Positions 1-64,000 of a DNA stretch of 64,000 bases are shown one piece after another (the stretch's first letter is position 1; the number at the start of each line of letters is the position of its first letter). Source of the stretch: Promethearchaeota archaeon (GTDB taxonomy: Archaea > Asgardarchaeota > Lokiarchaeia > Sigyniarchaeales > SOKP01); assembly GCA_048939995.1 (NCBI GenBank), contig JBHLOY010000009.1, positions 21,456 through 85,455 on the forward strand. The letters are read 5' to 3'. The notes below the pieces were generated by a model. It saw nothing but the letters and a program-made list of their open reading frames with translations. It ran no database searches and was not told the DNA's origin. The position numbers were made by a program, and so were the translations under genes.

Positions 1-582
1 TCTGAATTAGAAATATCTCAAGAGGTAGTTCACAGTATAAATAGGGGAGTTTTAGTAGATGTGGGCTCTGGTACGGGATTTCTTTCTATAGAAATTGCTA
101 AAAAAGCACCAGAGCTATCTATTTATGGAATTGATCTGAGTAAAAAAATGGTAGAGATTTCTTCAGGTCATGCTAAAAGATTTAATAATGTCCAATTTCA
201 ATGGGCTAATGCAACTCAACTTCCTTTTGAAGAAAATTCTATTGATTTAATTATTAGTACAGGCTCATTTCATCATTGGAAACACCCTTTCAAGGTGTTC
301 AATGAATGTTACCGAATTTTGAAAAATAATCGAGAAGCATGGATATATGATGGGTGTTATAATCCTCCTTCTAGAGAGAGAGCAAAGTTAAAACGAGAGT
401 ATGGCATATTGAAATACTTTATTCTCACTCGCATCCAAAAATTGCATGGATTTGAATGGATTGACTATAAAACTAGGATTAAAAGACTTCTTGAGCAAAC
501 AAACTTTAAAACAAATTTTAGAATGGAATTAAAGAATGGATGGATGAAATTAATTCTTAAAAAGAGGGGGATTTTATCCTAA
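1..582 (+). CDS. Class I SAM-dependent methyltransferase (5' end cut by window edge)
   Basis: Frame 1 is open from base 1 (SELEISQEVVHSINRGVLVDVGSGTGFLS...), so the GTG at 61 in the ORF track is internal. It has SAM-binding motif I 'VLVDVGSGTG' and a downstream 'STGSFHHW' region. It is paralogous to 40683..41426. Confidence 0.8.
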   Translation, partial: SELEISQEVVHSINRGVLVDVGSGTGFLSIEIAKKAPELSIYGIDLSKKMVEISSGHAKRFNNVQFQWANATQLPFEENSIDLIISTGSFHHWKHPFKVFNECYRILKNNREAWIYDGCYNPPSRERAKLKREYGILKYFILTRIQKLHGFEWIDYKTRIKRLLEQTNFKTNFRMELKNGWMKLILKKRGILS

Positions 583-1499
583 CTCCCCATTATTTCTTTA
601 AAACCATCTATATCTTTTAAATTTTGGAGTAAGTTTTCTTCTTCATCTAGGATTAGCACAAGATCTTTATCAATACTAACTGCTCTTTCTAATGCATTCA
701 AAGCTTCCTTGTTATTACCTTTCTTTTGGTAGATAATTGCAATATGAATTAATGTCTCTACATCTTCAGGTTCAAGATCTAAAACGCTTGTATATGCTTT
801 TATAGCTTCCTTAAGATCATCTACCTTTTCGAATGTAAAACCTAAACCAAAAAATGCCACACTTAACTGTGGGTCGATTTGAATGGTTTCTTTAAAACAT
901 TGAATTGCTTTTTCAAAATTATTGTTATTAAGTGAGGTTAAGCCCAAGTTGAACCAAGCTATCTCATTTTGAGGATCTATTTCTATAGCTTTTTCAAATG
1001 AGCTTACTTCTGCCTCAGTATTACCGAGCATTCCGAAAGCTCTACCAAGATTATTCCATACCTCAGAATCATTAGGATTTATTGCTAGTGATTTTTTAAA
1101 GTATCCAATCGCTTCTTTATAATCTTCCGACTTTCCAACTGCTACTCCCAGATTATATAATGTATCTGCATCATTAGGGTCTAGTTCTAACGCCTTTCTG
1201 TAGGCATCAATTTCAGCCTTAACGTCATCCTTTTGCCCATATGCCACTCCTAAATTAACCCAAAGTTCAGCATTACTAGGTTCCAATTCTAAGGCTTTTT
1301 TGTAAGATTTGATTTCCTCATTAGTATTTTCCAACATGCTGTATGCTAATCCTAAATTAACCCATGCTTCTACATTGTTCGGATTAATTTCTAATGCTTT
1401 CTTAAATGCTGCAATTGCTTTCCTTATATCTCCATCTTGTATGTGAGTAAGTCCACGACTAAACCATCCTTCAGCAGAATCAGGATCTAATCTTTTCAT
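579..1499 (-). CDS. Tetratricopeptide (TPR) repeat protein
   Basis: About eight consecutive 34-aa repeats with the TPR signature (AWxNLGxAY...A/EIxxYKKALELDPNN). Confidence 0.9.
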   Translation of the reverse strand: MKRLDPDSAEGWFSRGLTHIQDGDIRKAIAAFKKALEINPNNVEAWVNLGLAYSMLENTNEEIKSYKKALELEPSNAELWVNLGVAYGQKDDVKAEIDAYRKALELDPNDADTLYNLGVAVGKSEDYKEAIGYFKKSLAINPNDSEVWNNLGRAFGMLGNTEAEVSSFEKAIEIDPQNEIAWFNLGLTSLNNNNFEKAIQCFKETIQIDPQLSVAFFGLGFTFEKVDDLKEAIKAYTSVLDLEPEDVETLIHIAIIYQKKGNNKEALNALERAVSIDKDLVLILDEEENLLQNLKDIDGFKEIMGS

Positions 1500-1575
1500 T
1501 CTATCAAGTTTGTTCTTTTAGAGAGTTAAATAATTAATAAGAATTCAAAATAATTAAATCAACCGTAATTTGATT

Positions 1576-2763
1576 TTATTTTTTATTTAGTATTCTGGAA
1601 AAAAACTCTTTTGAAGGAATCGAGAGCGTTGTAGAAGTGAAAATGTCTATAACTTGGCTTTTAAATTCCGGATCTTTTTCTGTCAACGCTAACATTCTAT
1701 TGAGATTCTGCCCCTTATTTTCATAAAAAAAGTTGGCCATCGAATATGTTAATTTAAAATCTCTTGTAACAGTTTTAATTTCGGGATGTGATTTATATTC
1801 CTTTAGAGTGTTTTTGGAATAACTTTCCTGTTCTAATGCGGCAATTGCAGTTTCTGCAGCAATTTTCCCAGATATTATTGAAGTATGAATGCCCTCACCA
1901 CTTATAGGGGAAATAAAGCCTCCAGCGTCTCCTACAATCATTAAATTATCATCATAAAGGCTTTTTTGGAGAACACCTTGAATTGGAAATAGATAACATG
2001 CTGTCCAGATTGTTTTATAATCTGATGCAGATATATACTTTCTTACTTGGGGATCATTTAAAAATCCATCATATATCTCAAGTATATTATACCTCCGATT
2101 ATCTTCGCCAAATGTATAAATTCCTATATTAAAATGATGAGTATCTAGAGGAAAAATCCAGCCATATCCTTTATAAGGCCGGAAGAAGATATAGGCATTA
2201 TGTTCGTCAAGTTGATGGCTTCCCTGTAATATGGAGCATTTAGCTAATGCTATCTCATCAAGTTTCCATTTGGTTCGTAATCCTGATCTTATCGCCAGTT
2301 TAGAGCTCATACCATCAGCTATGATGATTATTTTTCCGAAATATTCTTTGGTTCCTATTGGTGTTTTTGATTTAACCCCAATCTTTTGATTACCTTTGAC
2401 AATTAGATCAAAGGTAATATTTTTATTGAATATTTCTGCTCCAGTTTCAATAGCAATTTTTCTGATGAAATTATCAAAAGTTAATCGATCTATAATCGCT
2501 CCAGGTGGCCCTCCTCCGGAATATTCAAGATAATGATAATCAGCTGAATGCATGACTATGCCTTTGAGTTGCAGCAGACTTAACTTCTTTAATTGAGGAT
2601 AATGCTCAATAACTATGGGATTTAAAGCACCTCCACATGGTTTACGCCAATTTATATCTTTTTCTAATAAAGCAACCTTATAGCCTGCCTTTGCCAATAT
2701 TTGGGCAGATTTTGAACCAGAGGGCCCCGCACCTGAAATAATTACATCATACATTAGATTCAA
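1576..2763 (-). CDS. Geranylgeranyl reductase family FAD-dependent oxidoreductase (archaeal lipid saturation type)
   Basis: N-terminal dinucleotide fold 'YDVIISGAGPSGSKSAQILAKAGYKVALLEKD' followed by 'KPCGGAL', which is typical of the GGR family. The likely true start is the ATG at 2754 (MYDVII). Confidence 0.85.
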   Translation of the reverse strand: MNLMYDVIISGAGPSGSKSAQILAKAGYKVALLEKDINWRKPCGGALNPIVIEHYPQLKKLSLLQLKGIVMHSADYHYLEYSGGGPPGAIIDRLTFDNFIRKIAIETGAEIFNKNITFDLIVKGNQKIGVKSKTPIGTKEYFGKIIIIADGMSSKLAIRSGLRTKWKLDEIALAKCSILQGSHQLDEHNAYIFFRPYKGYGWIFPLDTHHFNIGIYTFGEDNRRYNILEIYDGFLNDPQVRKYISASDYKTIWTACYLFPIQGVLQKSLYDDNLMIVGDAGGFISPISGEGIHTSIISGKIAAETAIAALEQESYSKNTLKEYKSHPEIKTVTRDFKLTYSMANFFYENKGQNLNRMLALTEKDPEFKSQVIDIFTSTTLSIPSKEFFSRILNKK

Positions 2764-2994
2764 CCATGCACTTCTTAGAATTTTTTATAGTTTGAAATCC
2801 AACTTTTACTTATGCATTCTTTAATAATTAATTAAATATCTATTAAGGATTAAAAATAATTAAATCAAGCACATTATAATGTAAAATTTTCGATTTACTT
2901 ATTAACTATTAGGACTGTTTTATTAAACCTAGAAAATTTCTATTTAGTTAGATGCATTTCAATTTAAATAAATGAAAAGATGAGGCTGATTTGA

Positions 2995-3147
2995 GTGAAT
3001 TGTCCAGATTGTGGAAACCAAGTAAGAAATAACGAGCAAAAATATTGTGAATTTTGTGGTAAGGAATTACTCAAGATTGATAGCTCTACTAAGCAAAGAG
3101 TAGATTCGACTTTTAAACCATCGCAATTTAAAAGAAGATGTTGTTAA
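2995..3147 (+). CDS. Small zinc-ribbon protein (50 aa)
   Basis: Below the ORF-track cutoff. GTG start, sequence VNCPDCGNQVRNNEQKYCEFCGKEL... with a CxxC-x11-CxxC zinc ribbon. The same N-terminal ribbon type occurs in 24783..25670. Confidence 0.45.
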   Translation: MNCPDCGNQVRNNEQKYCEFCGKELLKIDSSTKQRVDSTFKPSQFKRRCC

Positions 3148-3246
3148 GAATTAGATTCCTAATCTTAAATTAGATTTATTTATTATTTATAATTTTAAAG
3201 TATAGTCATTTTTTGAATCTTAAAAGTCAGATAAAAGGTATTGTGA

Positions 3247-3744
3247 ATGGATCGTATAATAATTTTTATAGATAATAGCAATATCTTCAAGGGATTTAGG
3301 AAGTATAATATAAAAGCAGATTATGAAAAATTGAAATACATTATTACTAAAAATCGAAAATTAGAAGGTATATTTTTATACGAGGGGGCTATATATCCTA
3401 TGAGTCCGGAAAAAAAGAAGTGGTATGAAGATTTGAATGTTAAAAGCGGATATACAATTAGAGTTAGTTTTGATAAGATCGTGTTAAATGAAACTTTCGA
3501 AAAAAAAGTTGACATTATAATTGCAATTGATATTATATCTCTCGCATATGAGAATGCCTACGACACCGCAATATTAGTATCTGGAGATGGGGATTTCATA
3601 CCTGTGGTTAAAAAAGTAAAAGAATTAGACAAGAAGATCGAATTATGGGCTTTCAAATATTCCTTATCGAACGCGTTAAAAGAGGAGCTCAGACATGAAG
3701 ATATAAATTATCTTGATGATATACTAAATGAAATTAAGATTTAG
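3247..3744 (+). CDS. NYN-domain (LabA/DUF88-like) predicted RNase
   Basis: 'IIIFIDNSNIF' N-terminal acidic strand and 'AILVSGDGDFIPVVKKVKE' motif, characteristic of NYN/LabA PIN-like nucleases. Confidence 0.75.
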   Translation: MDRIIIFIDNSNIFKGFRKYNIKADYEKLKYIITKNRKLEGIFLYEGAIYPMSPEKKKWYEDLNVKSGYTIRVSFDKIVLNETFEKKVDIIIAIDIISLAYENAYDTAILVSGDGDFIPVVKKVKELDKKIELWAFKYSLSNALKEELRHEDINYLDDILNEIKI

Positions 3745-3745
3745 C

Positions 3746-4234
3746 TCAGGAATCTGCTTTTTCTTCTTTACCAGTAATGGTACTTATATCTAATCTTAAC
3801 ATTCCTGAATTATCGTAGGTTTCATCCTTTTTCAAAAATTTATTTTTAATTAATTGAGGATCCTTTTCTAACTGCTTTAATAATATTTCGAAGCCATACT
3901 TTTTTTCCTCCAAATCTTTCACAATTTCCATTGTCCCTCTAAACACAACTGAGCGAAATGCTTGCCCACACCCTTCTTGATAACCGTTATCTTCTATTAC
4001 GATACCACACACTTGTGGATTTGCTTTAATAAAATCGATTTTCTGCCCTTCTTTAGCGCAATGAAAATAGAGAGCTTGTTTTGCTTCATCGTATCCATAA
4101 CTTAATGATACTAAATATGGTTCATTCTCTTTACACATTGAAATTATGGCGAACTTTTCCTTTTTCAGTATTTCAAGGATGGTTTCTCTGTCTGAAAGTT
4201 CCTTTTCGACTCTTCTTAAATGATATTTAGCCAT
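3746..4234 (-). CDS. Pyridoxamine 5'-phosphate oxidase family (FMN-binding split-barrel) protein
   Basis: The length and pattern (ETILEILKK..FAIISMC.ENEPYLVSLSYGYDE..ALYFHCAKEGQKIDFIKANPQV) match the Pyridox_ox_2/NimA-like split-barrel family. Confidence 0.65.
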   Translation of the reverse strand: MAKYHLRRVEKELSDRETILEILKKEKFAIISMCKENEPYLVSLSYGYDEAKQALYFHCAKEGQKIDFIKANPQVCGIVIEDNGYQEGCGQAFRSVVFRGTMEIVKDLEEKKYGFEILLKQLEKDPQLIKNKFLKKDETYDNSGMLRLDISTITGKEEKADS

Positions 4235-4321
4235 CTTAAATATTTTAATGATTAATTAAATAAATAATCAGACGTAAAGATTTATTAAAAGAAAAATGAA
4301 TATAATGTTAAATTTCTACTA

Positions 4322-5092
4322 TTATATCTCGTGACTCTCGCTTTTAAATAACACAGAATTAATCTTGTCTGCCATCCGATTTAAATGATTATATCTTCGC
4401 AGTTCTCTTTCATTTAACATATCAAGATAATTTAAATTCTCCTGTTTTTCAATATAACGTTCTTTAGCAATGTTCCTGATTTGGTCGATCTCATTTAAGA
4501 TATCACGATATGTCATATTTAATTTATTGATTCTTTGGGCAGCTGGTGGCAAGACAAATACTCCAAGAATCTTATTGTAATTAAATTGAATATAAATAAT
4601 TCCAGCCAAAATCAAACCAACCGCAAAAAAAATGCCAATGAGCCCAAAAGAAGGTGAAAATATGTCCCAAATGTTATTATACCCCATCTCGATGAGTTCT
4701 TCTGGTAATATGCCGAAAGCTCGAGTGAATTGTACTATCCAAATGATAGTCGAAATTAAAAGTGCTAAAGCATTAAACAACAAAAAATACCTTATATTTA
4801 AAACCTTAAAATTCTTGATATCTTTCATTAAACGGGATGTCAGAATCGAGAGCGTGAAAAGACTAATTACCAATATGCTTACGGTGAATACTGCGGGAGT
4901 CATAACTTCTGGATTGGTTATCGTGCCACTTGAGGTGCCGTATCCATAAATGATTATAACCACAGCCCCCCAAAGGTATAGAGAAATAGACCCCGCTGGA
5001 TTGATATACCATGCGGCAGGTGTAATTAATGCAATAAATAGTAATATCACCGAGACTAAAAATGGTGCCCATGCATATCTTTTTTTTTCCAT
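4322..5092 (-). CDS. Integral membrane protein with C-terminal coiled-coil tail, unknown function
   Basis: About six hydrophobic helices followed by a charged helical tail (RINKLNMTYRDILNEIDQIRNIAKERYIEKQ...). I recognise no family. Confidence 0.6.
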   Translation of the reverse strand: MEKKRYAWAPFLVSVILLFIALITPAAWYINPAGSISLYLWGAVVIIIYGYGTSSGTITNPEVMTPAVFTVSILVISLFTLSILTSRLMKDIKNFKVLNIRYFLLFNALALLISTIIWIVQFTRAFGILPEELIEMGYNNIWDIFSPSFGLIGIFFAVGLILAGIIYIQFNYNKILGVFVLPPAAQRINKLNMTYRDILNEIDQIRNIAKERYIEKQENLNYLDMLNERELRRYNHLNRMADKINSVLFKSESHEI

Positions 5093-5425
5093 TAGAGATT
5101 CACCCTCTGTTTACATGTGATATAAATTCAACTTTTATTTATATGGATATCCATCCCCTTCTCGGTTCATGATACATTTTCCAAAAATTTTCTAAAAAAT
5201 GAAAGCGGTATATGAAATATACTATTTTATTATACTATTTTAGTTTAATTTGATTTTAATCTGATGCTATTAATCAAAATATTGCCAAAGTAAAATTAAC
5301 AAAAGATGAATTCATGGAGGGAGCAAAAAGATTATTGATGCATCTTAATCTCAATTTAAGTTATTAATGAAAAAAGAATTTATAAACTCCTACAGAGACT
5401 ATGACAGATAAAAAGACTTGGCTAA

Positions 5426-5623
5426 TTATATTGTTCTAATTAAACTTATTTCTTCGATTGGGAGATACATGCGAATATCATGTTCCTCGTCATACAATAC
5501 AATCAAATGCTCAGTAACTGTCTCAATTTTTCCCGTTTGAACACAGTGAGGGTCTGGTAAGGTTTTCACAAATATTCTAATGCGTTTATCTTTTAATTCT
5601 TCAAATAAAGATCGTGGAATCAT
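5426..5623 (-). CDS. Small hypothetical protein, possibly Sm/SH3-like beta-barrel
   Basis: 65-aa ORF. The pattern 'KDKRIRIFVKT...VQTGKIETVTEHLIVLYDEE..RMYLPIEEISLI' resembles small Sm-fold/DUF2642-like proteins. It lacks the canonical Sm1 motif. Confidence 0.4.
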   Translation of the reverse strand: MIPRSLFEELKDKRIRIFVKTLPDPHCVQTGKIETVTEHLIVLYDEEHDIRMYLPIEEISLIRTI

Positions 5624-5745
5624 ATGTATTATTAGTTATTTCATTCTAATTATTATTTATCACTTTTCTATAATCTATAATCAGATCTTAGTTCTTTTAA
5701 AAATTTTAATAAAAAATAATGATTTTAAAAATTAGATATACTCTT

Positions 5746-6747
5746 TTATTCTGGTTGTTCGACTTCTTTTTCCTTCAAAAGCTTAGCCTTAATTTCTTTA
5801 ATTTCCTTTTTGATTTTTTTAATTGTAATTCCCTTAAGTTTGGCAAATCGATATATAAATACAAACCCCGAAATGAGAATCCCAGCTAAATAGAAGATTT
5901 GAATAGTCCAAAATAATGGTTGAATTGATACGTAAAATTCTAGATTTAAAATATAAGATAGAGTTGAGATTGTTGTAATCCAGATCAGAGATATGATTAA
6001 AACGACTCTTTCATAAAATTTTGGTTCGTCCCAATCAAGAACAAATATTTTTAACCAAAAAATTAGACAGATAAAAGTTATAGGGGTAAAAATCAGCGAA
6101 CCTATTGCAATTGGGATTAATAAATAAACAGCAAATCGATCTCTCCAAATATCTAATACCTCGCCTAACGTCATTTGATCTTGAATTTGAACTTTTGCGT
6201 ATTTTCCCCTCCAATTAAAATACTTCTTCTTAATTCCTCGTCCAACTTTTTTTACACCACCTTTAACGCGTTTAATTAATCCAGTCTCTACAACTTCTTG
6301 AAATTCTGCTCTTATTAAAGGAAGGAGATATAAAGTGATCATTAAAGAAATAATTCCATAAAGAAATATTAAAAGATCAATCCAATACTCCACACCAGTT
6401 GGTGGAGTACTAGGTGGTAGATTGGAAAAAATTGTATAAATAGCATAGCCAGCTAAAATTCCGGGAATGATTACTTGAAGGATTACAAGAATTTGGATAT
6501 GTTTTTTAGTAAATTTTTCAGTAAATCGATTCAATATCCATAAAATTCCATTTGCGATAGTAATGATCAAACCAAAGCCAGAAAGAAGTTTCATTGTCCA
6601 GAAGAAAATTAAAAATGTGAAATTAAGCGAGAAAAATCCAAAAAGTAATTCCAGTATCATAAAAACTGTCGTTGCAATTAAACCAATTATATAAAATATG
6701 TCAAATTTTTCAAGATTTAGTTTCATAATTATAATAAATCGCAACAA
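5746..6747 (-). CDS. Polytopic membrane protein, unknown function
   Basis: Eight or more hydrophobic helices, a basic cytoplasmic loop (KRVKGGVKKVGRGIKKKYFNWRGK) and a Lys/Glu-rich C-terminus. Confidence 0.6.
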   Translation of the reverse strand: MLRFIIIMKLNLEKFDIFYIIGLIATTVFMILELLFGFFSLNFTFLIFFWTMKLLSGFGLIITIANGILWILNRFTEKFTKKHIQILVILQVIIPGILAGYAIYTIFSNLPPSTPPTGVEYWIDLLIFLYGIISLMITLYLLPLIRAEFQEVVETGLIKRVKGGVKKVGRGIKKKYFNWRGKYAKVQIQDQMTLGEVLDIWRDRFAVYLLIPIAIGSLIFTPITFICLIFWLKIFVLDWDEPKFYERVVLIISLIWITTISTLSYILNLEFYVSIQPLFWTIQIFYLAGILISGFVFIYRFAKLKGITIKKIKKEIKEIKAKLLKEKEVEQPE

Positions 6748-6906
6748 ATTTTAAGAATTTTTGTTTCCTTTATTTTTTTTGATTAATTTTGAAATTACTT
6801 TTTAATTCGAAAGGGTTTATTTCATTTAGAATAAATGCAATATACATTTAATGAACCCGTATTTCCCTTTTATTTTATAAATAATTACTGATTTGTTGAA
6901 AATAGC

Positions 6907-8847
6907 ATGAAATATAAATGGATTATTGATGGGAGTCCTGGAGATGAAAGATTCTTTTTAGGAAATGAAGCTATAGTTAGAGGAGCTTTAGAAAGTGGTA
7001 TAGATATTTATACGTTTTATCCAGGTACACCTAGCTCAGAAGTAGGAGAAATTTTTACAGAAATTTTTAATGAAGTTGGAATGAAATGGGTAGAGAGTAG
7101 TATTAATGAAAAAGTCGCTATAGAGGTTGCTGGTGCTGCCTATGCTAGAGGAGCAACTGCAATGGTTGGTATGAAAAATGCTGGGTTAAATGTCGCTTCA
7201 GATCCTTTATTTGCTTTAGCTACAACCTATCCAAAAAATAAAAGTTCAGCGATTGTAATTTTTGTAGCGGATGATCCAGAACAACATTCAAGTGCTGTAG
7301 AGATGGACTCAAGATATTATCTTAGTCTATTTAAAATACCCGCATTAGAACCTAGTAACCCGCAAGAATGTTTAGAATTTGTTAAATCAGCATTTGAAAT
7401 GTCAAGAGAATTAAAACTTCCAGTGATTTTAAGAACAGTTACAATGGTATCTCATGCAAGGAGTAATGTGGTTATTGGAAAAATGAGGACTTCAGAAATT
7501 GAAGATGAATTCAATTTATCAAAGGAGGTGAATACAGCTTCAAGACTTTATTTTTTAAAATTGAAAGAAGATCAGATATATAATCGAATGAATCAGGCAT
7601 TGAAACTTTCAGAGAAGAGTTCGTTGAATAGAATTGAACATGAAAACGTGAAGAATGAATTTGGGTTAGGAATTATAACGAGTGGAGTATCTTATAGCTA
7701 TGTAAATGAAGCATTAGATTTCCTTGAACTTCATGTTCCTGTACTCAAAATTGGTATTATAAATCCCCTTCCTGAACGAAAAATTGTCAGATTTCTTGAA
7801 CAATTTAAAGAGGTATTGGTAGTAGAAGAGAATGATGCATTTATAGAGACTCAAATATTAGCTATAGCACATAAAAATAGCCTTAACGTAAAAATTCATG
7901 GAAAAAGTCCCTTTTCTTACTCCAAAGAAGCTTTATTTTCTTTTGTTGGAGAGTTAAATCCCACTAAAGTTGCGCTCGCACTAATTAAATTAACCAATAT
8001 AAAATCAAGTATAGACTTAAATCAATTAAGCAACATGGATTATCAAATTTTACCAAGAATCCCAAGATTATGTGCTGGATGCCCGCATAGGACAACAGGG
8101 TTTGCATTAAGACAAGCGATTAAAAAAATCATATCAAAGACTGGAAAAAAGATCTACTTTTTTCAAGATATAGGATGTTATACACTCTTAGCTTACCCTC
8201 CCATCTCGTTTGCTAACGTTAAATATTGTATGGGCTCAAGTATAGCATTAGCTCAAGGAGTTGCTCGTACAAGTGAAAGTTTGAATATTGCAATAATAGG
8301 AGATGGGACTTTTTTTCATTCTGGAGTACCTGCCTTATTAAATACGATTCATAATAAAACTCCAGTTATGATTTTAATATTGGATAACGGATGGATCGGA
8401 ATGACGGGACAACAGCCTCATCCCGGAAGTGATACTCGTCATTATGAGGGAGGTGATTTTAAGGCGAATATAGATTTAGAAGCTTTTCTAAAAGGAACTA
8501 GTATTCATGTCAATATACTGAAACATTACGAATGTGCTGAAGGAACCTACTTCAATGAATTAAAACAAACAATCTATGAGAATGGGATGGATGTGCTGAA
8601 ACAAAAAAGTCCACATGTTATTGTCGTGAGAGACGAATGTATCCAGAAATACAACTCAAGATATAAGTCAAAAGTTAGGTATATTAAGGAAGAGCTTTGT
8701 AATAATTGTGGTATATGTTATAGTGAATTCTTGTGTCCTGCAATCTATGCCGACAATGGTACTGTTTACATTAGACCAAATGTATGTTTAGGTTGCGGTA
8801 TCTGCGAGCAGATATGTCCAAATAATGCTATTAAAAAAGAGGGTTGA
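6907..8847 (+). CDS. iorA: Indolepyruvate:ferredoxin oxidoreductase subunit alpha
   Basis: N-terminal 'FLGNEAIVRGALESGIDIYTFYPGTPSSEV', a TPP-binding region (GDGTFFHSG) and two C-terminal 4Fe-4S motifs (CNNCGICYSEFLCP / CLGCGICEQICP). Confidence 0.9.
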   Translation: MKYKWIIDGSPGDERFFLGNEAIVRGALESGIDIYTFYPGTPSSEVGEIFTEIFNEVGMKWVESSINEKVAIEVAGAAYARGATAMVGMKNAGLNVASDPLFALATTYPKNKSSAIVIFVADDPEQHSSAVEMDSRYYLSLFKIPALEPSNPQECLEFVKSAFEMSRELKLPVILRTVTMVSHARSNVVIGKMRTSEIEDEFNLSKEVNTASRLYFLKLKEDQIYNRMNQALKLSEKSSLNRIEHENVKNEFGLGIITSGVSYSYVNEALDFLELHVPVLKIGIINPLPERKIVRFLEQFKEVLVVEENDAFIETQILAIAHKNSLNVKIHGKSPFSYSKEALFSFVGELNPTKVALALIKLTNIKSSIDLNQLSNMDYQILPRIPRLCAGCPHRTTGFALRQAIKKIISKTGKKIYFFQDIGCYTLLAYPPISFANVKYCMGSSIALAQGVARTSESLNIAIIGDGTFFHSGVPALLNTIHNKTPVMILILDNGWIGMTGQQPHPGSDTRHYEGGDFKANIDLEAFLKGTSIHVNILKHYECAEGTYFNELKQTIYENGMDVLKQKSPHVIVVRDECIQKYNSRYKSKVRYIKEELCNNCGICYSEFLCPAIYADNGTVYIRPNVCLGCGICEQICPNNAIKKEG

Positions 8848-9413
8848 GTATGTTTTTTGATAGTTATACAATAGTCATGACAGGTATTGGAGGTCAAGGT
8901 TTAATAACCCTATTAGAAATTTTAGGCAGGGCTTTAGTGAATGAAGGGTATAAAGTTGCTACCTCTGAAACCCATGGTCTTAGCCAGAGAGGGGGAAAAG
9001 TCGTGTGTTTTCTTCGTTTCGGTACTAAAATGAGTGCTCCAATACCCATAGTGGGATCAGCAGATATAATTATTGCCTTTGAGAAAAATTGCATTGCTGA
9101 TGTTTTAAAATTTACAAAACCAGACAAAAGTACAATTTTAGTTATTTCCACTTATGAGGAAGGTCTCTCAGATAGAACATTATTTAATTCTATTAAGGAT
9201 TTTTCTAGCCGTATTTATTTTATTCCTATTAATAGCATTTCAAATAAGTTAAATTTTGACCTTAAAAAAACTAATATGCTTTTACTAGGTTATATTTTAA
9301 GGTTTCTACCCTTAAGTGAAAAGAGTATTGAGCAGACTCTAATACAGAGATTTTCGGGAGATAAATTGGCAATAAATGTTGAAATATTAAAAGAAGGAAT
9401 AAAATTGGAATAA
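8844..9413 (+). CDS. iorB: Indolepyruvate:ferredoxin oxidoreductase subunit beta
   Basis: 4-nt overlap with iorA. 'TGIGGQGLITL..LG.A...EGYKV..SETHGLSQRGG' is the pyruvate/ketoisovalerate oxidoreductase gamma-type fold found in IorB. Confidence 0.85.
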   Translation: MSMFFDSYTIVMTGIGGQGLITLLEILGRALVNEGYKVATSETHGLSQRGGKVVCFLRFGTKMSAPIPIVGSADIIIAFEKNCIADVLKFTKPDKSTILVISTYEEGLSDRTLFNSIKDFSSRIYFIPINSISNKLNFDLKKTNMLLLGYILRFLPLSEKSIEQTLIQRFSGDKLAINVEILKEGIKLE

Positions 9414-9520
9414 TTTAAAATTTTTAAAAAAGATTAAATACCCTTATTTTTATTTAATTACTGTTAAGATAGTTTTCGACAAAATTATCTAGTATATTGG
9501 GTTTAAAAAACACAAGTAAG

Positions 9521-10054
9521 ATGTATAACGCCATTTTTAAAGTAGTCATTGTTGGGGATGCTGGATGTGGTAAGACCACACTAGCAAAGAGATACTTAAC
9601 TGGTAAATTTTTGCCGGATTCGCAAATGACAATCGGAGTTGATTTTGAAACTAAGGATATTTATTTAAATGGAATTCACGCAAAGTTGATGGTCTGGGAC
9701 TTTGCTGGTGAAGAAAGATTTCGATACATGCTACCTAAATATATTCATGGGGCAATGGGAGGAATTTTACTGTATGACACCACAAATAACACTTCTTTCT
9801 CTCATGTATATGATTGGTTATCTGTCATAAAAGAAACCAATGAGAACTTTCCAATTTTTTTGGTTGGAAGCAAAATTGATCTCAATTCGCTTCGAAAAAT
9901 AAGTTATAAAGAAGGGAAAAATTATTATAAATCTAGTGGTTTAGATGGATTTATTGAGTGTTCTAGCAAAACTGGAGAAAATGTAGAAAGGGTTTTTGAA
10001 AGTTTAACAAAGATGATGTTAAATATTGCCTGTTTGGAATTGAAAACAAAGTAA
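9521..10054 (+). CDS. Rab/Ras-like small GTPase (copy 1)
   Basis: G1 'GDAGCGKT', switch I 'MTIGVDF', G3 'WDFAGEERF', Rab-like 'YIHGAMGGILLYD', G4 'GSKIDL', G5 'ECSSKTG'. The ATG at 9521 (MYNAIFKVV) parallels copy 2. The ORF track begins at an upstream TTG (9497). Confidence 0.9.
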   Translation: MYNAIFKVVIVGDAGCGKTTLAKRYLTGKFLPDSQMTIGVDFETKDIYLNGIHAKLMVWDFAGEERFRYMLPKYIHGAMGGILLYDTTNNTSFSHVYDWLSVIKETNENFPIFLVGSKIDLNSLRKISYKEGKNYYKSSGLDGFIECSSKTGENVERVFESLTKMMLNIACLELKTK

Positions 10055-10066
10055 ATTATGATAGAA

Positions 10067-11326
10067 TCATATGTTATTCTTTATATTTCTTGAGAGATAA
10101 ATTATAGGGATTAAAAGACCAATTCCAAAAATTATAATGAATCCAAAAATTGCATAGAGATTTAGTTCTGCAATATATCCCGCAGCAATAGGTAACAATC
10201 CAAACCCTAATCCTTTTAATACCTCATTTATAGTTGAATATTTACCCTTATTTTGCTCAGCACCATAGTCGATCATAATTTTTAATGAAACTCCTTGAAT
10301 AAGACCCACATATAAACCGGTAGTGGCACTTATTATCGAAATAAAAAATAAATCATGAAATAAAATAATTAGTAGAGCGCTTAAAATCACCAAAGTAAGA
10401 CTAATAAGTACAGATATCTTTCTTGTATGGATTTTCATATAATTAGTCCAAGTCAAACCAACTAACTGCCCTATTTGCACTGCAAGTTGAATTAAATAAG
10501 CATAATAGGAGGGCCCTCCAAAAGCTTTAAGAAAAATAGGGTAATTAAATCGAAAGAGAGATTTTGCCATAGTATACCCGATTAATGCCAACCAAGAAAA
10601 TAAGATAGGAAAAACAATCATCTTATTATTTGATTTTTGTCCTAATTTATCTTCTGAATTTATGAAAATAGTAGCATTTTGGTCTGAGGATTTTAAATCT
10701 GTGTCTTTTTTAATGAAAAAGGCAAATGGTATTAAAAAAAAAGAAAGCATCCATGCTAAAAACATTGTAAAATATTCATTTAATGAAAAAGCCCAGAAAT
10801 ATCCGAAGAGAAGTCCAGTAATAAACCCAATATTCCATGAGAAGTTAAAAGTTCTAAAATTTTTCGTAGATTTTTTTTCATTACTTACACTTTGCCATTT
10901 ACTTAATAGATTATAGCAATTAGGCCAATATATTCCCAATTGAATACCGCTTATGATACGTATAAATATTAAATAAATTGGATCAAAGTAAATCATCTGA
11001 GTCACTAATATAACAGGGGTAGTAATACAAGATAAGATAATAGAATTTCGCACACCAAACTTATAGGTAATTAATTGACCAACAATCGGTCCAAGAATGT
11101 AAGCAACTGCAGGAGCGGAATTAATATACCCGAAAATACTTTCACTTACATTCTGATAAAAATAAATATAGTTTAGAAAAGCTCGTTCAAAAATTGAAAT
11201 TGAAAATAATCTTATAAAGGAAAGAAGAAATATTGGCCATGCGCGATAAGAAATGATAGCATTACATTCAGTAGCAGGTGTTTTAAATGGAATTGGTGGA
11301 GAAAATTCTGACAAATCCCGAATCAA
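10067..11326 (-). CDS. MFS-like transporter (12-TM type)
   Basis: Polytopic with two 6-TM halves separated by a cytoplasmic loop. Its TTG start overlaps the TGA stop of the upstream lyase gene (TTGA). Confidence 0.6.
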   Translation of the reverse strand: MIRDLSEFSPPIPFKTPATECNAIISYRAWPIFLLSFIRLFSISIFERAFLNYIYFYQNVSESIFGYINSAPAVAYILGPIVGQLITYKFGVRNSIILSCITTPVILVTQMIYFDPIYLIFIRIISGIQLGIYWPNCYNLLSKWQSVSNEKKSTKNFRTFNFSWNIGFITGLLFGYFWAFSLNEYFTMFLAWMLSFFLIPFAFFIKKDTDLKSSDQNATIFINSEDKLGQKSNNKMIVFPILFSWLALIGYTMAKSLFRFNYPIFLKAFGGPSYYAYLIQLAVQIGQLVGLTWTNYMKIHTRKISVLISLTLVILSALLIILFHDLFFISIISATTGLYVGLIQGVSLKIMIDYGAEQNKGKYSTINEVLKGLGFGLLPIAAGYIAELNLYAIFGFIIIFGIGLLIPIIYLSRNIKNNI

Positions 11327-12660
11327 CTGATTTTATATTGAGTTTTTAAGAAATTAATAATGAAATTTTTGACTCTACTACGATCAGGTAAACTTGCAAT
11401 CATCCCATACATAGCGGCTTCACCATCAGAAACCTTCTCTGGATGTTTACGGACCGCTTCAATTGCATCTTTAAGGTCATTTAAAAATTCATCAATAACG
11501 TCTGCATGATGTGGATTAACCATCATATGGAGAGCAGAAGGAAATTGGATTCTATCTAAATGCCACCCTCTTTTATCTAATTCGTCTCCTAACTGAAAGA
11601 TAGAAATTATATCAGAAGTAAAAGAAAACACGCTCATTACAGGTTCTGCGATAACATAGAGTTCAGGTATGCGATTAATGCCTTCAATTAATTTTTTAGT
11701 CGCATCCATTACAATATTAGCTAATTTTAAATAACCATCCATCCCTAAAGATCTCATAGCGACCCAGGCTGCCGCAATTGCACCTCCAGGCCGTGTTCCA
11801 CGCATGGTAGTAGATATATATACTCCCCCTGACCAGTCAGTATACACAGAAAATTGATGTTTCCAATATTTATCATTGCGATATAATATAGCGGATGCAC
11901 CTTTAGCTCCATATCCATATTTATGAATATCAGCAGATATAGAAGTAACACCAAGTACTGAAAAATCAAAATCTGGTACATTGTAGCCAAGTCTTTTAAC
12001 AAAAGGCAACATGAAACCTCCAAGGCAACTATCAACATGCATACCAATACCTTTACTCTGAGCCAGAGTAGCCAATTCTGAGATTGGATCGACAACGCCT
12101 CGCGGAAAATCGCATGCTGAACCAACTATTAGAATAGTGTTTTCATTTAATGCTTTTTCCATAGCTTCTACATCTGCTCGGTGAGTATCTTTATCTACTG
12201 GAATTATTATAGCCTTTACATCAAAATAATCTGCGCCTTTATAAAATGCTGGATGTGCTGAGCTAGGTAATAACATTTCTGGATATTTAATCTCAGGAAA
12301 TTTTTCCCTTGCCCAATCTCTATAAGTTTTGACTGCCATTAGAATACTCTCAGTCCCTCCTGAGGTCAGGCTCCCACAACACCTTTTATCTCCATTAAAT
12401 AAATCCACAGTCATTGAAACTACTTCAGTTTCAAATTTTTTTAAACTTGGAAAAGCTAATGGGCTCAATGCATTTTTCTCGAAAAATAATTGATAACTCC
12501 TTTTAAGTAATTCTGTATGTTCATCTGAAGCATGATATACTAAGCTCCAAACCTTTCCTTCTTTCCAATCTACATCATCTTTCGCAATGGCATTCATTTC
12601 ATCTATTAGTTTGTTACCAGCTATACCATTTTCAGGTAAGACTATTTTTGGTCTAACCAT
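11323..12660 (-). CDS. Sphingosine-1-phosphate lyase family PLP-dependent enzyme (SGPL1/Dpl1-like, soluble form)
   Basis: It aligns by eye along nearly its full length to eukaryotic SGPL1 as I recall that sequence: 'TSGGTESILMAVKTYRDWA', 'HVDSCLGGFMLPF', the PLP-lysine motif 'SISADIHKYGYGAKG' and 'TDWSGGVY.S.TM.GTRPGG'. No N-terminal TM anchor. Confidence 0.85.
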   Translation of the reverse strand: MVRPKIVLPENGIAGNKLIDEMNAIAKDDVDWKEGKVWSLVYHASDEHTELLKRSYQLFFEKNALSPLAFPSLKKFETEVVSMTVDLFNGDKRCCGSLTSGGTESILMAVKTYRDWAREKFPEIKYPEMLLPSSAHPAFYKGADYFDVKAIIIPVDKDTHRADVEAMEKALNENTILIVGSACDFPRGVVDPISELATLAQSKGIGMHVDSCLGGFMLPFVKRLGYNVPDFDFSVLGVTSISADIHKYGYGAKGASAILYRNDKYWKHQFSVYTDWSGGVYISTTMRGTRPGGAIAAAWVAMRSLGMDGYLKLANIVMDATKKLIEGINRIPELYVIAEPVMSVFSFTSDIISIFQLGDELDKRGWHLDRIQFPSALHMMVNPHHADVIDEFLNDLKDAIEAVRKHPEKVSDGEAAMYGMIASLPDRSRVKNFIINFLKTQYKIS

Positions 12661-12861
12661 TTCGATTCAAAACCTTTTTAATTTTTTGATAGTATTTATT
12701 TTTTTATTATTATTAATAAGAATTCAATGTTTCCTTTTGACAAAATTATCTATATATTGATTCTTAAATTAAACTTCTATTGAACATCATTAGTTTAAAC
12801 TACTTAAGATTTAAATCAATTATATATACAAAAGAAAGATTATAGGTACTCTATAGAAAGA

Positions 12862-13785
12862 GTGATGAATATAAAGAAATTAATTGATAACATTTATAGT
12901 ATTAATCCTTCTAGCGGTCCCCTTTTTGATAGCTCAAAATATTTAATTAACACGAGAGGTGTTGAAGGCCTAGTTTTGATTGATCCTGGTCTTTATATAG
13001 AATTTCTTAAAGAGATCAAAGAAGAGGGCTTTTCTTCTAAGAATATTAACCATTGCTTAATAACACATGGCCATATAGATCATTTTGGTGCATGTTACAA
13101 ACTTCAAGAGCTTAATCAAAAAATTAAGTTCTATGCACATGAATTGGATGCGAACAGTATTGAACTAAAAAATGTGGAAGAAATGAAGGCTAGTTATCCT
13201 GGATATGATTATACTCCAATTAAATTAACGAAGAAGATTAAAATTCAAAATGAAATATTAACCTTTGGGGATTATTCATTTGAATGTATTCATACACCGG
13301 GGCATTCACCAGGGGCAGTAGCATATCTTTTAGAGATAGATAAATCCAAGATTTTATTTGCTGGAGATATCGCGGGACTTAGTTTAAAAATTTATGGTGG
13401 TGACTTTAATGATTATTCTGACTCTATGAAGAGATTGGAAGAATTAGAAGTTAATATATTATGTGATGGTCATTCAGGTCCCATTAAACCAGCTAAAAAA
13501 GTTTCAGAGTATATAAAGGGGTATCTAAAATTAAATGAGCTTATTCACCTCACAATAGAAGAAGAGGTAACTGATATTAAAATTTGGAATGAACTTGCCT
13601 TCGTATTATTTGAATTGAAGGAATATCCTCTCGCATTAGATTTCTGTAATTATATATTAGAGATTGACCCTAATAATAATGATATGAAGCAACTATTACC
13701 AAAAATTAAAGAGTTTGATTTCCCAAAAATTGATTTCATTAAACCGTTGCTTAAAAAAATTTCATCAGCTAAAAGTAAAAATTAA
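12862..13785 (+). CDS. MBL-fold metallo-hydrolase with C-terminal TPR-like helical region
   Basis: 'THGHIDHFG' (HxHxDH), a downstream 'HTPGHSPG' and 'DGHSGP'. The C-terminal 'ALDFCNYILEIDPNNND' is TPR-like. Confidence 0.8.
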   Translation: MMNIKKLIDNIYSINPSSGPLFDSSKYLINTRGVEGLVLIDPGLYIEFLKEIKEEGFSSKNINHCLITHGHIDHFGACYKLQELNQKIKFYAHELDANSIELKNVEEMKASYPGYDYTPIKLTKKIKIQNEILTFGDYSFECIHTPGHSPGAVAYLLEIDKSKILFAGDIAGLSLKIYGGDFNDYSDSMKRLEELEVNILCDGHSGPIKPAKKVSEYIKGYLKLNELIHLTIEEEVTDIKIWNELAFVLFELKEYPLALDFCNYILEIDPNNNDMKQLLPKIKEFDFPKIDFIKPLLKKISSAKSKN

Positions 13786-13893
13786 GATAGCTCCTCAATT
13801 CCTCAAATTGCAGAAAAATATAAAGAATTAAAAAGAAAGTATTTCTTAGGGTAATTAGGGTAAATTACTAGATTTTTAACAATTTTTAAGAGT

Positions 13894-14274
13894 ATGTCTG
13901 AAGAAGAACTTAGAGACCAGATAAATAAAATAGCAAATAAGATTATGGTAGTAGAAGAAGGAGCAAAGAAAAAAGAAATATACGTTTTAAACAAGATTAA
14001 TGAAGAATTTGATGCCAAGATAGGTGAAGTTAAAGGAAATCTAAAAAGTAATCAAGATAAATTAAAACAGTTAAATGAAACTGTTGAAAAATTAATTTTA
14101 GAACAAAAGAGACTAAAAAAAGTAGTAAAAGATTTAGAAAAACACGATAAAGAATTAGGGAAAGAGAAAGAAAAAGCTTTAAATCAAAAATTAAAATCCA
14201 TTTCTAGCGAAAAGAACTCTCGGATGAAAGAAATTAATCGGGAAATCCAGATTCTGGAAAAAAAATTAAAGTAA
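13894..14274 (+). CDS. Lys/Glu-rich coiled-coil protein
   Basis: 126 aa, almost entirely heptad-like charged helix. No recognisable family. Confidence 0.5.
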   Translation: MSEEELRDQINKIANKIMVVEEGAKKKEIYVLNKINEEFDAKIGEVKGNLKSNQDKLKQLNETVEKLILEQKRLKKVVKDLEKHDKELGKEKEKALNQKLKSISSEKNSRMKEINREIQILEKKLK

Positions 14275-14928
14275 AGACTCTATCCTCTCCTCATTTAAAA
14301 AAAATAGAATGGAACGAGAATGCTTTTCTTTATTTATTACTTCAATATTTTTAAGTACTTTTAGATACTTACTCACGGTATTTATGTGCATATTTAAATC
14401 GGTAGAAATTCGAGTTTTAGAGACTCCTATATTATTTTCTTTCAAATAATTAATTATTTTCTGGCTATTTGCTTTATAAATATAATAGAGTTGATGAACC
14501 TTTTGCTTATTGATATCTGGCGTGTAATAGATCTCTCGGTTTTCAATTTTTTCTTTTTTAATATATCCAAATTTTTGGAGAATATTGAGGTGCCAGACAA
14601 CAACATGGCTACTAATTTTCAATTTTGATACAATTCTATTAAAATGAGTTCCTGGATAATTTAGTATGAATTTATGGATTTTTCTACGTTTATTATTATT
14701 TAAGATATCATCATGAGTTAATTTTGAGGCTTTTACAATGAGTTTTTTTTCTTGTAGTGATTTGAGGATTAATTGAATCCCATAAGTGGTCAATCTTTTT
14801 GACTTCTCTCTTAAACGTGATTGGATAATAGGGACAATTTTATCCATATCTAAGACTCTATTTTTATTTAAGTAATCCTGAATTATTCCTAACACGGCTT
14901 TTTCTAATCCAGCTAACTGTTCCGTCAT
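14266..14928 (-). CDS. Multi-winged-helix transcriptional regulator (ArsR/TrmB-like wHTH units)
   Basis: Three wHTH-like segments, for example 'RRKIHKFILNYPGTHFNRIVSKLKISSHVVVWHLNILQKFGYIKKE' and 'ISTDLNMHINTVSKYLKVLKNIEVI'. Confidence 0.7.
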   Translation of the reverse strand: MTEQLAGLEKAVLGIIQDYLNKNRVLDMDKIVPIIQSRLREKSKRLTTYGIQLILKSLQEKKLIVKASKLTHDDILNNNKRRKIHKFILNYPGTHFNRIVSKLKISSHVVVWHLNILQKFGYIKKEKIENREIYYTPDINKQKVHQLYYIYKANSQKIINYLKENNIGVSKTRISTDLNMHINTVSKYLKVLKNIEVINKEKHSRSILFFLNEERIESLL

Positions 14929-14958
14929 TTTAGAATTGAATCCTTATTTTATAAACAA

Positions 14959-16200
14959 TTAATAACCGTTATTTGACTGGTTTTTGTCCTGCATTTCATT
15001 TATTATTTTATTGCGTTCCTTTGGGGTTAATGATGACATTTCTCTGATAAACTCTTCTTTTTCATTAGGGTCCCATTCAAATTTTTCAATGATGGTATAA
15101 AAGTCTTCTGTAAATGCGGTAATCTCGACTTTTTTTACTTCAGACTTTTTTTCAGTGCTTTTTCTTTTCGAATAAGCGTTCTTCTTGGAGTAAAAGAAAT
15201 AAATAGGAACCACGATACTAACACTAATCGCTCCAATAATTAAGAATACATTTAACAAATACCAAGGGAATTGATCAATATAAAAGATAAATATTCCTTC
15301 TAAACCAATTTTCGGATCATGTGAAATATCTGCTCCATGAGGGTATATTAAATATATTTTTTGATAATCATTATCATAATCATCCATTCCAAGATTAGTT
15401 GCATTTACAGCTTTTAAAAGTCCATCAACTAGTACATTTTGATTCCAAGAGAATATTCCGATGAATGAGTTATTAAGGGTTGAGACTGCTTTTTCATTAA
15501 AGGCATATCCAAATTCTTCATCTTCCGTTTCCTCAATTTCATCATAATTTGTTTCTGACTCTAGGCTAATATATAATGCTAGTTTTGATAAAGTATTATT
15601 AAAGGGAAAGTTGATATCAAAATCAATCTTTGGTTTAGTTGGAATCATCAATGCATCATCTCTTATAACAAATTCTTCTGGAATATAAAGATGCATGGTA
15701 AAAATACTGTCACTTGAGTTAATGATGAAATGATGCACAGAGGTTTGAGCTGTGATAACCTCTTGTTGATATTCTGCCGGATCGAAGCTGTCTAATTCGA
15801 TTTCTTGTATGTTATTATCAATGGTTGGATCAAATATACCATTATCGTTAATATCTACAAATTCAATAAGTTTTCTAATAATAACACTAAACTCTATTTC
15901 AAATTCAGCTTCGCTCTCACTAGTATATTCCGATTCGTAGCTCACCTCAAATCTTATTCCTTCACTATTATATCTCACTCTTAATTCTATTTCATCTCTT
16001 TTTGTTCCCTGTCTTAACAGAGATTGGACTTCAATTTCATTAGAAGAAAGTGTAATGTCAGTATCTCTCAGATTTAACTCTTCAAAATCGTCATCAACGT
16101 GATCGTCATCATCGTCAGAACCTAATACCGAATTTGAATTAAGCATTAAAGTAAACACGAATAATAATATAATTCCCGCTATTAGATTCTTTTTTTTCAT
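14959..16200 (-). CDS. Acidic secreted, C-terminally TM-anchored protein with cytoplasmic tail (tandem paralog A)
   Basis: Signal peptide, an Asp run (SDDDDDHVDDD), a conserved core shared with 16277..17299, a 'DINDNGIFD' Ca-loop-like motif, a TM helix near residue 320 and a charged tail of about 70 aa. Confidence 0.7.
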   Translation of the reverse strand: MKKKNLIAGIILLFVFTLMLNSNSVLGSDDDDDHVDDDFEELNLRDTDITLSSNEIEVQSLLRQGTKRDEIELRVRYNSEGIRFEVSYESEYTSESEAEFEIEFSVIIRKLIEFVDINDNGIFDPTIDNNIQEIELDSFDPAEYQQEVITAQTSVHHFIINSSDSIFTMHLYIPEEFVIRDDALMIPTKPKIDFDINFPFNNTLSKLALYISLESETNYDEIEETEDEEFGYAFNEKAVSTLNNSFIGIFSWNQNVLVDGLLKAVNATNLGMDDYDNDYQKIYLIYPHGADISHDPKIGLEGIFIFYIDQFPWYLLNVFLIIGAISVSIVVPIYFFYSKKNAYSKRKSTEKKSEVKKVEITAFTEDFYTIIEKFEWDPNEKEEFIREMSSLTPKERNKIINEMQDKNQSNNGY

Positions 16201-16276
16201 GGCTTTTTTAACAAATTATATTCAATTCTAAAATATATTAAAATTTTGATTAAAATTTAAAAAAAAAATTGAAAAA

Positions 16277-17299
16277 TTATTTTATTCTTCGCTTTCTATA
16301 GATAAGGATACTACTAGCACTAATAACTGCAACAACACCTATTATAACCCCGATCAACACAAATGGTAACCAATCAGTTCCAGCCTGTATAGAATAAATA
16401 CTCATTGTTGGGTCATGGTAAATATAATCTCCCCTAGGATAATTAAGGTAAAATTTCTGCTCACTTTCATCATCATCATCAGTTTCTATTTCACTTGCTA
16501 AAACTTGTTTCGAAATTCCATCAATGGTTGCATTTTCCTTCCAAGTAAAAGCCCCTATAAAATTATTTAGTTCAGTTTTTACACCTGATTCATTGGATGT
16601 ATATCCATCTTTCTCATCCTCAGTTTCTTCCTGGTATTCATATTCACTACTTGAACTAAGTTTAACATATAGAGCTAATTGTGAGTTTCCATTAAGATAG
16701 TTGAAATTATTTATCTCAATGTCAATTTTCAAAGAGGTTGGTGCGATAAAGGTTCCGTTTACTATTGCAAATTCTTCAACAACGTATAAGTGAGCTGCAA
16801 AAGTACCATCAGTACTATTTATAAATATATAGTGTAAGGTTGTATCGGTAGATATATTAGATGAAGTGTAAACTGCTGGTTTGAAACTATCTAAAGGAAT
16901 TTCTTGAATTGTGGTATCAATTAAAGGCTCATAAATACCATTACTATTTAGATCAACAAATTCGATTAATTCTCGAAAGTTTGCTTCAAATTCGATTTCA
17001 AATTCTGTTTCATTCTCAGCTATGTATTCAGACTCATAGCTAACTTTAATATCAACGCCATTATTATCGTATTTAACATTTAATTCAATTTGATCAATTG
17101 GACCCTCGCGTAATAACGATTCTACCTTAATTTCATCTGATAAAAGCTCGACTTCAATGTGACGTTTAGTTGATTCTTCATAGTCATCATCAATTCCATC
17201 ACTGTCTTCATCTGTGGAGGCTGTGACATTTAATGAAGAACTAAAAGCTACTAATGAAAGTATCATTATCAATAAGAACCCATAATTCCTTATTTTCAT
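16277..17299 (-). CDS. Acidic secreted, C-terminally TM-anchored protein (tandem paralog B)
   Basis: Signal peptide, 'DEDSDGIDDD', a core colinear with 14959..16200 (LLREGPIDQIELNVKYDNNGVDIKVSYESEY...EFVDLNSNGIYE), and a C-terminal TM plus a 'YRKRRIK' stop-transfer. Confidence 0.7.
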   Translation of the reverse strand: MKIRNYGFLLIMILSLVAFSSSLNVTASTDEDSDGIDDDYEESTKRHIEVELLSDEIKVESLLREGPIDQIELNVKYDNNGVDIKVSYESEYIAENETEFEIEFEANFRELIEFVDLNSNGIYEPLIDTTIQEIPLDSFKPAVYTSSNISTDTTLHYIFINSTDGTFAAHLYVVEEFAIVNGTFIAPTSLKIDIEINNFNYLNGNSQLALYVKLSSSSEYEYQEETEDEKDGYTSNESGVKTELNNFIGAFTWKENATIDGISKQVLASEIETDDDDESEQKFYLNYPRGDYIYHDPTMSIYSIQAGTDWLPFVLIGVIIGVVAVISASSILIYRKRRIK

Positions 17300-17681
17300 G
17301 TATATATCACTCCATAATGGTAACTAAAATTTTTGATTAGAATTATTATGTAATAGATTTTTTATCATCTATTTAAATCGATATTGCATGAAATTGAAGT
17401 AGTATTTTTCGTAATCATAGTTTTGATAAGATATTTATGCCAAACTTTAGATTAAGGTCTTTTTTATAACTTATACGAAGGAAGAGGATACATCCAGATA
17501 GGAAGGGCAAATGCCTCTTAATTATGAGAAAAAGAATTATAAAAGAAAAGGAATCTTCAAATTTATTAACATTAGGAAGACGAGCATGAAATAAAGAGTT
17601 AGTCTTTATTTTAGGAAAATATAAGCATTTATCTAGAAAAAAATAGATAATATTTATAATCATCAATAAAAGAGGAGAGAG

Positions 17682-17882
17682 ATGACTCAGCAATTTAAAG
17701 TTTAAACATATATATTAACCTTAAGGATTTCAAAAAAGGAATATCACCCATATGAGGTTGAGGAAATTATCAATAAACATCTTCAAGACGGTTGGAGAGT
17801 TGTAAATTGTTAATCAATTTATTTGGGAGGAGTTAATCCTGAAAATGGGATGCACTATACTGCATATCTCCATAAAGAATAA
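17682..17882 (+). pseudogene. Small DUF4177-like ORF interrupted by two in-frame TAA codons (pseudogene or recoded)
   Basis: A strong SD (AAAGAGGAGAGAG) lies directly before the ATG at 17682. A single frame reads MTQQFKV*TYILTLRISKKEYHPYEVEEIINKHLQDGWRVVNC*SIYLGGVNPENGMHYTAYLHKE*, with TAA at 17703 and 17811. An 11-T run follows at 17905. Confidence 0.35.
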
Positions 17883-17904
17883 ATCTAGTAATTAAATAAA
17901 AACG

Positions 17905-17915
17905 TTTTTTTTTTT
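17905..17915 (+). terminator. Oligo-T archaeal-type terminator
   Basis: Run of 11 T, 23 nt downstream of the final stop of the 17682..17882 unit. Confidence 0.35.
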
Positions 17916-18162
17916 ATTTATTTGGTTTATTAAGCTGGTATTAATTATACTATTTTTATTAAATCATTTACCGGATTGAATTATTATCTATTAAATATAA
18001 ATTCATACTTTTTTATGATTTTTCCATGGAAACATTTCTTTTCTGCTAAATCTTAGAGCTGTTAAAAGTTTATTCTTAAATAAAGAGAATAGATAAGAAC
18101 TAGGATTTCTAAGCTAAATGTTTATATTTAAGTTTTGTATATATTTTTTCATATTTTTACGA

Positions 18163-18170
18163 TTATATAA
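18163..18170 (+). promoter_or_regulatory. TATA-box-like element upstream of the Lys-rich peptide gene
   Basis: 'TTATATAA' about 38 nt upstream of the ATG at 18205. That spacing fits an archaeal TATA at about -26 plus a short SD-containing leader (GGGAAGG). AT-rich background makes this weak. Confidence 0.3.
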
Positions 18171-18204
18171 AAAAAGTAGTGAAACACAGGAAAAGGGAAG
18201 GATA

Positions 18205-18291
18205 ATGGCAAAAAAGAAAGCTCCTAAGAAAAAACCAGCACCTAAGAAAAAAGCAGCCCCCAAAAAGAAACCAGCTCCAAAAAAGAAATAA
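18205..18291 (+). CDS. 28-aa highly basic AKKKP-repeat peptide (histone-H1-tail-like composition)
   Basis: MAKKKAPKKKPAPKKKAAPKKKPAPKKK*. Differences between repeat units fall mainly on third codon positions of this frame (gct/gca/gcc, cct/ccc/cca, aag/aaa), which argues for the + frame. The minus-strand ORF 18114..18329 is its mirror artefact. Confidence 0.45.
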   Translation: MAKKKAPKKKPAPKKKAAPKKKPAPKKK

Positions 18292-18324
18292 ACTCCTAAA
18301 AAGAAAACCGCTGCTAAGAAATAA
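18220..18324 (+). repeat. Imperfect 18-bp tandem repeat (about 5.8 units) encoding (A/P)PKKK(P/A)
   Basis: Units start at 18220, 18238, 18256, 18274, 18292 and 18310. Periodicity and frame continue for 10 more codons past the TAA at 18289 to a second TAA at 18322. Confidence 0.8.
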
Positions 18325-18393
18325 TACATATGAAAGAATAACTATTATTTTTTTTTAACTTTAGTTTTTTAAAGCTTAACGATATAGCATATT

Positions 18394-19242
18394 TTATTCA
18401 TGTGGTAGAAGTATTACCATAGATATAATAAGTAATAGCCCAATTATGAATATAATTGCCTGAATGATCGATTTTTTTAAATTTTTTTCTTTTATTAATT
18501 CTGGCATAAGTTCAGTACTTGCTATATATAAGAATCCCCCACCAGAAAAGGCTAGAAAGAACAAGTTAAAGACACTTATGAATCCAGATAGTAGATAAGC
18601 TAATAAGCCTCCTAATAACGCCACCATAGCGCTTGCAAAGTTAAATAAGAGTGCTCTTCTTTTAGAAAATCCTCCGTAAACAAGGATCCCAAAATCACCA
18701 ATTTCTTGAGGCAATTCATGAAATAACACAGCAAGTGTAATTACTAAGCCAGTACTTATTCCATTCAAAAATGCAACCATTATAATAATACCATCTAGAA
18801 AATTGTGTAAAGAATCTCCTATTAAGTTAAGAACAGCGAAATTTTTTATCTTCCCACCCTTTTCCAAAATTTTACTACTTCCTTCAGTAATCGTATCATA
18901 ACAAACTAAGCGATCTTCTTTCTCATGAGCATGTCCATGAAACCAATAAATAAATCTTTCAATTATAAAAAAAATTACAAATCCCATTATGATAAAGGAA
19001 AATAGAAGAAATTCACTAATTCCAGCACCACCCGCGTTTAATTCTTCAAGATGGTGAACCGATTCTGGAATCAAATCAAACAATGCTGTAGCAAGAATCG
19101 TGCCAGTTGCAAATGCAACTAGAATAAACAAAAATTTATCCATTGTTTTTTCTTTGATTGAAATCATAAATAAACCAAATAGACTAAGAGAACCGATAAG
19201 AAATATAATAAAAAATCCTAAAATTGCTTCCAATTTTACCAC
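18394..19242 (-). CDS. ZIP family divalent-metal transporter (ZupT-like), copy 1
   Basis: 'HNFLDGIIIMVAF' and 'HELPQEIGDFGILVYGGFS' are ZIP signature helices. A His-rich loop 'HGHAHEKE' is present. Confidence 0.85.
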   Translation of the reverse strand: MVKLEAILGFFIIFLIGSLSLFGLFMISIKEKTMDKFLFILVAFATGTILATALFDLIPESVHHLEELNAGGAGISEFLLFSFIIMGFVIFFIIERFIYWFHGHAHEKEDRLVCYDTITEGSSKILEKGGKIKNFAVLNLIGDSLHNFLDGIIIMVAFLNGISTGLVITLAVLFHELPQEIGDFGILVYGGFSKRRALLFNFASAMVALLGGLLAYLLSGFISVFNLFFLAFSGGGFLYIASTELMPELIKEKNLKKSIIQAIIFIIGLLLIISMVILLPHE

Positions 19243-19454
19243 GACATTTTTGTTTTATAAAGATAAAAAAGAATATAGATCAAAATTTAGGAACCATTTT
19301 AAATATAATTTATAAAATAGTTTCATCCCTAATCTTCATATAAGCTTTATTAGAGTGAGTAATATATTTAATAATTATTAATGAAAATCTTTATGTAGCA
19401 GAATTAGTTTATATAGTTTAATTAAGGTTGAGATGATTACTTAGATTAAGCACT

Positions 19455-19979
19455 ATGTATGACGCAATTTTCAAAGTTGTTATTTTTGGTGATGCTGGGA
19501 GTGGTAAGACGGCTCTAACTAAGAGATTTATGACAAACTTATTTATATCAGATACACAAATGACGATTGGAGTAGATTTCATAGTTAAAACCATCGAAGT
19601 TGATGGGAAAGAGATAAAACTCCAGATTTGGGATTTTGGTGGTGAAGAAAGATTCAGATTTCTCCTTCCAAGATATATTCGTGGTGCGAGCGGAGGACTT
19701 TTGATGTATGATATTACTAGCTATCCTTCCACCTTTCATATTGAAGATTGGTTATCTGTTATACGTAGAACAGAGGAAACATTTCCGATTATTCTTGTAG
19801 GAGGTAAAGCAGATTTAGAGGAATTCCGTCAAATTTCTTTTGATGAAGGATTAAAAATTACTATTTCACAAGGTTTAAATGACTTTATAGAATGTTCTAG
19901 TAAAACAGGACTAAATGTTGAAAAGATTTTTGAAAGCCTTGCTAGCATAATGCTTAAAATATCAAATGATAAGTATTGA
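19455..19979 (+). CDS. Rab/Ras-like small GTPase (copy 2)
   Basis: G1 'GDAGSGKT', switch I 'MTIGVDF', G3 'WDFGGEERF', 'YIRGASGGLLMYD', G4 'GGKADL', G5 'ECSSKTG'. No C-terminal Cys lipidation motif. Confidence 0.9.
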   Translation: MYDAIFKVVIFGDAGSGKTALTKRFMTNLFISDTQMTIGVDFIVKTIEVDGKEIKLQIWDFGGEERFRFLLPRYIRGASGGLLMYDITSYPSTFHIEDWLSVIRRTEETFPIILVGGKADLEEFRQISFDEGLKITISQGLNDFIECSSKTGLNVEKIFESLASIMLKISNDKY

Positions 19980-19984
19980 ATCTA

Positions 19985-22258
19985 CTAATCTTTATTATTT
20001 TTAATAGGAACAAAAATTCCTTTTTTAATCAAATTTAATAGGGCTTCATAATCCTTTGGTCCACAAACATTATCTGGAAGTAGATATATAGCATAAAAAT
20101 AAGTTAGATTATAATCCTTCATAAAATTAGTTGCTTTTTTGACCATCTCTTTTTCATTTTGGTTTAGTTTTGCCTCTTTAGGAATTGAGACTCTTAATGG
20201 ATAACGAAATGAAACATTTAAATCACTATCAATCAGTTTCTGTATACTACGGAATGGTCTTAGGTCACCTTCAAAACTTTCGATTAATTTGCTGTAATAT
20301 TTGTAAATATGATAAGCCAATGATTCAATAGAATAAAGAAAATTTTTAGAAGGATTACTCTTCATAATAACGATTACCCGCAAATTGATAAATTCTGTCA
20401 TTAATATAATAGAATTTTTATATTCTACTTTAACAGTTCGCGATTCCTTTGCACCATCTATTACTTCAACCCCAAAATTATGAATAGCTTGAAGAAATCC
20501 AGATATTAAAGTGGGATCTAATTGTTTTTCCTCAAAGGATTGGGAATATAAATCGATTCCGGTTTTTGTATGCAATACAATTATATATTTTAAATTCAAA
20601 ACATCATTACATTGTTCTAAAAATGTTTGCAGCTTATCTCTTTTTCGAGATTCCCTCTTCTTAACCACTACATAACTCGAGTAACCTATAGTCATACCAC
20701 CAATAACAATACTTCCAATTATTATAAATAACGTGAAATCTAGCTCATTCGGGATTAGATTCGCTTCTATAAAAAATGTCTGAGATTGAACACCCGCATC
20801 AGTTTCATTATTCCAAAAAATATAAGCAATATAATCCCCCTCAATTGCATTTGTTGGAATTATATATGAAAATTCTAATGGTGATGAAGGTTCTTCTAGT
20901 ATTTGTTTAGTAGTTTGGTATTTTACTATATCAGCTGGATTGAAAAGTAATAGCGTGTAATTACCGGCTAAAGGAGATAAAATTGAAAAGCTTAATTCCT
21001 GCCCTGCTTGATATTCAGTTATAGGAGCATTTATAATAAATTCTATATTTGGAGAATTCGCTCTTATTTCCCATTCAGCACTATTTTCTATAGTGGAATT
21101 TGGGATTATTAAATAATTAGTAACGGGGTCAATTATAATGTCTGAAGAAATATTTATACTATTCTTTATTATATTCAGGTTAGTCCAACTTCTTGGTAAG
21201 AGGAATTTTATCGTGTGATTATTAGAAACTCTTGTGATTATAGGATTAACAACCCAGACAATAGAATCGTTGAACTGGATATTAACAGAACTTTCAACAT
21301 TAAATAAATTATTGATATGAAGGGTATAATCAAGTTTAAAATTCAAGCTCTCAGTTTTATTATTTTCAATCTTAAAGCTAACAATTTCATTATTAGGATG
21401 ATAATTGATATCACTCCTCTTTAGATATCCATTTCCCTCACCGTATCCATTTGATACTTTATAAAAATTACCATTGATTTGAGTAGTCATATTGATTTCT
21501 TCTGGAAAAACAGATGAATTAATTTTTTGAATTAATCTATATAGAAAGGTTACTCCTTGAGAGCCCATCGACCAAGAACCACCATTGAAAGAAGAGCTAT
21601 ACAAATCGGGATTTTTAGGGTTTATATCATTTTTATACCAGAAGTAATCTGATTTAGGACTAGTTCCTATGGATGATCCATCTATGATAATATAATAATC
21701 CCCAATAGGAAGAAAAATAGGGCTAGAAAAAGTTTGGCGATGCCAAGAGGGTAAAAGAGAAAATGACATATTTAAATTTCTTAATGGGCTATAAGTTTGA
21801 GTATTTGGGGCTTTAGTTAAATCATCATAACCTTTTATCTGAAAATAAATAGGTTTACTTTCAGAGGATTCATTATTACCATATATTTCGATACCATAGA
21901 TTATAGTGGGGTCTATGATTTTTAGTTGTACTCCTAAACCATCCTTAAATTTATTAATAATAGCATAATTAGCGGGAATATCTTCAATTGCTTTTATCTC
22001 AGACCCAAACTCTACCTTGCTAAAATTTAGGTTTATATCTTCAATAGCCCAAGAGGAGCTAGGTAAATTGAAGTCAAATGAACTTAAATTGTTATAAGTT
22101 CCTTTGTTAACTGAATATTCGAAAAAGTCAAATTTGGTATTTATATTTAAAGTACTGCTTGTTTTGACTAAAGAAATCCCATTTTCACTAATAAAACTAA
22201 AACCTAAAAACAATGCAAATACCAAAATTGAAAAGAAAAATAATTTTTTTGATTTCAT
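19985..22258 (-). CDS. Receptor-like single-pass membrane protein, paralog 1 (signal peptide, sequon-rich ectodomain, TM, cytoplasmic longin/Roadblock-like module)
   Basis: Signal peptide MKSKKLFFFSILVFALFLGF, an ectodomain of about 500 aa with many NxS/T sequons, the TM 'FTLFIIIGSIVIGGMTIGYSSYVVV' and a 225-aa tail with a beta-beta-alpha-beta-beta-beta-alpha pattern. Colinear with three other ORFs in the window. Confidence 0.8.
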   Translation of the reverse strand: MKSKKLFFFSILVFALFLGFSFISENGISLVKTSSTLNINTKFDFFEYSVNKGTYNNLSSFDFNLPSSSWAIEDINLNFSKVEFGSEIKAIEDIPANYAIINKFKDGLGVQLKIIDPTIIYGIEIYGNNESSESKPIYFQIKGYDDLTKAPNTQTYSPLRNLNMSFSLLPSWHRQTFSSPIFLPIGDYYIIIDGSSIGTSPKSDYFWYKNDINPKNPDLYSSSFNGGSWSMGSQGVTFLYRLIQKINSSVFPEEINMTTQINGNFYKVSNGYGEGNGYLKRSDINYHPNNEIVSFKIENNKTESLNFKLDYTLHINNLFNVESSVNIQFNDSIVWVVNPIITRVSNNHTIKFLLPRSWTNLNIIKNSINISSDIIIDPVTNYLIIPNSTIENSAEWEIRANSPNIEFIINAPITEYQAGQELSFSILSPLAGNYTLLLFNPADIVKYQTTKQILEEPSSPLEFSYIIPTNAIEGDYIAYIFWNNETDAGVQSQTFFIEANLIPNELDFTLFIIIGSIVIGGMTIGYSSYVVVKKRESRKRDKLQTFLEQCNDVLNLKYIIVLHTKTGIDLYSQSFEEKQLDPTLISGFLQAIHNFGVEVIDGAKESRTVKVEYKNSIILMTEFINLRVIVIMKSNPSKNFLYSIESLAYHIYKYYSKLIESFEGDLRPFRSIQKLIDSDLNVSFRYPLRVSIPKEAKLNQNEKEMVKKATNFMKDYNLTYFYAIYLLPDNVCGPKDYEALLNLIKKGIFVPIKNNKD

Positions 22259-22464
22259 ATCTAATTTTTATTGATTTCTAATTAAAAATCATAATAGTTT
22301 AATTAAAAAATCTTTGGGTTTTAGATTATTACATTAAAAATATTTTACTTATTAATAATGCAAATTAAATTTTTTTTTTTAAATTGGACTCCTATTATTT
22401 TATAAAAAATAAAAGCTATTTTATATTATTAATTCAAGTTATCAATGAATAAGAATAGGTTATT

Positions 22465-23376
22465 TTGATGACATTTAAGGAGAAAATAAAAGCATATGTA
22501 GATTTGACTAGAGCTCATTTTGCACCCGTTTGGCCATTATTGTTTTGTTCTGGCTTATTACTTGCATTTAAAAATTATAATTATTTTTCTTGGAGTTTTC
22601 TTTTACTAGCAATTTTCATTGGACTTTTTGGATTTGAAGCTGGAATGGTATTGAATGATATTATTGATTACCACATAGATGAATTAGATGTCGATGATAC
22701 ACTTACAAATTATTGGAGACCATTCAAGGAACGCCCAATTCCTTCTGGAAGGGTTTCTTTAAAAGAAGCAGTAGCTGTATTTATTATTTTTGTTTTAATT
22801 ACCACCATTTTAATAGCCTTTTTACCCTTTCCAAATCTTATATATATATACATTATTATGGTGTATGCTTACTCCATGGAAGTATTCTATCAAATAGTGA
22901 AAAGAAAACAGAGATTTCCAATTGCTCAGTTACTTGGAAGGACTGATTTACTATTATTCCCAATTGCGGGTTATTTATGTTTTGGATACTTTGATTTTAC
23001 AGTTATTCTTTATCTTTTATTTATGTATCCTTGGGCTCTTGCACACCTTGGAGCGAATGACATTGTTGATGTTAAAAATGACGAGGCAAAAAATCTTAAA
23101 ACTATTACGGGGTTATATGGTGTTAAAGGAAATATTATATGGATTAATGTTTTCTCTCTGATCCAAATAATAACTTCTATGGTATTCGCTTTTATTGATT
23201 TAGGGATTATAGCACAAATAGGATTTGCTATTGGTTGGGTAATTATTATAGGAGCCAATTTGATTATTATTAAGGCTAAAGACTTAAAAGCGAGATTGAA
23301 GGCATTGCCTTTATTCCATGCTACTCTTTTGATCTACATTTTAGCAATAATAATTGACTCTGCTATGGCCATCTAG
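22465..23376 (+). CDS. UbiA family prenyltransferase
   Basis: 'LNDIIDYHIDELD' (NDxxDxxxD), 'RPIPSGRVS' and a second Asp motif 'ANDIVDVKNDEA'. Eight to nine TM helices. The ATG at 22468 is the likely start. Confidence 0.85.
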   Translation: MMTFKEKIKAYVDLTRAHFAPVWPLLFCSGLLLAFKNYNYFSWSFLLLAIFIGLFGFEAGMVLNDIIDYHIDELDVDDTLTNYWRPFKERPIPSGRVSLKEAVAVFIIFVLITTILIAFLPFPNLIYIYIIMVYAYSMEVFYQIVKRKQRFPIAQLLGRTDLLLFPIAGYLCFGYFDFTVILYLLFMYPWALAHLGANDIVDVKNDEAKNLKTITGLYGVKGNIIWINVFSLIQIITSMVFAFIDLGIIAQIGFAIGWVIIIGANLIIIKAKDLKARLKALPLFHATLLIYILAIIIDSAMAI

Positions 23377-23412
23377 AATTGTTTTTCATTAATTTTATTA
23401 TTTTATTTATTC

Positions 23413-24213
23413 TTATAGACCTTTTACTTTCTTATGGGAACGTGGTGGACAACGCATAAACTCAATATCTGGATACCCAATAGTAATAACGCCCCAGCTT
23501 TTGCCTACAATCTTAGCAATTTTAAGCAATTTAGGATTACTTTCAAAAGCTATTTGAGCATATCCAATATAACATGTTCCTAAACCTAATGATTGAGCTG
23601 CGATTCTACCATATGTAACTATATTACCGATATTAAAATGATCTAAGGGAGAGTTCCCTAAAGATGAAACAATTATTATATGGGGAGCATCATGGAAAAT
23701 AGGATGCTTATAAATTTTTCTTAGTGTCTCAAAGTGCTCTCCACTGCGAGATTTGATGGAAGGATTTTTAAGAAGTTCACCAATAATTCCTTCTGAAAGA
23801 GTACTTAACTGTACTGAGTCTGATATAATAGCAATCTTTTCAGCTCTAACATTAGCTCCTGTAGGTGCAAATTCCATAACTCTAATAACTTTTTCCAAGG
23901 TCGATTTGGGTACTGGTTTGTCTTTATAATGACGAATTGAACGATTTGCCCTCAAAAAGTTAGAGATAGTCTCATAGGGAATATAATTTTCAAGATCTTC
24001 TATCCCTTCAAAATAGAAAGGATCATCTCCTAAATTTTCAAAAATTATTGCTTCGGATGGGCACACAGCAATACAGTGTCCACATAAGTTACATCTTCCA
24101 TTAATATCCTCAAAAATAACTTTATTCTCTTGTTTTACAAATAACCATCTGCACTCTTTGCTACATAACCCGCATTGAGTACATTTCTCATAATTAATTC
24201 CTACTATTGGCAT
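23413..24213 (-). CDS. Ferredoxin-domain / nitroreductase-family fusion protein
   Basis: The N-terminus has two 4Fe-4S motifs (CTQCGLCSKEC ... CNLCGHCIAVCP). The C-terminal nitroreductase fold has 'RSIRHYKDKPV' and 'EFAPTGANV'. Confidence 0.8.
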   Translation of the reverse strand: MPIVGINYEKCTQCGLCSKECRWLFVKQENKVIFEDINGRCNLCGHCIAVCPSEAIIFENLGDDPFYFEGIEDLENYIPYETISNFLRANRSIRHYKDKPVPKSTLEKVIRVMEFAPTGANVRAEKIAIISDSVQLSTLSEGIIGELLKNPSIKSRSGEHFETLRKIYKHPIFHDAPHIIIVSSLGNSPLDHFNIGNIVTYGRIAAQSLGLGTCYIGYAQIAFESNPKLLKIAKIVGKSWGVITIGYPDIEFMRCPPRSHKKVKGL

Positions 24214-24283
24214 CTTACATCGATTTTAATTAGTTTTATCTATTCATTTATTATTTTGAGTAAATTTAGTTTAAAAAAGACAA

Positions 24284-24622
24284 TTATTTTTCCTTAATCA
24301 TTATCAGTATCATCTTGAACTTTTCAAGAGCTTTCAAAGCATGAGGTTCATTCGCAGGCATAATTATCATTTGCCCTGTATTAAGGATATAGTCTTTTTT
24401 AGAAATTGTAATTTTTACTTTTCCATCTAATATATGCACCATCGCATCAAATGGGGCTGTATGCTCGCTTAAGCCTTGATCTTTATCAAAAGAAAAAAGG
24501 GTTACCGTCCCTTGATTCTTTTCAATTAAAGTTCTACTAACAACAGAGCCCTCTTGATAATCTAGCATCTCATTTAAGCTCTGAACTTTTACGAAATCTT
24601 TAATCTTTATGTTTTCTGTCAT
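24284..24622 (-). CDS. Cupin-domain protein
   Basis: 112 aa. 'GLSEHTAPFDAMVHILDGKVKITI....L..GQMIIMPANEPHAL' is the two-motif cupin pattern. Confidence 0.75.
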   Translation of the reverse strand: MTENIKIKDFVKVQSLNEMLDYQEGSVVSRTLIEKNQGTVTLFSFDKDQGLSEHTAPFDAMVHILDGKVKITISKKDYILNTGQMIIMPANEPHALKALEKFKMILIMIKEK

Positions 24623-24782
24623 AATTTTCCCATCTTCTTTAATTAGTTTATTAAGTTTATAAAGAACCGAACTGATTTAAAGCTAAATGCGAACATGTTA
24701 TTTTTAAAATACAAAATTATAAAATTGTTATTTGTTATTAGTTACTCAAAAATCCATTATTGACTGGAACTTCTATTAGAAT

Positions 24783-25670
24783 ATGCAGAATTTCTGCACC
24801 AATTGTGGAAAACCACGACAAACTAGCTGGAAAGTATGCCCATATTGTGGAAAATCATTTATTCATATAGTTACTTCTCTCCAGCCAGTAGAATCTAAAC
24901 CACAATTTGATATAGTGGAAAAAAAAAGGATTTGGTTCACTAAGAAGAAGATAGCTATATTAATTGTATTATCTGTGATCGTTTTAGCTGGAATTTTAAC
25001 TCCCGTAATAATCTTATTTACTAATTATCAAATTAGAAATATAAATTATTATGTTAGCTACGGAACAATATCCAAATCATATAATTGTATGATTCCTCGT
25101 GAGACATATAATTACTATAATGATCTCTACCATCCTTCTCATGGAAGTAACGATTGGGATGTTGTTGCATCAGTCATAGCGTCCTACTGTACTCCAGATG
25201 AGCCAGAAATGGTAAAAATCGCTCAAGAAGTTAAGTCTCAATGCATTAATCAAAATGATGAGGAAGAGGTAATTAATGCCCTATTGAGTTTCACCCAAGG
25301 CATCACTTACGAATCTGAAATAGTTGATAGAGCAAGTTATCCTATAGAAACATTGATAGACAAAGGTGATTGTGAAGATTTATCCATCTTTTTTGGCTCA
25401 CTGGTAGAATGTTTAGGCTATGAAGCAATTATAATTTGTGTACTCATATTTGATAATGGTGATTGGGTTGGACATGCTGTTGTAGGGATTCATTTGGATT
25501 TTACTCCTTCCCATCATTCAAGTTATCCTCCAAGCCATTATTTAGACATATCAGAAGATAGTAATCAATATTGGTATTGTGAAACTACCTCACAAGGGTG
25601 GATGGTTGGAGAATTACCTGTTTCAGATCCTTCTGATTTTCAAGTACAGAGTTATGCATTTATTGAATAA
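24783..25670 (+). CDS. Zinc-ribbon / TM / transglutaminase-like (papain-fold) domain protein
   Basis: N-terminal 'CTNCGKP...CPYCGK', one TM helix, then 'GDCEDLSIFFGSLVECLGYEA', 'GHAVVGI' and 'YCETTS', which fits the Cys-His-acid triad of transglutaminase-like domains. Confidence 0.65.
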   Translation: MQNFCTNCGKPRQTSWKVCPYCGKSFIHIVTSLQPVESKPQFDIVEKKRIWFTKKKIAILIVLSVIVLAGILTPVIILFTNYQIRNINYYVSYGTISKSYNCMIPRETYNYYNDLYHPSHGSNDWDVVASVIASYCTPDEPEMVKIAQEVKSQCINQNDEEEVINALLSFTQGITYESEIVDRASYPIETLIDKGDCEDLSIFFGSLVECLGYEAIIICVLIFDNGDWVGHAVVGIHLDFTPSHHSSYPPSHYLDISEDSNQYWYCETTSQGWMVGELPVSDPSDFQVQSYAFIE

Positions 25671-25685
25671 CCCTTTTTTTAATTT

Positions 25686-26219
25686 TTACTCAATATCATT
25701 CAAATGTACTTTAATATAACCAGAACATTTTTCCTGGGAGTAAAGTAAGCATTTGGTAAATTGGGGATCAATTTCGTATTGGATTCCTAAAGCTTCCAAC
25801 CAACAGCAAACGCGAATTAAAACTCCACATTCATAATTTTCTTTCACTCCAATGAGTTTCATTCCTTCAAACGCAAAACATCTATCCATTTCCCAATAAA
25901 TGTAATTTCTTTTAGGATACGAGTAGGTAAATTTCATAAAATCCCCTTTTAATATACTAAATGCGTCATCAATAAATTTTTTCAATTGTTCAAAGGTTGT
26001 TATTTTAGAATAATCCATCCCCAGGGCTTTTTTGATTCTTCTTACTTCCAAGGGGGCAAGATTTCTAATAGCTCCTTTATTTAGCTTATTAGCCGCATCA
26101 ATACCAAATAGTTTTACAGAATTATAAAACCAAGAACCATCATGAGTCATCCAACATTTAACTATCAGTTCTTTTAATTCTTTTTTATTAAGTTGCTCCA
26201 ATAAATTCAATATGATCAC
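25686..26219 (-). CDS. 'WMTHDG' / 4-Cys family protein, copy 1 (unknown function)
   Basis: Shares 'K(N/C)WM(T/S)HD', 'NK..K.A(I/V)' and a C-terminal C...YxCG...W...LG...C...C pattern with 38101..38613 and 38601..39125. Confidence 0.6.
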   Translation of the reverse strand: MIILNLLEQLNKKELKELIVKCWMTHDGSWFYNSVKLFGIDAANKLNKGAIRNLAPLEVRRIKKALGMDYSKITTFEQLKKFIDDAFSILKGDFMKFTYSYPKRNYIYWEMDRCFAFEGMKLIGVKENYECGVLIRVCCWLEALGIQYEIDPQFTKCLLYSQEKCSGYIKVHLNDIE

Positions 26220-26242
26220 TTCAATTTTTAATGGATAATTGA

Positions 26243-26671
26243 TTAAATTTTAAAGCCTTCATTATCTAACTTCTCATTACACAAAGAATCACATTTTTGA
26301 ATATAAGGATTATTTCTTTTAACGTGGAAAAATTCAGTCTTTTCAAATTTCTCTTTAAGTTGATAAACTTGATTATATAATTTTAATAAATGGGGGACAT
26401 TAACTCTCCATTTGCGATTAATCTGTTGGATTACCAAATTACTATCAGAATATACTCGAATATGCCTTGGTTGAAATTGTCCGACCGCTTTTAATGCATT
26501 AATAATTGCTTGATATTCAGCTTGATTATTAGTAGCAGTTCCAATGAAATTTACACCATTATGAATAATATTATTATTAAGAACAAAAACAAATGCACTT
26601 GCAGCAGGTCCTGGATTACCACGCGCGGCACCGTCTGTATAAATTTTTAAAATATCTTCCTTTAAATTCAA
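26243..26671 (-). CDS. rnhA: Ribonuclease HI
   Basis: 'IYTDGAARGNPGPAASAFV', 'TNNQAEYQAIINAL' and 'VYSDSNLVIQQI' supply the D-E-D catalytic carboxylates of type 1 RNase H. Confidence 0.85.
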   Translation of the reverse strand: MNLKEDILKIYTDGAARGNPGPAASAFVFVLNNNIIHNGVNFIGTATNNQAEYQAIINALKAVGQFQPRHIRVYSDSNLVIQQINRKWRVNVPHLLKLYNQVYQLKEKFEKTEFFHVKRNNPYIQKCDSLCNEKLDNEGFKI

Positions 26672-26904
26672 AATTTTACTCCTAACTAAATAATTGAATT
26701 AGAAAATTTCCTGTAAATATTATTTTTTCCCTTTAAGTCTATTCACGTATCATAAAATTTAAATTAAGTATAAAAACAATTTAAGATGAAATTATTTTTT
26801 TTATAAGAAGTAAGTGATCTATATAAAAGAGTATTTAAGATAAGATTTGTTTCATTTTTGGGGAGATAATAGTCTTTCTATTGTCAAATCTAAACTTTAA
26901 AACG

Positions 26905-27174
26905 CTAAACCTTAATATGAATGGAGTCATACTTATTAAGCTTAAAACTAAACGTTTTTACTTTTTTAAGCATCCAAATTAGATATTGGATTCTGGTTAG
27001 CAAAAGAATTCCAGCAAAAAGAAAAGCTATTCCAATAGCTAGTAATGCTTGCAATTCTTTTCTGGAAGTGTATATAAAATAAATCAGCCAAAATATAAGA
27101 AGGATCCCAGCTATTAAAATAAGTATTAATGCGATATTCCTAATTTTTAAATAAGGCTTATCAAAATTTTCCAT
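26905..27174 (-). CDS. Small two-TM membrane protein
   Basis: 89 aa with two clear hydrophobic helices. No family recognised. Confidence 0.45.
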   Translation of the reverse strand: MENFDKPYLKIRNIALILILIAGILLIFWLIYFIYTSRKELQALLAIGIAFLFAGILLLTRIQYLIWMLKKVKTFSFKLNKYDSIHIKV

Positions 27175-27279
27175 ATTTTTATTGATTAAATATAAGTGTT
27201 ACAAGAAATACAAGAATGTTTAATATAATAATTTCATGATTATAATTCAATATCCTAATTAATATTTAGTAGATTTAAT

Positions 27280-27696
27280 ATGATAAAAGTTAGTACAAAT
27301 CTACATCACGCTCATCTCTTTGCATCAAGCATAGATAAGAGTTTAAATTTTTATAGCGAAATGTTTGGTGCAGAGACATTATTCGATTTAGAGATGGCAG
27401 GTGCTCGTAATGTTATGATATCCATTGGAACATCAAGGATAAATTTCTATGATCAATCGCCAAGAGACACAGGAAGAGGTGCTATACATCATCTTGGCAT
27501 CGAAACTGATAATCTTGAAAAACTTATAGAACAAATGAAAGAAAAGGGCTATGAATTTAAAAATAAAATTAAAACCTATGGATTGTGGAAATACGTTATG
27601 GTGGAGGGTCCTGACAATGTACTTTTAGAACTATTTGAAATTGTAAGAGATAGAATCCCTCAAGAACAACTGAAAAAAATATCATCTCTATACTAA
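27280..27696 (+). CDS. VOC/glyoxalase-family protein
   Basis: 'HHAHLFASSIDKSLNFYSEMFG' and 'IHHLGIETDNLEKLIEQMKEKG' are paired beta-alpha-beta-beta-beta modules with metal-binding His/Glu. Confidence 0.75.
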   Translation: MIKVSTNLHHAHLFASSIDKSLNFYSEMFGAETLFDLEMAGARNVMISIGTSRINFYDQSPRDTGRGAIHHLGIETDNLEKLIEQMKEKGYEFKNKIKTYGLWKYVMVEGPDNVLLELFEIVRDRIPQEQLKKISSLY

Positions 27697-27731
27697 AAAA
27701 GAAATAAAAAAAATAAATTTATTTTTACTTA

Positions 27732-28769
27732 TTACAGTGAATATCTTTGATTAATAGCAGTTTGAAATTGTATTTGTGACTGCTTACCAGCTTGGTATCC
27801 ACCTCGCTTTGAAACTAAATAGAATTGTATTATTGTTCCATTGTATTCTAATGCTATCCCTCTCCATTTATTATCTGTAGAATCGAGCTCGATTACATTA
27901 CCAAGACCAATTCCCTCGCGTGAAGAGTAATTAAAGCTTAATTGTTGTAGGATCGAGATTAGAATATCATGAAATTCACTTGAAATTTCTTTCATAGGTT
28001 TATTTTTGAATCTTATTGCTTCAATGGCAAATGCTTTAAAGATATCCCCACTCATGTATCTCCATACATTAGGATTTGCATAAAATTCGATTCCTATAAA
28101 TTCTTTATTAATAAAAACTGCAATTCCGCATTGATTTTCAACATTTTTAAAAGCTCTTATGAATTTTTCGGTTTGCTTATCTGAAATCTTTGTCATTTCA
28201 AGATAACTTTGAGTAGGTGCTATATTCATTGCGTACTTCATTTCAGCTCGATGAGCTTGAATTTCTTGCCATACTGCTCCTTGACCTGCTGTAGAAATTG
28301 CCTCAAACGCAACATTTGGATGGATTCTCGTGCTTGATGATTTGAATCCCTTCCCTTTTGTATAGGTCCATCGTGATTGTTCAATACATTTAGCAGGGAT
28401 CACATACTTTCGACTTGGATTCCCCGGATTTCTATTAAATACCTTTTGTTTTCCTCCAACTGGAAGTAAAATGGGTTCCCAAATAGTACGATCTTGCTTC
28501 CCACCATGAACAGTCATTCCAAATGGGATTAATATTTGTTTATCGCTTTTATTTATTACTTCTAATTGACTTACTGCTTCAGTTTCTATAATTTCTATTA
28601 AGCTTTGTTCCTCTGCTTGTTTAACACTAATGAAATCTATAAATTTATCATCTTGAATTATAATAGGTATAACTGTCATATTTTCATAAACTTGAGGAGT
28701 ACTCAATCTAAGAAAACCCAATGGATTTTCAAATATGGATTCAACAATCTTAATACTTTCACTTTTCAA
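27732..28769 (-). CDS. Conserved hypothetical protein, DUF6569-like by recollection
   Basis: The N-terminal pattern 'YENMTVIPIII....F.S..QA.E...IEIIET..VS.LEVINKSD.QILIPFG..V.GGKQDRT' resembles that family as I recall it. It is separated by 2 nt from the upstream wHTH gene. Confidence 0.45.
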   Translation of the reverse strand: MKSESIKIVESIFENPLGFLRLSTPQVYENMTVIPIIIQDDKFIDFISVKQAEEQSLIEIIETEAVSQLEVINKSDKQILIPFGMTVHGGKQDRTIWEPILLPVGGKQKVFNRNPGNPSRKYVIPAKCIEQSRWTYTKGKGFKSSSTRIHPNVAFEAISTAGQGAVWQEIQAHRAEMKYAMNIAPTQSYLEMTKISDKQTEKFIRAFKNVENQCGIAVFINKEFIGIEFYANPNVWRYMSGDIFKAFAIEAIRFKNKPMKEISSEFHDILISILQQLSFNYSSREGIGLGNVIELDSTDNKWRGIALEYNGTIIQFYLVSKRGGYQAGKQSQIQFQTAINQRYSL

Positions 28770-28771
28770 AA

Positions 28772-29176
28772 TTAATCATCCTCCAATTTTTTATTTTTCC
28801 CACTTTTGTTTTTATCATTCTCGTATAGAGGTTCTATGAATTGATTCACTATATTTTTTCCATTTTTGGTTAGCTCCACTCCTTGAGAGACTTGAAGTTT
28901 TCCTTTCTCGGTTACTCCATTTATTCTTAAACCCCTTTCTGCTTGAAATTCTGTTTCTGATAACTCTTCTTTATGCGCCTTAATTAAACCACCTCTTTTA
29001 AGGGCATTTAGATGATAATTCAAGTTTTGCTTTTGGATTCCTATATTGTCTGCGATTTCTATTGGCTTTTGGGCTTTTTCGGAAAGCTCCTTCATAATAT
29101 CCACCCTTACAGGGCTCCTAAATACGAGGCCGACTTTATCAAAAATCGGTTTTTTCTTTTCTTTCTTTTTGGTCAT
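28772..29176 (-). CDS. ArsR-like winged-helix transcriptional regulator
   Basis: 'VRVDIMKELSEKAQKPIEIADNIGIQKQNLNYHLNALKRGGLIKA'. Confidence 0.7.
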   Translation of the reverse strand: MTKKKEKKKPIFDKVGLVFRSPVRVDIMKELSEKAQKPIEIADNIGIQKQNLNYHLNALKRGGLIKAHKEELSETEFQAERGLRINGVTEKGKLQVSQGVELTKNGKNIVNQFIEPLYENDKNKSGKNKKLEDD

Positions 29177-29367
29177 ATAATCACTTTATTTTTAGTAAAA
29201 ATTTTTATGGTAAAAATCCTTTTTACTATAAAATTATATATTTATTCGAGTATTTAAAGATTTGTATTTCGTTATCTTTAGTCTGAAGATTGATAAACCA
29301 CCTTAGGTTCACTAATATTTAATTCTTTAATTATAATTATAATATATAAAGGTCTAAATAAGATAAT

Positions 29368-29871
29368 ATGAGGGATCTAATGTCAGATAATACCAAAAAG
29401 AATGAGGAACAAAAAAGGAGTGTTGCAGAAGATGAAGAAGACATTTTCAAATCTCTAAATCACAAAATTCGAAGAGATATTATTAAAATTGTAGGTAATA
29501 GGACCCTAAGTTTTACGGAAATTAAGACTCATTTAGAACCTATAGATAGTCCAACTCTTTCTTACCATCTAAAAAGTTTACAATCTATGCTAAATCAAAA
29601 AGAAAATAAATATGAATTATCTGAAATTGGAGAAGCAGCAGTTAATTTATTAAGTAAAACTGATCAATCAATTAGAATATCAAAATATAAAAAAAAATTC
29701 TTATATGCTTATTGTGTGACTGTAGTATGCTGGGTTAGTGCTTCAACGTTAATACCTCTTATTTTAAGTTTAAATCTTGGAAATTTAACAGTCATTTTAG
29801 TCCAAATTGTTATTAGCATTATCTCTTCAATAAATTATATAATGATCTGGACTTTAAGAAAAAAATCTTAG
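29368..29871 (+). CDS. Membrane-anchored ArsR-type wHTH protein
   Basis: 'LNHKIRRDIIKIVGNRTLSFTEIKTHL...SPTLSYHLKSL' followed by two C-terminal TM helices. Confidence 0.7.
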   Translation: MRDLMSDNTKKNEEQKRSVAEDEEDIFKSLNHKIRRDIIKIVGNRTLSFTEIKTHLEPIDSPTLSYHLKSLQSMLNQKENKYELSEIGEAAVNLLSKTDQSIRISKYKKKFLYAYCVTVVCWVSASTLIPLILSLNLGNLTVILVQIVISIISSINYIMIWTLRKKS

Positions 29872-29974
29872 TATATTTAATGTTAAAAACTTAGTAAAAA
29901 AATTTTTACTAAAACTCTCTTCACTGATTCATTAAAATTTCTCAAAATATACTTCTTAATTAACCAATTTTTGA

Positions 29975-30925
29975 GTGATTAAAATGAGTGTTGTTATTGA
30001 AACTAAAAATTTAACGAAAAATTTTGATGGGAGAATTGTTGTGGATCATCTTAATCTTAGGATTTATCGTGGGGAAATACTCAGTTTGCTTGGTCCCAAT
30101 GGTGCAGGTAAAACTACAACCATTAAAATGCTAACTACTATACTTAAACCTGATCAAGGTTCAGCATATATTAATAGATATGATATACAAAAAAATAAGA
30201 AAGATATCAGAAAATTAATTAGCATTGTACCTCAAGAGATAGTTTTATATGATGATTTATCAGGGTTAGAAAATCTCCTTTTTTTCGGTAAATTGCATAA
30301 TATACCTATAAGTAAATTAAAAACCGAAGCTGAAAATATACTTAGGGCCCTAGGACTTGCAAAAAGAAGTGATAAAGTAAAGAATTATTCAGGAGGCCTT
30401 AAAAGGAGATTAAATTTTGGAATCTGCACTATTATGAATACTGAGATATTATTTTTGGATGAACCTACAGCTGGTTTAGATCCTCAAGCACGGAATATTA
30501 TATGGCAAATGATTAAAGATAAGAAGAAGGAAGGAAAAACTATCATTTTAACAACACATGACATGTATGAAGCTGAAATATTGAGTGATAGAGTTCTGAT
30601 TATTGATAATGGTAAAATTATTGCTGAAGGTTCACCAAATGAACTAAAAGATAGATATAGTGAACATAATATTTTAGAACTTAAATATAAGTTAAATAGC
30701 CCTAATTTAAAGAAAATACTGACAAGTTTAGATTTTGTGAGAGATGTTATTATTAATGGTGATGTGAGCACAACTATTTATTTTGATGGAACTATGATTA
30801 ACTTTATAGAAATTTTAAATCAAAAGATAATAAATGATGTATCTGAGCTTGAATATATGCGATTAAGACAGAATACTCTTGAAGATGTATTTTTAAAATT
30901 AACTGGAAGGAGGTTAAGAGAATAA
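29975..30925 (+). CDS. ABC transporter ATP-binding protein (ABC-2/DrrA type)
   Basis: Walker A 'GPNGAGKTT', signature 'YSGGLKRRL', Walker B 'ILFLDEPTAGLD'. The likely start is the ATG at 29984. Confidence 0.9.
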   Translation: MIKMSVVIETKNLTKNFDGRIVVDHLNLRIYRGEILSLLGPNGAGKTTTIKMLTTILKPDQGSAYINRYDIQKNKKDIRKLISIVPQEIVLYDDLSGLENLLFFGKLHNIPISKLKTEAENILRALGLAKRSDKVKNYSGGLKRRLNFGICTIMNTEILFLDEPTAGLDPQARNIIWQMIKDKKKEGKTIILTTHDMYEAEILSDRVLIIDNGKIIAEGSPNELKDRYSEHNILELKYKLNSPNLKKILTSLDFVRDVIINGDVSTTIYFDGTMINFIEILNQKIINDVSELEYMRLRQNTLEDVFLKLTGRRLRE

Positions 30926-31752
30926 TGAAGATTCATTCTATAATTGAAATCACTATGAAAAACTTAAAGATAAGGTTGCGACAACGTCAAACATATTTCT
31001 TTTCTTTTGGATTTCCTTTAATCTTTACATTTGTTTTTTATTTTATATTTGGAACGCAAGAAATTATTTCTGGGTTTTCACTTTTCACTCTTTCAATATC
31101 AGGTTTGCTTATCTACACAGCTTCTTTTGGAACAATAAACACGGCTGTAGTTTTTTGCTCTGAAAAACAAACAGGTACTTTAATCAGAATTGATACCACT
31201 CCCTGTAAAAGATCAAATATATTCATCGGTACGTTGTTATCGGAGTCATTTTTCTTAATGATTCAATTGATCATTATGTTTATAGTAGGCTACGGAATAT
31301 TAAGGTTGAAATGGGGATATGATATCTCTAAAGGAGTGTTTAATCAGGATCTAATTCTATTGATAATAGGTTTTTTCATAGTATTTATATTTGGGCTCTC
31401 GACACTAGGATTAGGAATTATTATTTCTGCTTATGCTAAAACAGTAGAAGCAGGGTTAGGTATAGCTATGGTATATGTTATGCCTGTACTCTTTTTAAGC
31501 GGAGCAATGGTACCATTTGAAAATCCAATCGTTTATGCTTTTCCACCATTCTGGGCTAATCAACTATATCAACAAGTTGTCATCTTAGGACATAATCTAC
31601 TGACAGATTCACTATTAACTAATTCTGATAATATTTTAAATGCGGTCGCGACTAGAATTCCTTTGTGGGGTGCTTTGATCATAATTATTGCTTTTTTGGC
31701 TATCACACTAATGATCGGGATATTATTGTTTAATAAAAAAACACTTTCCTGA
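30925..31752 (+). CDS. ABC-2 type transporter permease
   Basis: Starts directly after the ATPase gene's stop codon (TAATG, no spacer). Six TM helices and typical ABC-2 size. Confidence 0.8.
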   Translation: MKIHSIIEITMKNLKIRLRQRQTYFFSFGFPLIFTFVFYFIFGTQEIISGFSLFTLSISGLLIYTASFGTINTAVVFCSEKQTGTLIRIDTTPCKRSNIFIGTLLSESFFLMIQLIIMFIVGYGILRLKWGYDISKGVFNQDLILLIIGFFIVFIFGLSTLGLGIIISAYAKTVEAGLGIAMVYVMPVLFLSGAMVPFENPIVYAFPPFWANQLYQQVVILGHNLLTDSLLTNSDNILNAVATRIPLWGALIIIIAFLAITLMIGILLFNKKTLS

Positions 31753-31765
31753 TTTTTCCTTAAAA

Positions 31766-33142
31766 TTAGCTTTTTCTAATAAATTCTAAATATATTTTAT
31801 TAAAAAGTGATTTTTCTTGTTCTCTCCATTTTTCAAATGGTTTAACACTATTAGGATAGTTTTTGTAGAGAGTAGTGACTTTATTCATATAATTCTTTAG
31901 GGATTTTAATTCAAGTAATAATCTTGGTCGAGTGATTCCCCTAAGGGATTTCTTAATTATTGCTTTAAAATCTAAATCTAACTCCCCTTGAAACCAAAGT
32001 TTACTTATATCACTACTGGTTAAAATTTTCTTTTTAATGACGAGATTTAGATATTTTGAAGGCTTATATTGAAAGAATAGTCTTATGATGTCTGAAGCAG
32101 CATGTTTTGCTCCAAAATCAGACATAATTATAGAATTGTATTCCCATAAGGTATTTAGGGATGGATCATTTGCATAAATGGCCTTTTCAGCTACATTAGC
32201 GGCATAGTAGCCAGCTCTCATTCCAACATCAATGCCTCCGCCATTAGCAGGGTGTACATGACATGCCGCATCTCCAATAAACATGATTCCATTATCAGCG
32301 CAGGATGGTAATGGTCTTCTTAAAGGTACAAGGCATCCTGCTGAAGAAATTATATTAATGTTAGTTTGGGGAATAAAGTAATCAAAAACGTATTTTTTAA
32401 AGTACTGCTTTATTGATGACTTATATTGTAAGAAAGTTCCTAGACCAATATTGATAGTATTTTCACTTTTAGGAAAATACCAAATGAATCCTCCTGGAGA
32501 TCGTTTATCGGGGTCAATAATTAGGGTACAATAATCCAAATCCTGAGGTAATTTCATTTCAGAAGGAAGCTTAATTATGCTACGATAGCATAGTACAAGA
32601 TCTCTCTTAGAAATTTCGTTTAATATAAAAGTGCTTTTTATTTTTCTTCTTAATGTAGAATGATAACCGCTCGCATCAATGACAACTTTTGCCTTCAAAT
32701 CAATTTTTGAACCATTTTTAAGCCTGACTTTAATACCATCAACACCTTGCTTATTATAAGTCAGATTTATAGCTCTTGTCTTTTCTAAAAACTGGTCAAC
32801 ACCAGCATTTATTGCCTCGTTGAGCAATCTTTGGCCAAACTTTAACCGATCAACAAGATACAATGGTGTTTTTATTGTTAATGAACTTTTTTGATCAGGT
32901 GAGTAAAGTCGAAAACCACATTTAAGGCTTAATAATTCTTCTTCGGGAGGATTGATATGCAAAAAATCAAAGATCGTCGCAAGGACAGCATCACCACAAA
33001 TCTTATTTCCTATATCATTTTTGGCATTACTATCAATTAAGCAAACATTTAAATGTTTTTGAGCAGCAAATTTGGCCGCAATTGCCCCTGATGTTCCAGC
33101 ACCAACAACAATTACATCGAAGCTAGGTGTTACATTCTCCAT
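31766..33142 (-). CDS. Geranylgeranyl reductase family FAD-dependent oxidoreductase (second paralog)
   Basis: 'FDVIVVGAGTSGAIAAKFAAQKHLNVCLIDS', 'KICGDAV' and 'FIGDAACHVHPANGGGI'. Confidence 0.8.
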   Translation of the reverse strand: MENVTPSFDVIVVGAGTSGAIAAKFAAQKHLNVCLIDSNAKNDIGNKICGDAVLATIFDFLHINPPEEELLSLKCGFRLYSPDQKSSLTIKTPLYLVDRLKFGQRLLNEAINAGVDQFLEKTRAINLTYNKQGVDGIKVRLKNGSKIDLKAKVVIDASGYHSTLRRKIKSTFILNEISKRDLVLCYRSIIKLPSEMKLPQDLDYCTLIIDPDKRSPGGFIWYFPKSENTINIGLGTFLQYKSSIKQYFKKYVFDYFIPQTNINIISSAGCLVPLRRPLPSCADNGIMFIGDAACHVHPANGGGIDVGMRAGYYAANVAEKAIYANDPSLNTLWEYNSIIMSDFGAKHAASDIIRLFFQYKPSKYLNLVIKKKILTSSDISKLWFQGELDLDFKAIIKKSLRGITRPRLLLELKSLKNYMNKVTTLYKNYPNSVKPFEKWREQEKSLFNKIYLEFIRKS

Positions 33143-33251
33143 GTTATTTTATATAAATCCATATTAAAAATAAATAACTTGCAGTATTACAAAATTTAAT
33201 TGGAATTAAATATTTTCAGCTTAATTCAATCTAATTAAAGAGGTGAATTGA

Positions 33252-34964
33252 ATTAAAAACAATGAGATCGCTGCTATGCTTTCCAAAATCGCAGACCTTT
33301 TAGAACTACAAGGAGTTCAATTCAAACCAATGGCATATCGACGAGCTGCTGGGAATATTCAAGAGTTATCGGAAGACATTGAAGAAATCTATAAAAAAGG
33401 AATGGTAGAAGAAATTGAGGGTGTGGGGAAGAGTATTGCTTCTAGAATAAGTGAATACCTTAAGACTGGAAGAGTTGAGTATTTAGAACAATTAAGAGAG
33501 GAACTTCCTGAGGGCATGGAACAATTAGTAGAAGTCGAAGGGATTGGCCCCAAAACTGCTTTTAGGTTAAGTAAAGAATTTGGATTCAAAACAGTTGAAG
33601 AACTAGAAAAAGCAATTAATAATGGAACTCTTGAGGGATTATCAGGGTTTGGGAAAAAAAAAGCACAAAATATTCTACGAGGAATTGAGTTATATAAAGC
33701 CTCAAAAGGTAAGCTTTTGTTAGTAGATATCTTACCAATAGCTAATTCCATAGAAAAACAGTTGAGGAAACTAAATTTCATTCAAGAATTAAATGTTGCA
33801 GGTTCAATAAGGAGAAAGAAAGAAACAATTCGTGATATCGATATACTTGTAAGCACAAATGAACCAATTAAAGTGATGGATGCTTTCACTAATCTTAAAG
33901 ATGTGAAAGACATAATCTCAAAAGGAGAAGATAAATGTACTGTAACTTTATACAATAATATTCAGGTGGATTTAAGAGCTATAAATAAAAATAGTTACGG
34001 ATCGGCTTTGTTGTACTTTACTGGTTCAAAAGAACATAATATAAAATTACGAAAGATTGCTCGGAAAAAAAATTGGAAGTTGAATGAATATGGTCTTTTT
34101 GATAATGCTACTAATGATAAATTAGCGGGAACAGAAGAATTAGAACTATATAACAAATTAGGATTAGATTACATAGTCCCTGAATTGCGAGAGGAACGAG
34201 GAGAAATTGAAGCTGCTGCAGCTGGAACATTGCCTAAGTTGGTTGAGCGGAATGAAATCAAAGGGGACCTTCACATTCATAGTAAATGGAGTGATGGGAT
34301 GAATACTATTGAGGAACTGTGTAAAGAAGCAATAAAGTACGGCTATGAATATATAGCCATTTGTGATCATTCTCATGGACTGCCGGTAGTAAAAGGCTTA
34401 AATGAGAGTGATATTCGAAAACAAATGAAGGAAATCGAACTGATAAATCGTAAAACCGACAACCTCACAGTTTTATCTGGAATCGAGTTAAATATTGATA
34501 AAGATGGAGGATTAGACATAAAAGATAACGTGTTAAAAGATTTAGACGTAGTGATAGCAAGTGTCCATTCTGGCTTTAAAGCTGATGAAAAAGCTATTAC
34601 AGAAAGAGTGATAAAAGCAATGCATAATGATTATATAACCATCTTAGGACACCCCTCAGGAAGAATAATCAATAGAAGATCTCCTTTGCAACTGAATTTG
34701 ATAAAAGTATTTGAAAATGCTGTAGAATTAGGAACAATCATGGAGATTAACGCCTATCCTGATCGGCTTGATCTTTCAGATGTGAATTGTTATAAGGCAC
34801 GTGAATTCAACCTTAAATTTTCGATAAATACAGATACTCATCGGTTAGATGAGCTTGGCTTTATTGATTTTGGAGTATTTACAGCACGGAGAGGCTGGTT
34901 AGAGCAAAAAGATGTCGTAAACACACTCTCGAATAAAGATTTAAAGAAAATCATTAATCTTTAA
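33252..34964 (+). CDS. polX: Family X DNA polymerase with C-terminal PHP domain (PolX)
   Basis: HhH motifs (IEGVGKSIASRI, VEGIGPKTAFRL), the polymerase-beta nucleotidyltransferase motif 'GSIRRKKETIRDIDILV' and PHP 'GDLHIHSKWSDG'. The first ATG is at 33276. The conserved N-terminal 'KNNEIAAM' is encoded upstream from an ATT at 33252 that follows the SD GAGGTGA. Confidence 0.85.
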   Translation: MKNNEIAAMLSKIADLLELQGVQFKPMAYRRAAGNIQELSEDIEEIYKKGMVEEIEGVGKSIASRISEYLKTGRVEYLEQLREELPEGMEQLVEVEGIGPKTAFRLSKEFGFKTVEELEKAINNGTLEGLSGFGKKKAQNILRGIELYKASKGKLLLVDILPIANSIEKQLRKLNFIQELNVAGSIRRKKETIRDIDILVSTNEPIKVMDAFTNLKDVKDIISKGEDKCTVTLYNNIQVDLRAINKNSYGSALLYFTGSKEHNIKLRKIARKKNWKLNEYGLFDNATNDKLAGTEELELYNKLGLDYIVPELREERGEIEAAAAGTLPKLVERNEIKGDLHIHSKWSDGMNTIEELCKEAIKYGYEYIAICDHSHGLPVVKGLNESDIRKQMKEIELINRKTDNLTVLSGIELNIDKDGGLDIKDNVLKDLDVVIASVHSGFKADEKAITERVIKAMHNDYITILGHPSGRIINRRSPLQLNLIKVFENAVELGTIMEINAYPDRLDLSDVNCYKAREFNLKFSINTDTHRLDELGFIDFGVFTARRGWLEQKDVVNTLSNKDLKKIINL

Positions 34965-35083
34965 TCTTTTATTAAAGACTCATTGTCTCATATCCATGAG
35001 AATTAATAGAAAATAAATGTAAATTTCATTTAATTTGGATGCATTGTAAAATCAACAGATATTGATTTTATTGTGATATATGA

Positions 35084-35551
35084 ATGTCCAACCTAGATAA
35101 AGAGAAATTACATGTAAGTTGTAAGGAGTCTTTAGAGCCCGAAAAAGAGTTTATTCCTCGTAAATATACTCTAACTCACTCAGATAAAACAGGAGACTTG
35201 TTTTTAACGGTTGATTGTGATTATGATTATGAGCAAATCTCGGGCTTATATACTCGATTTATGAGAGATGAAGTAGTGGCGGAATGGAAGAAGGATCAGG
35301 ATCAGTATAGACTGCATGTTTATGTTCATGTTAGTGGAGGTTTAGTTTTTGGTTGGGCAAGCATGAGGTATAGGATATTTCAGCACCATATGCCTTTAGT
35401 TCTTAAAACAATTCGAAATGGAGATTATAGATTATTTGAATTATTTCCCGAGTTAGATCAATCTCCGATTTTTATCCACTTTGAATCAAATCGAAAGAAA
35501 TATAATAAAATTGAAAGATTTGGGATTCTAAAGGATTATATTCAACATTAA
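35084..35551 (+). CDS. Staygreen (SGR) family protein, Mg-dechelatase homolog
   Basis: 'RKYTLTHSDKTGDLFLTV', 'DEVVAEW', 'VHVSGG' and 'RYRIFQHHMPLVLKTIRNGD' match the Staygreen family pattern as I recall it. Confidence 0.8.
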   Translation: MSNLDKEKLHVSCKESLEPEKEFIPRKYTLTHSDKTGDLFLTVDCDYDYEQISGLYTRFMRDEVVAEWKKDQDQYRLHVYVHVSGGLVFGWASMRYRIFQHHMPLVLKTIRNGDYRLFELFPELDQSPIFIHFESNRKKYNKIERFGILKDYIQH

Positions 35552-35988
35552 TTTTCTGTATTTTCCTTATTTTGAGATTCCTCAACTTCACAGTAACAAT
35601 TAGGAGCGTTAGTTATTTCAACACCACAATTACACGTTTTAGGATGATTATATTTTTCACAGATCTTATTAATTGTGTTACACGAGAATAAAAGATTAAA
35701 TTTCTCACTTTCAAGATGAGCTTGTTCAACTGTTAGACCTAATTCATTATAAAGGAATAATTCAAGTAAATGAGCATGTCGAGCTAATTCAATTGCTAAA
35801 TTTTTCCCTTTTTTGGTGAGTTCAACCTCTTGATATCTTTTGTAGCATACTAGTCCTACTTCTTCCAACCTTTTAACAGAACTTCCAACTGTAGAGTGAG
35901 CCATATTTAAATGCTTAGCAATATATCCAACTTTTTGCTTTTGTATTTTATCTATGTATCGCAATACTTTGTAATCAATCTCTTGCAT
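35548..35988 (-). CDS. DtxR/MntR-family metal-dependent repressor with Cys-rich C-terminal tail
   Basis: An N-terminal wHTH (GYIAKHLNMAHSTVGSSVKRLEEVGLV), the dimerisation helix 'HAHLLELFLYNELGL' and the tail 'CEKYNHPKTCNCGVEITNAPNCYCE'. It lies 29 nt downstream of the ZIP gene on the same strand. Confidence 0.75.
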   Translation of the reverse strand: MQEIDYKVLRYIDKIQKQKVGYIAKHLNMAHSTVGSSVKRLEEVGLVCYKRYQEVELTKKGKNLAIELARHAHLLELFLYNELGLTVEQAHLESEKFNLLFSCNTINKICEKYNHPKTCNCGVEITNAPNCYCEVEESQNKENTEN

Positions 35989-36017
35989 TTTTTAAAACCT
36001 TATGAATTTCTTTTGTG

Positions 36018-36773
36018 TTAATGCTGATGTCCAAAGAGTATAATAGTTAATGCCATTGTTATAATGCCTATCAAGATTAAAAGAATTTGACGTACAATGT
36101 GCTTAACTTCAGTTTTTTTGTGTAATTCTGGAGTTAGATCTGTTAATGCTATATATATAAAACTGGCTGAGGAAATTGCTAATAAATAAGGAACCGCTAC
36201 AGAGAATACCCCTAATACATAGAAGCTTATAATAGCTGAGGGAATTGTTGAAAGACTAGAAAGTGCATTAAGCAGAAGCGCTTTTTTTCTTGAATAACCT
36301 TGATGGAGCAAGATTCCAAAGTCTCCCGTTTCTTGGGGGATTTCATGAATTAGTACAGAAACTCCGACTACAATTCCGATTGAGAAATTGGTTAAAAATC
36401 CTGCAGCTATGACAATTCCATCAGTAAAATTATGGAATGCATCACCTACTAACACAAGGGGACCAGCAGCACTATGCACTTCACAAGCATCGCTTTGACA
36501 ATTACGCCATATTATAATTTTCTCTAAGATAAAAAAGAACAGAACCCCTCCTAAAACAAATAACATTATGAAATGAGGTTCTCCACCTGAACTTTCTATT
36601 GCTTCAGGGATTAAACCAAATAGAGAGGCTGTAAGTAATATCCCTATGGCGTATGAAATCAAAATAGATACAAGAATTTTCTGAAGCTTTTCACTTAATA
36701 AAATGAAACCAGCAGCGGCACATATGGCACCTAGACTACCTAAAATACTGAAAAGTAAAATCCAACCTAGAAT
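36018..36773 (-). CDS. ZIP family metal transporter, copy 2 (N-terminus extends beyond the first canonical start)
   Basis: 'HNFTDGIVIAAGF' and 'HEIPQETGDFGILLHQGYS'. The ORF track starts at the TTG at 36662. The frame stays open to 36788 and encodes a TM1 (ILGWILLFSILGSLGAICAAAGFILLS) colinear with copy 1. The only start-like codon there is the ATT at 36773, after AGGAGGT. Confidence 0.75.
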   Translation of the reverse strand: MLGWILLFSILGSLGAICAAAGFILLSEKLQKILVSILISYAIGILLTASLFGLIPEAIESSGGEPHFIMLFVLGGVLFFFILEKIIIWRNCQSDACEVHSAAGPLVLVGDAFHNFTDGIVIAAGFLTNFSIGIVVGVSVLIHEIPQETGDFGILLHQGYSRKKALLLNALSSLSTIPSAIISFYVLGVFSVAVPYLLAISSASFIYIALTDLTPELHKKTEVKHIVRQILLILIGIITMALTIILFGHQH

Positions 36774-36928
36774 TTTAAAATTTACCTCCTAAAAAGCATC
36801 TATTTATAATGCCATTAAGTTTTAATATATTTTAAATTTTACGAGACATCGTAATTTTTATTTTATAAAAAAAAAGCTGAAAGATAATAAAGCTTTAATG
36901 GATTGGATTAATCTTTATTTTTTGAGAA

Positions 36929-37744
36929 ATGGATAAAAAAGAGATTATTTCTGATTATAAAATAATTATTGGGGATATTTTAGACGTTTTAGATCAATAT
37001 AAATCTTGGTTTGATTTAATCATTGCTGACCCTCCCTTTGGTATTGATTTTGATAAAAGCTACCATGAATATGGTGCGGAAGGTTTTATTCTGTATGATG
37101 ATAAATTTGAGGGCAATGATTATGAAGAATTTTCATATGATTGGATTTCCAAATGCTATGACGCTCTTAAGCCAAATGGGGCTATGTATATTATTAGTGG
37201 CTGGACTAATTTGGATAGGATTCTTAATGCAATCAAAAAAACAAAATTCATATTAAAGAATCATATCATCTGGTTTTATGAATGGGGTGTGTTTGCAAAT
37301 AAGAAATATATTACAAGCCATTATCATATTCCATTTCTTGTGAAAGATGAAAAAAAGTATACATTTAACCCACAATATTCGAATCCAAAGACTAAGAGGA
37401 AAGGGTTCAAATATGAAAAAGATGTGTGGTATTGGCCTAAATATAATAGAGGAAATGATCCAGAACACATCAAAGGACATCCTTGTCAATTACCAATATT
37501 TTTAATGAAAAAAATGATCAAAATTTCCTCACTTCCAGGAGATTGGGTAGCAGATCTATTTTCTGGAAGCGGAGGTACTTTATTGGCATGTAGAGAATTA
37601 GGACGTAATTGCATTTCGATTGAAAAGAATCCAGATTATCTTGAAATTATAAATAAAAAAGCTAAAATAAAACAAAATATTATCTATAAACCTCCTGAAA
37701 GTGAAAAAACTTTACAAACCGGATTAAATAATTTTAAATTATAA
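36929..37744 (+). CDS. Beta-class DNA methyltransferase (N6-adenine or N4-cytosine), orphan
   Basis: Motif IV 'IIADPPFG' precedes motif I 'DLFSGSGGTLLA' (beta permutation). No adjacent endonuclease candidate. Confidence 0.8.
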   Translation: MDKKEIISDYKIIIGDILDVLDQYKSWFDLIIADPPFGIDFDKSYHEYGAEGFILYDDKFEGNDYEEFSYDWISKCYDALKPNGAMYIISGWTNLDRILNAIKKTKFILKNHIIWFYEWGVFANKKYITSHYHIPFLVKDEKKYTFNPQYSNPKTKRKGFKYEKDVWYWPKYNRGNDPEHIKGHPCQLPIFLMKKMIKISSLPGDWVADLFSGSGGTLLACRELGRNCISIEKNPDYLEIINKKAKIKQNIIYKPPESEKTLQTGLNNFKL

Positions 37745-37758
37745 TTCAATTATATATA

Positions 37759-38082
37759 TTGGTTCAGATGATGGTTGAATTTTCTAAGAAAGTAAAAGAA
37801 TTAATAAAGCAAATACCTTATGGAAAAGTTGCAACTTATGGTCAAATTGCTGCTCTTGCGGGAAATCCTAGAGGCGCACGACAAGTGTCTTGGATTTTAC
37901 ATTCTTGTACGAAAAAGGATAACTTACCGTGGCATCGAGTTATTAATAGTAAAGGAGGTATTTCTTTGCCTATTGGTGGTGGTTATGAAACACAAAGGAG
38001 CCTTTTGGAGTTAGAAGGAATTTCCTTTAAAGCAAATAATTCAATAGATTTAAATGTTTATCTTTGGAATTTTAAAGTGTAG
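37759..38082 (+). CDS. Alkyltransferase-like protein (ATL; MGMT fold lacking the acceptor Cys)
   Basis: MGMT DNA-binding domain 'YGKVATYGQIAALAGNPRGARQV' with the active-site motif PCHRV replaced by 'PWHRV'. Confidence 0.75.
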   Translation: MVQMMVEFSKKVKELIKQIPYGKVATYGQIAALAGNPRGARQVSWILHSCTKKDNLPWHRVINSKGGISLPIGGGYETQRSLLELEGISFKANNSIDLNVYLWNFKV

Positions 38083-38100
38083 ATTTTCACAGATAATCAG

Positions 38101-38613
38101 TCATTTAAAATAGAACTGGAATTTCCTATAACATGAATTCTCTTCCTTCATCATGCAACCATTAATTTGTGGGGCTATATCATACTCAATATTTAATTCA
38201 TCAAACCATCCTTTAAGCCGTTGAAAGATACCACAACTATATTTTTCTATATAACCCATTCGCACAATCCCATCATATGCAAAACATTTATTCATAGTGA
38301 AGATTAATATATTTTTAGCCGGGAATTCAAATTTGAAATCCATAAAATCTGCTTTTACCACAGAGAATATTATCCTCATGACTTTTTTGAACTCTTCAAA
38401 AGATTCAAGTTGTTTTATCCCAATTGCTTTCTTAAACCTTTGCATTTCAATTTTAGCCATTGATTTTACTGCCGCTTTGTTAATTTTGTTGGTTTTTTCA
38501 ATTCCACACTCTTTAGCACAATGATAAAACCACATTCCATCATGAGTCATCCAATTTTTGATTAAAATTTCTTTTACCTGCTTAAATTCCAAATTTGGGC
38601 TTAACTTTTCCAT
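38101..38613 (-). CDS. 'WMTHDG' / 4-Cys family protein, copy 2
   Basis: 'IKNWMTHDGMWFYH' and the C-terminal 'KCFAYDG...YSCG...GWFDELN...GC...SC'. The start is taken at MEKLSPN (38613), which parallels the paralogs. Confidence 0.6.
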   Translation of the reverse strand: MEKLSPNLEFKQVKEILIKNWMTHDGMWFYHCAKECGIEKTNKINKAAVKSMAKIEMQRFKKAIGIKQLESFEEFKKVMRIIFSVVKADFMDFKFEFPAKNILIFTMNKCFAYDGIVRMGYIEKYSCGIFQRLKGWFDELNIEYDIAPQINGCMMKEENSCYRKFQFYFK

Positions 38614-39125
38614 TTCTTCACCGCAATTAAAACTCTGCATTCTTTATCACCATCTTTGAGACAATTAAGACATTTTTCCTCTGCATCTACTCCTAATGCC
38701 TTATACCATCCTGATCGCATCGAAAAGCAACCACATTCATAATTATCTTCCATTTTGATACGCTTTACTTGATTTATAACTGCACATTTTTTCACAATTC
38801 CTAAAAGTTCATTATCAGATACCTTTTGGAATTCATATGACATTGTAGGAGGGGGATAATAAAATTCCATGGCAGCTAAGCATACATCATGCAGAGTTTG
38901 AAGATTTTTTACTTCAGAAATTTTTAAAGCATTAATGAAACGATACATCATAACTTTCCCCATCTCTGCTATGATACTTTTGTTTAACTTATTCCCCTTT
39001 TCCCATCCAAACTCCTTAACTATTGCCATTTGAGCTCTTGCGTCATGAGACATCCAATTTTTCCGCAGAATATCAATTTTCTGCTGGTCAGTAAGAGCAT
39101 CCAAATATAAGATTTGTTTTTCCAT
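38601..39125 (-). CDS. 'WMTHDG' / 4-Cys family protein, copy 3 (divergent)
   Basis: 'RKNWMSHDARAQM' and 'KCAVINQ...YECGCF...GWYKALG...CLNC...EC'. In tandem with copy 2, which it overlaps. Confidence 0.6.
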   Translation of the reverse strand: MEKQILYLDALTDQQKIDILRKNWMSHDARAQMAIVKEFGWEKGNKLNKSIIAEMGKVMMYRFINALKISEVKNLQTLHDVCLAAMEFYYPPPTMSYEFQKVSDNELLGIVKKCAVINQVKRIKMEDNYECGCFSMRSGWYKALGVDAEEKCLNCLKDGDKECRVLIAVKKWKS

Positions 39126-39275
39126 ATGTAATTCATCTCTTGGTTAATTTTTAATATTTTTCGATCTATTACAACCTTTTTATAGTTGAAAGATGGAAAA
39201 CATAAATATGGGTGTTAATAATTATGAATTATTATACTATATTCAACTTAATTTAAGTTGAAGTGAGAATACAAA

Positions 39276-40163
39276 ATGAGTGATGAATTAATAAAACAAA
39301 TTAGACAGTTTCTAAAGAATGGCGATCTCTCAAATTATGAAGTTAGTGCTTTTATTGAACTTTTACAATCAAACTACTTAACAGCTCGAGAATTAAGTAA
39401 GAAGTCTGAAGTCCCTACAGGCAGAATTTATGAGATTTTAGAACAATTAAAAGATAAAGGAATGATTGAAATTCAAGATTCTCGCCCTAAAGTTTATAGA
39501 GCAATACCTTTCAATACTGCTTTTCAAAATCTCATATCTTATTTAGATAATAAACGTAAAAATAAAGTTACATATTTATACGATCAAGTTAAGATTTTAG
39601 AACGTAATATCTTAAATTCTGAGATGTTTATTAAAAAAAATGATTCTCAACTATTTTGGTCAACAACTTTCGGTGCAATACCAATCTTGTCTTTATATGA
39701 ACAGAAAATGAAGGAAGTTCATGAAGAACTTTTAATGACTGGTTTTATTAATGAAAATACTATAAAAGTACTCCCTTACGGAAAAGTTATATACAATGGA
39801 ATTAGAAATGCTTTATCGCGAGGAGTTCAAGTGAAATATTTATGGAGTTTTGATTTTGATAATAGAGAGTTATCTAATGATTTAATAGAAAAAAATGAAG
39901 AACTTTATAGTGATATAAAGAATAAATTGAAGGAATTATTTGATATTTCGGATGATATTAAAGGGTTTGAAATGAAATATATGCATAAGCGAATTCCATC
40001 TTACTATGATATTTTTGATACTAAACAAGTTTTATTGAAATTACAAAATCCCATTAATATATCTCAAATATATGCTTCAATAAATATAATCGATATTAAT
40101 TTAGCTGAGGACTTGAAAAAGAGATTTCATCAGCTCTGGGTATTTGAAGGATTAAATATCTGA
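39276..40163 (+). CDS. TrmB-family transcriptional regulator
   Basis: N-terminal wHTH 'LSNYEVSAFIELLQSNYLTARELSKKSEVPTGRIYEILEQLKDKGMIEI' plus a C-terminal TrmB-type effector domain of about 200 aa. Confidence 0.75.
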   Translation: MSDELIKQIRQFLKNGDLSNYEVSAFIELLQSNYLTARELSKKSEVPTGRIYEILEQLKDKGMIEIQDSRPKVYRAIPFNTAFQNLISYLDNKRKNKVTYLYDQVKILERNILNSEMFIKKNDSQLFWSTTFGAIPILSLYEQKMKEVHEELLMTGFINENTIKVLPYGKVIYNGIRNALSRGVQVKYLWSFDFDNRELSNDLIEKNEELYSDIKNKLKELFDISDDIKGFEMKYMHKRIPSYYDIFDTKQVLLKLQNPINISQIYASINIIDINLAEDLKKRFHQLWVFEGLNI

Positions 40164-40204
40164 GAAAATAAACTATATTAGAATTTCTATTATTATTATA
40201 CTTA

Positions 40205-40630
40205 ATGAGTGCAAAGGAAGAACTTTCAATTGCTGCAATCGTATATTTTAATGATGAATATCTAATACTAAAGTATGGATTAGGGCACTGGGAGTTCGTT
40301 AAAGGACATAAAGAAGATGATGAAACTGATGAAGAAACGATAATGAGGGAATTATTGGAGGAAACTGGTATTACTGACGCTGAAATTGTTAATGGTTTTA
40401 AAGGAAAATATGAGTATAACTTTACATTCAAGAAACAGAAAATCCATAAATTAGTTTACTGTTATTTAATAAAGTCTAACTCCAAGGATGTTAGCTTAAG
40501 TTATGAACATGATGCCTTCAAGTGGCTACCTTTCGATAAAGCTATTAAACAATTAACATACAGTAATGCTAAAAGGTTATTGAAAAAAGCTGAAACCTTT
40601 CGTAAATCCTCTTTAGCATCCTTCTATTAA
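40205..40630 (+). CDS. NUDIX hydrolase (Ap4A-hydrolase-like)
   Basis: Nudix box 'GHWEFVKGHKEDDETDEETIMRELLEETGI'. Confidence 0.85.
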   Translation: MSAKEELSIAAIVYFNDEYLILKYGLGHWEFVKGHKEDDETDEETIMRELLEETGITDAEIVNGFKGKYEYNFTFKKQKIHKLVYCYLIKSNSKDVSLSYEHDAFKWLPFDKAIKQLTYSNAKRLLKKAETFRKSSLASFY

Positions 40631-40682
40631 CAAATTTTAAATTTGGGTTGCTTTTTAAATTTTAAATGTTTTCTATTTAATT

Positions 40683-41426
40683 ATGAATTTTATATTTTTA
40701 GTTGTTTTTGGTGTAATCATTATTTTAATCCTAATATTTGGTTTACCTCGTAAAAACAACAAAAGAAAACCAAGTATAGAGGGAATTGATGATCCTGATG
40801 TGGCAAAAGCATTTGAAAGGATGTCAAACATACTTCCTTTTAAGTTATTAAGGAGAAAGATAGTCAATAAGTTGAAGAAGTATGATTTAAAAGGATTAGT
40901 AATTGATATTGGATGCGGTTCTGGAAACTTGATTATCCAAATTGCTAAAAATTTTAATGGTATTGAACCTTTGGGTATAGACATCTCTGATGAAATTTTG
41001 GAATTAGCCAAAAAAAGAGCTGCTTTAAATGGGGTTAATGATAAAGTAAAATTTAAAACTGGAAATGTAGAAAGTCTTCCGTTATCAGATAATTCAGCAG
41101 AATTTATTGTAAGCTCATTTTCATTGCATCATTGGATTTCTCCTAAAAAAGCCCTTAGTGAAGTTACTCGAGTTTTAAAAAAGGATGGTATTTTATTAAT
41201 TTTTGACTTTCGAAGAGATTCCCGAAGATTTTTTTATGGTTTATTAAAGTTCGCTACTAAAATCGTTGCTCCTAAAGCATTAAAAAAGATTAATGAACCA
41301 TTAGGATCGTTAAAAGCAAGCTATACAAAAGAGGAAGTAAGAGCTATTTTATCAGATATAAATATCAGTGAAGTAAAAATAGAGTCTTTTTTAGCTTGGA
41401 TGTTCATTATTATAAAAAAAGACTAA
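40683..41426 (+). CDS. Membrane-anchored class I SAM-dependent methyltransferase
   Basis: An N-terminal TM helix, motif I 'VIDIGCGSGNL' and 'SSFSLHHW'. Paralogous to 1..582. Confidence 0.8.
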   Translation: MNFIFLVVFGVIIILILIFGLPRKNNKRKPSIEGIDDPDVAKAFERMSNILPFKLLRRKIVNKLKKYDLKGLVIDIGCGSGNLIIQIAKNFNGIEPLGIDISDEILELAKKRAALNGVNDKVKFKTGNVESLPLSDNSAEFIVSSFSLHHWISPKKALSEVTRVLKKDGILLIFDFRRDSRRFFYGLLKFATKIVAPKALKKINEPLGSLKASYTKEEVRAILSDINISEVKIESFLAWMFIIIKKD

Positions 41427-41431
41427 AAATG

Positions 41432-42223
41432 TTAAAGAACAAATATTTTTAATAATAAATAAACCCCTATGCCAAAAGCATAAATTGGAATCAAATATTT
41501 CCATATTTTGTTTGGTAATACCCTAACTAAGTAAGGAGCTAAGATTGCGGCAAAAAAACCACCCGTAAAAATTGAGGGCAATATAACCAAATCGACATTA
41601 ACTCCAGCAAAACTAATACCAAAAAATACTATTATTCCTGTTATCGATACTAAACCTTCTGCAAAAGAAACAATTGCTGTGGCACTTTTTTCGTAGATAC
41701 CTGAAAAAATTTGTCCTAAAGTCACTACTGGACCATATCCTCCTCCACCGATCCCTTTATTGAAGCCAGCAAGTGCTGAAAAAGCGAATAACATTTTAGG
41801 CTTGTATTTATATGCTTTAATATTCTTCAATTTTAATCTTAATAAACCAAGCATTCCCATAAAAACTACTAGCACTGCCACATAGATTTTAATCACATCT
41901 TCAGGAAATACAATCGCATAGTAGGAAAGAAAAACTGAGGTGAAAGTTGCTACACAACCAAAAAGCGCAATGTAAAGAGTAACCCTAGTAGTATCATTTA
42001 ATGGTCGAAATGAAAATTGAACATTCTTGAACTCATGATCAAATACAGCATCCATTATACCTGTAATAGCTTCAGAAATTAAAAGTGCTGGAACGACCTG
42101 AAGTGAATTATATCCCATAGATAACAATAATGGAGACAATCCTGTTCCAAAACCCATCCCAGCAGCTGAATCCAATGTTTCAAATATAAACGCTAGGATA
42201 ATTATTATTAAGATTAGCTCCAT
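41432..42223 (-). CDS. TSUP (TauE/SafE, DUF81) family anion permease
   Basis: Seven to eight TM helices, an N-terminal 'DSAAGMGFGTGLSPLLL' and an internal repeat with a 'GIGGGGYGPV' Gly-rich motif. Confidence 0.7.
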   Translation of the reverse strand: MELILIIIILAFIFETLDSAAGMGFGTGLSPLLLSMGYNSLQVVPALLISEAITGIMDAVFDHEFKNVQFSFRPLNDTTRVTLYIALFGCVATFTSVFLSYYAIVFPEDVIKIYVAVLVVFMGMLGLLRLKLKNIKAYKYKPKMLFAFSALAGFNKGIGGGGYGPVVTLGQIFSGIYEKSATAIVSFAEGLVSITGIIVFFGISFAGVNVDLVILPSIFTGGFFAAILAPYLVRVLPNKIWKYLIPIYAFGIGVYLLLKIFVL

Positions 42224-42231
42224 ATTTACAC

Positions 42232-42384
42232 CTATAAAACGAAAAAAAACAGAGTCATAATAGCAACGTATACAATAATTGCTCCAAATATCTTTCTAAA
42301 AGATGTCTTATTTATTCTTATCCTCTCAGAGATGCTTTTTTCATCTAATTCTTGCGCTTCCTTTCCTATTGTACAAGATTCCAT
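42232..42384 (-). CDS. Possible 50-aa tail-anchored membrane peptide
   Basis: Below the ORF-track cutoff. MESCTIGKEAQELDEKSISERIRINKTSFRKIFGAIIVYVAIMTLFFFVL*. Its stop is 8 nt before the TSUP start on the same strand. Confidence 0.3.
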   Translation of the reverse strand: MESCTIGKEAQELDEKSISERIRINKTSFRKIFGAIIVYVAIMTLFFFVL

Positions 42385-42571
42385 TCTTATAAACTTTTAA
42401 TGTTATTTAGTGATATTTAATGATTCTTAATTATGAGTAATTATATGTTATTATTTAAACTTTTTGAAAAAAAAAAGATTATTGGCCTAAAAAATATACG
42501 TGTTTATAATAATTGGACTATAGAATAAATAAATTGGATAAAGCCTAAAATTTTATTTAGGTGAATTCTAA

Positions 42572-43069
42572 TTGAGTCTAAAAAGGCATAATGGTCAGGT
42601 GAGGGAATTTCCACATACTCATATATATCATGCATTATTACCTGTAATTTTTATTTCATTTTGGGTTATAGATTCTCAACTTTTTCATTTATCAACTATC
42701 TTGAATTCTTTCGTACCTTTTTATATACGTATAATTTTGGCTGCTAGTATATTTATTATAGCACTAATATTGATACTATTATCGCATAGAACTTTGTTTA
42801 AATCACATCAACCGCCAAATATTTTAATCAAAAATGGAATTCTGGCGTATGTCAGAAATCCAATGTATTTAGGCATCTTATTAATTTATATAGCCTTCAT
42901 ATCTTTCTCTATTTCAATTATTTGCATTGGACTTTTTTGTTTTGTTTTTCTAATTTATAACAAGATGGTGAATTTTGAAGAAAAAATTCTCGAAAATATG
43001 TTCGATGAAGAATATTTGAATTACAAGAAGAAAGTTTCTAAGTGGATTCCAAATCCTTTTAAGAAATAA
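42572..43069 (+). CDS. Isoprenylcysteine carboxyl methyltransferase (ICMT)/phospholipid methyltransferase family membrane protein
   Basis: 'LIKNGILAYVRNPMYLGILLIYIAF' and the C-terminal 'EEKILENMFDEEYLNYKKKV'. The TTG start lies 7 nt after the SD AGGTGA. Confidence 0.75.
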   Translation: MSLKRHNGQVREFPHTHIYHALLPVIFISFWVIDSQLFHLSTILNSFVPFYIRIILAASIFIIALILILLSHRTLFKSHQPPNILIKNGILAYVRNPMYLGILLIYIAFISFSISIICIGLFCFVFLIYNKMVNFEEKILENMFDEEYLNYKKKVSKWIPNPFKK

Positions 43070-43307
43070 GAATCTCAGATAATTAAATCTTAAATATTAG
43101 ACTTTTTGAAGAGAAATGAAAAAATGGAATAAAGCAATCCTTATTATTTTATTAATTCTACTTTTAATAATCCCTACTATCATAACTGTCATTTTATTTT
43201 TGTAAAATCAAGAAGGAATTATTAAAATAGTTAATAAATTAATAACTAAACTTATTTTAAAAAATCTATAATAATTAAATATAGTTTCCAAGATATGTGA
43301 GATTCTT

Positions 43308-44291
43308 ATGATTCAGAAAAAAATTACCTCGTTCCCAGAAATAGTAAATATATCCTCAAAATTCAATATGAAGGAAAAAATCATCTTACATCGGGGTTTA
43401 TCTTATGATTTTTTGAGGAAGCTTCCTAGCAAGTTAATTAGATTGATAATTACGTCCCCACCGTACAATTTAGGCAAAGATTACGAAATTGAGAAGGAGT
43501 TCGAAGAGTATTTGTTAGAACAAGAATTAGTTATTAAGGAATTAGTTAGAGTATTAGCAAATAATGGTAGTATTTGTTGGGAAGTAGGGAATTATATAGA
43601 AGAAGGAGAAGTTTATCCATTGGATATATATTTCTACAATCTTTTTAAAAAGTATTCATTAAAATTGAGGAATAGAATAATCTGGCATTTTGGACACGGT
43701 CTGCATTGTAAGAATAGGTTTTCTGGAAGGTACGAAACAATTTTATGGTTTACAAAATCTAACGATTATATTTTTAATTTAGATGAAGTAAGAGTACCAC
43801 ATAAGTATCCTGGCAAAAAAGCATATAAAGGACCTAATAAAGGAAAACTTTCTGGGAACCCTCTAGGAAAAAATCCTTCTGATGTATGGAAATTGTTATC
43901 TAAAGATTGGAAGAATTCATTTTGGGAATTTCCAAATGTTAAATCAAATCATCCCGAAAAAACAATTCATCCATGTCAATTTCCAATCGAATTGGTTGAA
44001 AGATGCGTATTAGCATTAACTAATGAAAATGATTATATATTGGATCCATATTGTGGTGTAGGTTCAAGTCTTATTGCAGGAATAAAAAATAATAGAAAAG
44101 TAATAGGGATTGATAAGGAATTGAAATATATAAATATCGCTAAAGAGAGGATAAATGCTTATTTTGAAGGAATTCTAAAAATTCGTCCACTAGGAAAAAA
44201 GATACACCAGCCTAGTGGTAGGGAGAAAGTTTCTCAAATACCTAAAGAGTGGCAAAATTCAAAGGAGAATTTAGATGGACCACCATCATAA
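43308..44291 (+). CDS. Beta-class DNA methyltransferase, SPPY type (probable N4-cytosine), orphan
   Basis: Motif IV 'IITSPPYNLG' precedes motif I 'LDPYCGVGSS'. No endonuclease candidate nearby. Confidence 0.8.
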   Translation: MIQKKITSFPEIVNISSKFNMKEKIILHRGLSYDFLRKLPSKLIRLIITSPPYNLGKDYEIEKEFEEYLLEQELVIKELVRVLANNGSICWEVGNYIEEGEVYPLDIYFYNLFKKYSLKLRNRIIWHFGHGLHCKNRFSGRYETILWFTKSNDYIFNLDEVRVPHKYPGKKAYKGPNKGKLSGNPLGKNPSDVWKLLSKDWKNSFWEFPNVKSNHPEKTIHPCQFPIELVERCVLALTNENDYILDPYCGVGSSLIAGIKNNRKVIGIDKELKYINIAKERINAYFEGILKIRPLGKKIHQPSGREKVSQIPKEWQNSKENLDGPPS

Positions 44292-44940
44292 TAAACATGA
44301 ATGGACAGAGGAACGATCAAAACGATTTATAAGGTTAGTGAAAGAAAAAGTATATAAAAGTCGTTATATTCCATTTGCCAGAAAAATTGTTTATTTTATG
44401 GAAAAATATAAAATTGACTTAAATTCCACGATAGTAGATATTGGATGCGGTCCTGGATATCTTCTAATTGAAATCCGAAAAATATTACCTGATATAAAAA
44501 TAATAGGTGTAGATGCATCAGATCTTATGATAAATACTGCAATTGAAAAAGCTAAAGAATTAAATATTAAAAATTTTGAATTTAAGAAAGCTTATGCTGA
44601 AAATATTCCAATTCAAAATAGTCTTATTGATCTTTCCACATGTTACAATAGTCTTCATGATTTTAAGGATTGGAAACTTGCTATTAAGGAGATTTTTCGA
44701 ATTTTAAAACCAAATGGCATTTTTATTCTCCTTGATAGAAGTGGAGCTTATCCTAAATGGAAATTCTTTTCAGTGATATTTAGAATTGGTTTAAGGAATG
44801 CAATACGATATTTTAAGACAAGACATTCATGGTTAGATCCAAAGATTATTGAAAAGCTTATGATAGATGTTGGATTTCAAGTATTATTTTTGGAGAAGAA
44901 AGAGCATTACATTATTGTTGGTAAAAAAAGTAACAAATAA
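44275..44940 (+). CDS. Class I SAM-dependent methyltransferase
   Basis: Motif I 'VDIGCGPGYL' and 'ILKPNGIFILLD'. Overlaps the preceding DNA MTase gene by 17 nt. Confidence 0.8.
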   Translation: MDHHHNKHEWTEERSKRFIRLVKEKVYKSRYIPFARKIVYFMEKYKIDLNSTIVDIGCGPGYLLIEIRKILPDIKIIGVDASDLMINTAIEKAKELNIKNFEFKKAYAENIPIQNSLIDLSTCYNSLHDFKDWKLAIKEIFRILKPNGIFILLDRSGAYPKWKFFSVIFRIGLRNAIRYFKTRHSWLDPKIIEKLMIDVGFQVLFLEKKEHYIIVGKKSNK

Positions 44941-44971
44941 TTTTTTATAATTCTAAAAATTGCACTTATTT

Positions 44972-46075
44972 ATGAATGAAACTGAATCAGATGTTTATCG
45001 TAATCTTCAAAAGCATCTTGATAAAATGCCAGTAGGTTTTCCCGCAACAGATTCTGGTGTAGAGATTCGAATTTTAAAGCATTTATTTACTCCAGAACAA
45101 GCAAAATTAGTATTATATTTAGATTTTCAACCAAAACCCTTAAATAAAATATTTAGAAAAGTAAAGAAAACAGCCCTTACGTTAATAGAACTTGAAAATA
45201 AATTGGATGAGATGTATAAGAAGGGGATTATTAACTTTGGTGAAGTCAATGGGGAAAAATTCTATGCTACTGCAGCTTTAGCAATAGGTATGTATGAATA
45301 TCAATTGAATTCCCTCACAGAAGACTTTGTGAAGGACATCTATCAATATTTTGAAGAAGCTTTTATAAACGAATATAATAGTAGCGGAATCCCTCAACTA
45401 CGTACAATTCCCATTGAGCAAAGCATCGCTCATGAGCAAACAATCTCAACCTATGATGATCTTAGATCAGTTATAGAAAATATTGGAGAACCCATAGGAG
45501 TAGCTGAATGCATTTGCAGGAAAGCTAAGGATCTTATCGAGGATCCATGTAAGAAAACCGATTTAAGAGAAATTTGCTTTAGCTTTAGAACTGCTGCAAA
45601 ATACTATATGAGCCGTGGTTTTGCAAAAGAAATTTCAAAAGAAGAAGCTTTGAATCTTTTAGAAAAAGCTGAAGAGGATGGATTAGTATTACAACCCGGA
45701 AATTCAATGAGACCAATGTGCATTTGTTGTTGTTGTGGGTGTTGTTGTGAGTTGCTTGTTAGTCAAAATAGACTTGCTGAACCAGCACAATTTTTTGCAT
45801 CCAACTACTATGCCAAAGTTGATGAGGAGTTATGTATAGGATGCGCTACATGCGAAGAAAGGTGTAATATTGGAGCTGTTCATATTGAGGATGCTATAGC
45901 TCGTGTAGATATAAAACGATGTATTGGTTGTGGAGTTTGTGTACCAACATGTAATTCTGAAGCAATTAAACTCTATATGAAAGATAAAGAAATTATTCCA
46001 CCAGAAAATACTGCTTCTACCTATAAAGCAATTATGGATAAAAAAGCTGAGTTAGCAAGATTAGAAAAAACTTAA
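44972..46075 (+). CDS. 4Fe-4S dicluster protein with an unusual poly-Cys segment
   Basis: C-terminal 'CIGCATCEERC' and 'CIGCGVCVPTC', an upstream 'ECICRKAKD' and 'PMCICCCCGCCCE', and an N-terminal 'MPVGFPATDSGVEIRILKHLFTPEQAKL'. The ORF track begins at the TTG at 44960. Confidence 0.7.
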   Translation: MNETESDVYRNLQKHLDKMPVGFPATDSGVEIRILKHLFTPEQAKLVLYLDFQPKPLNKIFRKVKKTALTLIELENKLDEMYKKGIINFGEVNGEKFYATAALAIGMYEYQLNSLTEDFVKDIYQYFEEAFINEYNSSGIPQLRTIPIEQSIAHEQTISTYDDLRSVIENIGEPIGVAECICRKAKDLIEDPCKKTDLREICFSFRTAAKYYMSRGFAKEISKEEALNLLEKAEEDGLVLQPGNSMRPMCICCCCGCCCELLVSQNRLAEPAQFFASNYYAKVDEELCIGCATCEERCNIGAVHIEDAIARVDIKRCIGCGVCVPTCNSEAIKLYMKDKEIIPPENTASTYKAIMDKKAELARLEKT

Positions 46076-46171
46076 AATTTTCTATAATTTTCAATAGTTT
46101 TAAATTAGACTATCTATTAAATTTGATAACTAAAATTAAAAAAAAATTAACAACTAGAGAGAAAATTAAAC

Positions 46172-46762
46172 ATGAGTGATGAAGTTAGTGAAGAATCAGT
46201 TTGGACAGGAATGATAAGGAAATATTGGTATGCAATAATACTCTATGGTATTGCTATTATCGGTGCTATTATAGGAGTTATCTTAGTATTTCTGACATTT
46301 ATTGCAGCCCCAGATATAGCTGGAGGAGGAACTTGGACTTTTGCACAATTTTCTGTAGGCGCTTTGATACTATGGTTTATATTTTTATTCTTGTGGGAAT
46401 TACTATTGGTAGGGCTCCCTGTTATTGGGTATCTTGCCATAGTAACAGTGATCTTTTGGTTTGTAGTTTTATCTGAAGAAGATAAAGCTATAATTAAAAG
46501 TAGGGAGAAAAAAGAGAGAAAAGTTAAAAAGACTAGTGGTGGTAGCGGAGCTGCTGGATTTCTATTCTTTATCGCATTCATTTTAGTTCTTGTAATTGAT
46601 GGCAATTTGTTTGCTGCATTTGATACATTACCTTATACATATTTTCTATTTGCTTATCTTGTAGGTGTTATGTGGACCGTTATCGTTCTGGGTATTCCTG
46701 TATTGATTATCGTTATAATTTATTATGGATATAAAGAATCAAAAAAACAAAAATCAGAATAA
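46172..46762 (+). CDS. Membrane protein, unknown function
   Basis: Six hydrophobic helices with a central basic loop (KSREKKERKVKKTSGGSG). Confidence 0.55.
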   Translation: MSDEVSEESVWTGMIRKYWYAIILYGIAIIGAIIGVILVFLTFIAAPDIAGGGTWTFAQFSVGALILWFIFLFLWELLLVGLPVIGYLAIVTVIFWFVVLSEEDKAIIKSREKKERKVKKTSGGSGAAGFLFFIAFILVLVIDGNLFAAFDTLPYTYFLFAYLVGVMWTVIVLGIPVLIIVIIYYGYKESKKQKSE

Positions 46763-46766
46763 TAGA

Positions 46767-46783
46767 TTTTCTTTTTTTTTTTT
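46767..46783 (+). terminator. Oligo-T archaeal-type terminator
   Basis: TTTTC followed by a 12-T run, starting 5 nt after the stop at 46762. Confidence 0.4.
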
Positions 46784-46792
46784 ATTATAAAA

Positions 46793-49123
46793 TTATATTT
46801 TAATTGAAGGATCAAACACCTTTTTCTCAATTAGGTTCAAAATTACTTCTGCTTCTTTAGCTTGAAATCCTCCTTTTTGTGAGATTAGGTTAGATACAAA
46901 AAAATAATTCACTCCTTTTTGTTTCATAATAATCTTTGCTAATTCAATAAACTCTTTCTCATTAGAGGTTAATTTTATGGTTGATGCATCATTAATCTGA
47001 AGGGGGTAAATCAAGCTGACAGGTAGATGGTGTTCAATAAGATCTGTTATACCAGTGAATTTACTTACTTCTCCATCAAATCGTTCTAAATCTTTCCCAT
47101 AATTTTGGTCAATATCATAAGATAACTGCTTTATTGACTCAAGGAAGTCTTCAGAAGGGCTCTCCTTCATTATAAGAGTTATTCTAAAATTCTTGAATTC
47201 AGACATCAATATTTTAGAATCCTGATATTCGAGCTTAACGGTTTGGGATTGTTGATTTGAACCTGTGAGATCCAGGCCAAAACTTCTAATTGCTTCTAAG
47301 AATCCAGAAATTAAAGAGGCATCTATACTCTTACTTGCAAAAATTTTATCATAAATATTAATTCCAGAATTTTTTTCGATAATTAATAAATAATCCAAAT
47401 TCAAAATATCCATATATTTGTTAAAAATACTTTGTCGATATGTTGCTCTTTCTTTTTTAACTTTCTTGACTACTTTAAATGATGTGAATGCACTTACCGC
47501 GACTATAGAACCAACAATTGCAGTTATTATAAGGATGAGAGGCAAAATATCTATATTGACCAAAAATGTTTCCGATTTAATTCCAGCGGCGGTTATTGTA
47601 TTCCAAAAAACATAAGCAACGTATGCTCCTTCATTTGGATTAGCTGATAAAGTGTAATTATATACAGTTTCAGTTAGTGTTACAGGGACTCGCTTTCTAT
47701 CTATCTCATATCCTAATGAATCTCTTAAAATGAATGTATAGTTGCCCTCTAAAAGAGGAGCAATTACAGAATACTTTAATTCTTGTGATTGCTCGAAATT
47801 TTTTTTAGGTGTATTTAGAGTTAATGCAACGTTTGGAGAATTAGCTCTTATTTCCCAATCAGCACCATCAATAATGGTATTATTGGGAATAATTATTACT
47901 TTTCCAATAGGATCAATATTAACTTGGGAAGAGATGTTTATCCCATCTCGAAATACTGCTGGGTTAAACCAATTGGAGGGATAATCAAACTTCACTGAAT
48001 GATTTATATATAATCTTGAAATAATAGGAGTAAGTGTCCAGTTATTATCTTGACTTTCTTGCATCGTTACATATCCACTGGAGAAAAATAAATTTTTAAG
48101 ATTTAGGTGGTAAGTTAAATTAAACAATAATTCTACTGAGTTGTTATTCCAGATTTCAATATTTAGGGCATCATCGCCAGGACTATAATCTACTCCTTTG
48201 ATTGTGAGATTACCCGTTCCGATTTCGGGTCCATTTGTTATTTTATAAATACCACCATTTAATTCTGCAGTCATATTTATACTCTCGGGGAAATAGGTTT
48301 TGCTTGTTCTTTGAAGAACTTTATATAAGAATGGTGAGCCTTGTTTTCCTCTTGTCCAGTGCCAAACTGTAAGCTCACGTACATAAAAAGAGATATGAAG
48401 GTTTGGATGGTTTGGATTTGCATCATTGTAAAACCAATATATTGTTGAACCTTCAATCGCTATAAACTGAGTGACATTTAAGAGTAAATAATATTGTCCT
48501 ATTGAAAGATCAACAGGATTTTGAAACTTTTGGTAATGCCACCCCAAACTATTCGTCATATTTAATTTTGTTGAGCCATAAATAATATTATTTGGTGAAT
48601 CTGGTAATAATCCCCCGGAATTATATCCATTTATTTGTACATTCGTTATATCTACGATTGCTGGAGAGGTAGCAACCCCATAAATATAAACTCCAAAAAT
48701 TTTAGTTGGCTCAGTAATATTTATTTGAACGCCCATTCCACGCACATCTTTCCCGAGAGTATGAAATCCAACAGTAGTATTATCTTCTATAGTAATGATC
48801 TCACGTTCAAGTTTTATATCAGTAAAATTAAGATTAATTTGAGTAACATTCCAAGTTGATGAGGGTAATGGGATTTTTATGGAACTATTACTCTCTTGTG
48901 TATCAATATTATCTGCTAACTCAATCATATGAAGATGTGTTGGAGTTGTTAGTGTAATTCCATTATATTGAGCTAAGGATATTTTAGAATTGAATAAAAA
49001 GCTAAAAAGAAACATTGAAATCATTCCATAAATAAATAAAACTCTAAATTTTTTACTTTTCACCATAATTTCCCCATACCTCATTATAGAAATAATTTTA
49101 ACTGCATTTCTAATCTTAATCAA
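46793..49123 (-). CDS. Receptor-like single-pass membrane protein, paralog 2
   Basis: Colinear with 19985..22258 over its full length, including the tail motifs 'DILNLDYLLI', 'LISGFLEAIRSFG' and 'IYPLQI'. The probable start is the ATG at 49066 (MVKSKKFRVLFIYGM... signal peptide ending ...SLAQ). Confidence 0.8.
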   Translation of the reverse strand: MIKIRNAVKIISIMRYGEIMVKSKKFRVLFIYGMISMFLFSFLFNSKISLAQYNGITLTTPTHLHMIELADNIDTQESNSSIKIPLPSSTWNVTQINLNFTDIKLEREIITIEDNTTVGFHTLGKDVRGMGVQINITEPTKIFGVYIYGVATSPAIVDITNVQINGYNSGGLLPDSPNNIIYGSTKLNMTNSLGWHYQKFQNPVDLSIGQYYLLLNVTQFIAIEGSTIYWFYNDANPNHPNLHISFYVRELTVWHWTRGKQGSPFLYKVLQRTSKTYFPESINMTAELNGGIYKITNGPEIGTGNLTIKGVDYSPGDDALNIEIWNNNSVELLFNLTYHLNLKNLFFSSGYVTMQESQDNNWTLTPIISRLYINHSVKFDYPSNWFNPAVFRDGINISSQVNIDPIGKVIIIPNNTIIDGADWEIRANSPNVALTLNTPKKNFEQSQELKYSVIAPLLEGNYTFILRDSLGYEIDRKRVPVTLTETVYNYTLSANPNEGAYVAYVFWNTITAAGIKSETFLVNIDILPLILIITAIVGSIVAVSAFTSFKVVKKVKKERATYRQSIFNKYMDILNLDYLLIIEKNSGINIYDKIFASKSIDASLISGFLEAIRSFGLDLTGSNQQSQTVKLEYQDSKILMSEFKNFRITLIMKESPSEDFLESIKQLSYDIDQNYGKDLERFDGEVSKFTGITDLIEHHLPVSLIYPLQINDASTIKLTSNEKEFIELAKIIMKQKGVNYFFVSNLISQKGGFQAKEAEVILNLIEKKVFDPSIKI

Positions 49124-49253
49124 AATATTTAAATTTAAGAGTATAATTTTCCCCAGAATTATTATATTAAAACATTTTTAGGGGATTTTGTCTATTGACT
49201 ATAATTAATCTTTTTATAATTAAACGGCAAAGATATTATTATTTAATATACAG

Positions 49254-50555
49254 GTGAATAAAGTGGTAAGGATAACGACTAAAGGTATGAGCGATTGGTT
49301 TGGACTTTTTGGTTCATCTACTTTTGGAGATGGTCTATGCCATTTTATAGGATGTATGGCTAATATGTGCGTTTTTGATACTAGCGAAGGGCTAGTTATA
49401 TTTGACTTGCCAATGAAACAATTTAGTTATAAAATATTTAAAGCAATCAGAGAAAGAACCAAAAAACCAGTAAAATATTTCATATATTCTCATGGTCATT
49501 TTGATCATGCATTTGCATTCGCACCTTTCATCGAAGAAGTAGGAAAAAAGGGTTGGATAATGCCTGAAGTTATAGCACATGAAAATTGTATTAAAAGATT
49601 CGAAAAATATAGGATGCTTAGTGAATATCACGTGTGGATTAATAAAATGCAATTTGCTTCACTAGGGATATTGAAGCATAAAAATTTAGTTTCTGCTTTA
49701 GAAACTCTTGATCCAACAATCATTTTAAAAGGAAATGATGCAAAATACAATTTTGAATTAGGAAGTATTCAATTTGATCTAAATCATGATAAAGGTGAAA
49801 CAGATGACTCAATCTGGTTATGGGTACCTGAGAAAGAAACGATTTGTGCGGGGGATTTATTCGTATCATCATTTCCTAATATAGGTAATCCTTTTAAGGT
49901 TCAGCGTTATCCTAAAGATTGGGCAATTGCTTTGGATAAAATGCTTGAAAAAGAGGCAAAGTATCTAGTTCCAGGACATGGTCCTCTTATAAAAGGGAAA
50001 GAAAAGGTTAAGGAGGCTCTATTAATAACTTCTGAGGCTTTGCATTTTGTGCATGATGAGGTTGTTAAGCGGCTTAATGCGGGGAAATGGTTTGAGCAAA
50101 TCTACTATGAGATGCTAGAAATATTCCCTAAAAAATTCAAAAACCATCCATTATTGCGGGAGATGTATGGATGTTATCGATTTGCAATTCACGCATCCTA
50201 CAGACTCTATCATGGCTGGTATAACAGTGGTAATCCTACAGAATTATTTCCTTCAAAGGCAACAGATATTGCACAAGAATTTTTAAAGCTCAATAGTGAA
50301 GAATCATACTTGAATCATGCAAAGAAGTTATTTGAGGAAGGTAAACTACAATTAGCATTGCATATTCTCGATGTCGTAATAAATGGAATCAATGAAAAGA
50401 AGGGCAGTATCTATTTAAAGGCTTTACAATTAAAATATGACATTCTAAAAATTAAAGTGGAGGAAGAGTCGTCTTTTATTGCTGCTAATATTCTTGATAA
50501 TGCGAGATATAATATAAAAGATAAGATTAAAACCATACAAAAACAATTAAAATAG
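49254..50555 (+). CDS. MBL-fold alkyl/aryl-sulfatase (SdsA1/BDS1-like) lacking the SCP2 domain
   Basis: 'YSHGHFDHAF', 'GETDDSIWLWVPEKETICAGDLF' and 'PGHGP', then the alkylsulfatase dimerisation-domain pattern 'YHGWYNSGNPTELFPSKATDIAQEFLKL'. No signal peptide. The start is uncertain (GTG at 49254, GTG at 49263 or ATG at 49287). Confidence 0.7.
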   Translation: MNKVVRITTKGMSDWFGLFGSSTFGDGLCHFIGCMANMCVFDTSEGLVIFDLPMKQFSYKIFKAIRERTKKPVKYFIYSHGHFDHAFAFAPFIEEVGKKGWIMPEVIAHENCIKRFEKYRMLSEYHVWINKMQFASLGILKHKNLVSALETLDPTIILKGNDAKYNFELGSIQFDLNHDKGETDDSIWLWVPEKETICAGDLFVSSFPNIGNPFKVQRYPKDWAIALDKMLEKEAKYLVPGHGPLIKGKEKVKEALLITSEALHFVHDEVVKRLNAGKWFEQIYYEMLEIFPKKFKNHPLLREMYGCYRFAIHASYRLYHGWYNSGNPTELFPSKATDIAQEFLKLNSEESYLNHAKKLFEEGKLQLALHILDVVINGINEKKGSIYLKALQLKYDILKIKVEEESSFIAANILDNARYNIKDKIKTIQKQLK

Positions 50556-50563
50556 AATTTTTC

Positions 50564-52813
50564 TTATCGTTGAGGCACAAAAACGCCTTTTTTAATAAGA
50601 TTAAGTACGGTTTGGGCATCCTTTGGTGAACATTCATTTTCAGGTAGCAGATAAAGCGCATAAATATGGTCTAATCCATAATCTTCCATTAATTTCTTCG
50701 CTTTTTCAACCATCTCCCTTTCAGCAGAATTTAATCTTACATTATCAGGCATTTCTATTTTTAACGGATAGATGAACGAAACATTTAGATGTTCTTCAAC
50801 CAATTCTTTGATTCCTTTAAAGTCTTTTACATTTCCATGAAATTCATCAATCATTTTTCCATAATTTTTATACACATCATATGCTAAGGATTCAACAGCA
50901 TAATGGAAATCTACTGAAGGTTCAGCTTTCATGTTTAGGATGATTCTTACATTTACAAATTCTGTCATTAATAAGATAGAATTTTTATATTGTATTTTTA
51001 CTGTTTTGTCTTTATCCTTGGCTACTTCTGAACCAAACGCACGAACGGCTTGTAGAAAACCAGATATTAATGTGGAATCCCCTTTTTGTTCTCCAAATGA
51101 TTGAGAATAAATGTCTATTCCAGATCTAATATCAGTCACTATTAAATAGTTTAGGTTGAGGATATCTACACATTTTTCTAGCAATCTTTGCATCTCATAT
51201 CTACGATTTTTTGATACTCTCTTATAAGCTATAAAGCTTAAGATTGCAGCAATAGGTGCAATTGTAACAACCGTAATAATTATAAAGAAAATACCCATAT
51301 CTGGGGGAGGTGATTTAGGGATAGAAATAATAAACTCTTGAACTATAACACCCGCATCGGTCTGATTGTTCCAGAATACGTATGCAATATAGGTTCCGTC
51401 TGGTGAACTCAATGGAAGTGTATAGGAAAATAGAATAGTATCAGGAGGTATAGTTTTGCTGATATTAAATTCTTCAATATCTGCAGAGTTTATTAAAATA
51501 TACGTATAGGTTCCTTCTAATGTAGGTGTTGCTAGCGAAAATTGAACTTCTTGTCCTAAATAATAATCTGTTTTTGGAGCATTCAATCCAATTGAAAAAC
51601 TAGGAGATTCCGCCATTATCTCCCAATTAGCGTTTTCGATAAGAGTATTATTTGGGATAAATATATAATTTTCATTAATTGTTATATTGAATTCCATATT
51701 TTGCCCATCTCTAAAAACGCTTATATTTTCCCATGTACGGGGAATTTTGAATTTAATGCTATAATTATCTGTATAACGAATAAATGTTCGGGAAAGAATC
51801 CATTCATTACTTTGAGATTCCTGTATACTTACTTCACCCAGAGTGATTAAACTTTCCTCAAAATATAAATGATAGGAAATATTGAAATCTAACGCTTTTG
51901 AAGCGTTATTATTAACAGCAAAAGAAAGAGTAGTAGTTAAAGGACGAAAATCTTGAAATGTTTGAGATAAAACCCCACTTCCCTCTTCTCCACCATTTAA
52001 CACTTGATATTCTTGATTATTTATATTAACGGACATATTGATACTTTCTGGAAAAAGAGGAGCTTTACTTTTCCGAATTATTTTGTAAAGAAATGTTTTA
52101 TTATCTACCCCGTCAGCCCAAATAACGCTATCCTCTAGAGTAGTCGCAGAGTACAATGATGGATCGCTAGGATTTGAATTATAATGCCAGTAATAATATT
52201 GACCATTAAGACTAAAATTAGTTCCATTTAGAACTAAAAAGTAATTTCCACTTGGTAAATTAAGAGGAGATGAAAAATTTTGTATATACCATCCCAAAGT
52301 TGTTGAGATATTGAGAGTCTGAGAAGTAAAAATGGTGCTATTTGGTGTGTTATTTGTATCATTATATCCTCGAATCTGCACTTGAATATTTTGAGTGGTA
52401 CCCGCGCTCTTGTTTCCATAGATAAACACTCCATAAATGGTTTCGGGATGATCTAATCTAATTTGAGTTGCTAAGCCTAAATTATTAAAAATTCCATTTG
52501 TAAAATAAACCCGTTCAAATCCCGTTGGTTGATCTTCTACGATTATTGTCTCCTTTTCAAAAGTAAGGTTCATAAAATCTAATTCAATGTTCGTAATATT
52601 CCATTCAGTAGTTGGTAATTCAATATTAATAGAATTGACAGTTGAATTTGATCCTTGAAGATCAGAATATTGAGACATTTTAAAACTAGTATTTAGATTT
52701 AAAATTAGATCATGCCCTTGAGCCTTAGTACTTCTTAAATTTATATTAAAACTAATGAAGAGAGCAGTAGATACTAAAATGAAAATTAATAGACTTTTTT
52801 TATTCAAACTCAA
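50564..52813 (-). CDS. Receptor-like single-pass membrane protein, paralog 3
   Basis: Colinear with the other three paralogs. Tail motifs 'DILNLNYLIV', 'LISGFLQAVRAFG', 'IYPLKI' and 'LNLIKKGVFVP'. TTG start. Confidence 0.8.
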   Translation of the reverse strand: MSLNKKSLLIFILVSTALFISFNINLRSTKAQGHDLILNLNTSFKMSQYSDLQGSNSTVNSINIELPTTEWNITNIELDFMNLTFEKETIIVEDQPTGFERVYFTNGIFNNLGLATQIRLDHPETIYGVFIYGNKSAGTTQNIQVQIRGYNDTNNTPNSTIFTSQTLNISTTLGWYIQNFSSPLNLPSGNYFLVLNGTNFSLNGQYYYWHYNSNPSDPSLYSATTLEDSVIWADGVDNKTFLYKIIRKSKAPLFPESINMSVNINNQEYQVLNGGEEGSGVLSQTFQDFRPLTTTLSFAVNNNASKALDFNISYHLYFEESLITLGEVSIQESQSNEWILSRTFIRYTDNYSIKFKIPRTWENISVFRDGQNMEFNITINENYIFIPNNTLIENANWEIMAESPSFSIGLNAPKTDYYLGQEVQFSLATPTLEGTYTYILINSADIEEFNISKTIPPDTILFSYTLPLSSPDGTYIAYVFWNNQTDAGVIVQEFIISIPKSPPPDMGIFFIIITVVTIAPIAAILSFIAYKRVSKNRRYEMQRLLEKCVDILNLNYLIVTDIRSGIDIYSQSFGEQKGDSTLISGFLQAVRAFGSEVAKDKDKTVKIQYKNSILLMTEFVNVRIILNMKAEPSVDFHYAVESLAYDVYKNYGKMIDEFHGNVKDFKGIKELVEEHLNVSFIYPLKIEMPDNVRLNSAEREMVEKAKKLMEDYGLDHIYALYLLPENECSPKDAQTVLNLIKKGVFVPQR

Positions 52814-52962
52814 CCCATTTTATTATAATTTATTATTTTAATCCTCTTCTACTATAAAAAAGTTTTTGTCTAATTTTTTATAACTGTTTGAAATTAATAA
52901 AAAATTAATTTCTTTTATAATTATATTTTTTTAAAAAAATTAAAGAGAAAATAAAAATAGAG

Positions 52963-54273
52963 TTAGGGTTTAAGGATAGCCCCTTTGCTTAGAGCAGTTA
53001 TGGTTTTATCTTTTGGTTCGGGGACGAAATTTAATACAATAAAAACACCGATAAATGCAACTAGGCTAAGAAGCATACCAGTACCGAGTGCCTGAAGAGA
53101 AACAAATGGGTTGCTAAAAGGATCTGCACTAAAAGGGTTAAGTGCATCCGAAATAACTCCCACTATAAATCCTCCCAAGCCAGCTCCACGTGCTATAGAA
53201 AATATTATTGAGTTTGCAGAAGCTCTAACTTCAGTATCATATAATTCAGAAGACCAAACACCAAAGATACCATGAAGACCAAAACCGAGTGTAATAAAAA
53301 CAGAGGATAAGAGGATCAGATTATCACTAAACAACATTTTAGTAAATATAGCAAATAATACCCCTCCAATTATTCCAATGATGTTATCGATTAGAAAAGC
53401 TTTTTTTCTACCCAGATAATCACTTAAAAACCCAAAGAAAAATAAACCGAATGCAGCTATTACCATAAGAACTAACATAAAAAGTCTTGAGATACTTTCA
53501 TAATTAGTTACTCCCGCGTTGGCAAATAAGTACTGAAAGAAAGTTGGTGCAAAGTCTACTAAGGAATGATAGGCAATTTCAGCGAACCAGAACAAAAAAA
53601 TAAGTAATACAGTTAACTTCCGCCATTTCCTACTGAAAATTTCTTTTAAACGTATTTTTTGTTTAATCTGTTTCTCCTTGCGGAGTTGTTCATATTCAGT
53701 CCAAATAGCAGATTCTGGTAAGGTGAACCAAAAGAGTATAATAAAAGGTATAGGAAAGAGGGCAGTAAGGAAACAGAACTGCCACGGACGGATCAGCAAT
53801 GTTGTTATTATTGCACCGATATATCCTAATACAAATGTAGAGTGAACTAAACCACCTGCAGCACCTCTTCTTTTAGGAGAAAAATGTTCGGATATTAACG
53901 AGAAAGAAATTCCCCAACTGACTCCCAAACCAGAAATCATTCTCATAATTGCGAATAGTACAAACATATTAGAAGGTACTAGCGAAGTCAAAGAGGAAAA
54001 AATCGCATCCCATGCTATAGAGATGATTAATGCATTTTTCCTCCCAAAACGATCTCCTAATTCACCGAAAAGAATGGCACCGGGAACAGTAAATACGAAT
54101 TGAAATGAAAAAACAAGACCTATCTGCCAATCACCGACTCCAAAGAATGTTTTTAGTTCGGGAGCTAGTAAAGTTACCATAACTAATGAATATCCATCAT
54201 GCATCCATGCAATAAATGCAGCCAACAGAATTATTAAAGTTGTAAATTTTGAATATTTTTTAAGTTCAGTCAA
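52963..54273 (-). CDS. MFS transporter
   Basis: MFS motif A 'GELGDRFGRKNALIISI', 12 TM helices and a central cytoplasmic loop. Confidence 0.85.
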   Translation of the reverse strand: MTELKKYSKFTTLIILLAAFIAWMHDGYSLVMVTLLAPELKTFFGVGDWQIGLVFSFQFVFTVPGAILFGELGDRFGRKNALIISIAWDAIFSSLTSLVPSNMFVLFAIMRMISGLGVSWGISFSLISEHFSPKRRGAAGGLVHSTFVLGYIGAIITTLLIRPWQFCFLTALFPIPFIILFWFTLPESAIWTEYEQLRKEKQIKQKIRLKEIFSRKWRKLTVLLIFLFWFAEIAYHSLVDFAPTFFQYLFANAGVTNYESISRLFMLVLMVIAAFGLFFFGFLSDYLGRKKAFLIDNIIGIIGGVLFAIFTKMLFSDNLILLSSVFITLGFGLHGIFGVWSSELYDTEVRASANSIIFSIARGAGLGGFIVGVISDALNPFSADPFSNPFVSLQALGTGMLLSLVAFIGVFIVLNFVPEPKDKTITALSKGAILKP

Positions 54274-54359
54274 ATTTTTTCACTTTTTAATAGAAATTAG
54301 TGAATAGGTAAATATTGTCTTAAGAAATATTTAAGATTATAAGAAAGTGCAAGAAGGTT

Positions 54360-55283
54360 TTATTGAGATATAAGGTAAAAAACGAAAGCGATACATCCTA
54401 AACTTGCCATAACAATACCCATAGCCCTACCCATTTTTTTTGCTGATAAACTTTGAATATAGGTTGAGGTAAGAATGCCAGTAATAGCAGAGCCAATTGC
54501 TAAGAAAAGGGAAATTTCAAAATTTATGTAAAATGTTCCTCTAAATGAAACTCCAAGAATTTGATATAAGGTAAAGGTAATTAGGCTAACAATGATACTT
54601 AATATAAGAGCAGTTCCAATACTCTTTTTAATTGGATAACCATAAAGAATTATTAAAGCTAAAACAATTATCAATCCTGAGTTTGCTCCAAATAAGCCTG
54701 AATTTATTCCGAGGAGAAGACCAAAAACTATAGCGACTATAAAATATAATCTAGATCCTGAAGGGATTACTTCTTCTATTTCAATTGTTTTTGCATTTGT
54801 TTTATTTTTTTGAGAGAGAATATCAATTTGTTCTTCAATTTCAACCTTTAAAAATCTCTTATATATGTTTCTAACCATCTTCTTTAACCGTTCGGTTGTC
54901 GTATATCCACTCTTAATAAAAATTAATCCCAAAAAAATAATGAATAGAGGTATGAACCAACCATAAATATTACCTATTGGAGTTAGCATCAATATAAATA
55001 CCCCGATAAAAGTAAAAACAAGAGCAATTAATATTAATATGAAAATATTTTTTTGAAATTTATATTCCCTTTTTCTTATATACCCAACACTTACTGCAAA
55101 GGCAGTTATTAAATCGTTTAATAAGTTAATTGCAATTGTTAAAAACACATCTCCAGTTAACATAAGGACTATTGGCATGACAAGCCCTTGTCCAGTTTGG
55201 CCAATAAAACACATACCAATACCAACAAGAGCCCCAATTATCAATAAGATAAATATCTGATATATTTCTAAAGCCATCGTCAA
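54360..55283 (-). CDS. TSUP (TauE/SafE-like) family permease
   Basis: Two 4-TM halves split by a charged loop, with Gly-rich helix starts (GALVGIGMCFIGQTGQGLVMP; LLGINSGLFGANSG). Confidence 0.6.
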   Translation of the reverse strand: MTMALEIYQIFILLIIGALVGIGMCFIGQTGQGLVMPIVLMLTGDVFLTIAINLLNDLITAFAVSVGYIRKREYKFQKNIFILILIALVFTFIGVFILMLTPIGNIYGWFIPLFIIFLGLIFIKSGYTTTERLKKMVRNIYKRFLKVEIEEQIDILSQKNKTNAKTIEIEEVIPSGSRLYFIVAIVFGLLLGINSGLFGANSGLIIVLALIILYGYPIKKSIGTALILSIIVSLITFTLYQILGVSFRGTFYINFEISLFLAIGSAITGILTSTYIQSLSAKKMGRAMGIVMASLGCIAFVFYLISQ

Positions 55284-55347
55284 TTATTCCAGATTAATTA
55301 ATATAAATTATTATACTATTACTGAATTGAAAATTTCTTTTCTTTAT

Positions 55348-56856
55348 TCAATTTGCTGCTATTCTTTTAGGGAATTTTGTCTGAGCCTTTAAATTCTGTT
55401 GAAGAAGTGTGTTGATCAATTTAAATCTTTCATCTCTAAAAGCGCGGTTTTCCCATAGATTATTAAGCTCATAAGGATCATTTTTTCGGTCATATATATC
55501 CCCATAATCAAGGCCCTCATATACAGTCAATTTGTAATGTTCAGTTACTAAATGCCTTAACCGAGCTTCAAGTGGACCTACTTCTTCATCATTTTCAATA
55601 AAAATACATGTTCTCACTCTTTCTCTGGGATTCATTAAAATGGGTGAAATATCAAAACCTTGCATGTCAGATGGATGATATCGACTATGTATACCCAATA
55701 AATTTAGAATAGTTTTTGGATAATCAATAGAACTTACCAAAGAGTTCGAAATTCCTGATTTTAGATATCCAGGTACTTTCCAGATCAATGGAAGTTGCAA
55801 TACACCGTTGAATGGGCATGGTCCTTTAAAGAGTAGGCCGTGTTCGCCCATTAAGTCACCATGATCACTCATGAATACTATAATGGTATTCTTTGAATAG
55901 CCTAGTTTATCCAACGCTGCAACTATTTGCCCTATACTATAATCAACATAGGATATTGCCGCATAAGTTAAAGCCGTCATCTTTTGAACTTCTTCTTTAC
56001 TTGACTCCCGTAAAAAGGCTTTTTTAAATGGTGGATTCTTTAAATGAGTGCCTAAAAATTTATGTTTATACAGATTTTGGATATCTGTAAAATTTGGAGG
56101 AAGTTCGATGTCATCAGGATCATACATATTTTGGAATCGTTCAGGAGGATATATAGGATAATGAGGATCTGGAAAGGAACAATGCAGATAAAAAGGTTTA
56201 TTCCCATATTCTCCTCTCGCATGTCTCTCTAAAAATGCAATTGTTCTTTCTTTCACATATGTAGTGTTATATAATTCTTCTGGTATCTTCTCACAGAAAA
56301 GCCTGAAAAGATTGTCGTAATTTTTTACTTTTTTTCTCATTTTTTCTGCTTCATGCGGAGATCTCTCTTCTAACCACTCTAAATAATGACCAGTACATAA
56401 AGATCCATTTCCCGAAATTAGTTCTACCTCTTTATAACCATAATAATCTAAAGGAAATGTGTTTGAAGTTGTTTTATAGTCTGCCCACTCATCTATGCTT
56501 TCAACTGACCTAGATTTATGCTTAAATGCCCCAAACCAAAATTGATGGTGAATTTTTCCGATAGCTGCTGTATGCCACCCTCTCTTTTTCAGTGTTTGAA
56601 TAATAGTGGGAATCTCTGGTCTTAAATTAATTCCATTACTCCTAACACCATGTACGTTAGGGTAAACCCCCGTAATCAGTGTAGCTCGATTAGGCATACA
56701 AATTGGATTAGTACAAAAGTGATTAGTAAACTGAACTCCTTCCTTAGCTAATCTATCCAGATTTGGGGTTTTTATAATTGGGTTTCCTGCATACCCTAAA
56801 TGATCAGCTCTTTGAGCATCTGTTATAATGAATAACACATTCATTTTGTCACTCAT
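55348..56856 (-). CDS. Type I (formylglycine-dependent) sulfatase, Cys-type, cytoplasmic
   Basis: 'LFIITDAQRADHLG' and the sulfatase signature 'CMPNRATLITG' (CxPxR...TG). No signal peptide. Confidence 0.85.
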   Translation of the reverse strand: MSDKMNVLFIITDAQRADHLGYAGNPIIKTPNLDRLAKEGVQFTNHFCTNPICMPNRATLITGVYPNVHGVRSNGINLRPEIPTIIQTLKKRGWHTAAIGKIHHQFWFGAFKHKSRSVESIDEWADYKTTSNTFPLDYYGYKEVELISGNGSLCTGHYLEWLEERSPHEAEKMRKKVKNYDNLFRLFCEKIPEELYNTTYVKERTIAFLERHARGEYGNKPFYLHCSFPDPHYPIYPPERFQNMYDPDDIELPPNFTDIQNLYKHKFLGTHLKNPPFKKAFLRESSKEEVQKMTALTYAAISYVDYSIGQIVAALDKLGYSKNTIIVFMSDHGDLMGEHGLLFKGPCPFNGVLQLPLIWKVPGYLKSGISNSLVSSIDYPKTILNLLGIHSRYHPSDMQGFDISPILMNPRERVRTCIFIENDEEVGPLEARLRHLVTEHYKLTVYEGLDYGDIYDRKNDPYELNNLWENRAFRDERFKLINTLLQQNLKAQTKFPKRIAAN

Positions 56857-56933
56857 TATTATTACTTCGATTAATTAAAATAAATAACTTACTTAAAGTA
56901 AAAAAAAAAGATGGAAGAAAAATATCAAACTTT

Positions 56934-59174
56934 CTAAATGACTGGCTGAAATATTTTTTTCTCTATTAAGTTAAAAATAGCCTCTATATCCTTCGAATCA
57001 TACTGCTTAGTTTCCATAATATGGGTCGTGTAGAAATAATTTTGTTTATTTCTTTTCATAACTTCTAAAGCACGACCAATAATTGTTCGTTCTACTTGGT
57101 CTACTTTATGTTTTCCAGTTTTAACGACTTTTAATGGATATAAAAAGGAAATATTCAAATGTTTCTTAAGCAAGTCTTCAATACCCTTAAATGGGTCAAT
57201 ATTTCCCTTAAATTTTTCAAGGTATCGGCCATAGTATAATTCAATATCAAAAGCTAACTGATTTATTGAATCGAGGAATTTTTCTGAGGGTAATTGGTTC
57301 ATAATTAGAACTATTCGAAAGTCTCTGAATTCAGACATTATCACTTTGGAATTTTTGAATTCAAGTTTGATTGTTTGCGTTTTTTCATCTGTATTTGTCA
57401 ATTCTATTCCAAAAGAATGAATTGCTGATAAAAATCCTGTTATAAGAGTAGGATCAATTTTTTGGGATGTAAATACTTGTTCATATACATTTAATGATGA
57501 TTTTTTTTCAGCAATCATAATATATTTTAGGTTTAAAATGTCCATACACTTATTAATAATTTCCTCTTTCTTTGTCATGACTTTCCTCTTATGCCGTTTA
57601 GCAACAATAATAATAGAGATTGTAACTCCGCTAAAAACTGCAACTCCTAAAATAATAAGAAATAAACTCAACGGATCTATTGTAAATGGAACCGTAATAG
57701 TAAAAGTAGCAGTTTCAACTCCAGCATTTAATCCATTAAAAAAATATATATATGCATAATAACTGCCATCTAGAGGGTAAGCAGGGATATTATAAGCAAG
57801 AATGTTAGCATCTGAAGGAAGTGAAATTGTTTGACGGGAGACTTCGTAATAATCAGGACGATATAGTACAAAAGTATAGTTACCTGGCGTTACAGGAGTA
57901 TCAATTGAAAATCTCAATTCTTGACCCGGTCCATACTCAGTTAGGCGTATATCTAGATCAAAATTAAATCTAGGAGAGTTGGCTGATATTAACCATTCTG
58001 CTCCATCAATTATAACTCCATTATAAATAAACAATGTATTTTGGGTTGAATTGTCAAATATTAAAGAGCTGATATTGACATTATTTCTATAAACGGTCAA
58101 ATTATTCCAATTAGAGGGATAAACAAATTTAATAAAATAATTCTCATATACTTCATTAAAAGAAGGCGTTATATTCCATAGATTATCCCTATTGGTTTCA
58201 ATTGAAACAGATCCAGTACAAATAAACCCACTTTTTATATTTAAATAATAATTAAGACTGAAATTTAATTGTATATTGAGATGATTTTTAATTTCAATAT
58301 TCAAACTGTCTGTTTCTGTCGCCCAATTTAGTCCAGTTAAAGCTAATTCTCCAGAATTAGGAATACTAGAGTTTAAAATAGGATAATCTAAACCATTAAT
58401 TACCGCTGTCATATTTAATTCTTCGGGATTATAGCTTTTATTTACTTTCTGAGCTAATTTGTATAGATATGGTTCACTTTGCGTTCCTGGTAGCCAATTA
58501 GAAGTATATTCTGCGGCGTAAAGTGTTGGATCCTTGGGATCAACTCCATTGTAAGCCCAATAATATTCTGTATCTCCACTTACAATTCCGAACATAACTA
58601 AATAATAGTTTCCACTTTCTAGAGTTACTCGAGAATTAAAGTTTTGATAATACCAACCGGGTACTGAAGAAACATTGATATCTGTAAATGCATAAATTGT
58701 ATCATTAGGTTTATGATCAACACTATCAAAACCTCTAATTTGAACTTGAATGACTTGGGTTGTGGTTTCAGGCTTGTATGCATAAATATCAACCCCGAAT
58801 ATGGTAGTAGTCTCATTTAGTTTTATTTGAACTCCGAGTCCATGTCTCCTTTTAGAAGGGGTATCATAATAAATCCGACCATATGTCCCTTGAGCTTGAT
58901 CCTCAATTATTTTTAGCTCGCGTTCCAACTTTATGTTTGAAAAATTAAGATGCAAATTAGTTATATTCCAATTATTTGAAGGTAGGGAAATTTCGACTGT
59001 GCTTACATTTTCATTGCTGCCACTTTTTTCAGCATATTCTTCAAATAAGAAGTTAGAGGCCGCTATTAAGTGTTCACCACTTACTTGAGCTTCAACAAAT
59101 TCGAATTGAAAAACGAATCCTAAAAATAACATTACAAAAAGGGAATTAATGAGTAGATAATTCTTTACTTTCAT
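56934..59174 (-). CDS. Receptor-like single-pass membrane protein, paralog 4
   Basis: Colinear with the other three paralogs. Tail motifs 'DILNLKYIMI', 'LITGFLSAIHSFG' and 'LYPLKV'. Signal peptide ending ...VEAQ. Confidence 0.8.
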   Translation of the reverse strand: MKVKNYLLINSLFVMLFLGFVFQFEFVEAQVSGEHLIAASNFLFEEYAEKSGSNENVSTVEISLPSNNWNITNLHLNFSNIKLERELKIIEDQAQGTYGRIYYDTPSKRRHGLGVQIKLNETTTIFGVDIYAYKPETTTQVIQVQIRGFDSVDHKPNDTIYAFTDINVSSVPGWYYQNFNSRVTLESGNYYLVMFGIVSGDTEYYWAYNGVDPKDPTLYAAEYTSNWLPGTQSEPYLYKLAQKVNKSYNPEELNMTAVINGLDYPILNSSIPNSGELALTGLNWATETDSLNIEIKNHLNIQLNFSLNYYLNIKSGFICTGSVSIETNRDNLWNITPSFNEVYENYFIKFVYPSNWNNLTVYRNNVNISSLIFDNSTQNTLFIYNGVIIDGAEWLISANSPRFNFDLDIRLTEYGPGQELRFSIDTPVTPGNYTFVLYRPDYYEVSRQTISLPSDANILAYNIPAYPLDGSYYAYIYFFNGLNAGVETATFTITVPFTIDPLSLFLIILGVAVFSGVTISIIIVAKRHKRKVMTKKEEIINKCMDILNLKYIMIAEKKSSLNVYEQVFTSQKIDPTLITGFLSAIHSFGIELTNTDEKTQTIKLEFKNSKVIMSEFRDFRIVLIMNQLPSEKFLDSINQLAFDIELYYGRYLEKFKGNIDPFKGIEDLLKKHLNISFLYPLKVVKTGKHKVDQVERTIIGRALEVMKRNKQNYFYTTHIMETKQYDSKDIEAIFNLIEKKIFQPVI

Positions 59175-59321
59175 AAACTAAATACCAAAAACCTTAGTTT
59201 TAATACCCGACTCCTTTTAAAATATATAATAGCACACTTATATAAACTATTTGATAAGGTTTTAATATGAATTAGAATGTCATAAATAACATTTTAAACA
59301 AAAAAAAGAAGAAGTCGTAGT

Positions 59322-59897
59322 TTATTTTTTTAATTTTTTAATTACATAGGCAATATTTTTAGCTAGATTTTTAAAAGTTTCCATCCCTTCTTCGTCATTT
59401 AAGACTTCTCCTGGTTTTTTTCCAATAGCCATATTCCAATAAGTACTTCCTACCACTATCATTTCTTTAATGAGGAAAAAGAAGTTTATGCTAGAGAAAA
59501 CATGATTAGCACCAGCTCGTCTGACGGCTACAACAGCTGCACCCACTTTATTCTTTAGATTTCTACCGGTAGCATAACCCGCACGTTCTATTAAAGCTTT
59601 AGTGCTGGTTGTCATATTAGAAAAATAGGTTGGAGATCCAATTATTATTCCATCAGCTTCAAGCATTTTTTGGATATAATCATTCATTTTATCTCCAGGT
59701 AAGACACATTTTTGATCATTATTATCAATACATTTTAAACATGCAGTACATCCTTGTAACTTTTCCATTCCGATCCACACATAATCACATTCTATACCTT
59801 CTTCTTCGAGAGTTTCCATAAGAATACTCAAACAATGATAGGTATTTCCTTCTTTTCGAGGACTTCCATTAAAAAGTACAACCTTCATGATACTCAA
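59322..59897 (-). CDS. Iron-sulfur flavoprotein (Isf-like flavodoxin-fold FMN reductase)
   Basis: 'MKVVLFNGSPRKEGNT' and the compact Cys motif 'CTACLKCIDNNDQKC' (CxxCxxCx7C). Confidence 0.75.
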   Translation of the reverse strand: MSIMKVVLFNGSPRKEGNTYHCLSILMETLEEEGIECDYVWIGMEKLQGCTACLKCIDNNDQKCVLPGDKMNDYIQKMLEADGIIIGSPTYFSNMTTSTKALIERAGYATGRNLKNKVGAAVVAVRRAGANHVFSSINFFFLIKEMIVVGSTYWNMAIGKKPGEVLNDEEGMETFKNLAKNIAYVIKKLKK

Positions 59898-60007
59898 ATT
59901 ATAATAGTTTGATTAAGTAATAGAATATAATGGAATATATAAAAATTAGAATAATAACAATTTTATTCCATCATTTTTATGTTTTCTATAAAGGGAGTTA
60001 AAATCAT

Positions 60008-61240
60008 ATGAAACCCGAACTAGTTATTCCAGTGCAAAATTGGGATTCTTTAAAGGTCGTTGAAGACTGCGCCGATGCGATTTATTTTGGAGTAAAATCT
60101 TATAATATGCGCCAAAAAGCTGAAAATTTTTTACTGGAAGATTTTAAAGATGTTGTAGAATTCTGCCATGCAAGAGATCATCTTATTAAAGCTTATCTAA
60201 CGACTAATATCTTAATTTATGATTCTGAATTGCAAGAACTGGAAAATATACTAGAGCATGCAAAATTAGCGGGTATTGATGCTATTATTGTTCATGATTT
60301 GGCAGCGATAATGTTTGCAAAGAAGTATGATATAAAATTCCATATTTCTACACAAGCAAATATATCTAATACGGAGTCTGCTAAATTTTTTGAAGGATTA
60401 GGAGCTGATCGCTTAGTTTTAGCTAGAGAACTTTCATTAGAGCAGATAAAACTTATAAAACATCATTTAAACAAAGCTAAAATCGAATGTTTTGTGCATG
60501 GTTCAATGTGTAGTTCAGTATCTGGCCGTTGTTATTTATCTGCCACAATTTGTGACTCAGAAGAATATTCAGCTAATCGAGGCAATTGTGTCCAGCCGTG
60601 TAGGCGAGAATGGAGAGTATTTGATGATGAAAACCATGAATTGCTATATGATGGTCAAATGTTTTTGAATGCAAAAGATTTATGCATGATTGAATATATC
60701 CCTAATCTCATTCAAGCAAAGATTGATGCATTTAAAATAGAAGGAAGAATGAAAGATCCCCTTTATATTAGCACTGTTTCAAGTTGTTATAGAGAAGCCA
60801 TAGATAGTTATTTTAACAATAACTTCACGAAACAGAAATTAGATGATTGGATGGAAAGAATATCAAAAGTTTATAACCGTGGATTTCATACGGGATTCTA
60901 CTTTCATAAGCCTACTTTGGAAGATATTCAATTAGCGGAAAGAGGGAATATATCCCCCTATAGGAAGCATTATTTAGGGAAGATCTTGTCTTTTGATAAA
61001 ACATCTAAAACGGCAAATGTTTTATTAGAAAGCCTGGAAATACCTTTACGAACTGGAGATGAAATTATCATTATTGGGGAAAATACATACCAAATTGAAA
61101 AAATACGGAAAATGGTGTATAAAGGGGAAAAAATTAAAACTATTGTGAGAAAACGATATAGTGATCCTGTTAAAATAAATTTAAGAGTCGATAACTGTGA
61201 AGAAAATGATAAGATATATATTCTTATAAAAAATGGGTAA
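60008..61240 (+). CDS. Peptidase U32 family protein
   Basis: 'ADAIYFG', 'ISTQANISN', 'RLVLARELSLEQI', 'ECFVHGSMCSSVSGRCYLS' and 'AFKIEGRMK'. Confidence 0.85.
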   Translation: MKPELVIPVQNWDSLKVVEDCADAIYFGVKSYNMRQKAENFLLEDFKDVVEFCHARDHLIKAYLTTNILIYDSELQELENILEHAKLAGIDAIIVHDLAAIMFAKKYDIKFHISTQANISNTESAKFFEGLGADRLVLARELSLEQIKLIKHHLNKAKIECFVHGSMCSSVSGRCYLSATICDSEEYSANRGNCVQPCRREWRVFDDENHELLYDGQMFLNAKDLCMIEYIPNLIQAKIDAFKIEGRMKDPLYISTVSSCYREAIDSYFNNNFTKQKLDDWMERISKVYNRGFHTGFYFHKPTLEDIQLAERGNISPYRKHYLGKILSFDKTSKTANVLLESLEIPLRTGDEIIIIGENTYQIEKIRKMVYKGEKIKTIVRKRYSDPVKINLRVDNCEENDKIYILIKNG

Positions 61241-61324
61241 AAGTAAAATTTATATCATCTATTGAACATAGATTAATTGAATTTTTTAAGAGACTAAATA
61301 AGTTTTAGAGACTGAATAATATAA

Positions 61325-61999
61325 ATGGAGTTTGAGGAGAAAAGAAAAAATTTAGTCGACAGCTTAATAAGTCGTAAAATATTGAAGGACCCAGTTGTTA
61401 TTCAAGCAATGTTGAAGGTCCCCAGGCATGAATTTTTACCTGAAGGGGCAATATCTTCTGCTTATATAGATTCTCCACTTTCTATAGGTCTGGGACAAAC
61501 AATATCAGCCCCTCATATGAACGCAATGATGTGTGAATATCTTGAGTTAAAAGAGGGAGATAAAGTATTAGAAATAGGAACGGGTTCAGGATATCATGCT
61601 GCTTTATGTGCTGAAATTGTTAGTTCGAAGGATTCTGAAAATCCAGGTCATGTTTATACTATAGAGCGCTTAAAAGACTTAGCTGATAAAGCACGTAAAG
61701 CTCTTCATAGAAGTGGATATGGAAACAAGGTAACTGTTATATGGGGGGATGGTACATTAGGGTATCCTCAAGAAGCCCCCTATGATAAAATTTTAGTGAC
61801 CGCAGCATCACCAAAGAAAATTCCTCCTCCTTATAAGGAACAATTAAAAGATGGTGGCATTTTATGTATTCCCGCTGGATCGCGAGAATGGGGACAAAAT
61901 CTCTATATTATTCGTAGAGAAGGAGATAGTTTTGATTCTGAAAATATCACGGGAGTCAGATTTGTTAGTCTGATTGGAAGATATGGTTGGCCAGAATAA
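61325..61999 (+). CDS. pcm: Protein-L-isoaspartate O-methyltransferase
   Basis: 'VPRHEFLPE', 'GQTISAPHMNAMMCEYL', 'VLEIGTGSGYHAA' and 'YDKILVTAA'. Confidence 0.9.
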   Translation: MEFEEKRKNLVDSLISRKILKDPVVIQAMLKVPRHEFLPEGAISSAYIDSPLSIGLGQTISAPHMNAMMCEYLELKEGDKVLEIGTGSGYHAALCAEIVSSKDSENPGHVYTIERLKDLADKARKALHRSGYGNKVTVIWGDGTLGYPQEAPYDKILVTAASPKKIPPPYKEQLKDGGILCIPAGSREWGQNLYIIRREGDSFDSENITGVRFVSLIGRYGWPE

Positions 62000-62047
62000 T
62001 GAAATATTCATAATCTGGGCAGATAAGGAAAAAATTTAATTCCGAGA

Positions 62048-62057
62048 TTTTTTTTTT
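62048..62057 (+). terminator. Oligo-T archaeal-type terminator
   Basis: A 10-T run 49 nt downstream of the pcm stop. Confidence 0.35.
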
Positions 62058-62299
62058 AGTTTATCCTCTACTAATTTTTTACGGATTCTCTTTATAAATT
62101 CATTATTTTCAATATTTTGTTTAGCAGATTTGTTGGTATAATTAAAGCCATTTCGTTTGCCATTTTTGTAAAAATCCATAAAAATACCATGACAAAAAGA
62201 TATTTATTAGTTGATAATATGAGTAAAATATATTTAAACGTTGATAAATTCGACAAAATCTATCCACAAAAATACAAAAACGTAATAAAAAGAAAGATT

Positions 62300-64000
62300 T
62301 TAATATATTTTAAGATCAATATTATAAATAAAATTTTTTGAGAGTTTAAATCTCGGGATCACATTAATCCCTTGATATATTTTTTTATATCCCTCATCAG
62401 TATACACAAATGCAACTATTGGAAACTTAGCGATTCTAACCTTCTCTAAGTCTGATTTTGAGGTGCTAGAGATTTCAATTTCTAATGTGAGATTATAATT
62501 TTCATCATATGATTTAAAATGATAGCCTTCATATTCAAAAGGTTTTAAAAGTTCATTGTTTTTACCATTTGCAAATAGTACTTGATTACTTTCCCATGAA
62601 AATCCCTTAGGGTCTCCATTAAAGAAAAAGGGTATGTCTATCCCCAACTCTAATTGATCTAAGATTCTTGCCATCATATCTTCCTTCCCAGGCTTCTTTT
62701 TTAAACTTCCCATCACGCTCAATTTGAGTGAGTTTTCTTTGACTATAAGTTTCTTTGTAATCATACAAGGAAATCGCTCATCTAAAAAGATGTCCTTGAC
62801 TGAACCACTACCTTTTAATTCTAATATTACTGATTTACCATCTTTCTCATTCCTTGTGATTTTAAATTCATTATTAACAAAATCTCCGAATTCATAATAA
62901 TTATCTTTTTCGATTTGTTTCAATGGAACATTCTCATGCAGAAATCTTGTTCTAAACATACTTCTTTTAAATCGATCAACCATTACTTCTTCTTTATTAA
63001 CTTTATTAGTATCATGATATGCTTCAGGCCATCTAGTTAGGGTATTCAATATATTATACGATTTAGGTTTAAAATCGAGTTCAAAAATTGTTCCTCCATC
63101 AGAAGGGTCTACATAGAGGCTTAAAAGATCGGATTCAATAATTATATCCATTTTACTATCCTTGTTGAAATCCATTGGAAGAATAGAAATGTAATTTTTT
63201 GATATTATATTAATTTCTGAATTTACTTCATCAATTACCTTCTCAGCATTAATTAAATGTGTGTATACTGAAAAACGTAAAAACTGTAAGTAAATCCCTC
63301 CAAATAATCCATGCCAATAACTATCATTGCACTGGGCTTTATAAATCTCATCCCAAGCTTCATTTATTTTATTTTGATATTTATGTGTTTCAGTTTTCAT
63401 TAATCTATCCTCAAGTTCTATAAGTTTTTCTCGTACATACAACATTTTCTTATGCATATTGTTTGATTCAGGGTATTTTATTAAAAAAAAACGCCAAAAA
63501 CCCCCCTGTAAAAATAAGTACTCATCTTTCCTTTGAGGATCATTCCTAATAGCTTCTCTAAGGATTTCAAATCTTTTTCTTATAGGAGTTAATAATACCC
63601 ACTCCTCCATCTTATCATAACTGGCTGTTGGAAGATATACTAGATTTTTTGCAGGTACTTTTTCCATATATTCTGAAGGCGTAATAGATTTTATCCATTC
63701 ATTATTAATAACTTGTTCTAGAAAAGCTGATATGAACGGTTTGCCATTATCTCCTTCCTGATGACCTTTTCCATCCACATAACATATCTCATGCGTTGTA
63801 CCCCATACACCCATTTTTTCGGCATCAGATATTAATAATGCCATTCGATTTCCCTTTTCATCTGCCATCTTCTTTAGATATTCAATTGACAAATAAGTAG
63901 GTTTCCAAGGCGTTAAATATCTTAACTCCTCATTAATTGGGAAAACCCTTAATATCTTTCCTTCATCCTCAGTATTATAGGAATAAAATGTATCAATTTC
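62300..64000 (-). CDS. GH57 family 4-alpha-glucanotransferase/alpha-amylase (N-terminus beyond the right window edge)
   Basis: The frame is open from 64000 (EIDTFYSYNTEDEGKILRVFPINEELRYLTPWKPTYLSIEYL...), so the start at 63892 in the ORF track is internal. 'SDAEKMGVWGTTHE' corresponds to the GH57 'DGEKFGxWPGT' region. A C-terminal beta-rich domain follows. Confidence 0.75.
   Translation of the reverse strand, partial: EIDTFYSYNTEDEGKILRVFPINEELRYLTPWKPTYLSIEYLKKMADEKGNRMALLISDAEKMGVWGTTHEICYVDGKGHQEGDNGKPFISAFLEQVINNEWIKSITPSEYMEKVPAKNLVYLPTASYDKMEEWVLLTPIRKRFEILREAIRNDPQRKDEYLFLQGGFWRFFLIKYPESNNMHKKMLYVREKLIELEDRLMKTETHKYQNKINEAWDEIYKAQCNDSYWHGLFGGIYLQFLRFSVYTHLINAEKVIDEVNSEINIISKNYISILPMDFNKDSKMDIIIESDLLSLYVDPSDGGTIFELDFKPKSYNILNTLTRWPEAYHDTNKVNKEEVMVDRFKRSMFRTRFLHENVPLKQIEKDNYYEFGDFVNNEFKITRNEKDGKSVILELKGSGSVKDIFLDERFPCMITKKLIVKENSLKLSVMGSLKKKPGKEDMMARILDQLELGIDIPFFFNGDPKGFSWESNQVLFANGKNNELLKPFEYEGYHFKSYDENYNLTLEIEISSTSKSDLEKVRIAKFPIVAFVYTDEGYKKIYQGINVIPRFKLSKNFIYNIDLKIY

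Follow-up and report, generated by a model that had tools for sequence, protein, structure and literature searches.

REC1, a 757-aa protein encoded in the 64,000-nucleotide stretch of Promethearchaeota archaeon DNA that we analysed (the window), is very likely a type I membrane protein of an Asgard-only family, and its cytoplasmic tail very probably adopts a longin/Roadblock fold, as judged from structure prediction. By profile matching, the tail module is widespread in Asgard archaea. The initial annotation had tentatively read REC1 as a receptor coupled to the Rab-like small GTPase encoded tail to tail with it. That proposal draws on gene adjacency, which we regard as largely incidental; the wider gene context does not support the coupling.

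Architecture of REC1

Both open reading frames lie where they had been annotated and on the same strands (Table 1), and the 5-nt gap between their stop codons was confirmed (TGA at 19977–19979 for the GTPase; TAG, on the minus strand, at 19985–19987 for REC1). REC1 matched no Pfam (E ≤ 0.1) or NCBIfam model, and each of its 98 full-length homologs comes from Asgard MAGs or metagenomes. The annotated architecture of a signal-like segment, an ectodomain, one transmembrane (TM) helix and a 225-aa tail (residues 533–757) agrees with hydropathy and with the full-length AF2 model (pLDDT 82.8). Residues 5–25, which follow KSKK, are hydrophobic and form a low-pLDDT helix in the model; we infer a signal peptide here from hydropathy alone. 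The sole further hydrophobic segment in the hydropathy profile corresponds to residues 508–532, and residues 511–554 were modelled as one unbroken helix.

The ectodomain was modelled with pLDDT of about 90 across residues 40–500, with strands throughout. The Foldseek matches were all generic and of low TM-score (multi-Ig, macroglobulin, FN3, adhesin and S-layer structures), and a specific enzymatic fold was rejected. The ectodomain had also been described as sequon-rich. The count gives this little weight (13 sequons versus 8.6 ± 2.7 in composition-matched shuffles), but several sequons are conserved in the family consensus, including LNFT, INMT, NNKT and GNYT, and this conservation fits an extracellular, glycosylated ectodomain.

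Table 1. Features of the window discussed in the text.
Feature	Position	Strand	Extent	Description or basis
Rab-like small GTPase, group A	19455..19979	+	174 aa	Pfam Ras, best PDB matches, ortholog alignment
REC1, type I membrane protein	19985..22258	-	757 aa	Asgard-only family member
REC1 signal-peptide-like segment	22175..22258	-	aa 1 to ~28	KSKK, then hydrophobic core
REC1 ectodomain	20738..22174	-	aa ~29–507	Predicted chain of all-beta sandwich domains; conserved N-x-S/T sequons
REC1 single TM helix	20663..20737	-	aa 508–532	Hydropathy; followed by KKRESRKR (positive-inside)
REC1 juxtamembrane helix and predicted longin/Roadblock-like domain	20204..20662	-	aa 533–685	AF2, Foldseek, conservation
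REC1 putative winged-helix-like subdomain	19988..20203	-	aa 686–757	Strand, three helices, strand
Second Rab-like GTPase, group A paralog	9497..10054	+	185 aa	WDFAGEE
REC2, paralog	46793..49123	-	776 aa	REC1-like architecture; phmmer E 8e-151 to REC1
REC3, paralog	50564..52813	-	749 aa	REC1-like architecture; phmmer E 9e-179
REC4, paralog	56934..59174	-	746 aa	REC1-like architecture; phmmer E 9e-152

Predicted structure of the cytoplasmic tail

The AF2 model of the tail was built from a 79-sequence alignment (pLDDT 83.5, pTM 0.76). In this model and in the full-length one, the tail consists of a helix, an E-E-H-E-E-E-E-H-H region and a small helical domain. The strand-strand-helix-strand-strand-strand-helix pattern annotated earlier had the order right but missed the C-terminal subdomain, which we label winged-helix-like by its predicted topology alone. 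The core of the preceding domain follows the order β1-β2-α1-β3-β3′-β4-β5-α2-α3, and the predicted structure shows the arrangement that defines the longin superfamily (β1-β2-α1-β3-β4-β5-α2-α3, with the central helix on one face of a five-stranded sheet). Residues 533–685, in which the motifs TLISGFLQAIxNFG and EFxNLRLI occur, are the best-conserved part of the protein, and conservation is highest in the central helix.

The proposal of a longin/Roadblock fold was supported by structure comparison, in which all of the best 50 Foldseek matches in the PDB were longin or Roadblock structures (probability 0.94–1.00, best E 9e-5, target-normalised TM 0.5–0.6 on single-domain targets). These 50 include sigma-adaptin, zeta-COP, Sec22b, SRX, SEDL, Fuzzy, Mon1/Ccz1, LAMTOR and the Rag C-terminal domain, and no PAS, GAF or profilin structure is among them. 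The top matches of longin type (sigma-adaptins, zeta-COP, Sec22b, SEDL and SRX) had probability 1.0 and target-normalised TM of 0.43–0.61. Roadblock/LC7 proteins (MglB, LAMTOR2/3 and DYNLRB) were defined by the α1-β1-β2-α2-β3-β4-β5(-α3) fold and by recognition with Pfam Robl_LC7. Foldseek matched structures of LAMTOR and of the Rag C-terminal domain at E of about 1e-3, and Robl_LC7 was unmatched by REC1 and by 33 divergent carriers of the tail. The N-terminal helix of the REC1 tail extends the TM helix, and the two C-terminal helices of the tail are longin-like.

Curated longin models (Pfam Longin, Sybindin, Clat_adaptor_s and Fuz_longin among them) did not match the REC1 tail, and Pfam gave no match for REC2–4 (E ≤ 0.01) or for the tail in the 33 divergent carriers. 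Alignment of the tail profile by hhalign with unverified sequences of sigma2-adaptin and LAMTOR2 gave probabilities of ~1% or less. Profile searches of the PDB with full-length and tail-only alignments returned solely Ssr1698, which we rejected as a chance match (E 0.02–0.07 over ~50 residues). As a sequence-level link to longin/Roadblock families is absent, the tail fold rests on prediction.

Longin GAPs of the FLCN, NPRL2 and SMCR8 type conserve an arginine finger and a GP motif in the β1-loop-β2 region (PMC12290439). The REC1 family consensus in the β1–β2 region is DKKSGIDVYSQSF, in which Gly alone is nearly invariant. The family alignment contains neither a conserved Arg nor a conserved GP in this region, which speaks against an arginine-finger longin GAP, and this role was rejected.

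Paralogs and distribution of the tail module

The window encodes three REC1 paralogs (REC2, REC3 and REC4). Beyond these, the tail profile matched 1,669 protein cluster representatives at 50% identity, 675 of them at E ≤ 1e-10. The module was C-terminal in every carrier examined and was directly preceded by a TM segment in 22 of 24 divergent carriers. An N-terminal hydrophobic segment was present in 15 of these 24, and several of the remainder look N-terminally truncated. Among the domains that exceeded Pfam cut-offs in the ectodomains of divergent carriers are MG4 (macroglobulin), Ig-like and FG-GAP. When the tail alignment was used in a word-indexed protein search, most matches were fragments; scanning metagenome contigs with a single protein gave no match, whereas the alignment-based scan succeeded. 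In the literature on Asgard archaea available to us we found no described membrane-anchored longin or Roadblock receptor.

The adjacent Rab-like GTPase

The Rab-like label of the 174-aa GTPase proved sound, with a Pfam Ras match (PF00071, E 1.7e-45) and Rab/Ypt-family proteins accounting for all 60 PDB sequence matches listed, led by Rab5a, Rab14, Rab8a and Rab11 (E ~1e-38). The sequence and its ortholog alignment identify the P-loop GDAGSGKT, switch I TIGVDF and G5 SSK of this protein, whose ortholog group we call group A. The protein also contains IGVDF, KLQIW, YIRGA and LMYDIT, the first two of which we take to be the RabF1 and RabF2 motifs. Its C-terminus (...KISNDKY) is free of Cys and so lacks a prenylation Cys motif, and the catalytic Gln of DxxGQ is absent, G3 being WDFGGEE with a Glu at that position. 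Because of these two absences we call it Rab-like and not a canonical Rab. Together with GKAD in place of NKxD at G4, the Glu suggests that this GTPase may need a partner for its cycle. The second Rab-like GTPase gene of the window, a paralog of group A, lies ~10 kb from REC1 and is convergent with an MFS transporter gene at a gap of 12 nt.

Gene neighbourhood of the family

Across the 15 convergent gene pairs in the window, the median gap is 12 nt (range −9 to 36, plus one outlier), and we therefore rejected the 5-nt gap between REC1 and the GTPase as meaningful. Being convergent, the two genes are not co-transcribed, and this arrangement was found only in the window and in the closest relative, L001. 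The neighbourhoods of homologs spoke mostly against the proposed coupling. A GTPase was the immediate neighbour in 4 of 78 REC1 slots, over half of the REC1 orthologs had none within 4–10 kb, and a conserved receptor–GTPase gene pair of the conservon or MglAB kind was not seen across genomes. Across the family as a whole, GTPase genes are not enriched as neighbours: they are immediately adjacent or operon-like in ~2–5% of slots, which is about chance in a genome with 2% GTPase genes.

Of 42 REC1 orthologs, 17 had a GTPase-like gene no more than 4 kb away, against just 2 of 162 genes of the REC2–4 subfamilies. The GTPase density of REC1 flanks is ~6 per 100 kb versus ~2 per 100 kb genome-wide in Lokiarchaeum, for which we assume a genome of ~5 Mb. 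Asgard archaea encode about a hundred small GTPases per genome, 109 in Lokiarchaeum (PMC4917890). In the genome loci, the GTPases near REC1 fall into four kinds or more; a single ortholog group was rejected, since the alignment separates groups A and B. Group A orthologs lie 0.3–3 kb from REC1 orthologs, in other orientations, at L007, L019, L020, L092, L093 and L097. At L005 a GTPase gene is positioned upstream of REC1 in an operon-like manner, and Arf- or Rag-like GTPase genes are co-directionally downstream of family members at L076, L150 and L084. Given the REC1 flanks and these last three loci, a GTPase partnership as a class is still plausible.

Unrelated REC1 neighbours are kept about as often as GTPases, which looks like decaying synteny: across 29 loci, a pair of an HTH gene and a 344-aa gene was found at 10, an aldo-keto reductase at 9 and GTPases at 11. 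The strongest conserved neighbours of the family, far above GTPases, are paralogs in tandem and a 195-aa polytopic membrane protein; co-directional REC4→REC2 tandems occur at 22 loci. The REC2–4 block, kept in 29–43 loci, includes an alkyl-sulfatase-like MBL protein, an arylsulfatase-family enzyme, an MFS transporter and an FMN reductase; the sulfatase of the window has no signal peptide. Two divergent carriers are encoded near GH3 genes, one of them also near a fucosidase.

Possible roles of REC1

Our preferred reading, held tentatively and a little short of an even chance, is that REC1 dimerises and acts as a docking platform anchored in the membrane, possibly for GTPases devoid of lipid anchors. 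A Sec-type signal would send the glycosylated beta-sandwich ectodomain (~480 aa) to the outside, and the TM helix would run on as the juxtamembrane helix, holding the longin/Roadblock-fold and winged-helix-like domains at the inner membrane face. Roadblock and longin proteins generally pair through the central helix and sheet edge. The longin-like domains of REC1 may do the same through their highly conserved central helix, either homotypically or between paralogs such as those of the conserved REC4→REC2 tandem. Roadblock proteins dimerise through the central helix (PMC10933270), and its conservation here, together with the tandems, hints at a dimer. Tethered to the membrane, such a dimer could serve as the platform on which a cytosolic partner docks, and we give this role of the tail an even chance. 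The longin/Roadblock fold has a recurrent role as a GTPase platform (Levine et al, 2013, cited in PMC10933270). The most likely partner class would be the abundant Asgard small GTPases that have no lipid anchor, tethered much as Ragulator tethers Rag GTPases, with the ectodomain giving adhesion or ligand input. That the partner is a small GTPase at all is possible, at clearly less than an even chance; that it is the adjacent one is unlikely.

REC1 and the adjacent GTPase could instead form a dedicated pair in which the tail, as platform, GEF or GAP, couples an extracellular ligand directly to the switch. Such a pair would suit the adjacency in the window and its identical layout in L001, the group A orthologs near REC1 at six further loci, the GTPase-rich flanks that set REC1 apart from the other subfamilies, and the replaced G3 and G4 residues of a GTPase whose cycle may depend on a partner. 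We nevertheless consider it improbable, as the genes are convergent at a gap typical of the window, immediate adjacency is rare, most orthologs have no GTPase close by, the nearby GTPases are too varied to be one partner, and the HTH pair and aldo-keto reductase persist near REC1 about equally often. In MK-D1, moreover, GTPases are reported to be generally encoded outside the operons of their Roadblock/longin genes (PMC10933270).

A GTPase-independent adhesin or envelope protein, whose conserved tail would let it oligomerise, be sorted, or attach to the cytoskeleton or to other machinery of the cell cortex, seems to us a somewhat unlikely but serious alternative. Tails of eukaryotic adhesion receptors serve these very purposes. 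Adhesin-type ectodomains in the wider family (Ig-like, macroglobulin and FG-GAP propeller), numerous and often tandem paralogs per genome, and the top-ranking conserved neighbours all agree with this view, and dynein light chain and SNARE longins act without GTPases (PMC10933270). On the other hand, most characterised longin/Roadblock platforms engage GTPases, the GTPase genes at L005, L076, L150 and L084 are operon-like, and we saw no sign here of another partner. REC1 might also belong to a utilisation locus as a surface protein that binds or senses a substrate. Its signalling output would then be either the longin-like domain or the winged-helix-like terminus, acting for instance as a regulator tethered to the membrane or as a PAS/GAF/profilin-like small-molecule sensor. 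The sulfatase-type genes of the REC2–4 block, the GH3 and fucosidase genes, the accessory domains of carbohydrate-active proteins among the ectodomain Foldseek matches and the winged-helix-like domain ending the tail would be in line with this. We think it very unlikely, because conservation of the block may merely mirror genome relatedness, REC1 itself is outside such a block, the window sulfatase has no signal peptide, and the best 50 fold matches contain none of the three sensor folds.

The docking-platform reading has a wider and rather unlikely extension, in which the longin-like and winged-helix tail would be a general Asgard module for outside-in signalling and tethering. Through it, hundreds of type I surface proteins whose ectodomains resemble adhesins or integrins would form homo- or heterodimers, bring lipid-anchor-less GTPases to the plasma membrane and perhaps activate them there, as a prokaryotic forerunner of the membrane-tethered longin/Roadblock platforms of eukaryotes (Ragulator, TRAPP, tri-longin GEFs and SR); REC1 and the group A GTPase would be one such pair.

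Asgard small GTPases have no lipid anchors, and longin and Roadblock proteins are greatly expanded in these archaea. Models of eukaryogenesis need a route by which such GTPases reach membranes and their stimuli, and the REC family is a concrete candidate for a membrane tether and for a link from the cell surface to intracellular switches. Even without a GTPase role, its 1,669 clusters represent an abundant, unannotated class of Asgard surface proteins, which bears on the surface structures and cell–cell contacts of cultured Lokiarchaeia.

Comparison with known systems

In the Ragulator–Rag system, Roadblock dimers anchored by LAMTOR1 tether Rag GTPases to the lysosome. REC1 would resemble it as a membrane-held Roadblock/longin-fold platform that could recruit GTPases without lipid anchors, and its tail matched LAMTOR2/3 and Rag C-terminal domains in Foldseek. 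In contrast to Ragulator, REC1 carries its anchor, a TM helix, within its own chain, together with a large ectodomain; the adjacent GTPase is Rab-like with no Roadblock C-terminal domain, and a multi-subunit scaffold is not evident.

The best structural matches are eukaryotic trafficking longins (sigma/mu-adaptins, zeta-COP, Sec22b/VAMP7, SEDL/TRAPP and SRalpha SRX; E 9e-5 to 2e-3), which share the β-β-α-β-β-β-α-α order of the predicted tail, whereas sequence similarity to REC1 is undetectable. Longin SNAREs are likewise anchored in the membrane, but they are tail-anchored with an N-terminal longin domain and no ectodomain, while in REC1 the longin-like domain comes after the TM helix and before the winged-helix-like domain. 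Rab-type GTPases are the targets of tri-longin RabGEFs, which engage them through longin heterodimers. Members of this class (Mon1-Ccz1 and Fuzzy-Inturned/CPLANE) gave the longest Foldseek alignments (180–226 columns; 9rs9_A, 7q3d_C and 9l0d_A), at a query-normalised TM of just 0.34–0.38, and they have three longin domains whereas REC1 has one longin-like domain.

MglB-MglA and the actinobacterial conservon (CvnA-D) are prokaryotic Roadblock–GTPase partnerships; in the conservon, a Roadblock protein and a GTPase are connected to a sensor in the membrane. Their components are separate proteins encoded in conserved operons, whereas REC1 joins sensor-like and Roadblock-like parts in one polypeptide, its locus has no DUF742 or kinase gene, and its GTPase linkage is not conserved. 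Asgard Roadblock/longin expansions comprise ~130 asCOGs, with GTPase and two-component fusions (bioRxiv 10.1101/2020.10.19.343400; PMC10933270). As far as the available parts of these sources go, they share superfamily, lineage and a domain-shuffling theme with REC1, but are described as soluble proteins and GTPase or two-component fusions and not as tails of type I surface proteins. Homology between the REC1 tail and integrin tails is not evident, and the resemblance to eukaryotic type I adhesion receptors (integrin alpha, Ig superfamily) is an analogy of design only: a single-pass type I topology, Ig-like or FG-GAP ectodomains in relatives (P0232), and a conserved cytoplasmic tail that could be a docking site.

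The Rab-like GTPase and REC1 gene pair

The convergent pair described in the initial annotation, a Rab-like GTPase followed on the opposite strand by the 757-aa membrane protein REC1, was confirmed by the ORF listing, with both strands as claimed and 5 nt between the two stop codons. This spacing is uninformative: across the 15 convergent pairs in the window the median distance is 12 nt, and genes that meet tail to tail are as a rule closely packed in the source genome. The "Rab-like" label was also borne out. The product belongs to the Ras superfamily of GTPases (Pfam Ras, E 1.7e-45), and all 60 matches listed against PDB sequences are Rab/Ypt-family proteins, the closest among those listed being Rab5a, Rab14, Rab8a, and Rab11 (E about 1e-38). 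It contains the segments IGVDF and KLQIW, which we take to be the RabF1 and RabF2 motifs. Sequence inspection identified no C-terminal cysteine, and the ortholog alignment placed a glutamate at the catalytic glutamine position (WDFGGEE) and GKAD instead of NKxD. These features make "Rab-like" accurate for this protein and "Rab" inaccurate.

A second GTPase in the window also carries glutamate for the catalytic glutamine, with SKID replacing NKxD; it is convergent with an MFS transporter across a 12-nt gap and is preceded by genes that by eye resemble indolepyruvate oxidoreductases. The glutamate substitution and the non-canonical G4 motif are conserved among orthologs of both GTPases.

Features of the window considered in this analysis
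Feature	Position	Strand	Remark
Second Rab-like GTPase	9497..10054		WDFAGEE, G4 SKID
MFS transporter	10067..11326		membrane protein
Acidic protein, 413 aa	14959..16200	-	signal peptide, C-terminal TM helix; no Pfam match
Acidic protein, 340 aa	16277..17299	-	signal peptide, C-terminal TM helix; no Pfam match
F/G-rich ORF, 71 aa	18114..18329	-	probably not a gene
Tandem repeat	18210..18321		18/36 nt, 3-5 copies, 72-80% matches
Rab-like GTPase, 174 aa	19455..19979	+	ORF listing
REC1, 757 aa	19985..22258	-	ORF listing
Zinc-ribbon protein, 295 aa	24783..25670	+	weak transglutaminase-core match
Polytopic membrane protein, 195-196 aa	46172..46762	+	no Pfam match
REC2	46793..49123	-	similarity to REC1
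Alkyl-sulfatase-like MBL	49254..50555
REC3	50564..52813	-	similarity to REC1
MFS transporter	52963..54273
Membrane protein, 307 aa	54360..55283		possibly TauE-like
Arylsulfatase-family enzyme	55348..56856
REC4	56934..59174	-	similarity to REC1
FMN reductase	59322..59897
Protein, 412 aa	60008..61240		looks U32-like

The two acidic proteins are paralogs and form a further uncharacterised type-I surface pair just upstream of a ZIP transporter. The 71-aa ORF lies over the tandem repeat.

Topology and ectodomain of REC1

By hydropathy, REC1 carries an N-terminal hydrophobic segment behind a KSKK stretch and has a single further hydrophobic segment (residues 508–532), followed by KKRESRKR and the 225-aa tail. 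Together with modelling, this pattern shows a type-I topology. The claimed architecture of an N-terminal hydrophobic segment, one TM helix, and a 225-aa tail thus held. The description of the ectodomain as sequon-rich is weakly borne out by the count, with 13 sequons observed against 8.6 ± 2.7 from composition, a mild excess. Several of these sequons are kept family-wide in the homolog alignment. In the full-length model (pLDDT 82.8, about 90 over residues 40–500) the ectodomain is all-beta, and its structural matches were generic beta-sandwich chains only, with low TM-scores; these included complement and alpha2-macroglobulin MG domains, adhesins, S-layer proteins, and Fsx1. "Receptor-like" is thus a fair label, and "adhesin-like" an equally fair one.

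Predicted fold of the REC1 tail

REC1 matched no Pfam or NCBIfam model, and its 98 full-length homologs all come from Asgard MAGs or metagenomes and are all annotated "hypothetical". We predicted the structure of the tail (residues 533–757) from a 79-sequence alignment (pLDDT 83.5, pTM 0.76). The model is composed of a long helix, two strands, a helix, four strands, and two helices, with a small strand/three-helix/strand unit at its C-terminal end. The top 50 Foldseek matches to the PDB were longin and Roadblock proteins only, including AP sigma subunits (best E 9e-5), zeta-COP, Sec22b, the SRX domain of SRalpha, and SEDL, as well as the TRAPP core, Fuzzy/Inturned, Mon1/Ccz1, LAMTOR subunits, and Rag C-terminal domains. 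The longin/Roadblock-like tail proposed in the initial annotation is therefore supported by predicted structure but not at the sequence level, where Pfam scans, PDB profile searches, and profile comparison all gave no support. Because the modelled topology mixes features of both sub-families, we assign the tail, on its predicted structure, to the longin/Roadblock superfamily only. The conserved arginine or GP motif of the longin-GAP type was not found in the family alignment of the tail.

A tail module common to Asgard surface proteins

A profile search with the tail alone retrieved 1,669 cluster representatives (50% clustering), of which 675 scored E <= 1e-10. The match was C-terminal in every carrier examined, over carrier lengths of 750 to 1,765 aa. 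A TM segment directly precedes the module in 22 of the 24 divergent carriers examined, and an N-terminal hydrophobic segment is present in 15/24, several others being apparently truncated at the N-terminus. Two of the 24 are soluble, including P0234, which combines winged-helix repeats (PCI, DDRGK, and UFL1-like matches) with a zinc ribbon. The ectodomains of divergent carriers match MG4, Ig-like, and FG-GAP models: the module terminates an FG-GAP (integrin-alpha-like) propeller and an Ig-like domain in P0232, and MG4 and Ig-like domains in P0241, whereas P0296 has a short ectodomain, the module, and a C-terminal zinc ribbon. The C-terminal module, preceding TM segment, and varied ectodomains therefore identify the tail as a cytoplasmic module that a wide range of type-I surface proteins in Asgard archaea have in common.

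The 295-aa protein encoded at 24783..25670 has an N-terminal zinc ribbon, of a type also attached to some tail-module proteins, and a hydrophobic segment resembling one TM helix.

GTPase genes near the family

The survey covered 78 genome and 79 metagenome loci. Each of 205 family genes was assigned to the window paralog that it matched best, and Rab-, Arf-, and Rag-type queries were run against the flanking DNA. REC2, REC3, and REC4 have no GTPase neighbour in the window. A GTPase-like gene lay within 4 kb of 17/42 REC1-subfamily genes and 2/162 REC2-4 genes, immediately downstream in both of the latter. Family-wide, the anticipated enrichment did not emerge: the frequency is near expectation, given that about 2% of Lokiarchaeal genes (109/5,381) encode small GTPases (PMC4917890). 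The REC1-specific excess is about threefold, across phylogenetically non-independent loci, and within 5 kb of REC1 in 29 genome loci unrelated genes reached 10/29 and 9/29 against 11/29 for GTPases.

The GTPases near REC1 in genome loci were of at least four kinds by alignment: the window's own type (group A); a canonical-glutamine Rab-like type with WDLAGQ and NKLD (group B), one copy of which precedes REC1 co-directionally in locus L005, at a distance of 168 nt; a 964-aa GTPase-domain protein; and a protein with a degenerate P-loop and coiled coil. The three metagenome GTPases, outside the alignment, resemble group A by score against the Rab-like model. The most operon-like association observed was in locus L084 (8001..14163), where two co-directional genes come after a 1,447-aa tail-module carrier. 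The first, Gtr1/RagA-like and 178 aa long, begins after a gap of 177 nt; the other encodes a protein of 355 aa that matches Arf/Ras models of Pfam and whose N-terminal half looks longin-like by eye. L076 and L150 are further operon-like cases, each with an Arf-like gene after its REC tandem.

Conserved neighbours and candidate roles

The family has firmer associations. REC4 and REC2 form co-directional tandems in 22 loci (gaps of 89–282 nt), which suggests that the paralogs work together. Paralogs aside, no neighbour of the family is nearly as conserved as the polytopic membrane protein, whose gene abuts the downstream end of REC2 in convergent orientation in 29/47 loci, and that of REC3 in 13/25. 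The six enzyme, transporter, and other genes tabulated around REC2-4 recur beside them in 14–43 loci, the sulfatase-family genes, FMN reductase, and 412-aa protein in 29–43. Against this benchmark, GTPase adjacency is weak.

Direct coupling of REC1 to the adjoining Rab-like switch, as originally put forward, finds no support in gene context: GTPases occupy 4/78 immediate-neighbour slots of the REC1 subfamily, and the convergent abutting arrangement occurs only in the window and L001, and never with REC2-4. MK-D1 GTPases generally lie outside operons with Roadblock or longin genes (Tran et al.; PMC10933270), so missing linkage does not exclude a partnership; we nevertheless consider a dedicated pairing of REC1 with the group A GTPase unlikely. 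The REC2-4 neighbour set may be a functional block, which would suit a utilisation-locus sensor, or just gene order shared by related genomes; we regard the sensor role as improbable. A GTPase-independent adhesin or envelope protein would fit the adhesin-like ectodomain and the weak GTPase adjacency; we hold it possible, though less likely than not.

We favour a role for the tail as a membrane-tethered docking platform. It would dimerise through its conserved central helix, possibly heterotypically between tandem paralogs, and its most plausible clients would be small GTPases without lipid anchors, following a Ragulator-like logic. In the literature we found no described single-pass surface protein with a longin/Roadblock cytoplasmic tail, and an earlier listing among asCOGs is possible. 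Longin/Roadblock expansions and fusions in Asgard archaea are already well known; what is noteworthy here is the joining of a surface protein to a longin-like tail, and the breadth of this architecture.

Follow-up and report, generated by a model that had tools for sequence, protein, structure and literature searches.

The last 225 residues (KKRESRKRDK...PIKNNKD; positions 19988-20662, minus strand) of a 757-residue open reading frame (ORF, 19985-22258) are predicted to be the cytoplasmic tail of a type I membrane protein with a glycosylated ectodomain outside; positions refer to the window, i.e. the whole 64,000-nucleotide stretch of Promethearchaeota DNA that was analysed. On the inside, the transmembrane (TM) helix is followed, according to the structural model, by a juxtamembrane helix rich in basic residues, a longin fold and, last, a small domain resembling a winged helix. 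By profile comparison, the longin core is a homologue of the N-terminal longin domain that Asgard archaea join to Rag/Arf-like GTPases, a relationship that is new here. The best reading, which we hold to be somewhat probable, is that the tail is a longin platform for small GTPases anchored by a receptor. Relatives of the tail are joined to small GTPases in one chain or share operons with them, which suggests a link from surface receptors to GTPases in the closest archaeal relatives of eukaryotes.

Four receptors and their tail family

Four paralogs in the window, W1 to W4, have the same layout, i.e. a signal peptide, a sequon-rich ectodomain of ~480 aa, one TM helix and a tail of ~225 aa:

19985..22258, minus: W1, 757 aa; signal/anchor, ectodomain, TM helix, cytoplasmic tail and stop codon (ORF list, four-way alignment)
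W1 aa 6-24: N-terminal hydrophobic signal/anchor (hydrophobic segment analysis)
20738..22186, minus: W1 ectodomain, aa 25-507, no cysteines
20663..20737, minus: single TM helix of W1, aa 508-532, FTLFIIIGSIVIGGMTIGYSSYVVV (hydrophobic segment analysis)
20594..20662, minus: juxtamembrane helix, tail aa 1-23 (AlphaFold2 helix 2-23, conservation, charge)
20213..20593, minus: longin-type core, tail aa 24-150 (AlphaFold2, Foldseek, hhalign, conservation)
19988..20212, minus: C-terminal unit of ~75 aa, tail aa 151-225 (AlphaFold2 in the full tail and alone)
46793-49123, minus: W2, tail 46796..47470, B-type member of a conserved tandem pair (alignment, tree)
50564-52813, minus: W3, tail 50567..51235, A-type tandem partner (alignment, tree)
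56934-59174, minus: W4, tail 56937..57605 (alignment, tree)

W2 probably starts at an ATG near 49066 ('MVKSKKF'), the W3 tail is identical to a database fragment from a Promethearchaeota MAG (P0009), and W4 falls into a separate clade of the tree.

The initial annotation had proposed that four paralogs share this tail, and indeed they align end to end with tail gaps of merely 1-2 residues. A phmmer search with the W1 tail against all six-frame ORFs of the window returned exactly four matches, the other three with E 1.8e-77, 1.2e-54 and 1.6e-47. A profile of the diverse tail alignment A3 matches the four tails with E 1e-84 to 1e-92, and no fifth copy was found in the window by the family profile. 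That the tail is the most conserved part holds by rank, but by a small margin, as the mean pairwise identity among W1-W4 is 42% in the tail (46% in the longin core, 38% in the C-terminal unit), 37% in the ectodomain and 26% in the TM segment. Across the wider family, however, the tail is clearly the common module, since the ectodomains range from ~300 to ~1650 aa. The motifs listed in the annotation are right in substance but not strictly common, with substitutions in W2 (first C to Y; Q to K in 'Y.Q.F'; E to D in 'FG.E'; N/D to T in '(N/D)..E(K/R)'), W3 ('SI' to 'AV') and W4 (G to S in 'G(I/L)(D/N)'; '.LM' to 'VIM'). The first of them, read there as a strand, includes the start of strand 1 in the AlphaFold2 (AF2) model, but straddles the end of the juxtamembrane helix.

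Each of the four tails directly follows a hydrophobic segment of 24-25 residues and has a K/R-rich start (KKRESRKRDK in W1). According to the positive-inside rule, a K/R-rich stretch after a TM helix marks the cytoplasmic side, and the start of the tail thus fits a cytoplasmic location. N-x-S/T sequons number 13 in the W1 ectodomain (8.9 expected) and 13-22 in the ectodomains of W1-W4, versus 7.5-9.7 in shuffled sequences; the tails contain 0-2. Pfam and NCBIfam gave sub-threshold matches of beta-sandwich type alone for the W1 ectodomain (PAW, fn3_5, Invasin_D3, choice_anch_R), and a comparison of the ectodomain with PDB sequences gave no match.

The tail family comprises 1265 representatives (50%-identity clusters) at E <= 1e-3 and 650 at E <= 1e-10, with the tail at the end of proteins of 300-1650 aa that have diverse ectodomains; one member (P0130) carries a response-regulator receiver domain. 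Every named member is of Asgard origin and all 79 of 79 genome loci are Asgard MAGs, the loci having been searched for with the closer alignment A2, as A3 contains no stretch conserved enough for this purpose. The annotation had suggested looking for stand-alone soluble versions, but no such copy of the entire tail could be established: candidate P0011 (also P0006) was rejected as a truncated gene call or pseudogene, because in locus L001 a TM helix and the end of an ectodomain are encoded in frame ahead of the called ATG. In the literature searched, there is no description of an Asgard receptor with a Roadblock or longin tail, although the asCOG tables of Liu et al. may hold one.

The longin-type core and the C-terminal unit

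The AF2 model of the tail (pLDDT 87.8, pTM 0.83) starts with the juxtamembrane helix, which is basic throughout the family (mean net charge +4.2) and ends at the conserved D20/N23 ('C.D..NL' motif). It is followed by a beta-beta-alpha-beta-beta-beta-alpha-alpha core with strands b1 (24-31), b2 (37-42), b3 (76-81), b4 (84-91) and b5 (94-100, containing R95) and helices a1 (50-63), a2 (106-128, capped by P104-S105) and a3 (135-148, preceded by F130-x-G132). Helix a1, LISGFLQAIHNFG, is the most conserved element. The longin/Roadblock-like core postulated in the annotation is borne out by this alpha/beta sandwich and by structural comparison, as every one of the 46 PDB matches that reach E <= 1e-3 is a longin or Roadblock domain. 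The top Foldseek matches, with target-normalised TM scores of 0.5-0.68, are AP2 sigma (E 3e-5), zeta-COP, Sec22b, VAMP7, LAMTOR2/3 and the Rag C-terminal domain, together with bacterial and Thorarchaeota Roadblock proteins.

Longin domains have a five-stranded antiparallel sheet in the order b1-b2-a1-b3-b4-b5-a2-a3, an N-terminal helix not being obligatory, and Roadblock/LC7 domains such as MglB, LAMTOR2 and DYNLRB follow the order a1-b1-b2-a2-b3-b4-b5(-a3) with an N-terminal helix packed on the sheet. At the level of the fold, the element order of the AF2 model and the top Foldseek matches AP2 sigma, zeta-COP and Sec22b assign the tail to the longins. In the tail, the helix ahead of strand 1 corresponds to the juxtamembrane linker, and soluble homologues begin right at strand 1 with no such helix. 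Roadblock-type structural matches do exist (LAMTOR2/3, 3kye, 7f8m), but the Roadblock/LC7 model PF03259 matched neither the window proteins nor 58 diverse tails, so that the tail is not assigned to that family. In sequence comparison a longin is favoured over a Roadblock core because profiles connect the tail with proteins that match Pfam longin models, albeit below threshold.

The Pfam longin models considered, at their curated gathering thresholds (Longin PF13774, Clat_adaptor_s PF01217, Fuz_longin_1 PF19036, Sybindin PF04099), gave no match above threshold for the four window proteins or the 58 tails, the sole longin trace among the latter being one Intu_longin_1 match (E 0.048). When the full proteins and the 58 tails were scanned with Pfam and NCBIfam, nothing reached threshold; the match to a non-longin, non-Roadblock family that the annotation had named as counter-evidence did not appear, no Pfam family having matched the 58 tails significantly. 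A PDB sequence search with two tail profiles yielded chance-level matches only (Ssr1698, E 0.01 over 50 residues; RNase R, E 0.15). All four window tails fall under what we define as the Asgard LISGFL-type longin module, i.e. a profile match from b1 to a3 with the helix D..LISGFL.A...F, P-S before a2 and F-x-G before a3. R95 in strand 5 is conserved; from the conservation map no catalytic arginine or other residue typical of longin GAPs could be assigned.

In view of its closest structural counterparts, i.e. AP sigma subunits, zeta-COP, Sec22b and VAMP7, the longin tail might be a sorting or trafficking module that sets the location or turnover of the receptor (e.g. to protrusions or vesicles) instead of signalling. 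We consider this improbable: Foldseek ranks folds, not functions, neither a SNARE motif nor an adaptor large-subunit partner was found in the tail or nearby, and the operon partners described below are GTPases and longins.

The C-terminal unit consists of a strand (155-158, YPL), a helix (168-183), a short helix (191-194), a helix (202-213) and a strand (217-219), and was also modelled on its own (pLDDT 87.8). A winged helix-turn-helix (wHTH) has the order a1-b1-a2-a3-b2-(wing)-b3. The earlier designation of the C-terminus as winged-helix-like is compatible with the structural comparison, in which the 77-aa model is matched best by winged-helix-type folds, namely the MetAP2/Ebp1 insert, a winged helix of RPC39 (2yu3) and the LexA DNA-binding domain (TM 0.51-0.55, rmsd 3.3-3.6 Å over 66-69 of 77 residues), but all of them have E >= 0.12, and Pfam detected no HTH family in the 58 tails. 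A soluble relative, P0229, joins a LISGFL-type longin to a bona fide wHTH (HTH_45, E 1e-7); hhalign gave no link between the C-terminal unit and this wHTH (probability 0.4%).

The resemblance to LexA-type and other winged helices and the architecture of P0229 could point to a membrane-tethered transcription regulator, whose C-terminal unit would bind DNA at the membrane or after proteolytic release. We give this very little credence, as, apart from the non-significant structural matches and the missing HTH family match, the putative recognition helix (202-213) is net neutral, the charge of the unit varies from -8 to +12 over the family and its conserved positions are residues of the hydrophobic core. 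The unit may rather be a protein-binding adaptor than a DNA binder.

Small GTPases, soluble longins and receptor pairs

A profile of distant tails matches P0236 (E 1e-8), P0231, P0235 and P0237. P0236 is composed of an N-terminal longin domain (Clat_adaptor_s E 0.002; Fuz_longin_1 23.5 bits, i.e. below the cut-off of 26.1) and an Arf/Rag-like GTPase (Arf 6e-22). P0231 and P0237 have the same layout with weak Arf matches (E 2.5e-4 and 3.9e-3), and P0235 has a weak P-loop match alone. In hhalign, tail residues 30-153 align with P0236 at 97.8% probability (E 1e-12). Longin- and Roadblock-GTPase fusions of Asgard archaea have been taken as a sign of functional interaction (Tran et al. 2024, PMC10933270).

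Moreover, at 21 loci of one clade the gene that comes next to the receptor on its strand encodes a Rag/Arf-like GTPase or a small soluble longin, or both follow in turn. The order receptor, Gtr1_RagA/Arf GTPase (E 4e-19 to 2e-22), longin-like protein of ~147 aa is found in L078, L079, L086, L089, L090, L091, L092, L100 and L115; the GTPase-longin pair is doubled in L079 and L115, and a second GTPase and then the contig end follow in L086 and L089. L082 and L088 contain the receptor and the GTPase before the contig ends, and in L071, L093, L094, L096-L099, L103, L112 and L126 the longin directly follows the receptor. The soluble operon longin aligns with the tail profile at 73% probability (E 3e-5) and with Pfam Longin at E 0.0016, below the cut-off. 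These receptor/GTPase/longin operons are new here, as are the conserved tandem receptor pairs described below.

The annotation had also linked the tail to a Ras-like GTPase. Thanks to the fusions and the operons of this other clade, the link holds for the family, but the adjacency at W1 is confined to its nearest orthologues. The gene in question is the following:

19455..19979, plus: Rab/Ras-like small GTPase, 174 aa (Pfam Ras 1.7e-45)

It is a candidate partner of W1; the two genes are convergent with 5 bp between their stop codons and thus not co-transcribed. Orthologues of this GTPase (71-84% identity) adjoin W1 orthologues in L007, L010 and L011 in differing arrangements, and the adjacency is kept only among the closest W1 orthologues. 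Of the 21 loci of the W1 clade, 10 have a Rab-like GTPase or a member of a second GTPase orthogroup at a distance of up to 4 kb, and the number rises to 12 if two divergent GTPase-like ORFs ~3.9 kb downstream (L015, L041) are counted. W2, W3 and W4 have no adjoining GTPase or soluble longin.

A family-wide GTPase neighbourhood was rejected in a first, Rab-based screen: outside the W1 clade (~58 genome loci) a GTPase was adjacent only in L082. In two more loci a GTPase lies 2.4-7.4 kb away (L083 and L035, the latter with a large protein whose GTPase-like match is weak), and the adjacent Rag/Arf-like GTPases of L078 and L079 had been missed by this screen. Taken over the 79 genome loci together, a GTPase occurs within 4 kb about as often as would be expected from a rough estimate of small-GTPase numbers in Asgard genomes. 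The GTPase enrichment is clade-specific and could partly reflect shared ancestry.

Tandem receptors are arranged head-to-tail (n=22) with a median spacing of 162 bp, measured from the upstream stop codon to the point at which the stop-to-stop ORF of the downstream copy begins. Upstream and downstream copies form two separate clades in the tree, and the pairs were recovered again from the downstream partner in metagenome loci. W3 and W2 are such a pair, with W3 upstream of W2 on the same strand and an opposite-strand gene (49254-50555) between them. Plain expansion of a gene family can also yield tandem paralogs.

The longin domains of SNAREs and of sigma and zeta adaptor subunits work without GTPases. 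Correspondingly, the tail could be a generic dimerisation or scaffold element that pairs receptors, or ties them to cytoskeletal, ESCRT or other adaptors via the C-terminal unit, the neighbouring GTPases belonging to separate pathways. The conserved A-to-B tandem pairs, the absence of any GTPase from most loci and from the neighbourhood of three of the four window paralogs, and the eukaryotic precedents for GTPase-independent longin domains (PMC10933270) are in line with this possibility. Nevertheless, longins of this very subtype occur in one chain with Rag/Arf-like GTPases, and 21 loci have a same-strand GTPase and/or soluble longin after the receptor, so that we regard a scaffold free of GTPases as rather unlikely.

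A proposed receptor-anchored platform

Longin/Roadblock domains pair in Ragulator, Mon1-Ccz1, NPRL2-NPRL3 and MglB. By analogy with these and other members of the fold, we infer that the tails pair and bind GTPases. In the receptor-anchored platform that we prefer, the longin domains of the tails would pair up as in those complexes, the partner being either a paralogous receptor tail, as in a W3/W2-type pair, or a soluble longin. The paired longins would form a platform right under the membrane that binds a small GTPase and may regulate its nucleotide state or localise it, and events at the ectodomain, such as ligand or surface contact or clustering, would finally be converted into local GTPase activity. 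The helix LISGFLxAIxxFG may serve as pairing or GTPase-contact surface. Only tentatively do we extend this to the more specific statement that a large Asgard-specific family of single-pass surface receptors signals to Rag/Arf- and Rab-like GTPases via heterodimers of cytoplasmic longins, in which the second longin comes from a paralogous receptor or is the soluble one encoded in the operon.

The eukaryotic longins (AP sigma, zeta-COP, Sec22b/VAMP7, Mon1-Ccz1, FUZ/INTU) have the same fold and order of strands and helices as the tail, and the conserved tandem pairs suggest heteromeric pairing as in these proteins. Eukaryotic longin SNAREs, however, begin with the longin and are held in the membrane by their C-terminal end, while in the window proteins a type I TM helix precedes the longin; we know of no eukaryotic single-pass receptor with a longin tail. 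In Ragulator-Rag, LAMTOR2/3 Roadblock dimers, anchored by lipidated LAMTOR1, dock Rag GTPase dimers. This resembles the proposed model as a membrane-anchored platform of sandwich fold for Rag-like GTPases, and the structural matches include LAMTOR2/3 as well as the Rag C-terminal domains, while the operon GTPases match Gtr1_RagA. Unlike in Ragulator, the anchor here is a transmembrane receptor and not a lipid, the domain is a longin and not a Roadblock, and there is no sequence relationship.

NPRL2 and NPRL3 of GATOR1, each a longin with a small C-terminal domain, form an obligate heterodimer that acts as GAP for RagA. They share with the tail family the order of longin and small C-terminal domain, the paired paralogs and the link to a Rag-like GTPase, but are soluble. 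The paired paralogs would be a resemblance only, as Pfam gave no NPR2/NPR3 match in the 58 tails and NPRL2 is not among the top 50 structural matches, which places the tails outside this family. The catalytic arginine by which the N-terminal longin of this family is recognised could not be assigned in the tails either. The Asgard longin-GTPase fusions (Tran et al. 2024, PMC10933270; Liu et al. 2020, 10.1101/2020.10.19.343400) have the homologous longin core in common with the tail, including the helix D..LISGFL.A...F and the F/W-x-G-x4-F motif before helix 3, but the window receptors have no GTPase domain in the chain, and their longin is membrane-anchored behind a large ectodomain and followed by the extra ~75-aa unit. 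NPRL2-like longins, some fused to two-component domains, have also been described in Asgard archaea (Liu et al. 2020, 10.1101/2020.10.19.343400); the tail family resembles them in the receiver domain of its member P0130.

The annotation had drawn a parallel to the Streptomyces conservon (CvnA-D), which, like MglA/MglB, follows a similar logic of sensor, sandwich-fold platform, helix-turn-helix-like component and Ras-superfamily GTPase. The conservon is a four-gene operon for a membrane histidine-kinase-like sensor, a Roadblock/LC7 protein, a DUF742 protein and an MglA-like GTPase, i.e. separate proteins and GTPase families other than those found with the receptors. As a true relative, the receptor would unite the CvnA sensor, CvnB Roadblock and CvnC DUF742 in one chain and act with a CvnD-like GTPase, which would agree with the identical fold order (alpha/beta sandwich, then winged-helix-like unit) and the Ras-superfamily GTPase adjoining W1. 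We judge such a fused conservon highly improbable, as the 58 tails lack any significant Pfam match, thus also to Roadblock/LC7 and DUF742, Pfam and NCBIfam found no kinase-like sensor or HATPase domain in the window proteins, the sequence relatives are longins joined to Rag/Arf-like GTPases in Asgard archaea, the GTPases next to the receptors are either Rab/Ras-like or Rag/Arf-like and the four-gene operon is absent. The parallel is therefore retained as an analogy only.

Asgard genomes encode dozens of small GTPases, longin and Roadblock proteins, and the tail family bears on the question of how regulators are matched to GTPases and where the signal enters. In the MK-D1 genome, gene layout rarely helps to match regulators to GTPases (Tran et al. 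2024, PMC10933270). The tail family offers a membrane-spanning input module on a longin domain as well as conserved receptor pairs, and the operons of one clade single out a particular Rag/Arf-like GTPase together with a soluble longin as partners. If the receptor-anchored platform is correct, these operons would be the first genome-encoded, directly testable triads of GTPase, regulator and receptor in Asgard archaea, making binding, GAP/GEF and localisation work possible with defined components. It would also be a prokaryotic version of the scheme in which a receptor or anchor carries a longin or Roadblock platform for a GTPase, as in Ragulator, GATOR and the tri-longin exchange factors, and would imply that the coupling of surface receptors to small-GTPase platforms predates eukaryotes.

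Architecture and fold of the receptor tails

The tail under study forms the C-terminus of W1, one of four paralogous receptors in the window.

Receptor genes in the window
19985-22258, reverse strand: W1, ORF of 757 aa
19988-20662, reverse strand: W1 tail, last 225 residues of this ORF
46793-49123, reverse strand: W2, same build, aligned over full length
50564-52813, reverse strand: W3, same build, aligned over full length
56934-59174, reverse strand: W4, same build, aligned over full length

A phmmer search with the W1 tail against all six-frame ORFs of the window retrieves exactly these four (E = 1.8e-77, 1.2e-54 and 1.6e-47 for the other three), and a family profile search found no fifth tail copy there. 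Over their whole length the three paralogs are 37-41% identical to W1. In all four, a hydrophobic N-terminal segment precedes an ectodomain of ~480 aa, a single hydrophobic helix of 24-25 residues and a tail with a K/R-rich start. N-x-S/T sequons number 13-22 per ectodomain vs 7.5-9.7 in shuffled sequence, and 0-2 in the tails. Given this bias and the K/R-rich tail start (positive-inside rule), the sequences fit a type I topology, i.e. a putatively glycosylated outer part and a cytoplasmic tail. For W2, the mechanically assigned TTG start adds ~19 residues without counterpart in the other paralogs (49066-49123); an ATG near 49066 ('MVKSKKF') agrees better with the paralog alignment.

The initial annotation regarded the tails as the most conserved part of the proteins, which holds among the four paralogs, but by a slight margin (42% identity vs 37% in the ectodomain; longin core 46%). 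The shared motifs it listed are correct overall, with single-residue exceptions in the second, third and fourth paralogs in a four-way alignment.

An AlphaFold2 model of the tail, based on an alignment of 58 diverse sequences (A3), has a pLDDT of 87.8 and a pTM of 0.83.

Elements of the AlphaFold2 tail model (tail residues)
N-terminal part: helix 2-23; strands 24-31, 37-42; helix 50-63
Middle: strands 76-81, 84-91, 94-100; helices 106-128, 135-148
C-terminal part: strand 155-158; helix 168-183; short helix 191-194; helix 202-213; strand 217-219

All 46 Foldseek matches of this model in the PDB at E <= 1e-3 are longin or Roadblock domains, e.g. AP2 sigma (3e-5), zeta-COP, AP1/AP3 sigma, Sec22b, VAMP7, LAMTOR2/3, Rag C-terminal domains, FUZ/INTU, Mon1-Ccz1 and Roadblock proteins from Streptomyces and Thorarchaeota. 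They cover about 105-130 aligned columns (up to ~230 for larger tri-longin and coat-complex chains), with target-normalised TM scores of 0.5-0.68 for single-domain targets. Thus, together with the element order of the model, they bear out the predicted alpha/beta sandwich of the core. As soluble relatives (P0236 etc.) start directly at strand 1 and finish with two helices, their sequences suggest that the core is a longin rather than a Roadblock domain, according to the arrangements contrasted by Tran et al. 2024 (PMC10933270); the helix preceding strand 1 in the receptors is a juxtamembrane linker.

When the final 77 aa are modelled separately (pLDDT 87.8), their best Foldseek matches are the insert domains of type 2 methionine aminopeptidase (MetAP2) and Ebp1, the winged helix of RPC39, the DNA-binding domain of LexA and the N-terminal domain of MccB (TM 0.51-0.55, rmsd 3.3-3.6 Å over 66-69 residues); in SCOP the MetAP2 insert counts as a winged helix. 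The model is therefore compatible with the proposed term 'winged-helix-like', although no match is significant (every E >= 0.12). The putative recognition helix carries no net charge and that of the whole unit varies between -8 and +12 among family members, which argues against conserved DNA binding.

The tail family and its relation to longin-GTPase fusions

The tail has no match among Pfam or NCBIfam models, and PDB sequences yield chance-level matches only. A word-indexed protein search returned 16 relatives, the named ones all from Asgard MAGs except one labelled only 'bacterium'; the P0009 fragment is identical to the W3 tail. An exhaustive profile search gave 1265 cluster representatives at E <= 1e-3, 650 of these at E <= 1e-10, usually with the tail at the C-terminus of proteins of ~300 to ~1650 aa, and the tail is therefore combined with many different ectodomains. 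In a scan of one genome per species all 79 loci lie in Asgard MAGs (Promethearchaeota, Hod-, Hermod-, Odin- and Thorarchaeota labels). The most conserved tail positions are D20 and the a1 helix L52-S54-G55-F56-L57-x-A59-I60-xx-F63-G64, together with R95, P104-S105, F130-x-G132, F137, P155, E170 and L211.

A profile of the ten most distant tails (A5) matches soluble Asgard proteins. In P0236, an Odinarchaeia protein annotated as Arf-like, the N-terminal domain has the signature helix DENLISGFLSALQNF and a W-x-G-x4-F motif, as in the tails, and precedes an Arf/Rag-like GTPase domain (Pfam Arf 6e-22, Gtr1_RagA 3e-7). In Pfam, this N-terminal domain reaches 23.5 bits for Fuz_longin_1 (cut-off 26.1) and E = 0.002 for Clat_adaptor_s, and hhalign aligns tail residues 30-153 with P0236 residues 7-132 (97.8% probability, E = 1e-12). 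The same layout is found in P0231 and P0237, with weak Arf matches (E = 2.5e-4 and 3.9e-3), and, by sequence, in P0235, where Pfam shows just a weak P-loop match. Fusions of this class are known from Tran et al. 2024 (PMC10933270), for MK-D1, and also from Liu et al. (10.1101/2020.10.19.343400). The tail has its nearest true relatives in the longin part of these Asgard fusions with Rag/Arf-like GTPases. In P0229 a tail-type longin (hhalign 96.7%) is joined to a bona fide wHTH (HTH_45, E = 1e-7).

Several relatives depart from the common layout. In P0217, P0218, P0222 and P0226 (soluble, ~400 aa) a LISGFL-type longin lies C-terminal to a ~270-aa domain without assignment. The variants P0008, P0079, P0093, P0104, P0110, P0130 and P0133 continue after the tail, or after its longin part alone, with the conserved proline-rich motif (F/Y)PYPY(I/V)(F/Y)xPPxPPDD and end in a zinc ribbon; P0130 also contains a response-regulator receiver domain. 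The very large P0151, P0156, P0159, P0161 and P0162 (600-1650 aa) extend ~200-225 aa beyond the tail with repeated 'A..Y..A...A' helices, reminiscent of MIT/TPR-like repeats and without a Pfam match. P0011 (204 aa), a candidate stand-alone tail, is a truncated call, as its frame (L001 5680-6615, also L002 and L003) stays open upstream, where it encodes a TM helix and, before that, the last part of an ectodomain; the stop that bounds it (~5677) comes right behind a UPF0182-like gene of 1103 aa. This arrangement is conserved on three contigs, and the gene may be frameshifted, be a pseudogene or use an unusual start.

Receptor pairs and GTPase-longin operons

A neighbour-joining tree of 120 tails splits the same-strand tandem receptor pairs by gene position, with the upstream genes in one clade (A) and the downstream genes in another (B). 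The 22 pairs have a median spacing of 162 bp, counted between the upstream stop and the point where the downstream stop-to-stop ORF begins. Pairs were found again in metagenome contigs where the query-like gene is the downstream partner, a set free of the first scan's selection bias. The window pair, W3 (A-type) and W2 (B-type), has one opposite-strand gene in between; the nearest related MAG (L036) keeps this layout and the orthologues are directly adjacent in L027 and L032.

Receptors of a further clade, C, are followed at 21 loci by a same-strand GTPase and/or soluble longin with short gaps.

Clade C arrangements
Receptor, Rag/Arf-like GTPase and ~147-aa longin-like protein: L078, L079, L086, L089, L090, L091, L092, L100, L115
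Receptor and GTPase, contig end before any longin: L082, L088
Receptor and soluble longin directly: L071, L093, L094, L096-L099, L103, L112, L126

The GTPases match Gtr1_RagA at 4e-19 to 2e-22 and the soluble longin matches the tail profile with 73% probability (E = 3e-5). The GTPase-longin pair is present twice in L079 and L115, and in L086 and L089 a second GTPase comes next, before the contig end.

W1 itself has a Rab/Ras-like GTPase gene beside it.

GTPase gene next to W1
19455-19979, convergent with W1, stop codons 5 bp apart: Rab/Ras-like GTPase (Pfam Ras 1.7e-45)

Its orthologues (71-84% identity) lie near the W1 orthologue in L007 (convergent), L010 (divergent) and L011 (one gene away), and six further members of the clade have a GTPase of a second orthogroup 0.1-3.5 kb upstream of the receptor. 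GTPase neighbours are rare outside the W1 clade and clade C; the association is therefore clade-specific, which may partly reflect shared ancestry. As only one of the four window receptors has a GTPase neighbour and none a soluble longin nearby, a functional GTPase link is weaker for W1-W4 than for clade C. A 138-aa ORF with a longin signature (LSNFYLVLKNI..., WNGDVSFF), 2.3 kb upstream of the W1 orthologue in L013 (3627-4043), may encode a soluble longin that partners W1-clade receptors.

The window holds a second Rab/Ras-like GTPase (9497-10054, forward strand; Pfam Ras 1.4e-46), a paralog of the first with no receptor gene adjoining, whose orthologue lies at a corresponding distance in L007. 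An NADPH-dependent FMN reductase directly precedes the receptor both in the window (59322-59897, reverse strand; W4) and in L079 (5541-6116), even though these receptors are not from one clade; downstream lie a sulfatase cluster and a GTPase-longin operon, respectively. The former, for sulfated substrates, lies between receptor paralogs (49254-56856).

Genes of the cluster
49254-50555, forward strand: alkyl-sulfatase-like metallo-beta-lactamase
52963-54273, reverse strand: MFS sugar-type transporter
54360-55283, reverse strand: TauE/SafE sulfite exporter
55348-56856, reverse strand: arylsulfatase-type sulfatase

Two paralogs of another family, distinct from the receptors (14959-16200 and 16277-17299, both reverse strand), each have a signal peptide, an acidic D/E-rich stretch, a common ~250-aa region, a C-terminal TM helix and a short tail; neither matches Pfam, and the pair lies just upstream of a double winged-helix protein (14266-14928, reverse strand; HTH_HVO_0163_N, HTH_24).

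A putative longin platform at the membrane

Longin/Roadblock-type domains pair in Ragulator, Mon1-Ccz1, NPRL2/3 and MglB. While the architecture, the core fold, the homology to GTPase-fused longins, the conserved receptor pairs and the clade C operons are shown by the analyses above, the mechanism is a proposal. By analogy, the longin domains of the tails would pair, and the resulting membrane-proximal platform would bind a small GTPase and regulate or localise it, with the ectodomain supplying the input and the C-terminal unit acting as protein adaptor. In this model the tail works like membrane-anchored longin or Roadblock platforms. The kinship with the Streptomyces conservon that had been considered is an analogy only, since Pfam scans do not detect the tail as a member of Roadblock/LC7 or DUF742, nor of NPR2/3 or any Pfam longin family.

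Longin/Roadblock expansions and unusual fusions are well documented in Asgard archaea (including PMC10933270; 10.1101/2020.10.19.343400). In the literature searched, we found neither a type I receptor with a longin tail nor such receptor pairs nor a receptor-GTPase-longin operon described; the tail family may already be listed without comment among the asCOGs. As the family supplies defined, testable receptor-regulator-GTPase sets, it is of interest for Asgard cell biology and eukaryogenesis.

Follow-up and report, generated by a model that had tools for sequence, protein, structure and literature searches.

In eukaryotic lysosomes, Ragulator (LAMTOR) and Rag make up a nutrient-sensing platform, in which paired Roadblock platforms for small GTPases stand beside a nutrient transporter (Ragulator-Rag-SLC38A9); Roadblock proteins generally pair. 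Among prokaryotes, the Roadblock GAP MglB is paired with the Ras-like GTPase MglA. MglB and the soluble Asgard Roadblock proteins, such as that of Thorarchaeota (PDB 7f8m), are small, soluble and single-domain, and Pfam Robl_LC7 recognises them. The Bacteroidota PULs for sulfated glycans cluster tandem beta-sandwich surface proteins, whose binding parts diverge fast, with sulfatases and transporters. Eukaryotic type I receptors are built from a signal peptide, an N-glycosylated Ig/FN3-like ectodomain, one transmembrane helix and, in the cytoplasm, a folded output domain.

The window analysed here, a stretch of 64,000 nucleotides from a Promethearchaeota archaeon, carries four genes (Table 1) of an undescribed protein family that is confined to Asgard archaea. 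A protein search returned 77 close relatives, uniformly annotated as hypothetical, and a scan of 185,579 species genomes gave 116 genomic matches; all relatives with an organism name belong to Asgard archaeal MAGs, three of the 70 kept loci being labelled 'uncultured archaeon' only. Paralog 3 is 100% identical to the NCBI MAG protein ACFFFB_15510, a 'hypothetical protein'. Searches of Pfam and of PDB sequences with the family proteins gave no match.

Table 1. Features of the window.
Feature	Coordinates	Strand	Description
Ras-family small GTPase	19455..19979	plus	174 aa; Pfam Ras E = 1.7e-45; convergent with paralog 1
Paralog 1	19985..22258	minus	757 aa; same family in another context, without sulfatase cassette; Ras-like GTPase gene 5 nt off
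Methyltransferase	44275..44940	plus	Pfam; flank by paralog 2 (44275..46762)
Cys-rich 4Fe-4S protein	44960..46075	plus	Pfam; same flank
Multi-TM protein	46172..46762	plus	196 aa; same flank; no Pfam match
Paralog 2	46793..49123	minus	776-aa ORF; clade C6; divergent from alkylsulfatase-like gene
Alkylsulfatase-like protein	49254..50555	plus	433 aa; short, metallo-beta-lactamase fold; Pfam Lactamase_B and Alkyl_sulf_dimr only
Paralog 3	50564..52813	minus	749 aa; closes co-directional run; copy used for modelling
Paralog 3, cytoplasmic tail	50567..51223	minus	aa 531-749; predicted Roadblock/longin-fold domain and small C-terminal alpha/beta subdomain (AF2)
Paralog 3, transmembrane helix	51236..51307	minus	about aa 503-526; hydropathy peak, K/R-rich after; helix 480-503 of ectodomain model
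Paralog 3, distal head	51689..52708	minus	about aa 36-375; large N-terminal beta-sandwich and one Ig-like domain; exchangeable part (AF2 secondary structure)
MFS transporter	52963..54273	minus	Pfam MFS_1 5.6e-35, Sugar_tr 1.8e-26
TauE/SafE (TSUP) anion permease	54360..55283	minus	Pfam TauE 3.8e-23
S1 (formylglycine-type) sulfatase	55348..56856	minus	502 aa; Pfam Sulfatase 1.2e-46 and SGSH_C; CMPNR formylglycine motif; no signal peptide
Paralog 4	56934..59174	minus	746 aa; clade C5; second gene of co-directional run; type I surface glycoprotein, Roadblock-like tail
FMN_red-family flavoprotein	59322..59897	minus	191 aa; Pfam FMN_red 2.1e-28; 147 nt upstream of paralog 4; opens co-directional run

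The family consists of single-pass type I surface glycoproteins with a variable distal 'head' of beta-sandwich domains, a more conserved membrane-proximal Ig-like 'stalk', a transmembrane helix and a conserved tail module. Each window paralog has a hydrophobic signal peptide at its N terminus, a sequon-rich, all-beta ectodomain of ~470 aa, a single membrane helix at about aa 506-530 that is followed by a K/R-rich stretch (positive-inside), and a 220-aa cytoplasmic tail. N-x-S/T sequons number 13-22 per ectodomain, against 8-9 expected from shuffles, and 0-2 per tail; the background in the other window proteins is 0.52 per 100 aa. AlphaFold2 modelling of paralog 3 gave an all-beta ectodomain (pLDDT 91) whose structural matches are of the generic tandem Ig/FN3/MG-domain kind, and a tail (pLDDT 84) with the element order alpha-beta-beta-alpha-beta-beta-beta-alpha. 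With Foldseek, the tail model matched LAMTOR2/3, MglB, the Thorarchaeota Roadblock protein 7f8m, AP sigma, zeta-COP and Mon1-Ccz1 in the PDB at probability 1.0, the best low-rmsd matches being LAMTOR2/3 (target-normalised TM 0.62-0.66, rmsd 3.1-3.4 A). The first-pass annotation had called these proteins receptor-like, which is borne out by the signal, the one transmembrane helix, the ectodomain-biased sequons and the Roadblock/longin-type platform fold predicted for the tail.

The sole basis for the putative Roadblock kinship of the tail is its predicted fold; neither Pfam Robl_LC7 nor an hhalign comparison with a canonical Asgard Roadblock protein matched it. Like Ragulator, the family would place a Roadblock fold at a membrane, but in Ragulator the lipidated LAMTOR1, not a transmembrane helix, provides the anchor; the complex lacks an ectodomain and has no sequence similarity to the family tail. 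The tail falls in the same predicted fold class as MglB and 7f8m; unlike them, it includes an additional C-terminal subdomain and forms part of a longer protein with a transmembrane helix and a glycosylated ectodomain of roughly 470 aa. The architecture resembles that of eukaryotic type I receptors, whereas the output domain here is predicted to have a Roadblock/longin fold instead of being a kinase, a death domain, a TIR domain or the like, and no homology to those receptors was detected by search. The text of a paper on Asgard Roadblock proteins (PMC10933270) mentions no transmembrane form and never uses the word 'transmembrane'.

The four window genes are confirmed as old paralogs. Their proteins are 37-41% identical and alignable over the full length, the longest exact nucleotide match for any pair is 11-17 nt, and blastn aligns them only in patches (66-80% identity), the longer of which (about 300-640 nt, 66-67%) lie in the tail-coding part; moreover, each has a separate set of closest relatives in other Asgard MAGs. 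Thus the original view of paralogs 2, 3 and 4 as minus-strand genes, placed where the ORF calls also put them, diverged throughout and products of an old expansion without long nucleotide identity, holds. Going by the alignment, the probable start of paralog 2 is the ATG at 49066 (757 aa), not the TTG at 49123.

Paralogs 3 and 4 bracket three cassette genes in a co-directional run with gaps of 77, 64, 86 and 149 nt. The first-pass annotation gave these gaps exactly, and its sulfatase, permease, transporter and alkylsulfatase calls agree with Pfam (the last as alkylsulfatase-like), but the run that it drew from paralog 4 to paralog 3 extends to the FMN_red gene. The orientation that it gave for the alkylsulfatase-like gene is right as well: 130 nt lie between this gene and paralog 2, arranged head-to-head, and 8 nt between it and paralog 3, arranged tail-to-tail. 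The PDB relatives of the S1 sulfatase are carbohydrate and choline sulfatases (E about 1e-39), and the enzyme is predicted to be cytoplasmic because it has no signal peptide. The alkylsulfatase-like protein has neither a signal peptide nor a C-terminal SCP2-type domain; PSdsA, Pisa1, YjcS and SdsA1, each of 630-670 aa, are distant PDB relatives.

The link between paralog-2/3/4-type genes and sulfatase genes is conserved. A sulfatase or alkylsulfatase homolog lies within 10 kb in 33 of the 54 loci with such genes (31 of 50 genomes) versus none of 13 paralog-1-only loci (Fisher p = 6e-5), counts in which many loci are related by descent, coming from MAGs of a few studies, and are not independent events. 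At least one cassette gene is present in 42 of the 54, and a contig end truncates most of the other 12 upstream. The recurring order is FMN> SULF> (SULF>) (TauE>) (MFS>) (ALK<) [C4]> [C6]>, with FMN_red as the most constant neighbour (26 of 54 loci, often immediately upstream). At least two complete family genes stand in tandem in 28 loci; clade C6 (paralog 2) is the conserved downstream partner in tandem pairs, and clade C5 (paralog 4) is upstream of a sulfatase in other genomes too. The order of the methyltransferase, 4Fe-4S and multi-TM flank is kept in loci L003, L004, L006, L008 and L009, and in the family-less loci L093, L096-L098 and L113 the Fer4 homolog is next to sulfatase orthologs or no more than about 2 kb away from them. 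The reverse does not hold: several sulfatase orthologs have no family gene nearby, and among 38 metagenome loci reached from sulfatase orthologs only 5 contain one (counting loci with enough flank, about 5 of 14). The functional link to sulfated substrates that had been suggested from position is thus not refuted by family members elsewhere. It is quite improbable that family and cassette are functionally unrelated and adjacent through the relatedness of the sampled genomes. Such a coincidence would fit the shared origin of many loci and the sulfatase orthologs that occur without the family, but adjacency is kept down to 38-48% family-protein identity to the window copies (56-84% for the sulfatase) while TauE, MFS, ALK and the second sulfatase come and go, flanking genes vary from locus to locus, and paralog-1-type genes of the same genome set have no such neighbours.

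Ectodomains had been said to vary more than tails. Within the window the difference is marginal (mean identity 37.5% versus 42.3%); it becomes clear with orthologs from other genomes, the family-wide means being 39.2% and 48.6% and the tail the more similar part in 94% of 5995 pairs. The two parts, when their rates are compared separately, evolve unequally: in comparison with the closest genome, ectodomain dN is 0.16-0.40 and tail dN 0.05-0.10, so that the ectodomain is 1.6-4.6 times faster, and tail dN/dS is 0.03-0.12, no other part of the protein being as conserved as the tail. Distal heads have been swapped repeatedly: sliding-window identity places a breakpoint near aa 380-400 of paralog 3, and head types are discordant with stalk-and-tail relationships; between L008 and L009, for instance, paralog-3-type genes share 93% identity in stalk and tail but 42% in the head. 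This head swapping indicates that the binding target of the head is under selection. Head replacement among close relatives is a pattern typically seen in virus receptors and recognition proteins, and, with the heavy sequon enrichment and the phage baseplate and tail proteins among the top ectodomain matches (at generic scores), it would suit general surface coat glycoproteins whose heads diversify under virus or cell-cell recognition pressure, the cassette servicing the sulfated glycans of these proteins themselves or merely reflecting inherited gene order. That reading is nonetheless unlikely: the sulfatases, lacking signal peptides, cannot reach glycans at the surface, the association with the cassette is specific to certain clades and outlasts rearrangements of order and content, and no homolog was found on viral contigs.

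In the reading that we tentatively favour, while rating it somewhat short of probable, the family proteins would serve an organosulfate-utilisation cluster at the cell surface, as its subunits for binding or sensing extracellular ligands. To judge from cluster content, the MFS transporter would import small sulfate esters, the S1 sulfatase and the alkylsulfatase-like enzyme would hydrolyse them in the cytoplasm and the TauE/TSUP permease would export the released anion; the FMN_red gene heads the cluster, whose genes are presumably co-transcribed. The head may bind the sulfated substrate or a polymeric source of it, tandem paralogs may pair via their Roadblock domains, and the tail would pass an occupancy signal to a cytoplasmic partner, with a small Ras/Rag-like GTPase as the obvious candidate. 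Against this reading, neither a ligand-binding site nor a known carbohydrate-binding module was found in the ectodomain, and, as both sulfatases are predicted to be cytoplasmic, the pathway itself has no mechanistic need for a surface receptor. The tail-bearing genes do, as in the Ragulator system, lie beside a transporter (MFS) and also beside catabolic enzymes.

A small-GTPase gene is found within 5 kb of 10 of the 17 paralog-1-like genes versus 0 of 85 in other clades, and orthologs of the window Ras GTPase (71-100% identity) are beside or near paralog-1-type genes in L005, L014, L016, L020 and L026, a neighbourhood reminiscent of MglB-MglA. Sulfatase-linked family genes have no GTPase gene within 5 kb, so that the proposed partner is not locally encoded there and these copies, unlike Ragulator, have no Rag-like GTPase gene adjacent.

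The GTPase-free loci would also suit passive surface capture without signalling, in which ectodomains concentrate or tether sulfated polymers for an uptake and desulfation cassette and the tail serves oligomerisation or scaffold anchoring. SusE/F-type surface glycan-binding proteins in Bacteroidota PULs are the model for such capture, and the family genes, co-directional with enzymes and transporters at short gaps as pathway components would be, encode beta-sandwich chains of a kind found in many glycan-binding surface proteins. PULs differ, however, in having outer-membrane SusC/SusD pairs and periplasmic sulfatases, where this archaeon has predicted cytoplasmic enzymes and an MFS transporter, and the surface protein here adds a conserved cytoplasmic Roadblock-like domain. 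Capture alone is a doubtful account, less so than a coat: no carbohydrate-binding module was found, and the strong conservation of the tail speaks against it, as does its sharing among about 1,400 cluster representatives (1367 matched by the tail profile) with differing ectodomains, which argues for a specific cytoplasmic interaction, not a mere anchor.

In line with the favoured reading, the same tail module also stands behind quite different, larger glycosylated ectodomains; against it, the neighbourhoods of other proteins that carry the module are mixed. One such larger-ectodomain gene is located downstream of alpha-L-fucosidase and GH3 genes, at distances of about 1.2-5 kb, and an MFS gene is some 6 kb away.

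The three minus-strand open reading frames of paralogs 2, 3 and 4 lie exactly where the first-pass annotation had placed them, in a window of about 30% G+C that also holds a fourth family member, paralog 1. The gaps of 77, 64, 86 and 149 nt that it reported along the run from paralog 4 through sulfatase, permease and MFS transporter to paralog 3 are exact from the ORF coordinates, the alkylsulfatase-like gene is divergent from paralog 2 and convergent with paralog 3 as described, and the identities given to these neighbours are upheld by Pfam. Absent from its list of the co-directional run was the FMN_red gene. The genes from 50564 to 59897 all run in one direction, 64-149 nt apart, in an order kept in other genomes, and the intervals of 147-149 nt may have room for internal promoters. 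Alignment indicates that the true start of paralog 2 is probably the ATG at 49066.

Genes of the receptor-like family and its cluster in the window
Feature	Position	Strand	Basis
Paralog 2	46793..49123	-	ORF, 776 aa
Paralog 3	50564..52813	-	ORF, 749 aa
Paralog 4	56934..59174	-	ORF, 746 aa
Paralog 1, fourth family member	19985..22258	-	ORF, 757 aa
S1 sulfatase	55348..56856	-	Pfam Sulfatase 1.2e-46 + SGSH_C 1e-15
TSUP / TauE-SafE permease	54360..55283	-	PF01925, E = 3.8e-23, profile positions 1-234/237
MFS transporter	52963..54273	-	Pfam MFS_1
Alkylsulfatase-like protein	49254..50555	+	Pfam Lactamase_B + Alkyl_sulf_dimr
FMN_red-family flavoprotein	59322..59897	-	Pfam FMN_red; co-directional, 147 nt upstream of paralog 4

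The four paralogs are alignable over their whole length at 37-41% protein identity. The longest exact match between any pair is 11-17 nt, in keeping with the earlier view that they are diverged and share no long nucleotide identity, and by blastn their similarity is confined to patches at 66-80% identity; those of greater length (~300-640 nt, 66-67%) are tail-coding. Given this protein identity and the lack of any long nucleotide match, the paralogs are old duplicates.

All four have an N-terminal hydrophobic signal and a strong hydrophobic segment at about residues 506-530, followed directly by a K/R-rich stretch. N-x-S/T sequons number 13-22 per ectodomain, against 8-9 from shuffling, and 0-2 per tail; the mean for other window proteins is 0.52 per 100 aa. 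The signal, the single transmembrane segment with its K/R stretch and the ectodomain sequons are together the signature of a type I N-glycosylated surface protein. Pfam recognized no family in the whole paralogs, the isolated tails or the ectodomain, even at E <= 10. A PF18422 (TNFR_16_TM) match in one homolog covers the membrane helix only and is compositional, and PDB searches by sequence, with profiles built from 4, 17 and 59 sequences, gave marginal matches only (Ssr1698 at E ~0.05, PCNA and nanobodies), which are treated as noise.

The paralog-3 ectodomain, modelled by AlphaFold2 on a 59-sequence alignment (pLDDT 91), is predicted to be all-beta, with an N-terminal sandwich of ~210 residues and two Ig-like domains of ~110 residues leading to the membrane helix. 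Foldseek against PDB and BFVD pointed to no specific lectin or CBM: its matches were all generic (multi-domain Ig/FN3/macroglobulin, phage tail and galactose-oxidase proteins, with query-normalised TM no higher than 0.28), and no binding site was identified. The AlphaFold2 model of the 219-aa tail (pLDDT 84) has the order alpha-beta-beta-alpha-beta-beta-beta-alpha (H2-22, E24-31, E37-42, H50-64, E74-79, E82-89, E92-98, H104-126) and then a small helical/beta subdomain, and its N-terminal helix runs directly on from the transmembrane segment. This order is that of the Roadblock sandwich, here in a predicted structure only. The Foldseek matches of the tail are all Roadblock or longin, among them LAMTOR2/3 (target-normalised TM 0.62-0.66, rmsd 3.1-3.4 A), MglB, the Thorarchaeota Roadblock 7f8m, AP sigma subunits, zeta-COP and Mon1-Ccz1. 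The longin proteins AP sigma and zeta-COP have the best E-values but superpose at rmsd ~10-11 A, and the longin order, beta-beta-alpha-beta-beta-beta-alpha-alpha, is without the N-terminal helix, whereas the tail model has a helix before strand 1, as in Roadblock. The Roadblock/LC7 profile PF03259 was not matched by whole proteins or tails even at E <= 10, and hhalign of the tail alignment with one canonical Asgard Robl_LC7 protein gave a probability of 0.4% and no relationship; for want of that sequence kinship, the modelled tail is assigned to the Roadblock fold and not to the Pfam family.

The family has 77 relatives in 5.8 billion proteins, and the named ones are all 'hypothetical protein' entries of Asgard MAGs labelled Heimdall-, Hod-, Loki-, Thor- or Promethearchaeota; one relative is 100% identical to paralog 3. 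A scan of 185,579 species (one genome each) yielded 116 matches, and 70 loci from 56 assemblies were kept, those with an organism name being all Asgard MAGs, and three loci being labelled only 'uncultured archaeon'. No relative was found on viral contigs. The fetched loci (L-numbers below) were searched by tblastn with the window neighbour proteins, and their family genes were sorted into clades. A sulfatase or alkylsulfatase homolog is present in 33 of the 54 paralog-2/3/4-type loci (31 of 50 genomes) and any cassette gene in 42, and most of the other 12 are cut off upstream by the contig end. Neither a sulfatase/alkylsulfatase homolog nor FMN_red occurs in the 13 paralog-1-only loci (33/54 vs 0/13 for the former, Fisher's exact p = 6e-5). 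The sulfatase association, which the first-pass annotation could draw only from position in the window, thus recurs in other genomes.

The recurrent order is FMN_red, sulfatase (sometimes two), optional TauE and MFS, an optional alkylsulfatase-like gene and one or two family genes, all in the same direction except the convergent alkylsulfatase-like gene. In the window lineage it is expanded to FMN_red, paralog 4, sulfatase, TauE, MFS, paralog 3, alkylsulfatase-like (opposite strand) and paralog 2, after which comes a conserved flank of a 196-aa membrane protein, a Cys-rich 4Fe-4S protein and a methyltransferase. The linkage persists at family-protein identities to the window copies of only 38-48%, with the sulfatase still at 56-84%, and also while cluster content and order vary. 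When metagenome contigs are approached from the sulfatase orthologs, a family gene is present in 5 of 38 loci (~5 of the 14 with enough flank), and several loci lack one and have a Fer4 gene upstream of the sulfatase, with TauE downstream in some. The family often joins the cassette, but the cassette exists without the family. Those family-less loci are one point in favour of a synteny inherited without function; set beside the linkage retained through such divergence and rearrangement, that explanation is very improbable.

The sulfatase combines the Sulfatase domain with the C/S-x-P-x-R motif of S1 enzymes, present in its N-terminal region as the formylglycine maturation motif C-M-P-N-R (CMPNRATLITG), and its PDB relatives are characterised S1 sulfatases. 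No sulfatase maturase gene was identified among the window proteins scanned, and no radical-SAM maturase was seen. A signal peptide is missing from both the sulfatase and the alkylsulfatase-like protein, which should therefore be cytoplasmic. The latter, at 433 aa, compares with 630-670 aa for the solved PSdsA, Pisa1, YjcS and SdsA1. Type III alkylsulfatases (MBL fold) consist of MBL, dimerisation and SCP2-like domains, of which the window protein shows the first two; as the C-terminal SCP2-like domain of the solved enzymes was not matched by Pfam, it is named 'alkylsulfatase-like'. The permease matches the TauE profile over its full length. The cluster content reads as small sulfate ester import, cytoplasmic desulfation and anion export, and the cluster itself suggests that organosulfates are used by these sediment archaea. 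The PUL concept belongs to diderm Bacteroidota, whose PULs comprise a SusC/SusD-type transporter pair with surface glycan-binding proteins and enzymes that act on glycans; the likeness to the present cluster is functional only, and there was no Sus-family Pfam match among the window proteins scanned.

Several neighbours recur beside these genes. The FMN_red protein, whose gene heads the co-directional run, holds a Cys cluster (GCTACLKC...C) and, of the genes upstream of the family, recurs most constantly, even where there is no sulfatase (e.g. L036, L055, L058, L060, L061). The Cys-rich protein of 371 aa (44960..46075, +), conserved beside paralog 2, contains CICCCCGCCC and a 4Fe-4S dicluster domain; homologs lie upstream of sulfatase orthologs, adjoining or within ~2 kb, in the family-less L093, L096-L098 and L113, and the protein might assist the sulfatase, such as by maturing it or supplying electrons. 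The 196-aa multi-pass membrane protein (46172..46762, +), without a Pfam match, is convergent with paralog 2 across a 30-nt gap and keeps this position in L003, L004, L006, L008 and L009. A TrmB-family sugar-type transcription regulator (39276..40163, +) and a second TauE/TSUP permease (41432..42223, -) lie 5-7 kb from the cluster.

The proposal that ectodomains vary more than tails holds across the family and against the closest genome, and only slightly among the window paralogs (37.5% vs 42.3% identity). Over 5995 family-wide pairs, mean identity is 39.2% for the ectodomain and 48.6% for the tail, the tail being higher in 94%. Separate dN/dS estimates (Nei-Gojobori) for ectodomain and tail used orthologs of the closest genome instead of window paralogs, because synonymous sites are saturated at 37-41% identity. 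The rates are unequal, as had been anticipated, the ectodomain being faster (dN 0.16-0.40, dN/dS 0.18-0.28) than the tail (dN 0.05-0.10, dN/dS 0.03-0.12), with ratios that are rough because dS, at 0.75-1.7, is near saturation.

Paralog 3 is a mosaic. Residues 1 to ~380 of paralog 3 are 65-85% identical to the L004/L007 copies and only 35-60% to those of L006/L003, whereas from residue 400 to the end identity is 70-92% to L006/L003 and 55-70% to L004/L007; the L006 genome is the closest to the window in other genes (82-88% identity). The breakpoint, at about aa 380-400, coincides with the junction of ectodomain domains two and three. Between L008 and L009, paralog-3-type genes share 93% identity in stalk and tail and 42% in the head, and among 102 pairs with stalk and tail at >= 75%, heads fall below 55% in 29. 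The head of paralog 2, unlike that of paralog 3, tracks its own tail. The observations fit a modular surface protein with a fast-evolving, exchangeable distal head and a conserved stalk, membrane helix and Roadblock-fold cytoplasmic module. Variable heads on sequon-rich ectodomains might also mark general coat glycoproteins that diversify under viral or recognition pressure, an account that looks quite improbable beside the sulfatase linkage. At the paralog-3 position at least three unrelated head types occur (window/L004/L007/L009; L006/L003; L008/L011), in a distribution that conflicts with the stalk and tail relationships.

Our preferred interpretation, held tentatively, is that the proteins may be the cluster's extracellular ligand-binding or sensing subunits: the head, outside the cell, would bind or sense a ligand for the cluster, family proteins would pair through their Roadblock domains, and the tail would relay to a partner in the cytoplasm, for which a small GTPase is a plausible candidate. 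In other genomes, family genes occur in conserved tandem pairs. Ectodomain and gene setting would also suit surface capture proteins that do not signal; with a conserved Roadblock-fold tail in the same protein, this is somewhat unlikely. Roadblock/longin platforms are GTPase regulators, as established for MglB and Ragulator. That role is reviewed for Asgard proteins in PMC10933270. By analogy with it, and from the synteny of paralog 1 with Ras-family GTPase genes, the GTPase part of the preferred interpretation is plausibly supported. A Ras-family GTPase gene lies within 5 kb of 10 of 17 paralog-1-type genes vs 0 of 85 in other clades, and since many paralog-1 loci are syntenic orthologs, these counts represent conserved synteny and not many independent events. 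The preferred interpretation is weakened in that no GTPase gene lies near the sulfatase-linked family copies (within 5 kb), the tail has no sequence kinship with Roadblock, and no ectodomain binding site was identified. In the window a GTPase gene (19455..19979, +) ends 5 nt from paralog 1; its orthologs (71-100% identity) adjoin or lie near paralog-1-type genes in other Asgard MAGs, and a second Ras-family gene occupies 9497..10054.

A bolder and unlikely reading makes the protein a true transmembrane receptor, whose Roadblock-like tail would be a membrane-fixed docking and regulatory platform for Asgard small GTPases, coupling an external nutrient (sulfated organics) to GTPase signalling, with heads recombined between lineages to retune specificity. 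If this is true, eukaryotic membrane-anchored Roadblock/longin GTPase platforms such as Ragulator-Rag would have in it an archaeal counterpart and perhaps a forerunner. Asgard archaea, the closest known relatives of eukaryotes, have many small GTPases and Roadblock/longin proteins, and we know of no input to these that has been established. The widespread family would be a candidate input device, linking the cell exterior to this GTPase machinery, and its placement within a sulfate-ester catabolic cluster provides a concrete, testable candidate ligand class, which opens to experiment the long-standing question of the role of eukaryote-like signalling parts in archaea. In full-text literature searches, neither a Roadblock-tailed transmembrane protein nor an Asgard sulfatase cluster of this kind was found described, and PMC10933270, the principal structural study of Roadblock proteins in Asgard archaea, does not mention one that spans the membrane (0 occurrences of 'transmembrane' in the text). 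Database annotations of family and same-tail proteins are 'hypothetical protein' or 'Ig-like domain-containing protein'. The parts (Ig-like ectodomains, Roadblock fold, S1 sulfatases) are known; their combination and genomic setting appear undescribed.

The tail module reaches beyond the family. A tail-only profile matched 1367 of 1.84 billion cluster representatives at E <= 1e-3, of which 612 pass E <= 1e-10, the named proteins again being Asgard. With its membrane helix it also stands behind far larger sequon-rich ectodomains (900-1650 aa), and a few matches show a bare N-terminal membrane helix and then the tail; at least one such match, P0217, probably represents a fragment, its 90% cluster including a 1333-aa member. 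The module is not restricted to membrane proteins, since it is carried by at least one soluble protein, P0210 (L115 8001..11066; 1021 aa), which has an FG-GAP/BBS2-BBS7/ITFG2-like beta-propeller, DDRGK- and PCI-type domains and the same tail. At L114 the same cytoplasmic tail follows a much larger ectodomain in P0200 (8001..12407; 1468 aa), with alpha-L-fucosidase and GH3 glycosidase genes ~1.2-5 kb upstream, an MFS gene ~6 kb upstream, small unannotated genes between, and a Gtr1/RagA-Arf-type GTPase gene 8 kb downstream. No catabolic or transport genes surround the same-tail proteins at L116 and L117 or the soluble form at L115, and the neighbourhoods of other same-tail proteins follow no general rule yet. 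At L118 an FMN_red gene lies ~320 nt upstream of a 1291-aa same-tail protein.

Elsewhere in the window, 35084..35551 (+) encodes a full-length Staygreen protein (PF12638, E = 7e-51), of a family best known for the plant Mg-dechelatase of chlorophyll breakdown, here in an Asgard archaeon. There are also two N6_N4_Mtase DNA methyltransferase genes (36929..37744 and 43308..44291, both +) and three DUF6125 genes (25686..26219, 38101..38640 and 38601..39125), the last two of which overlap head to tail.
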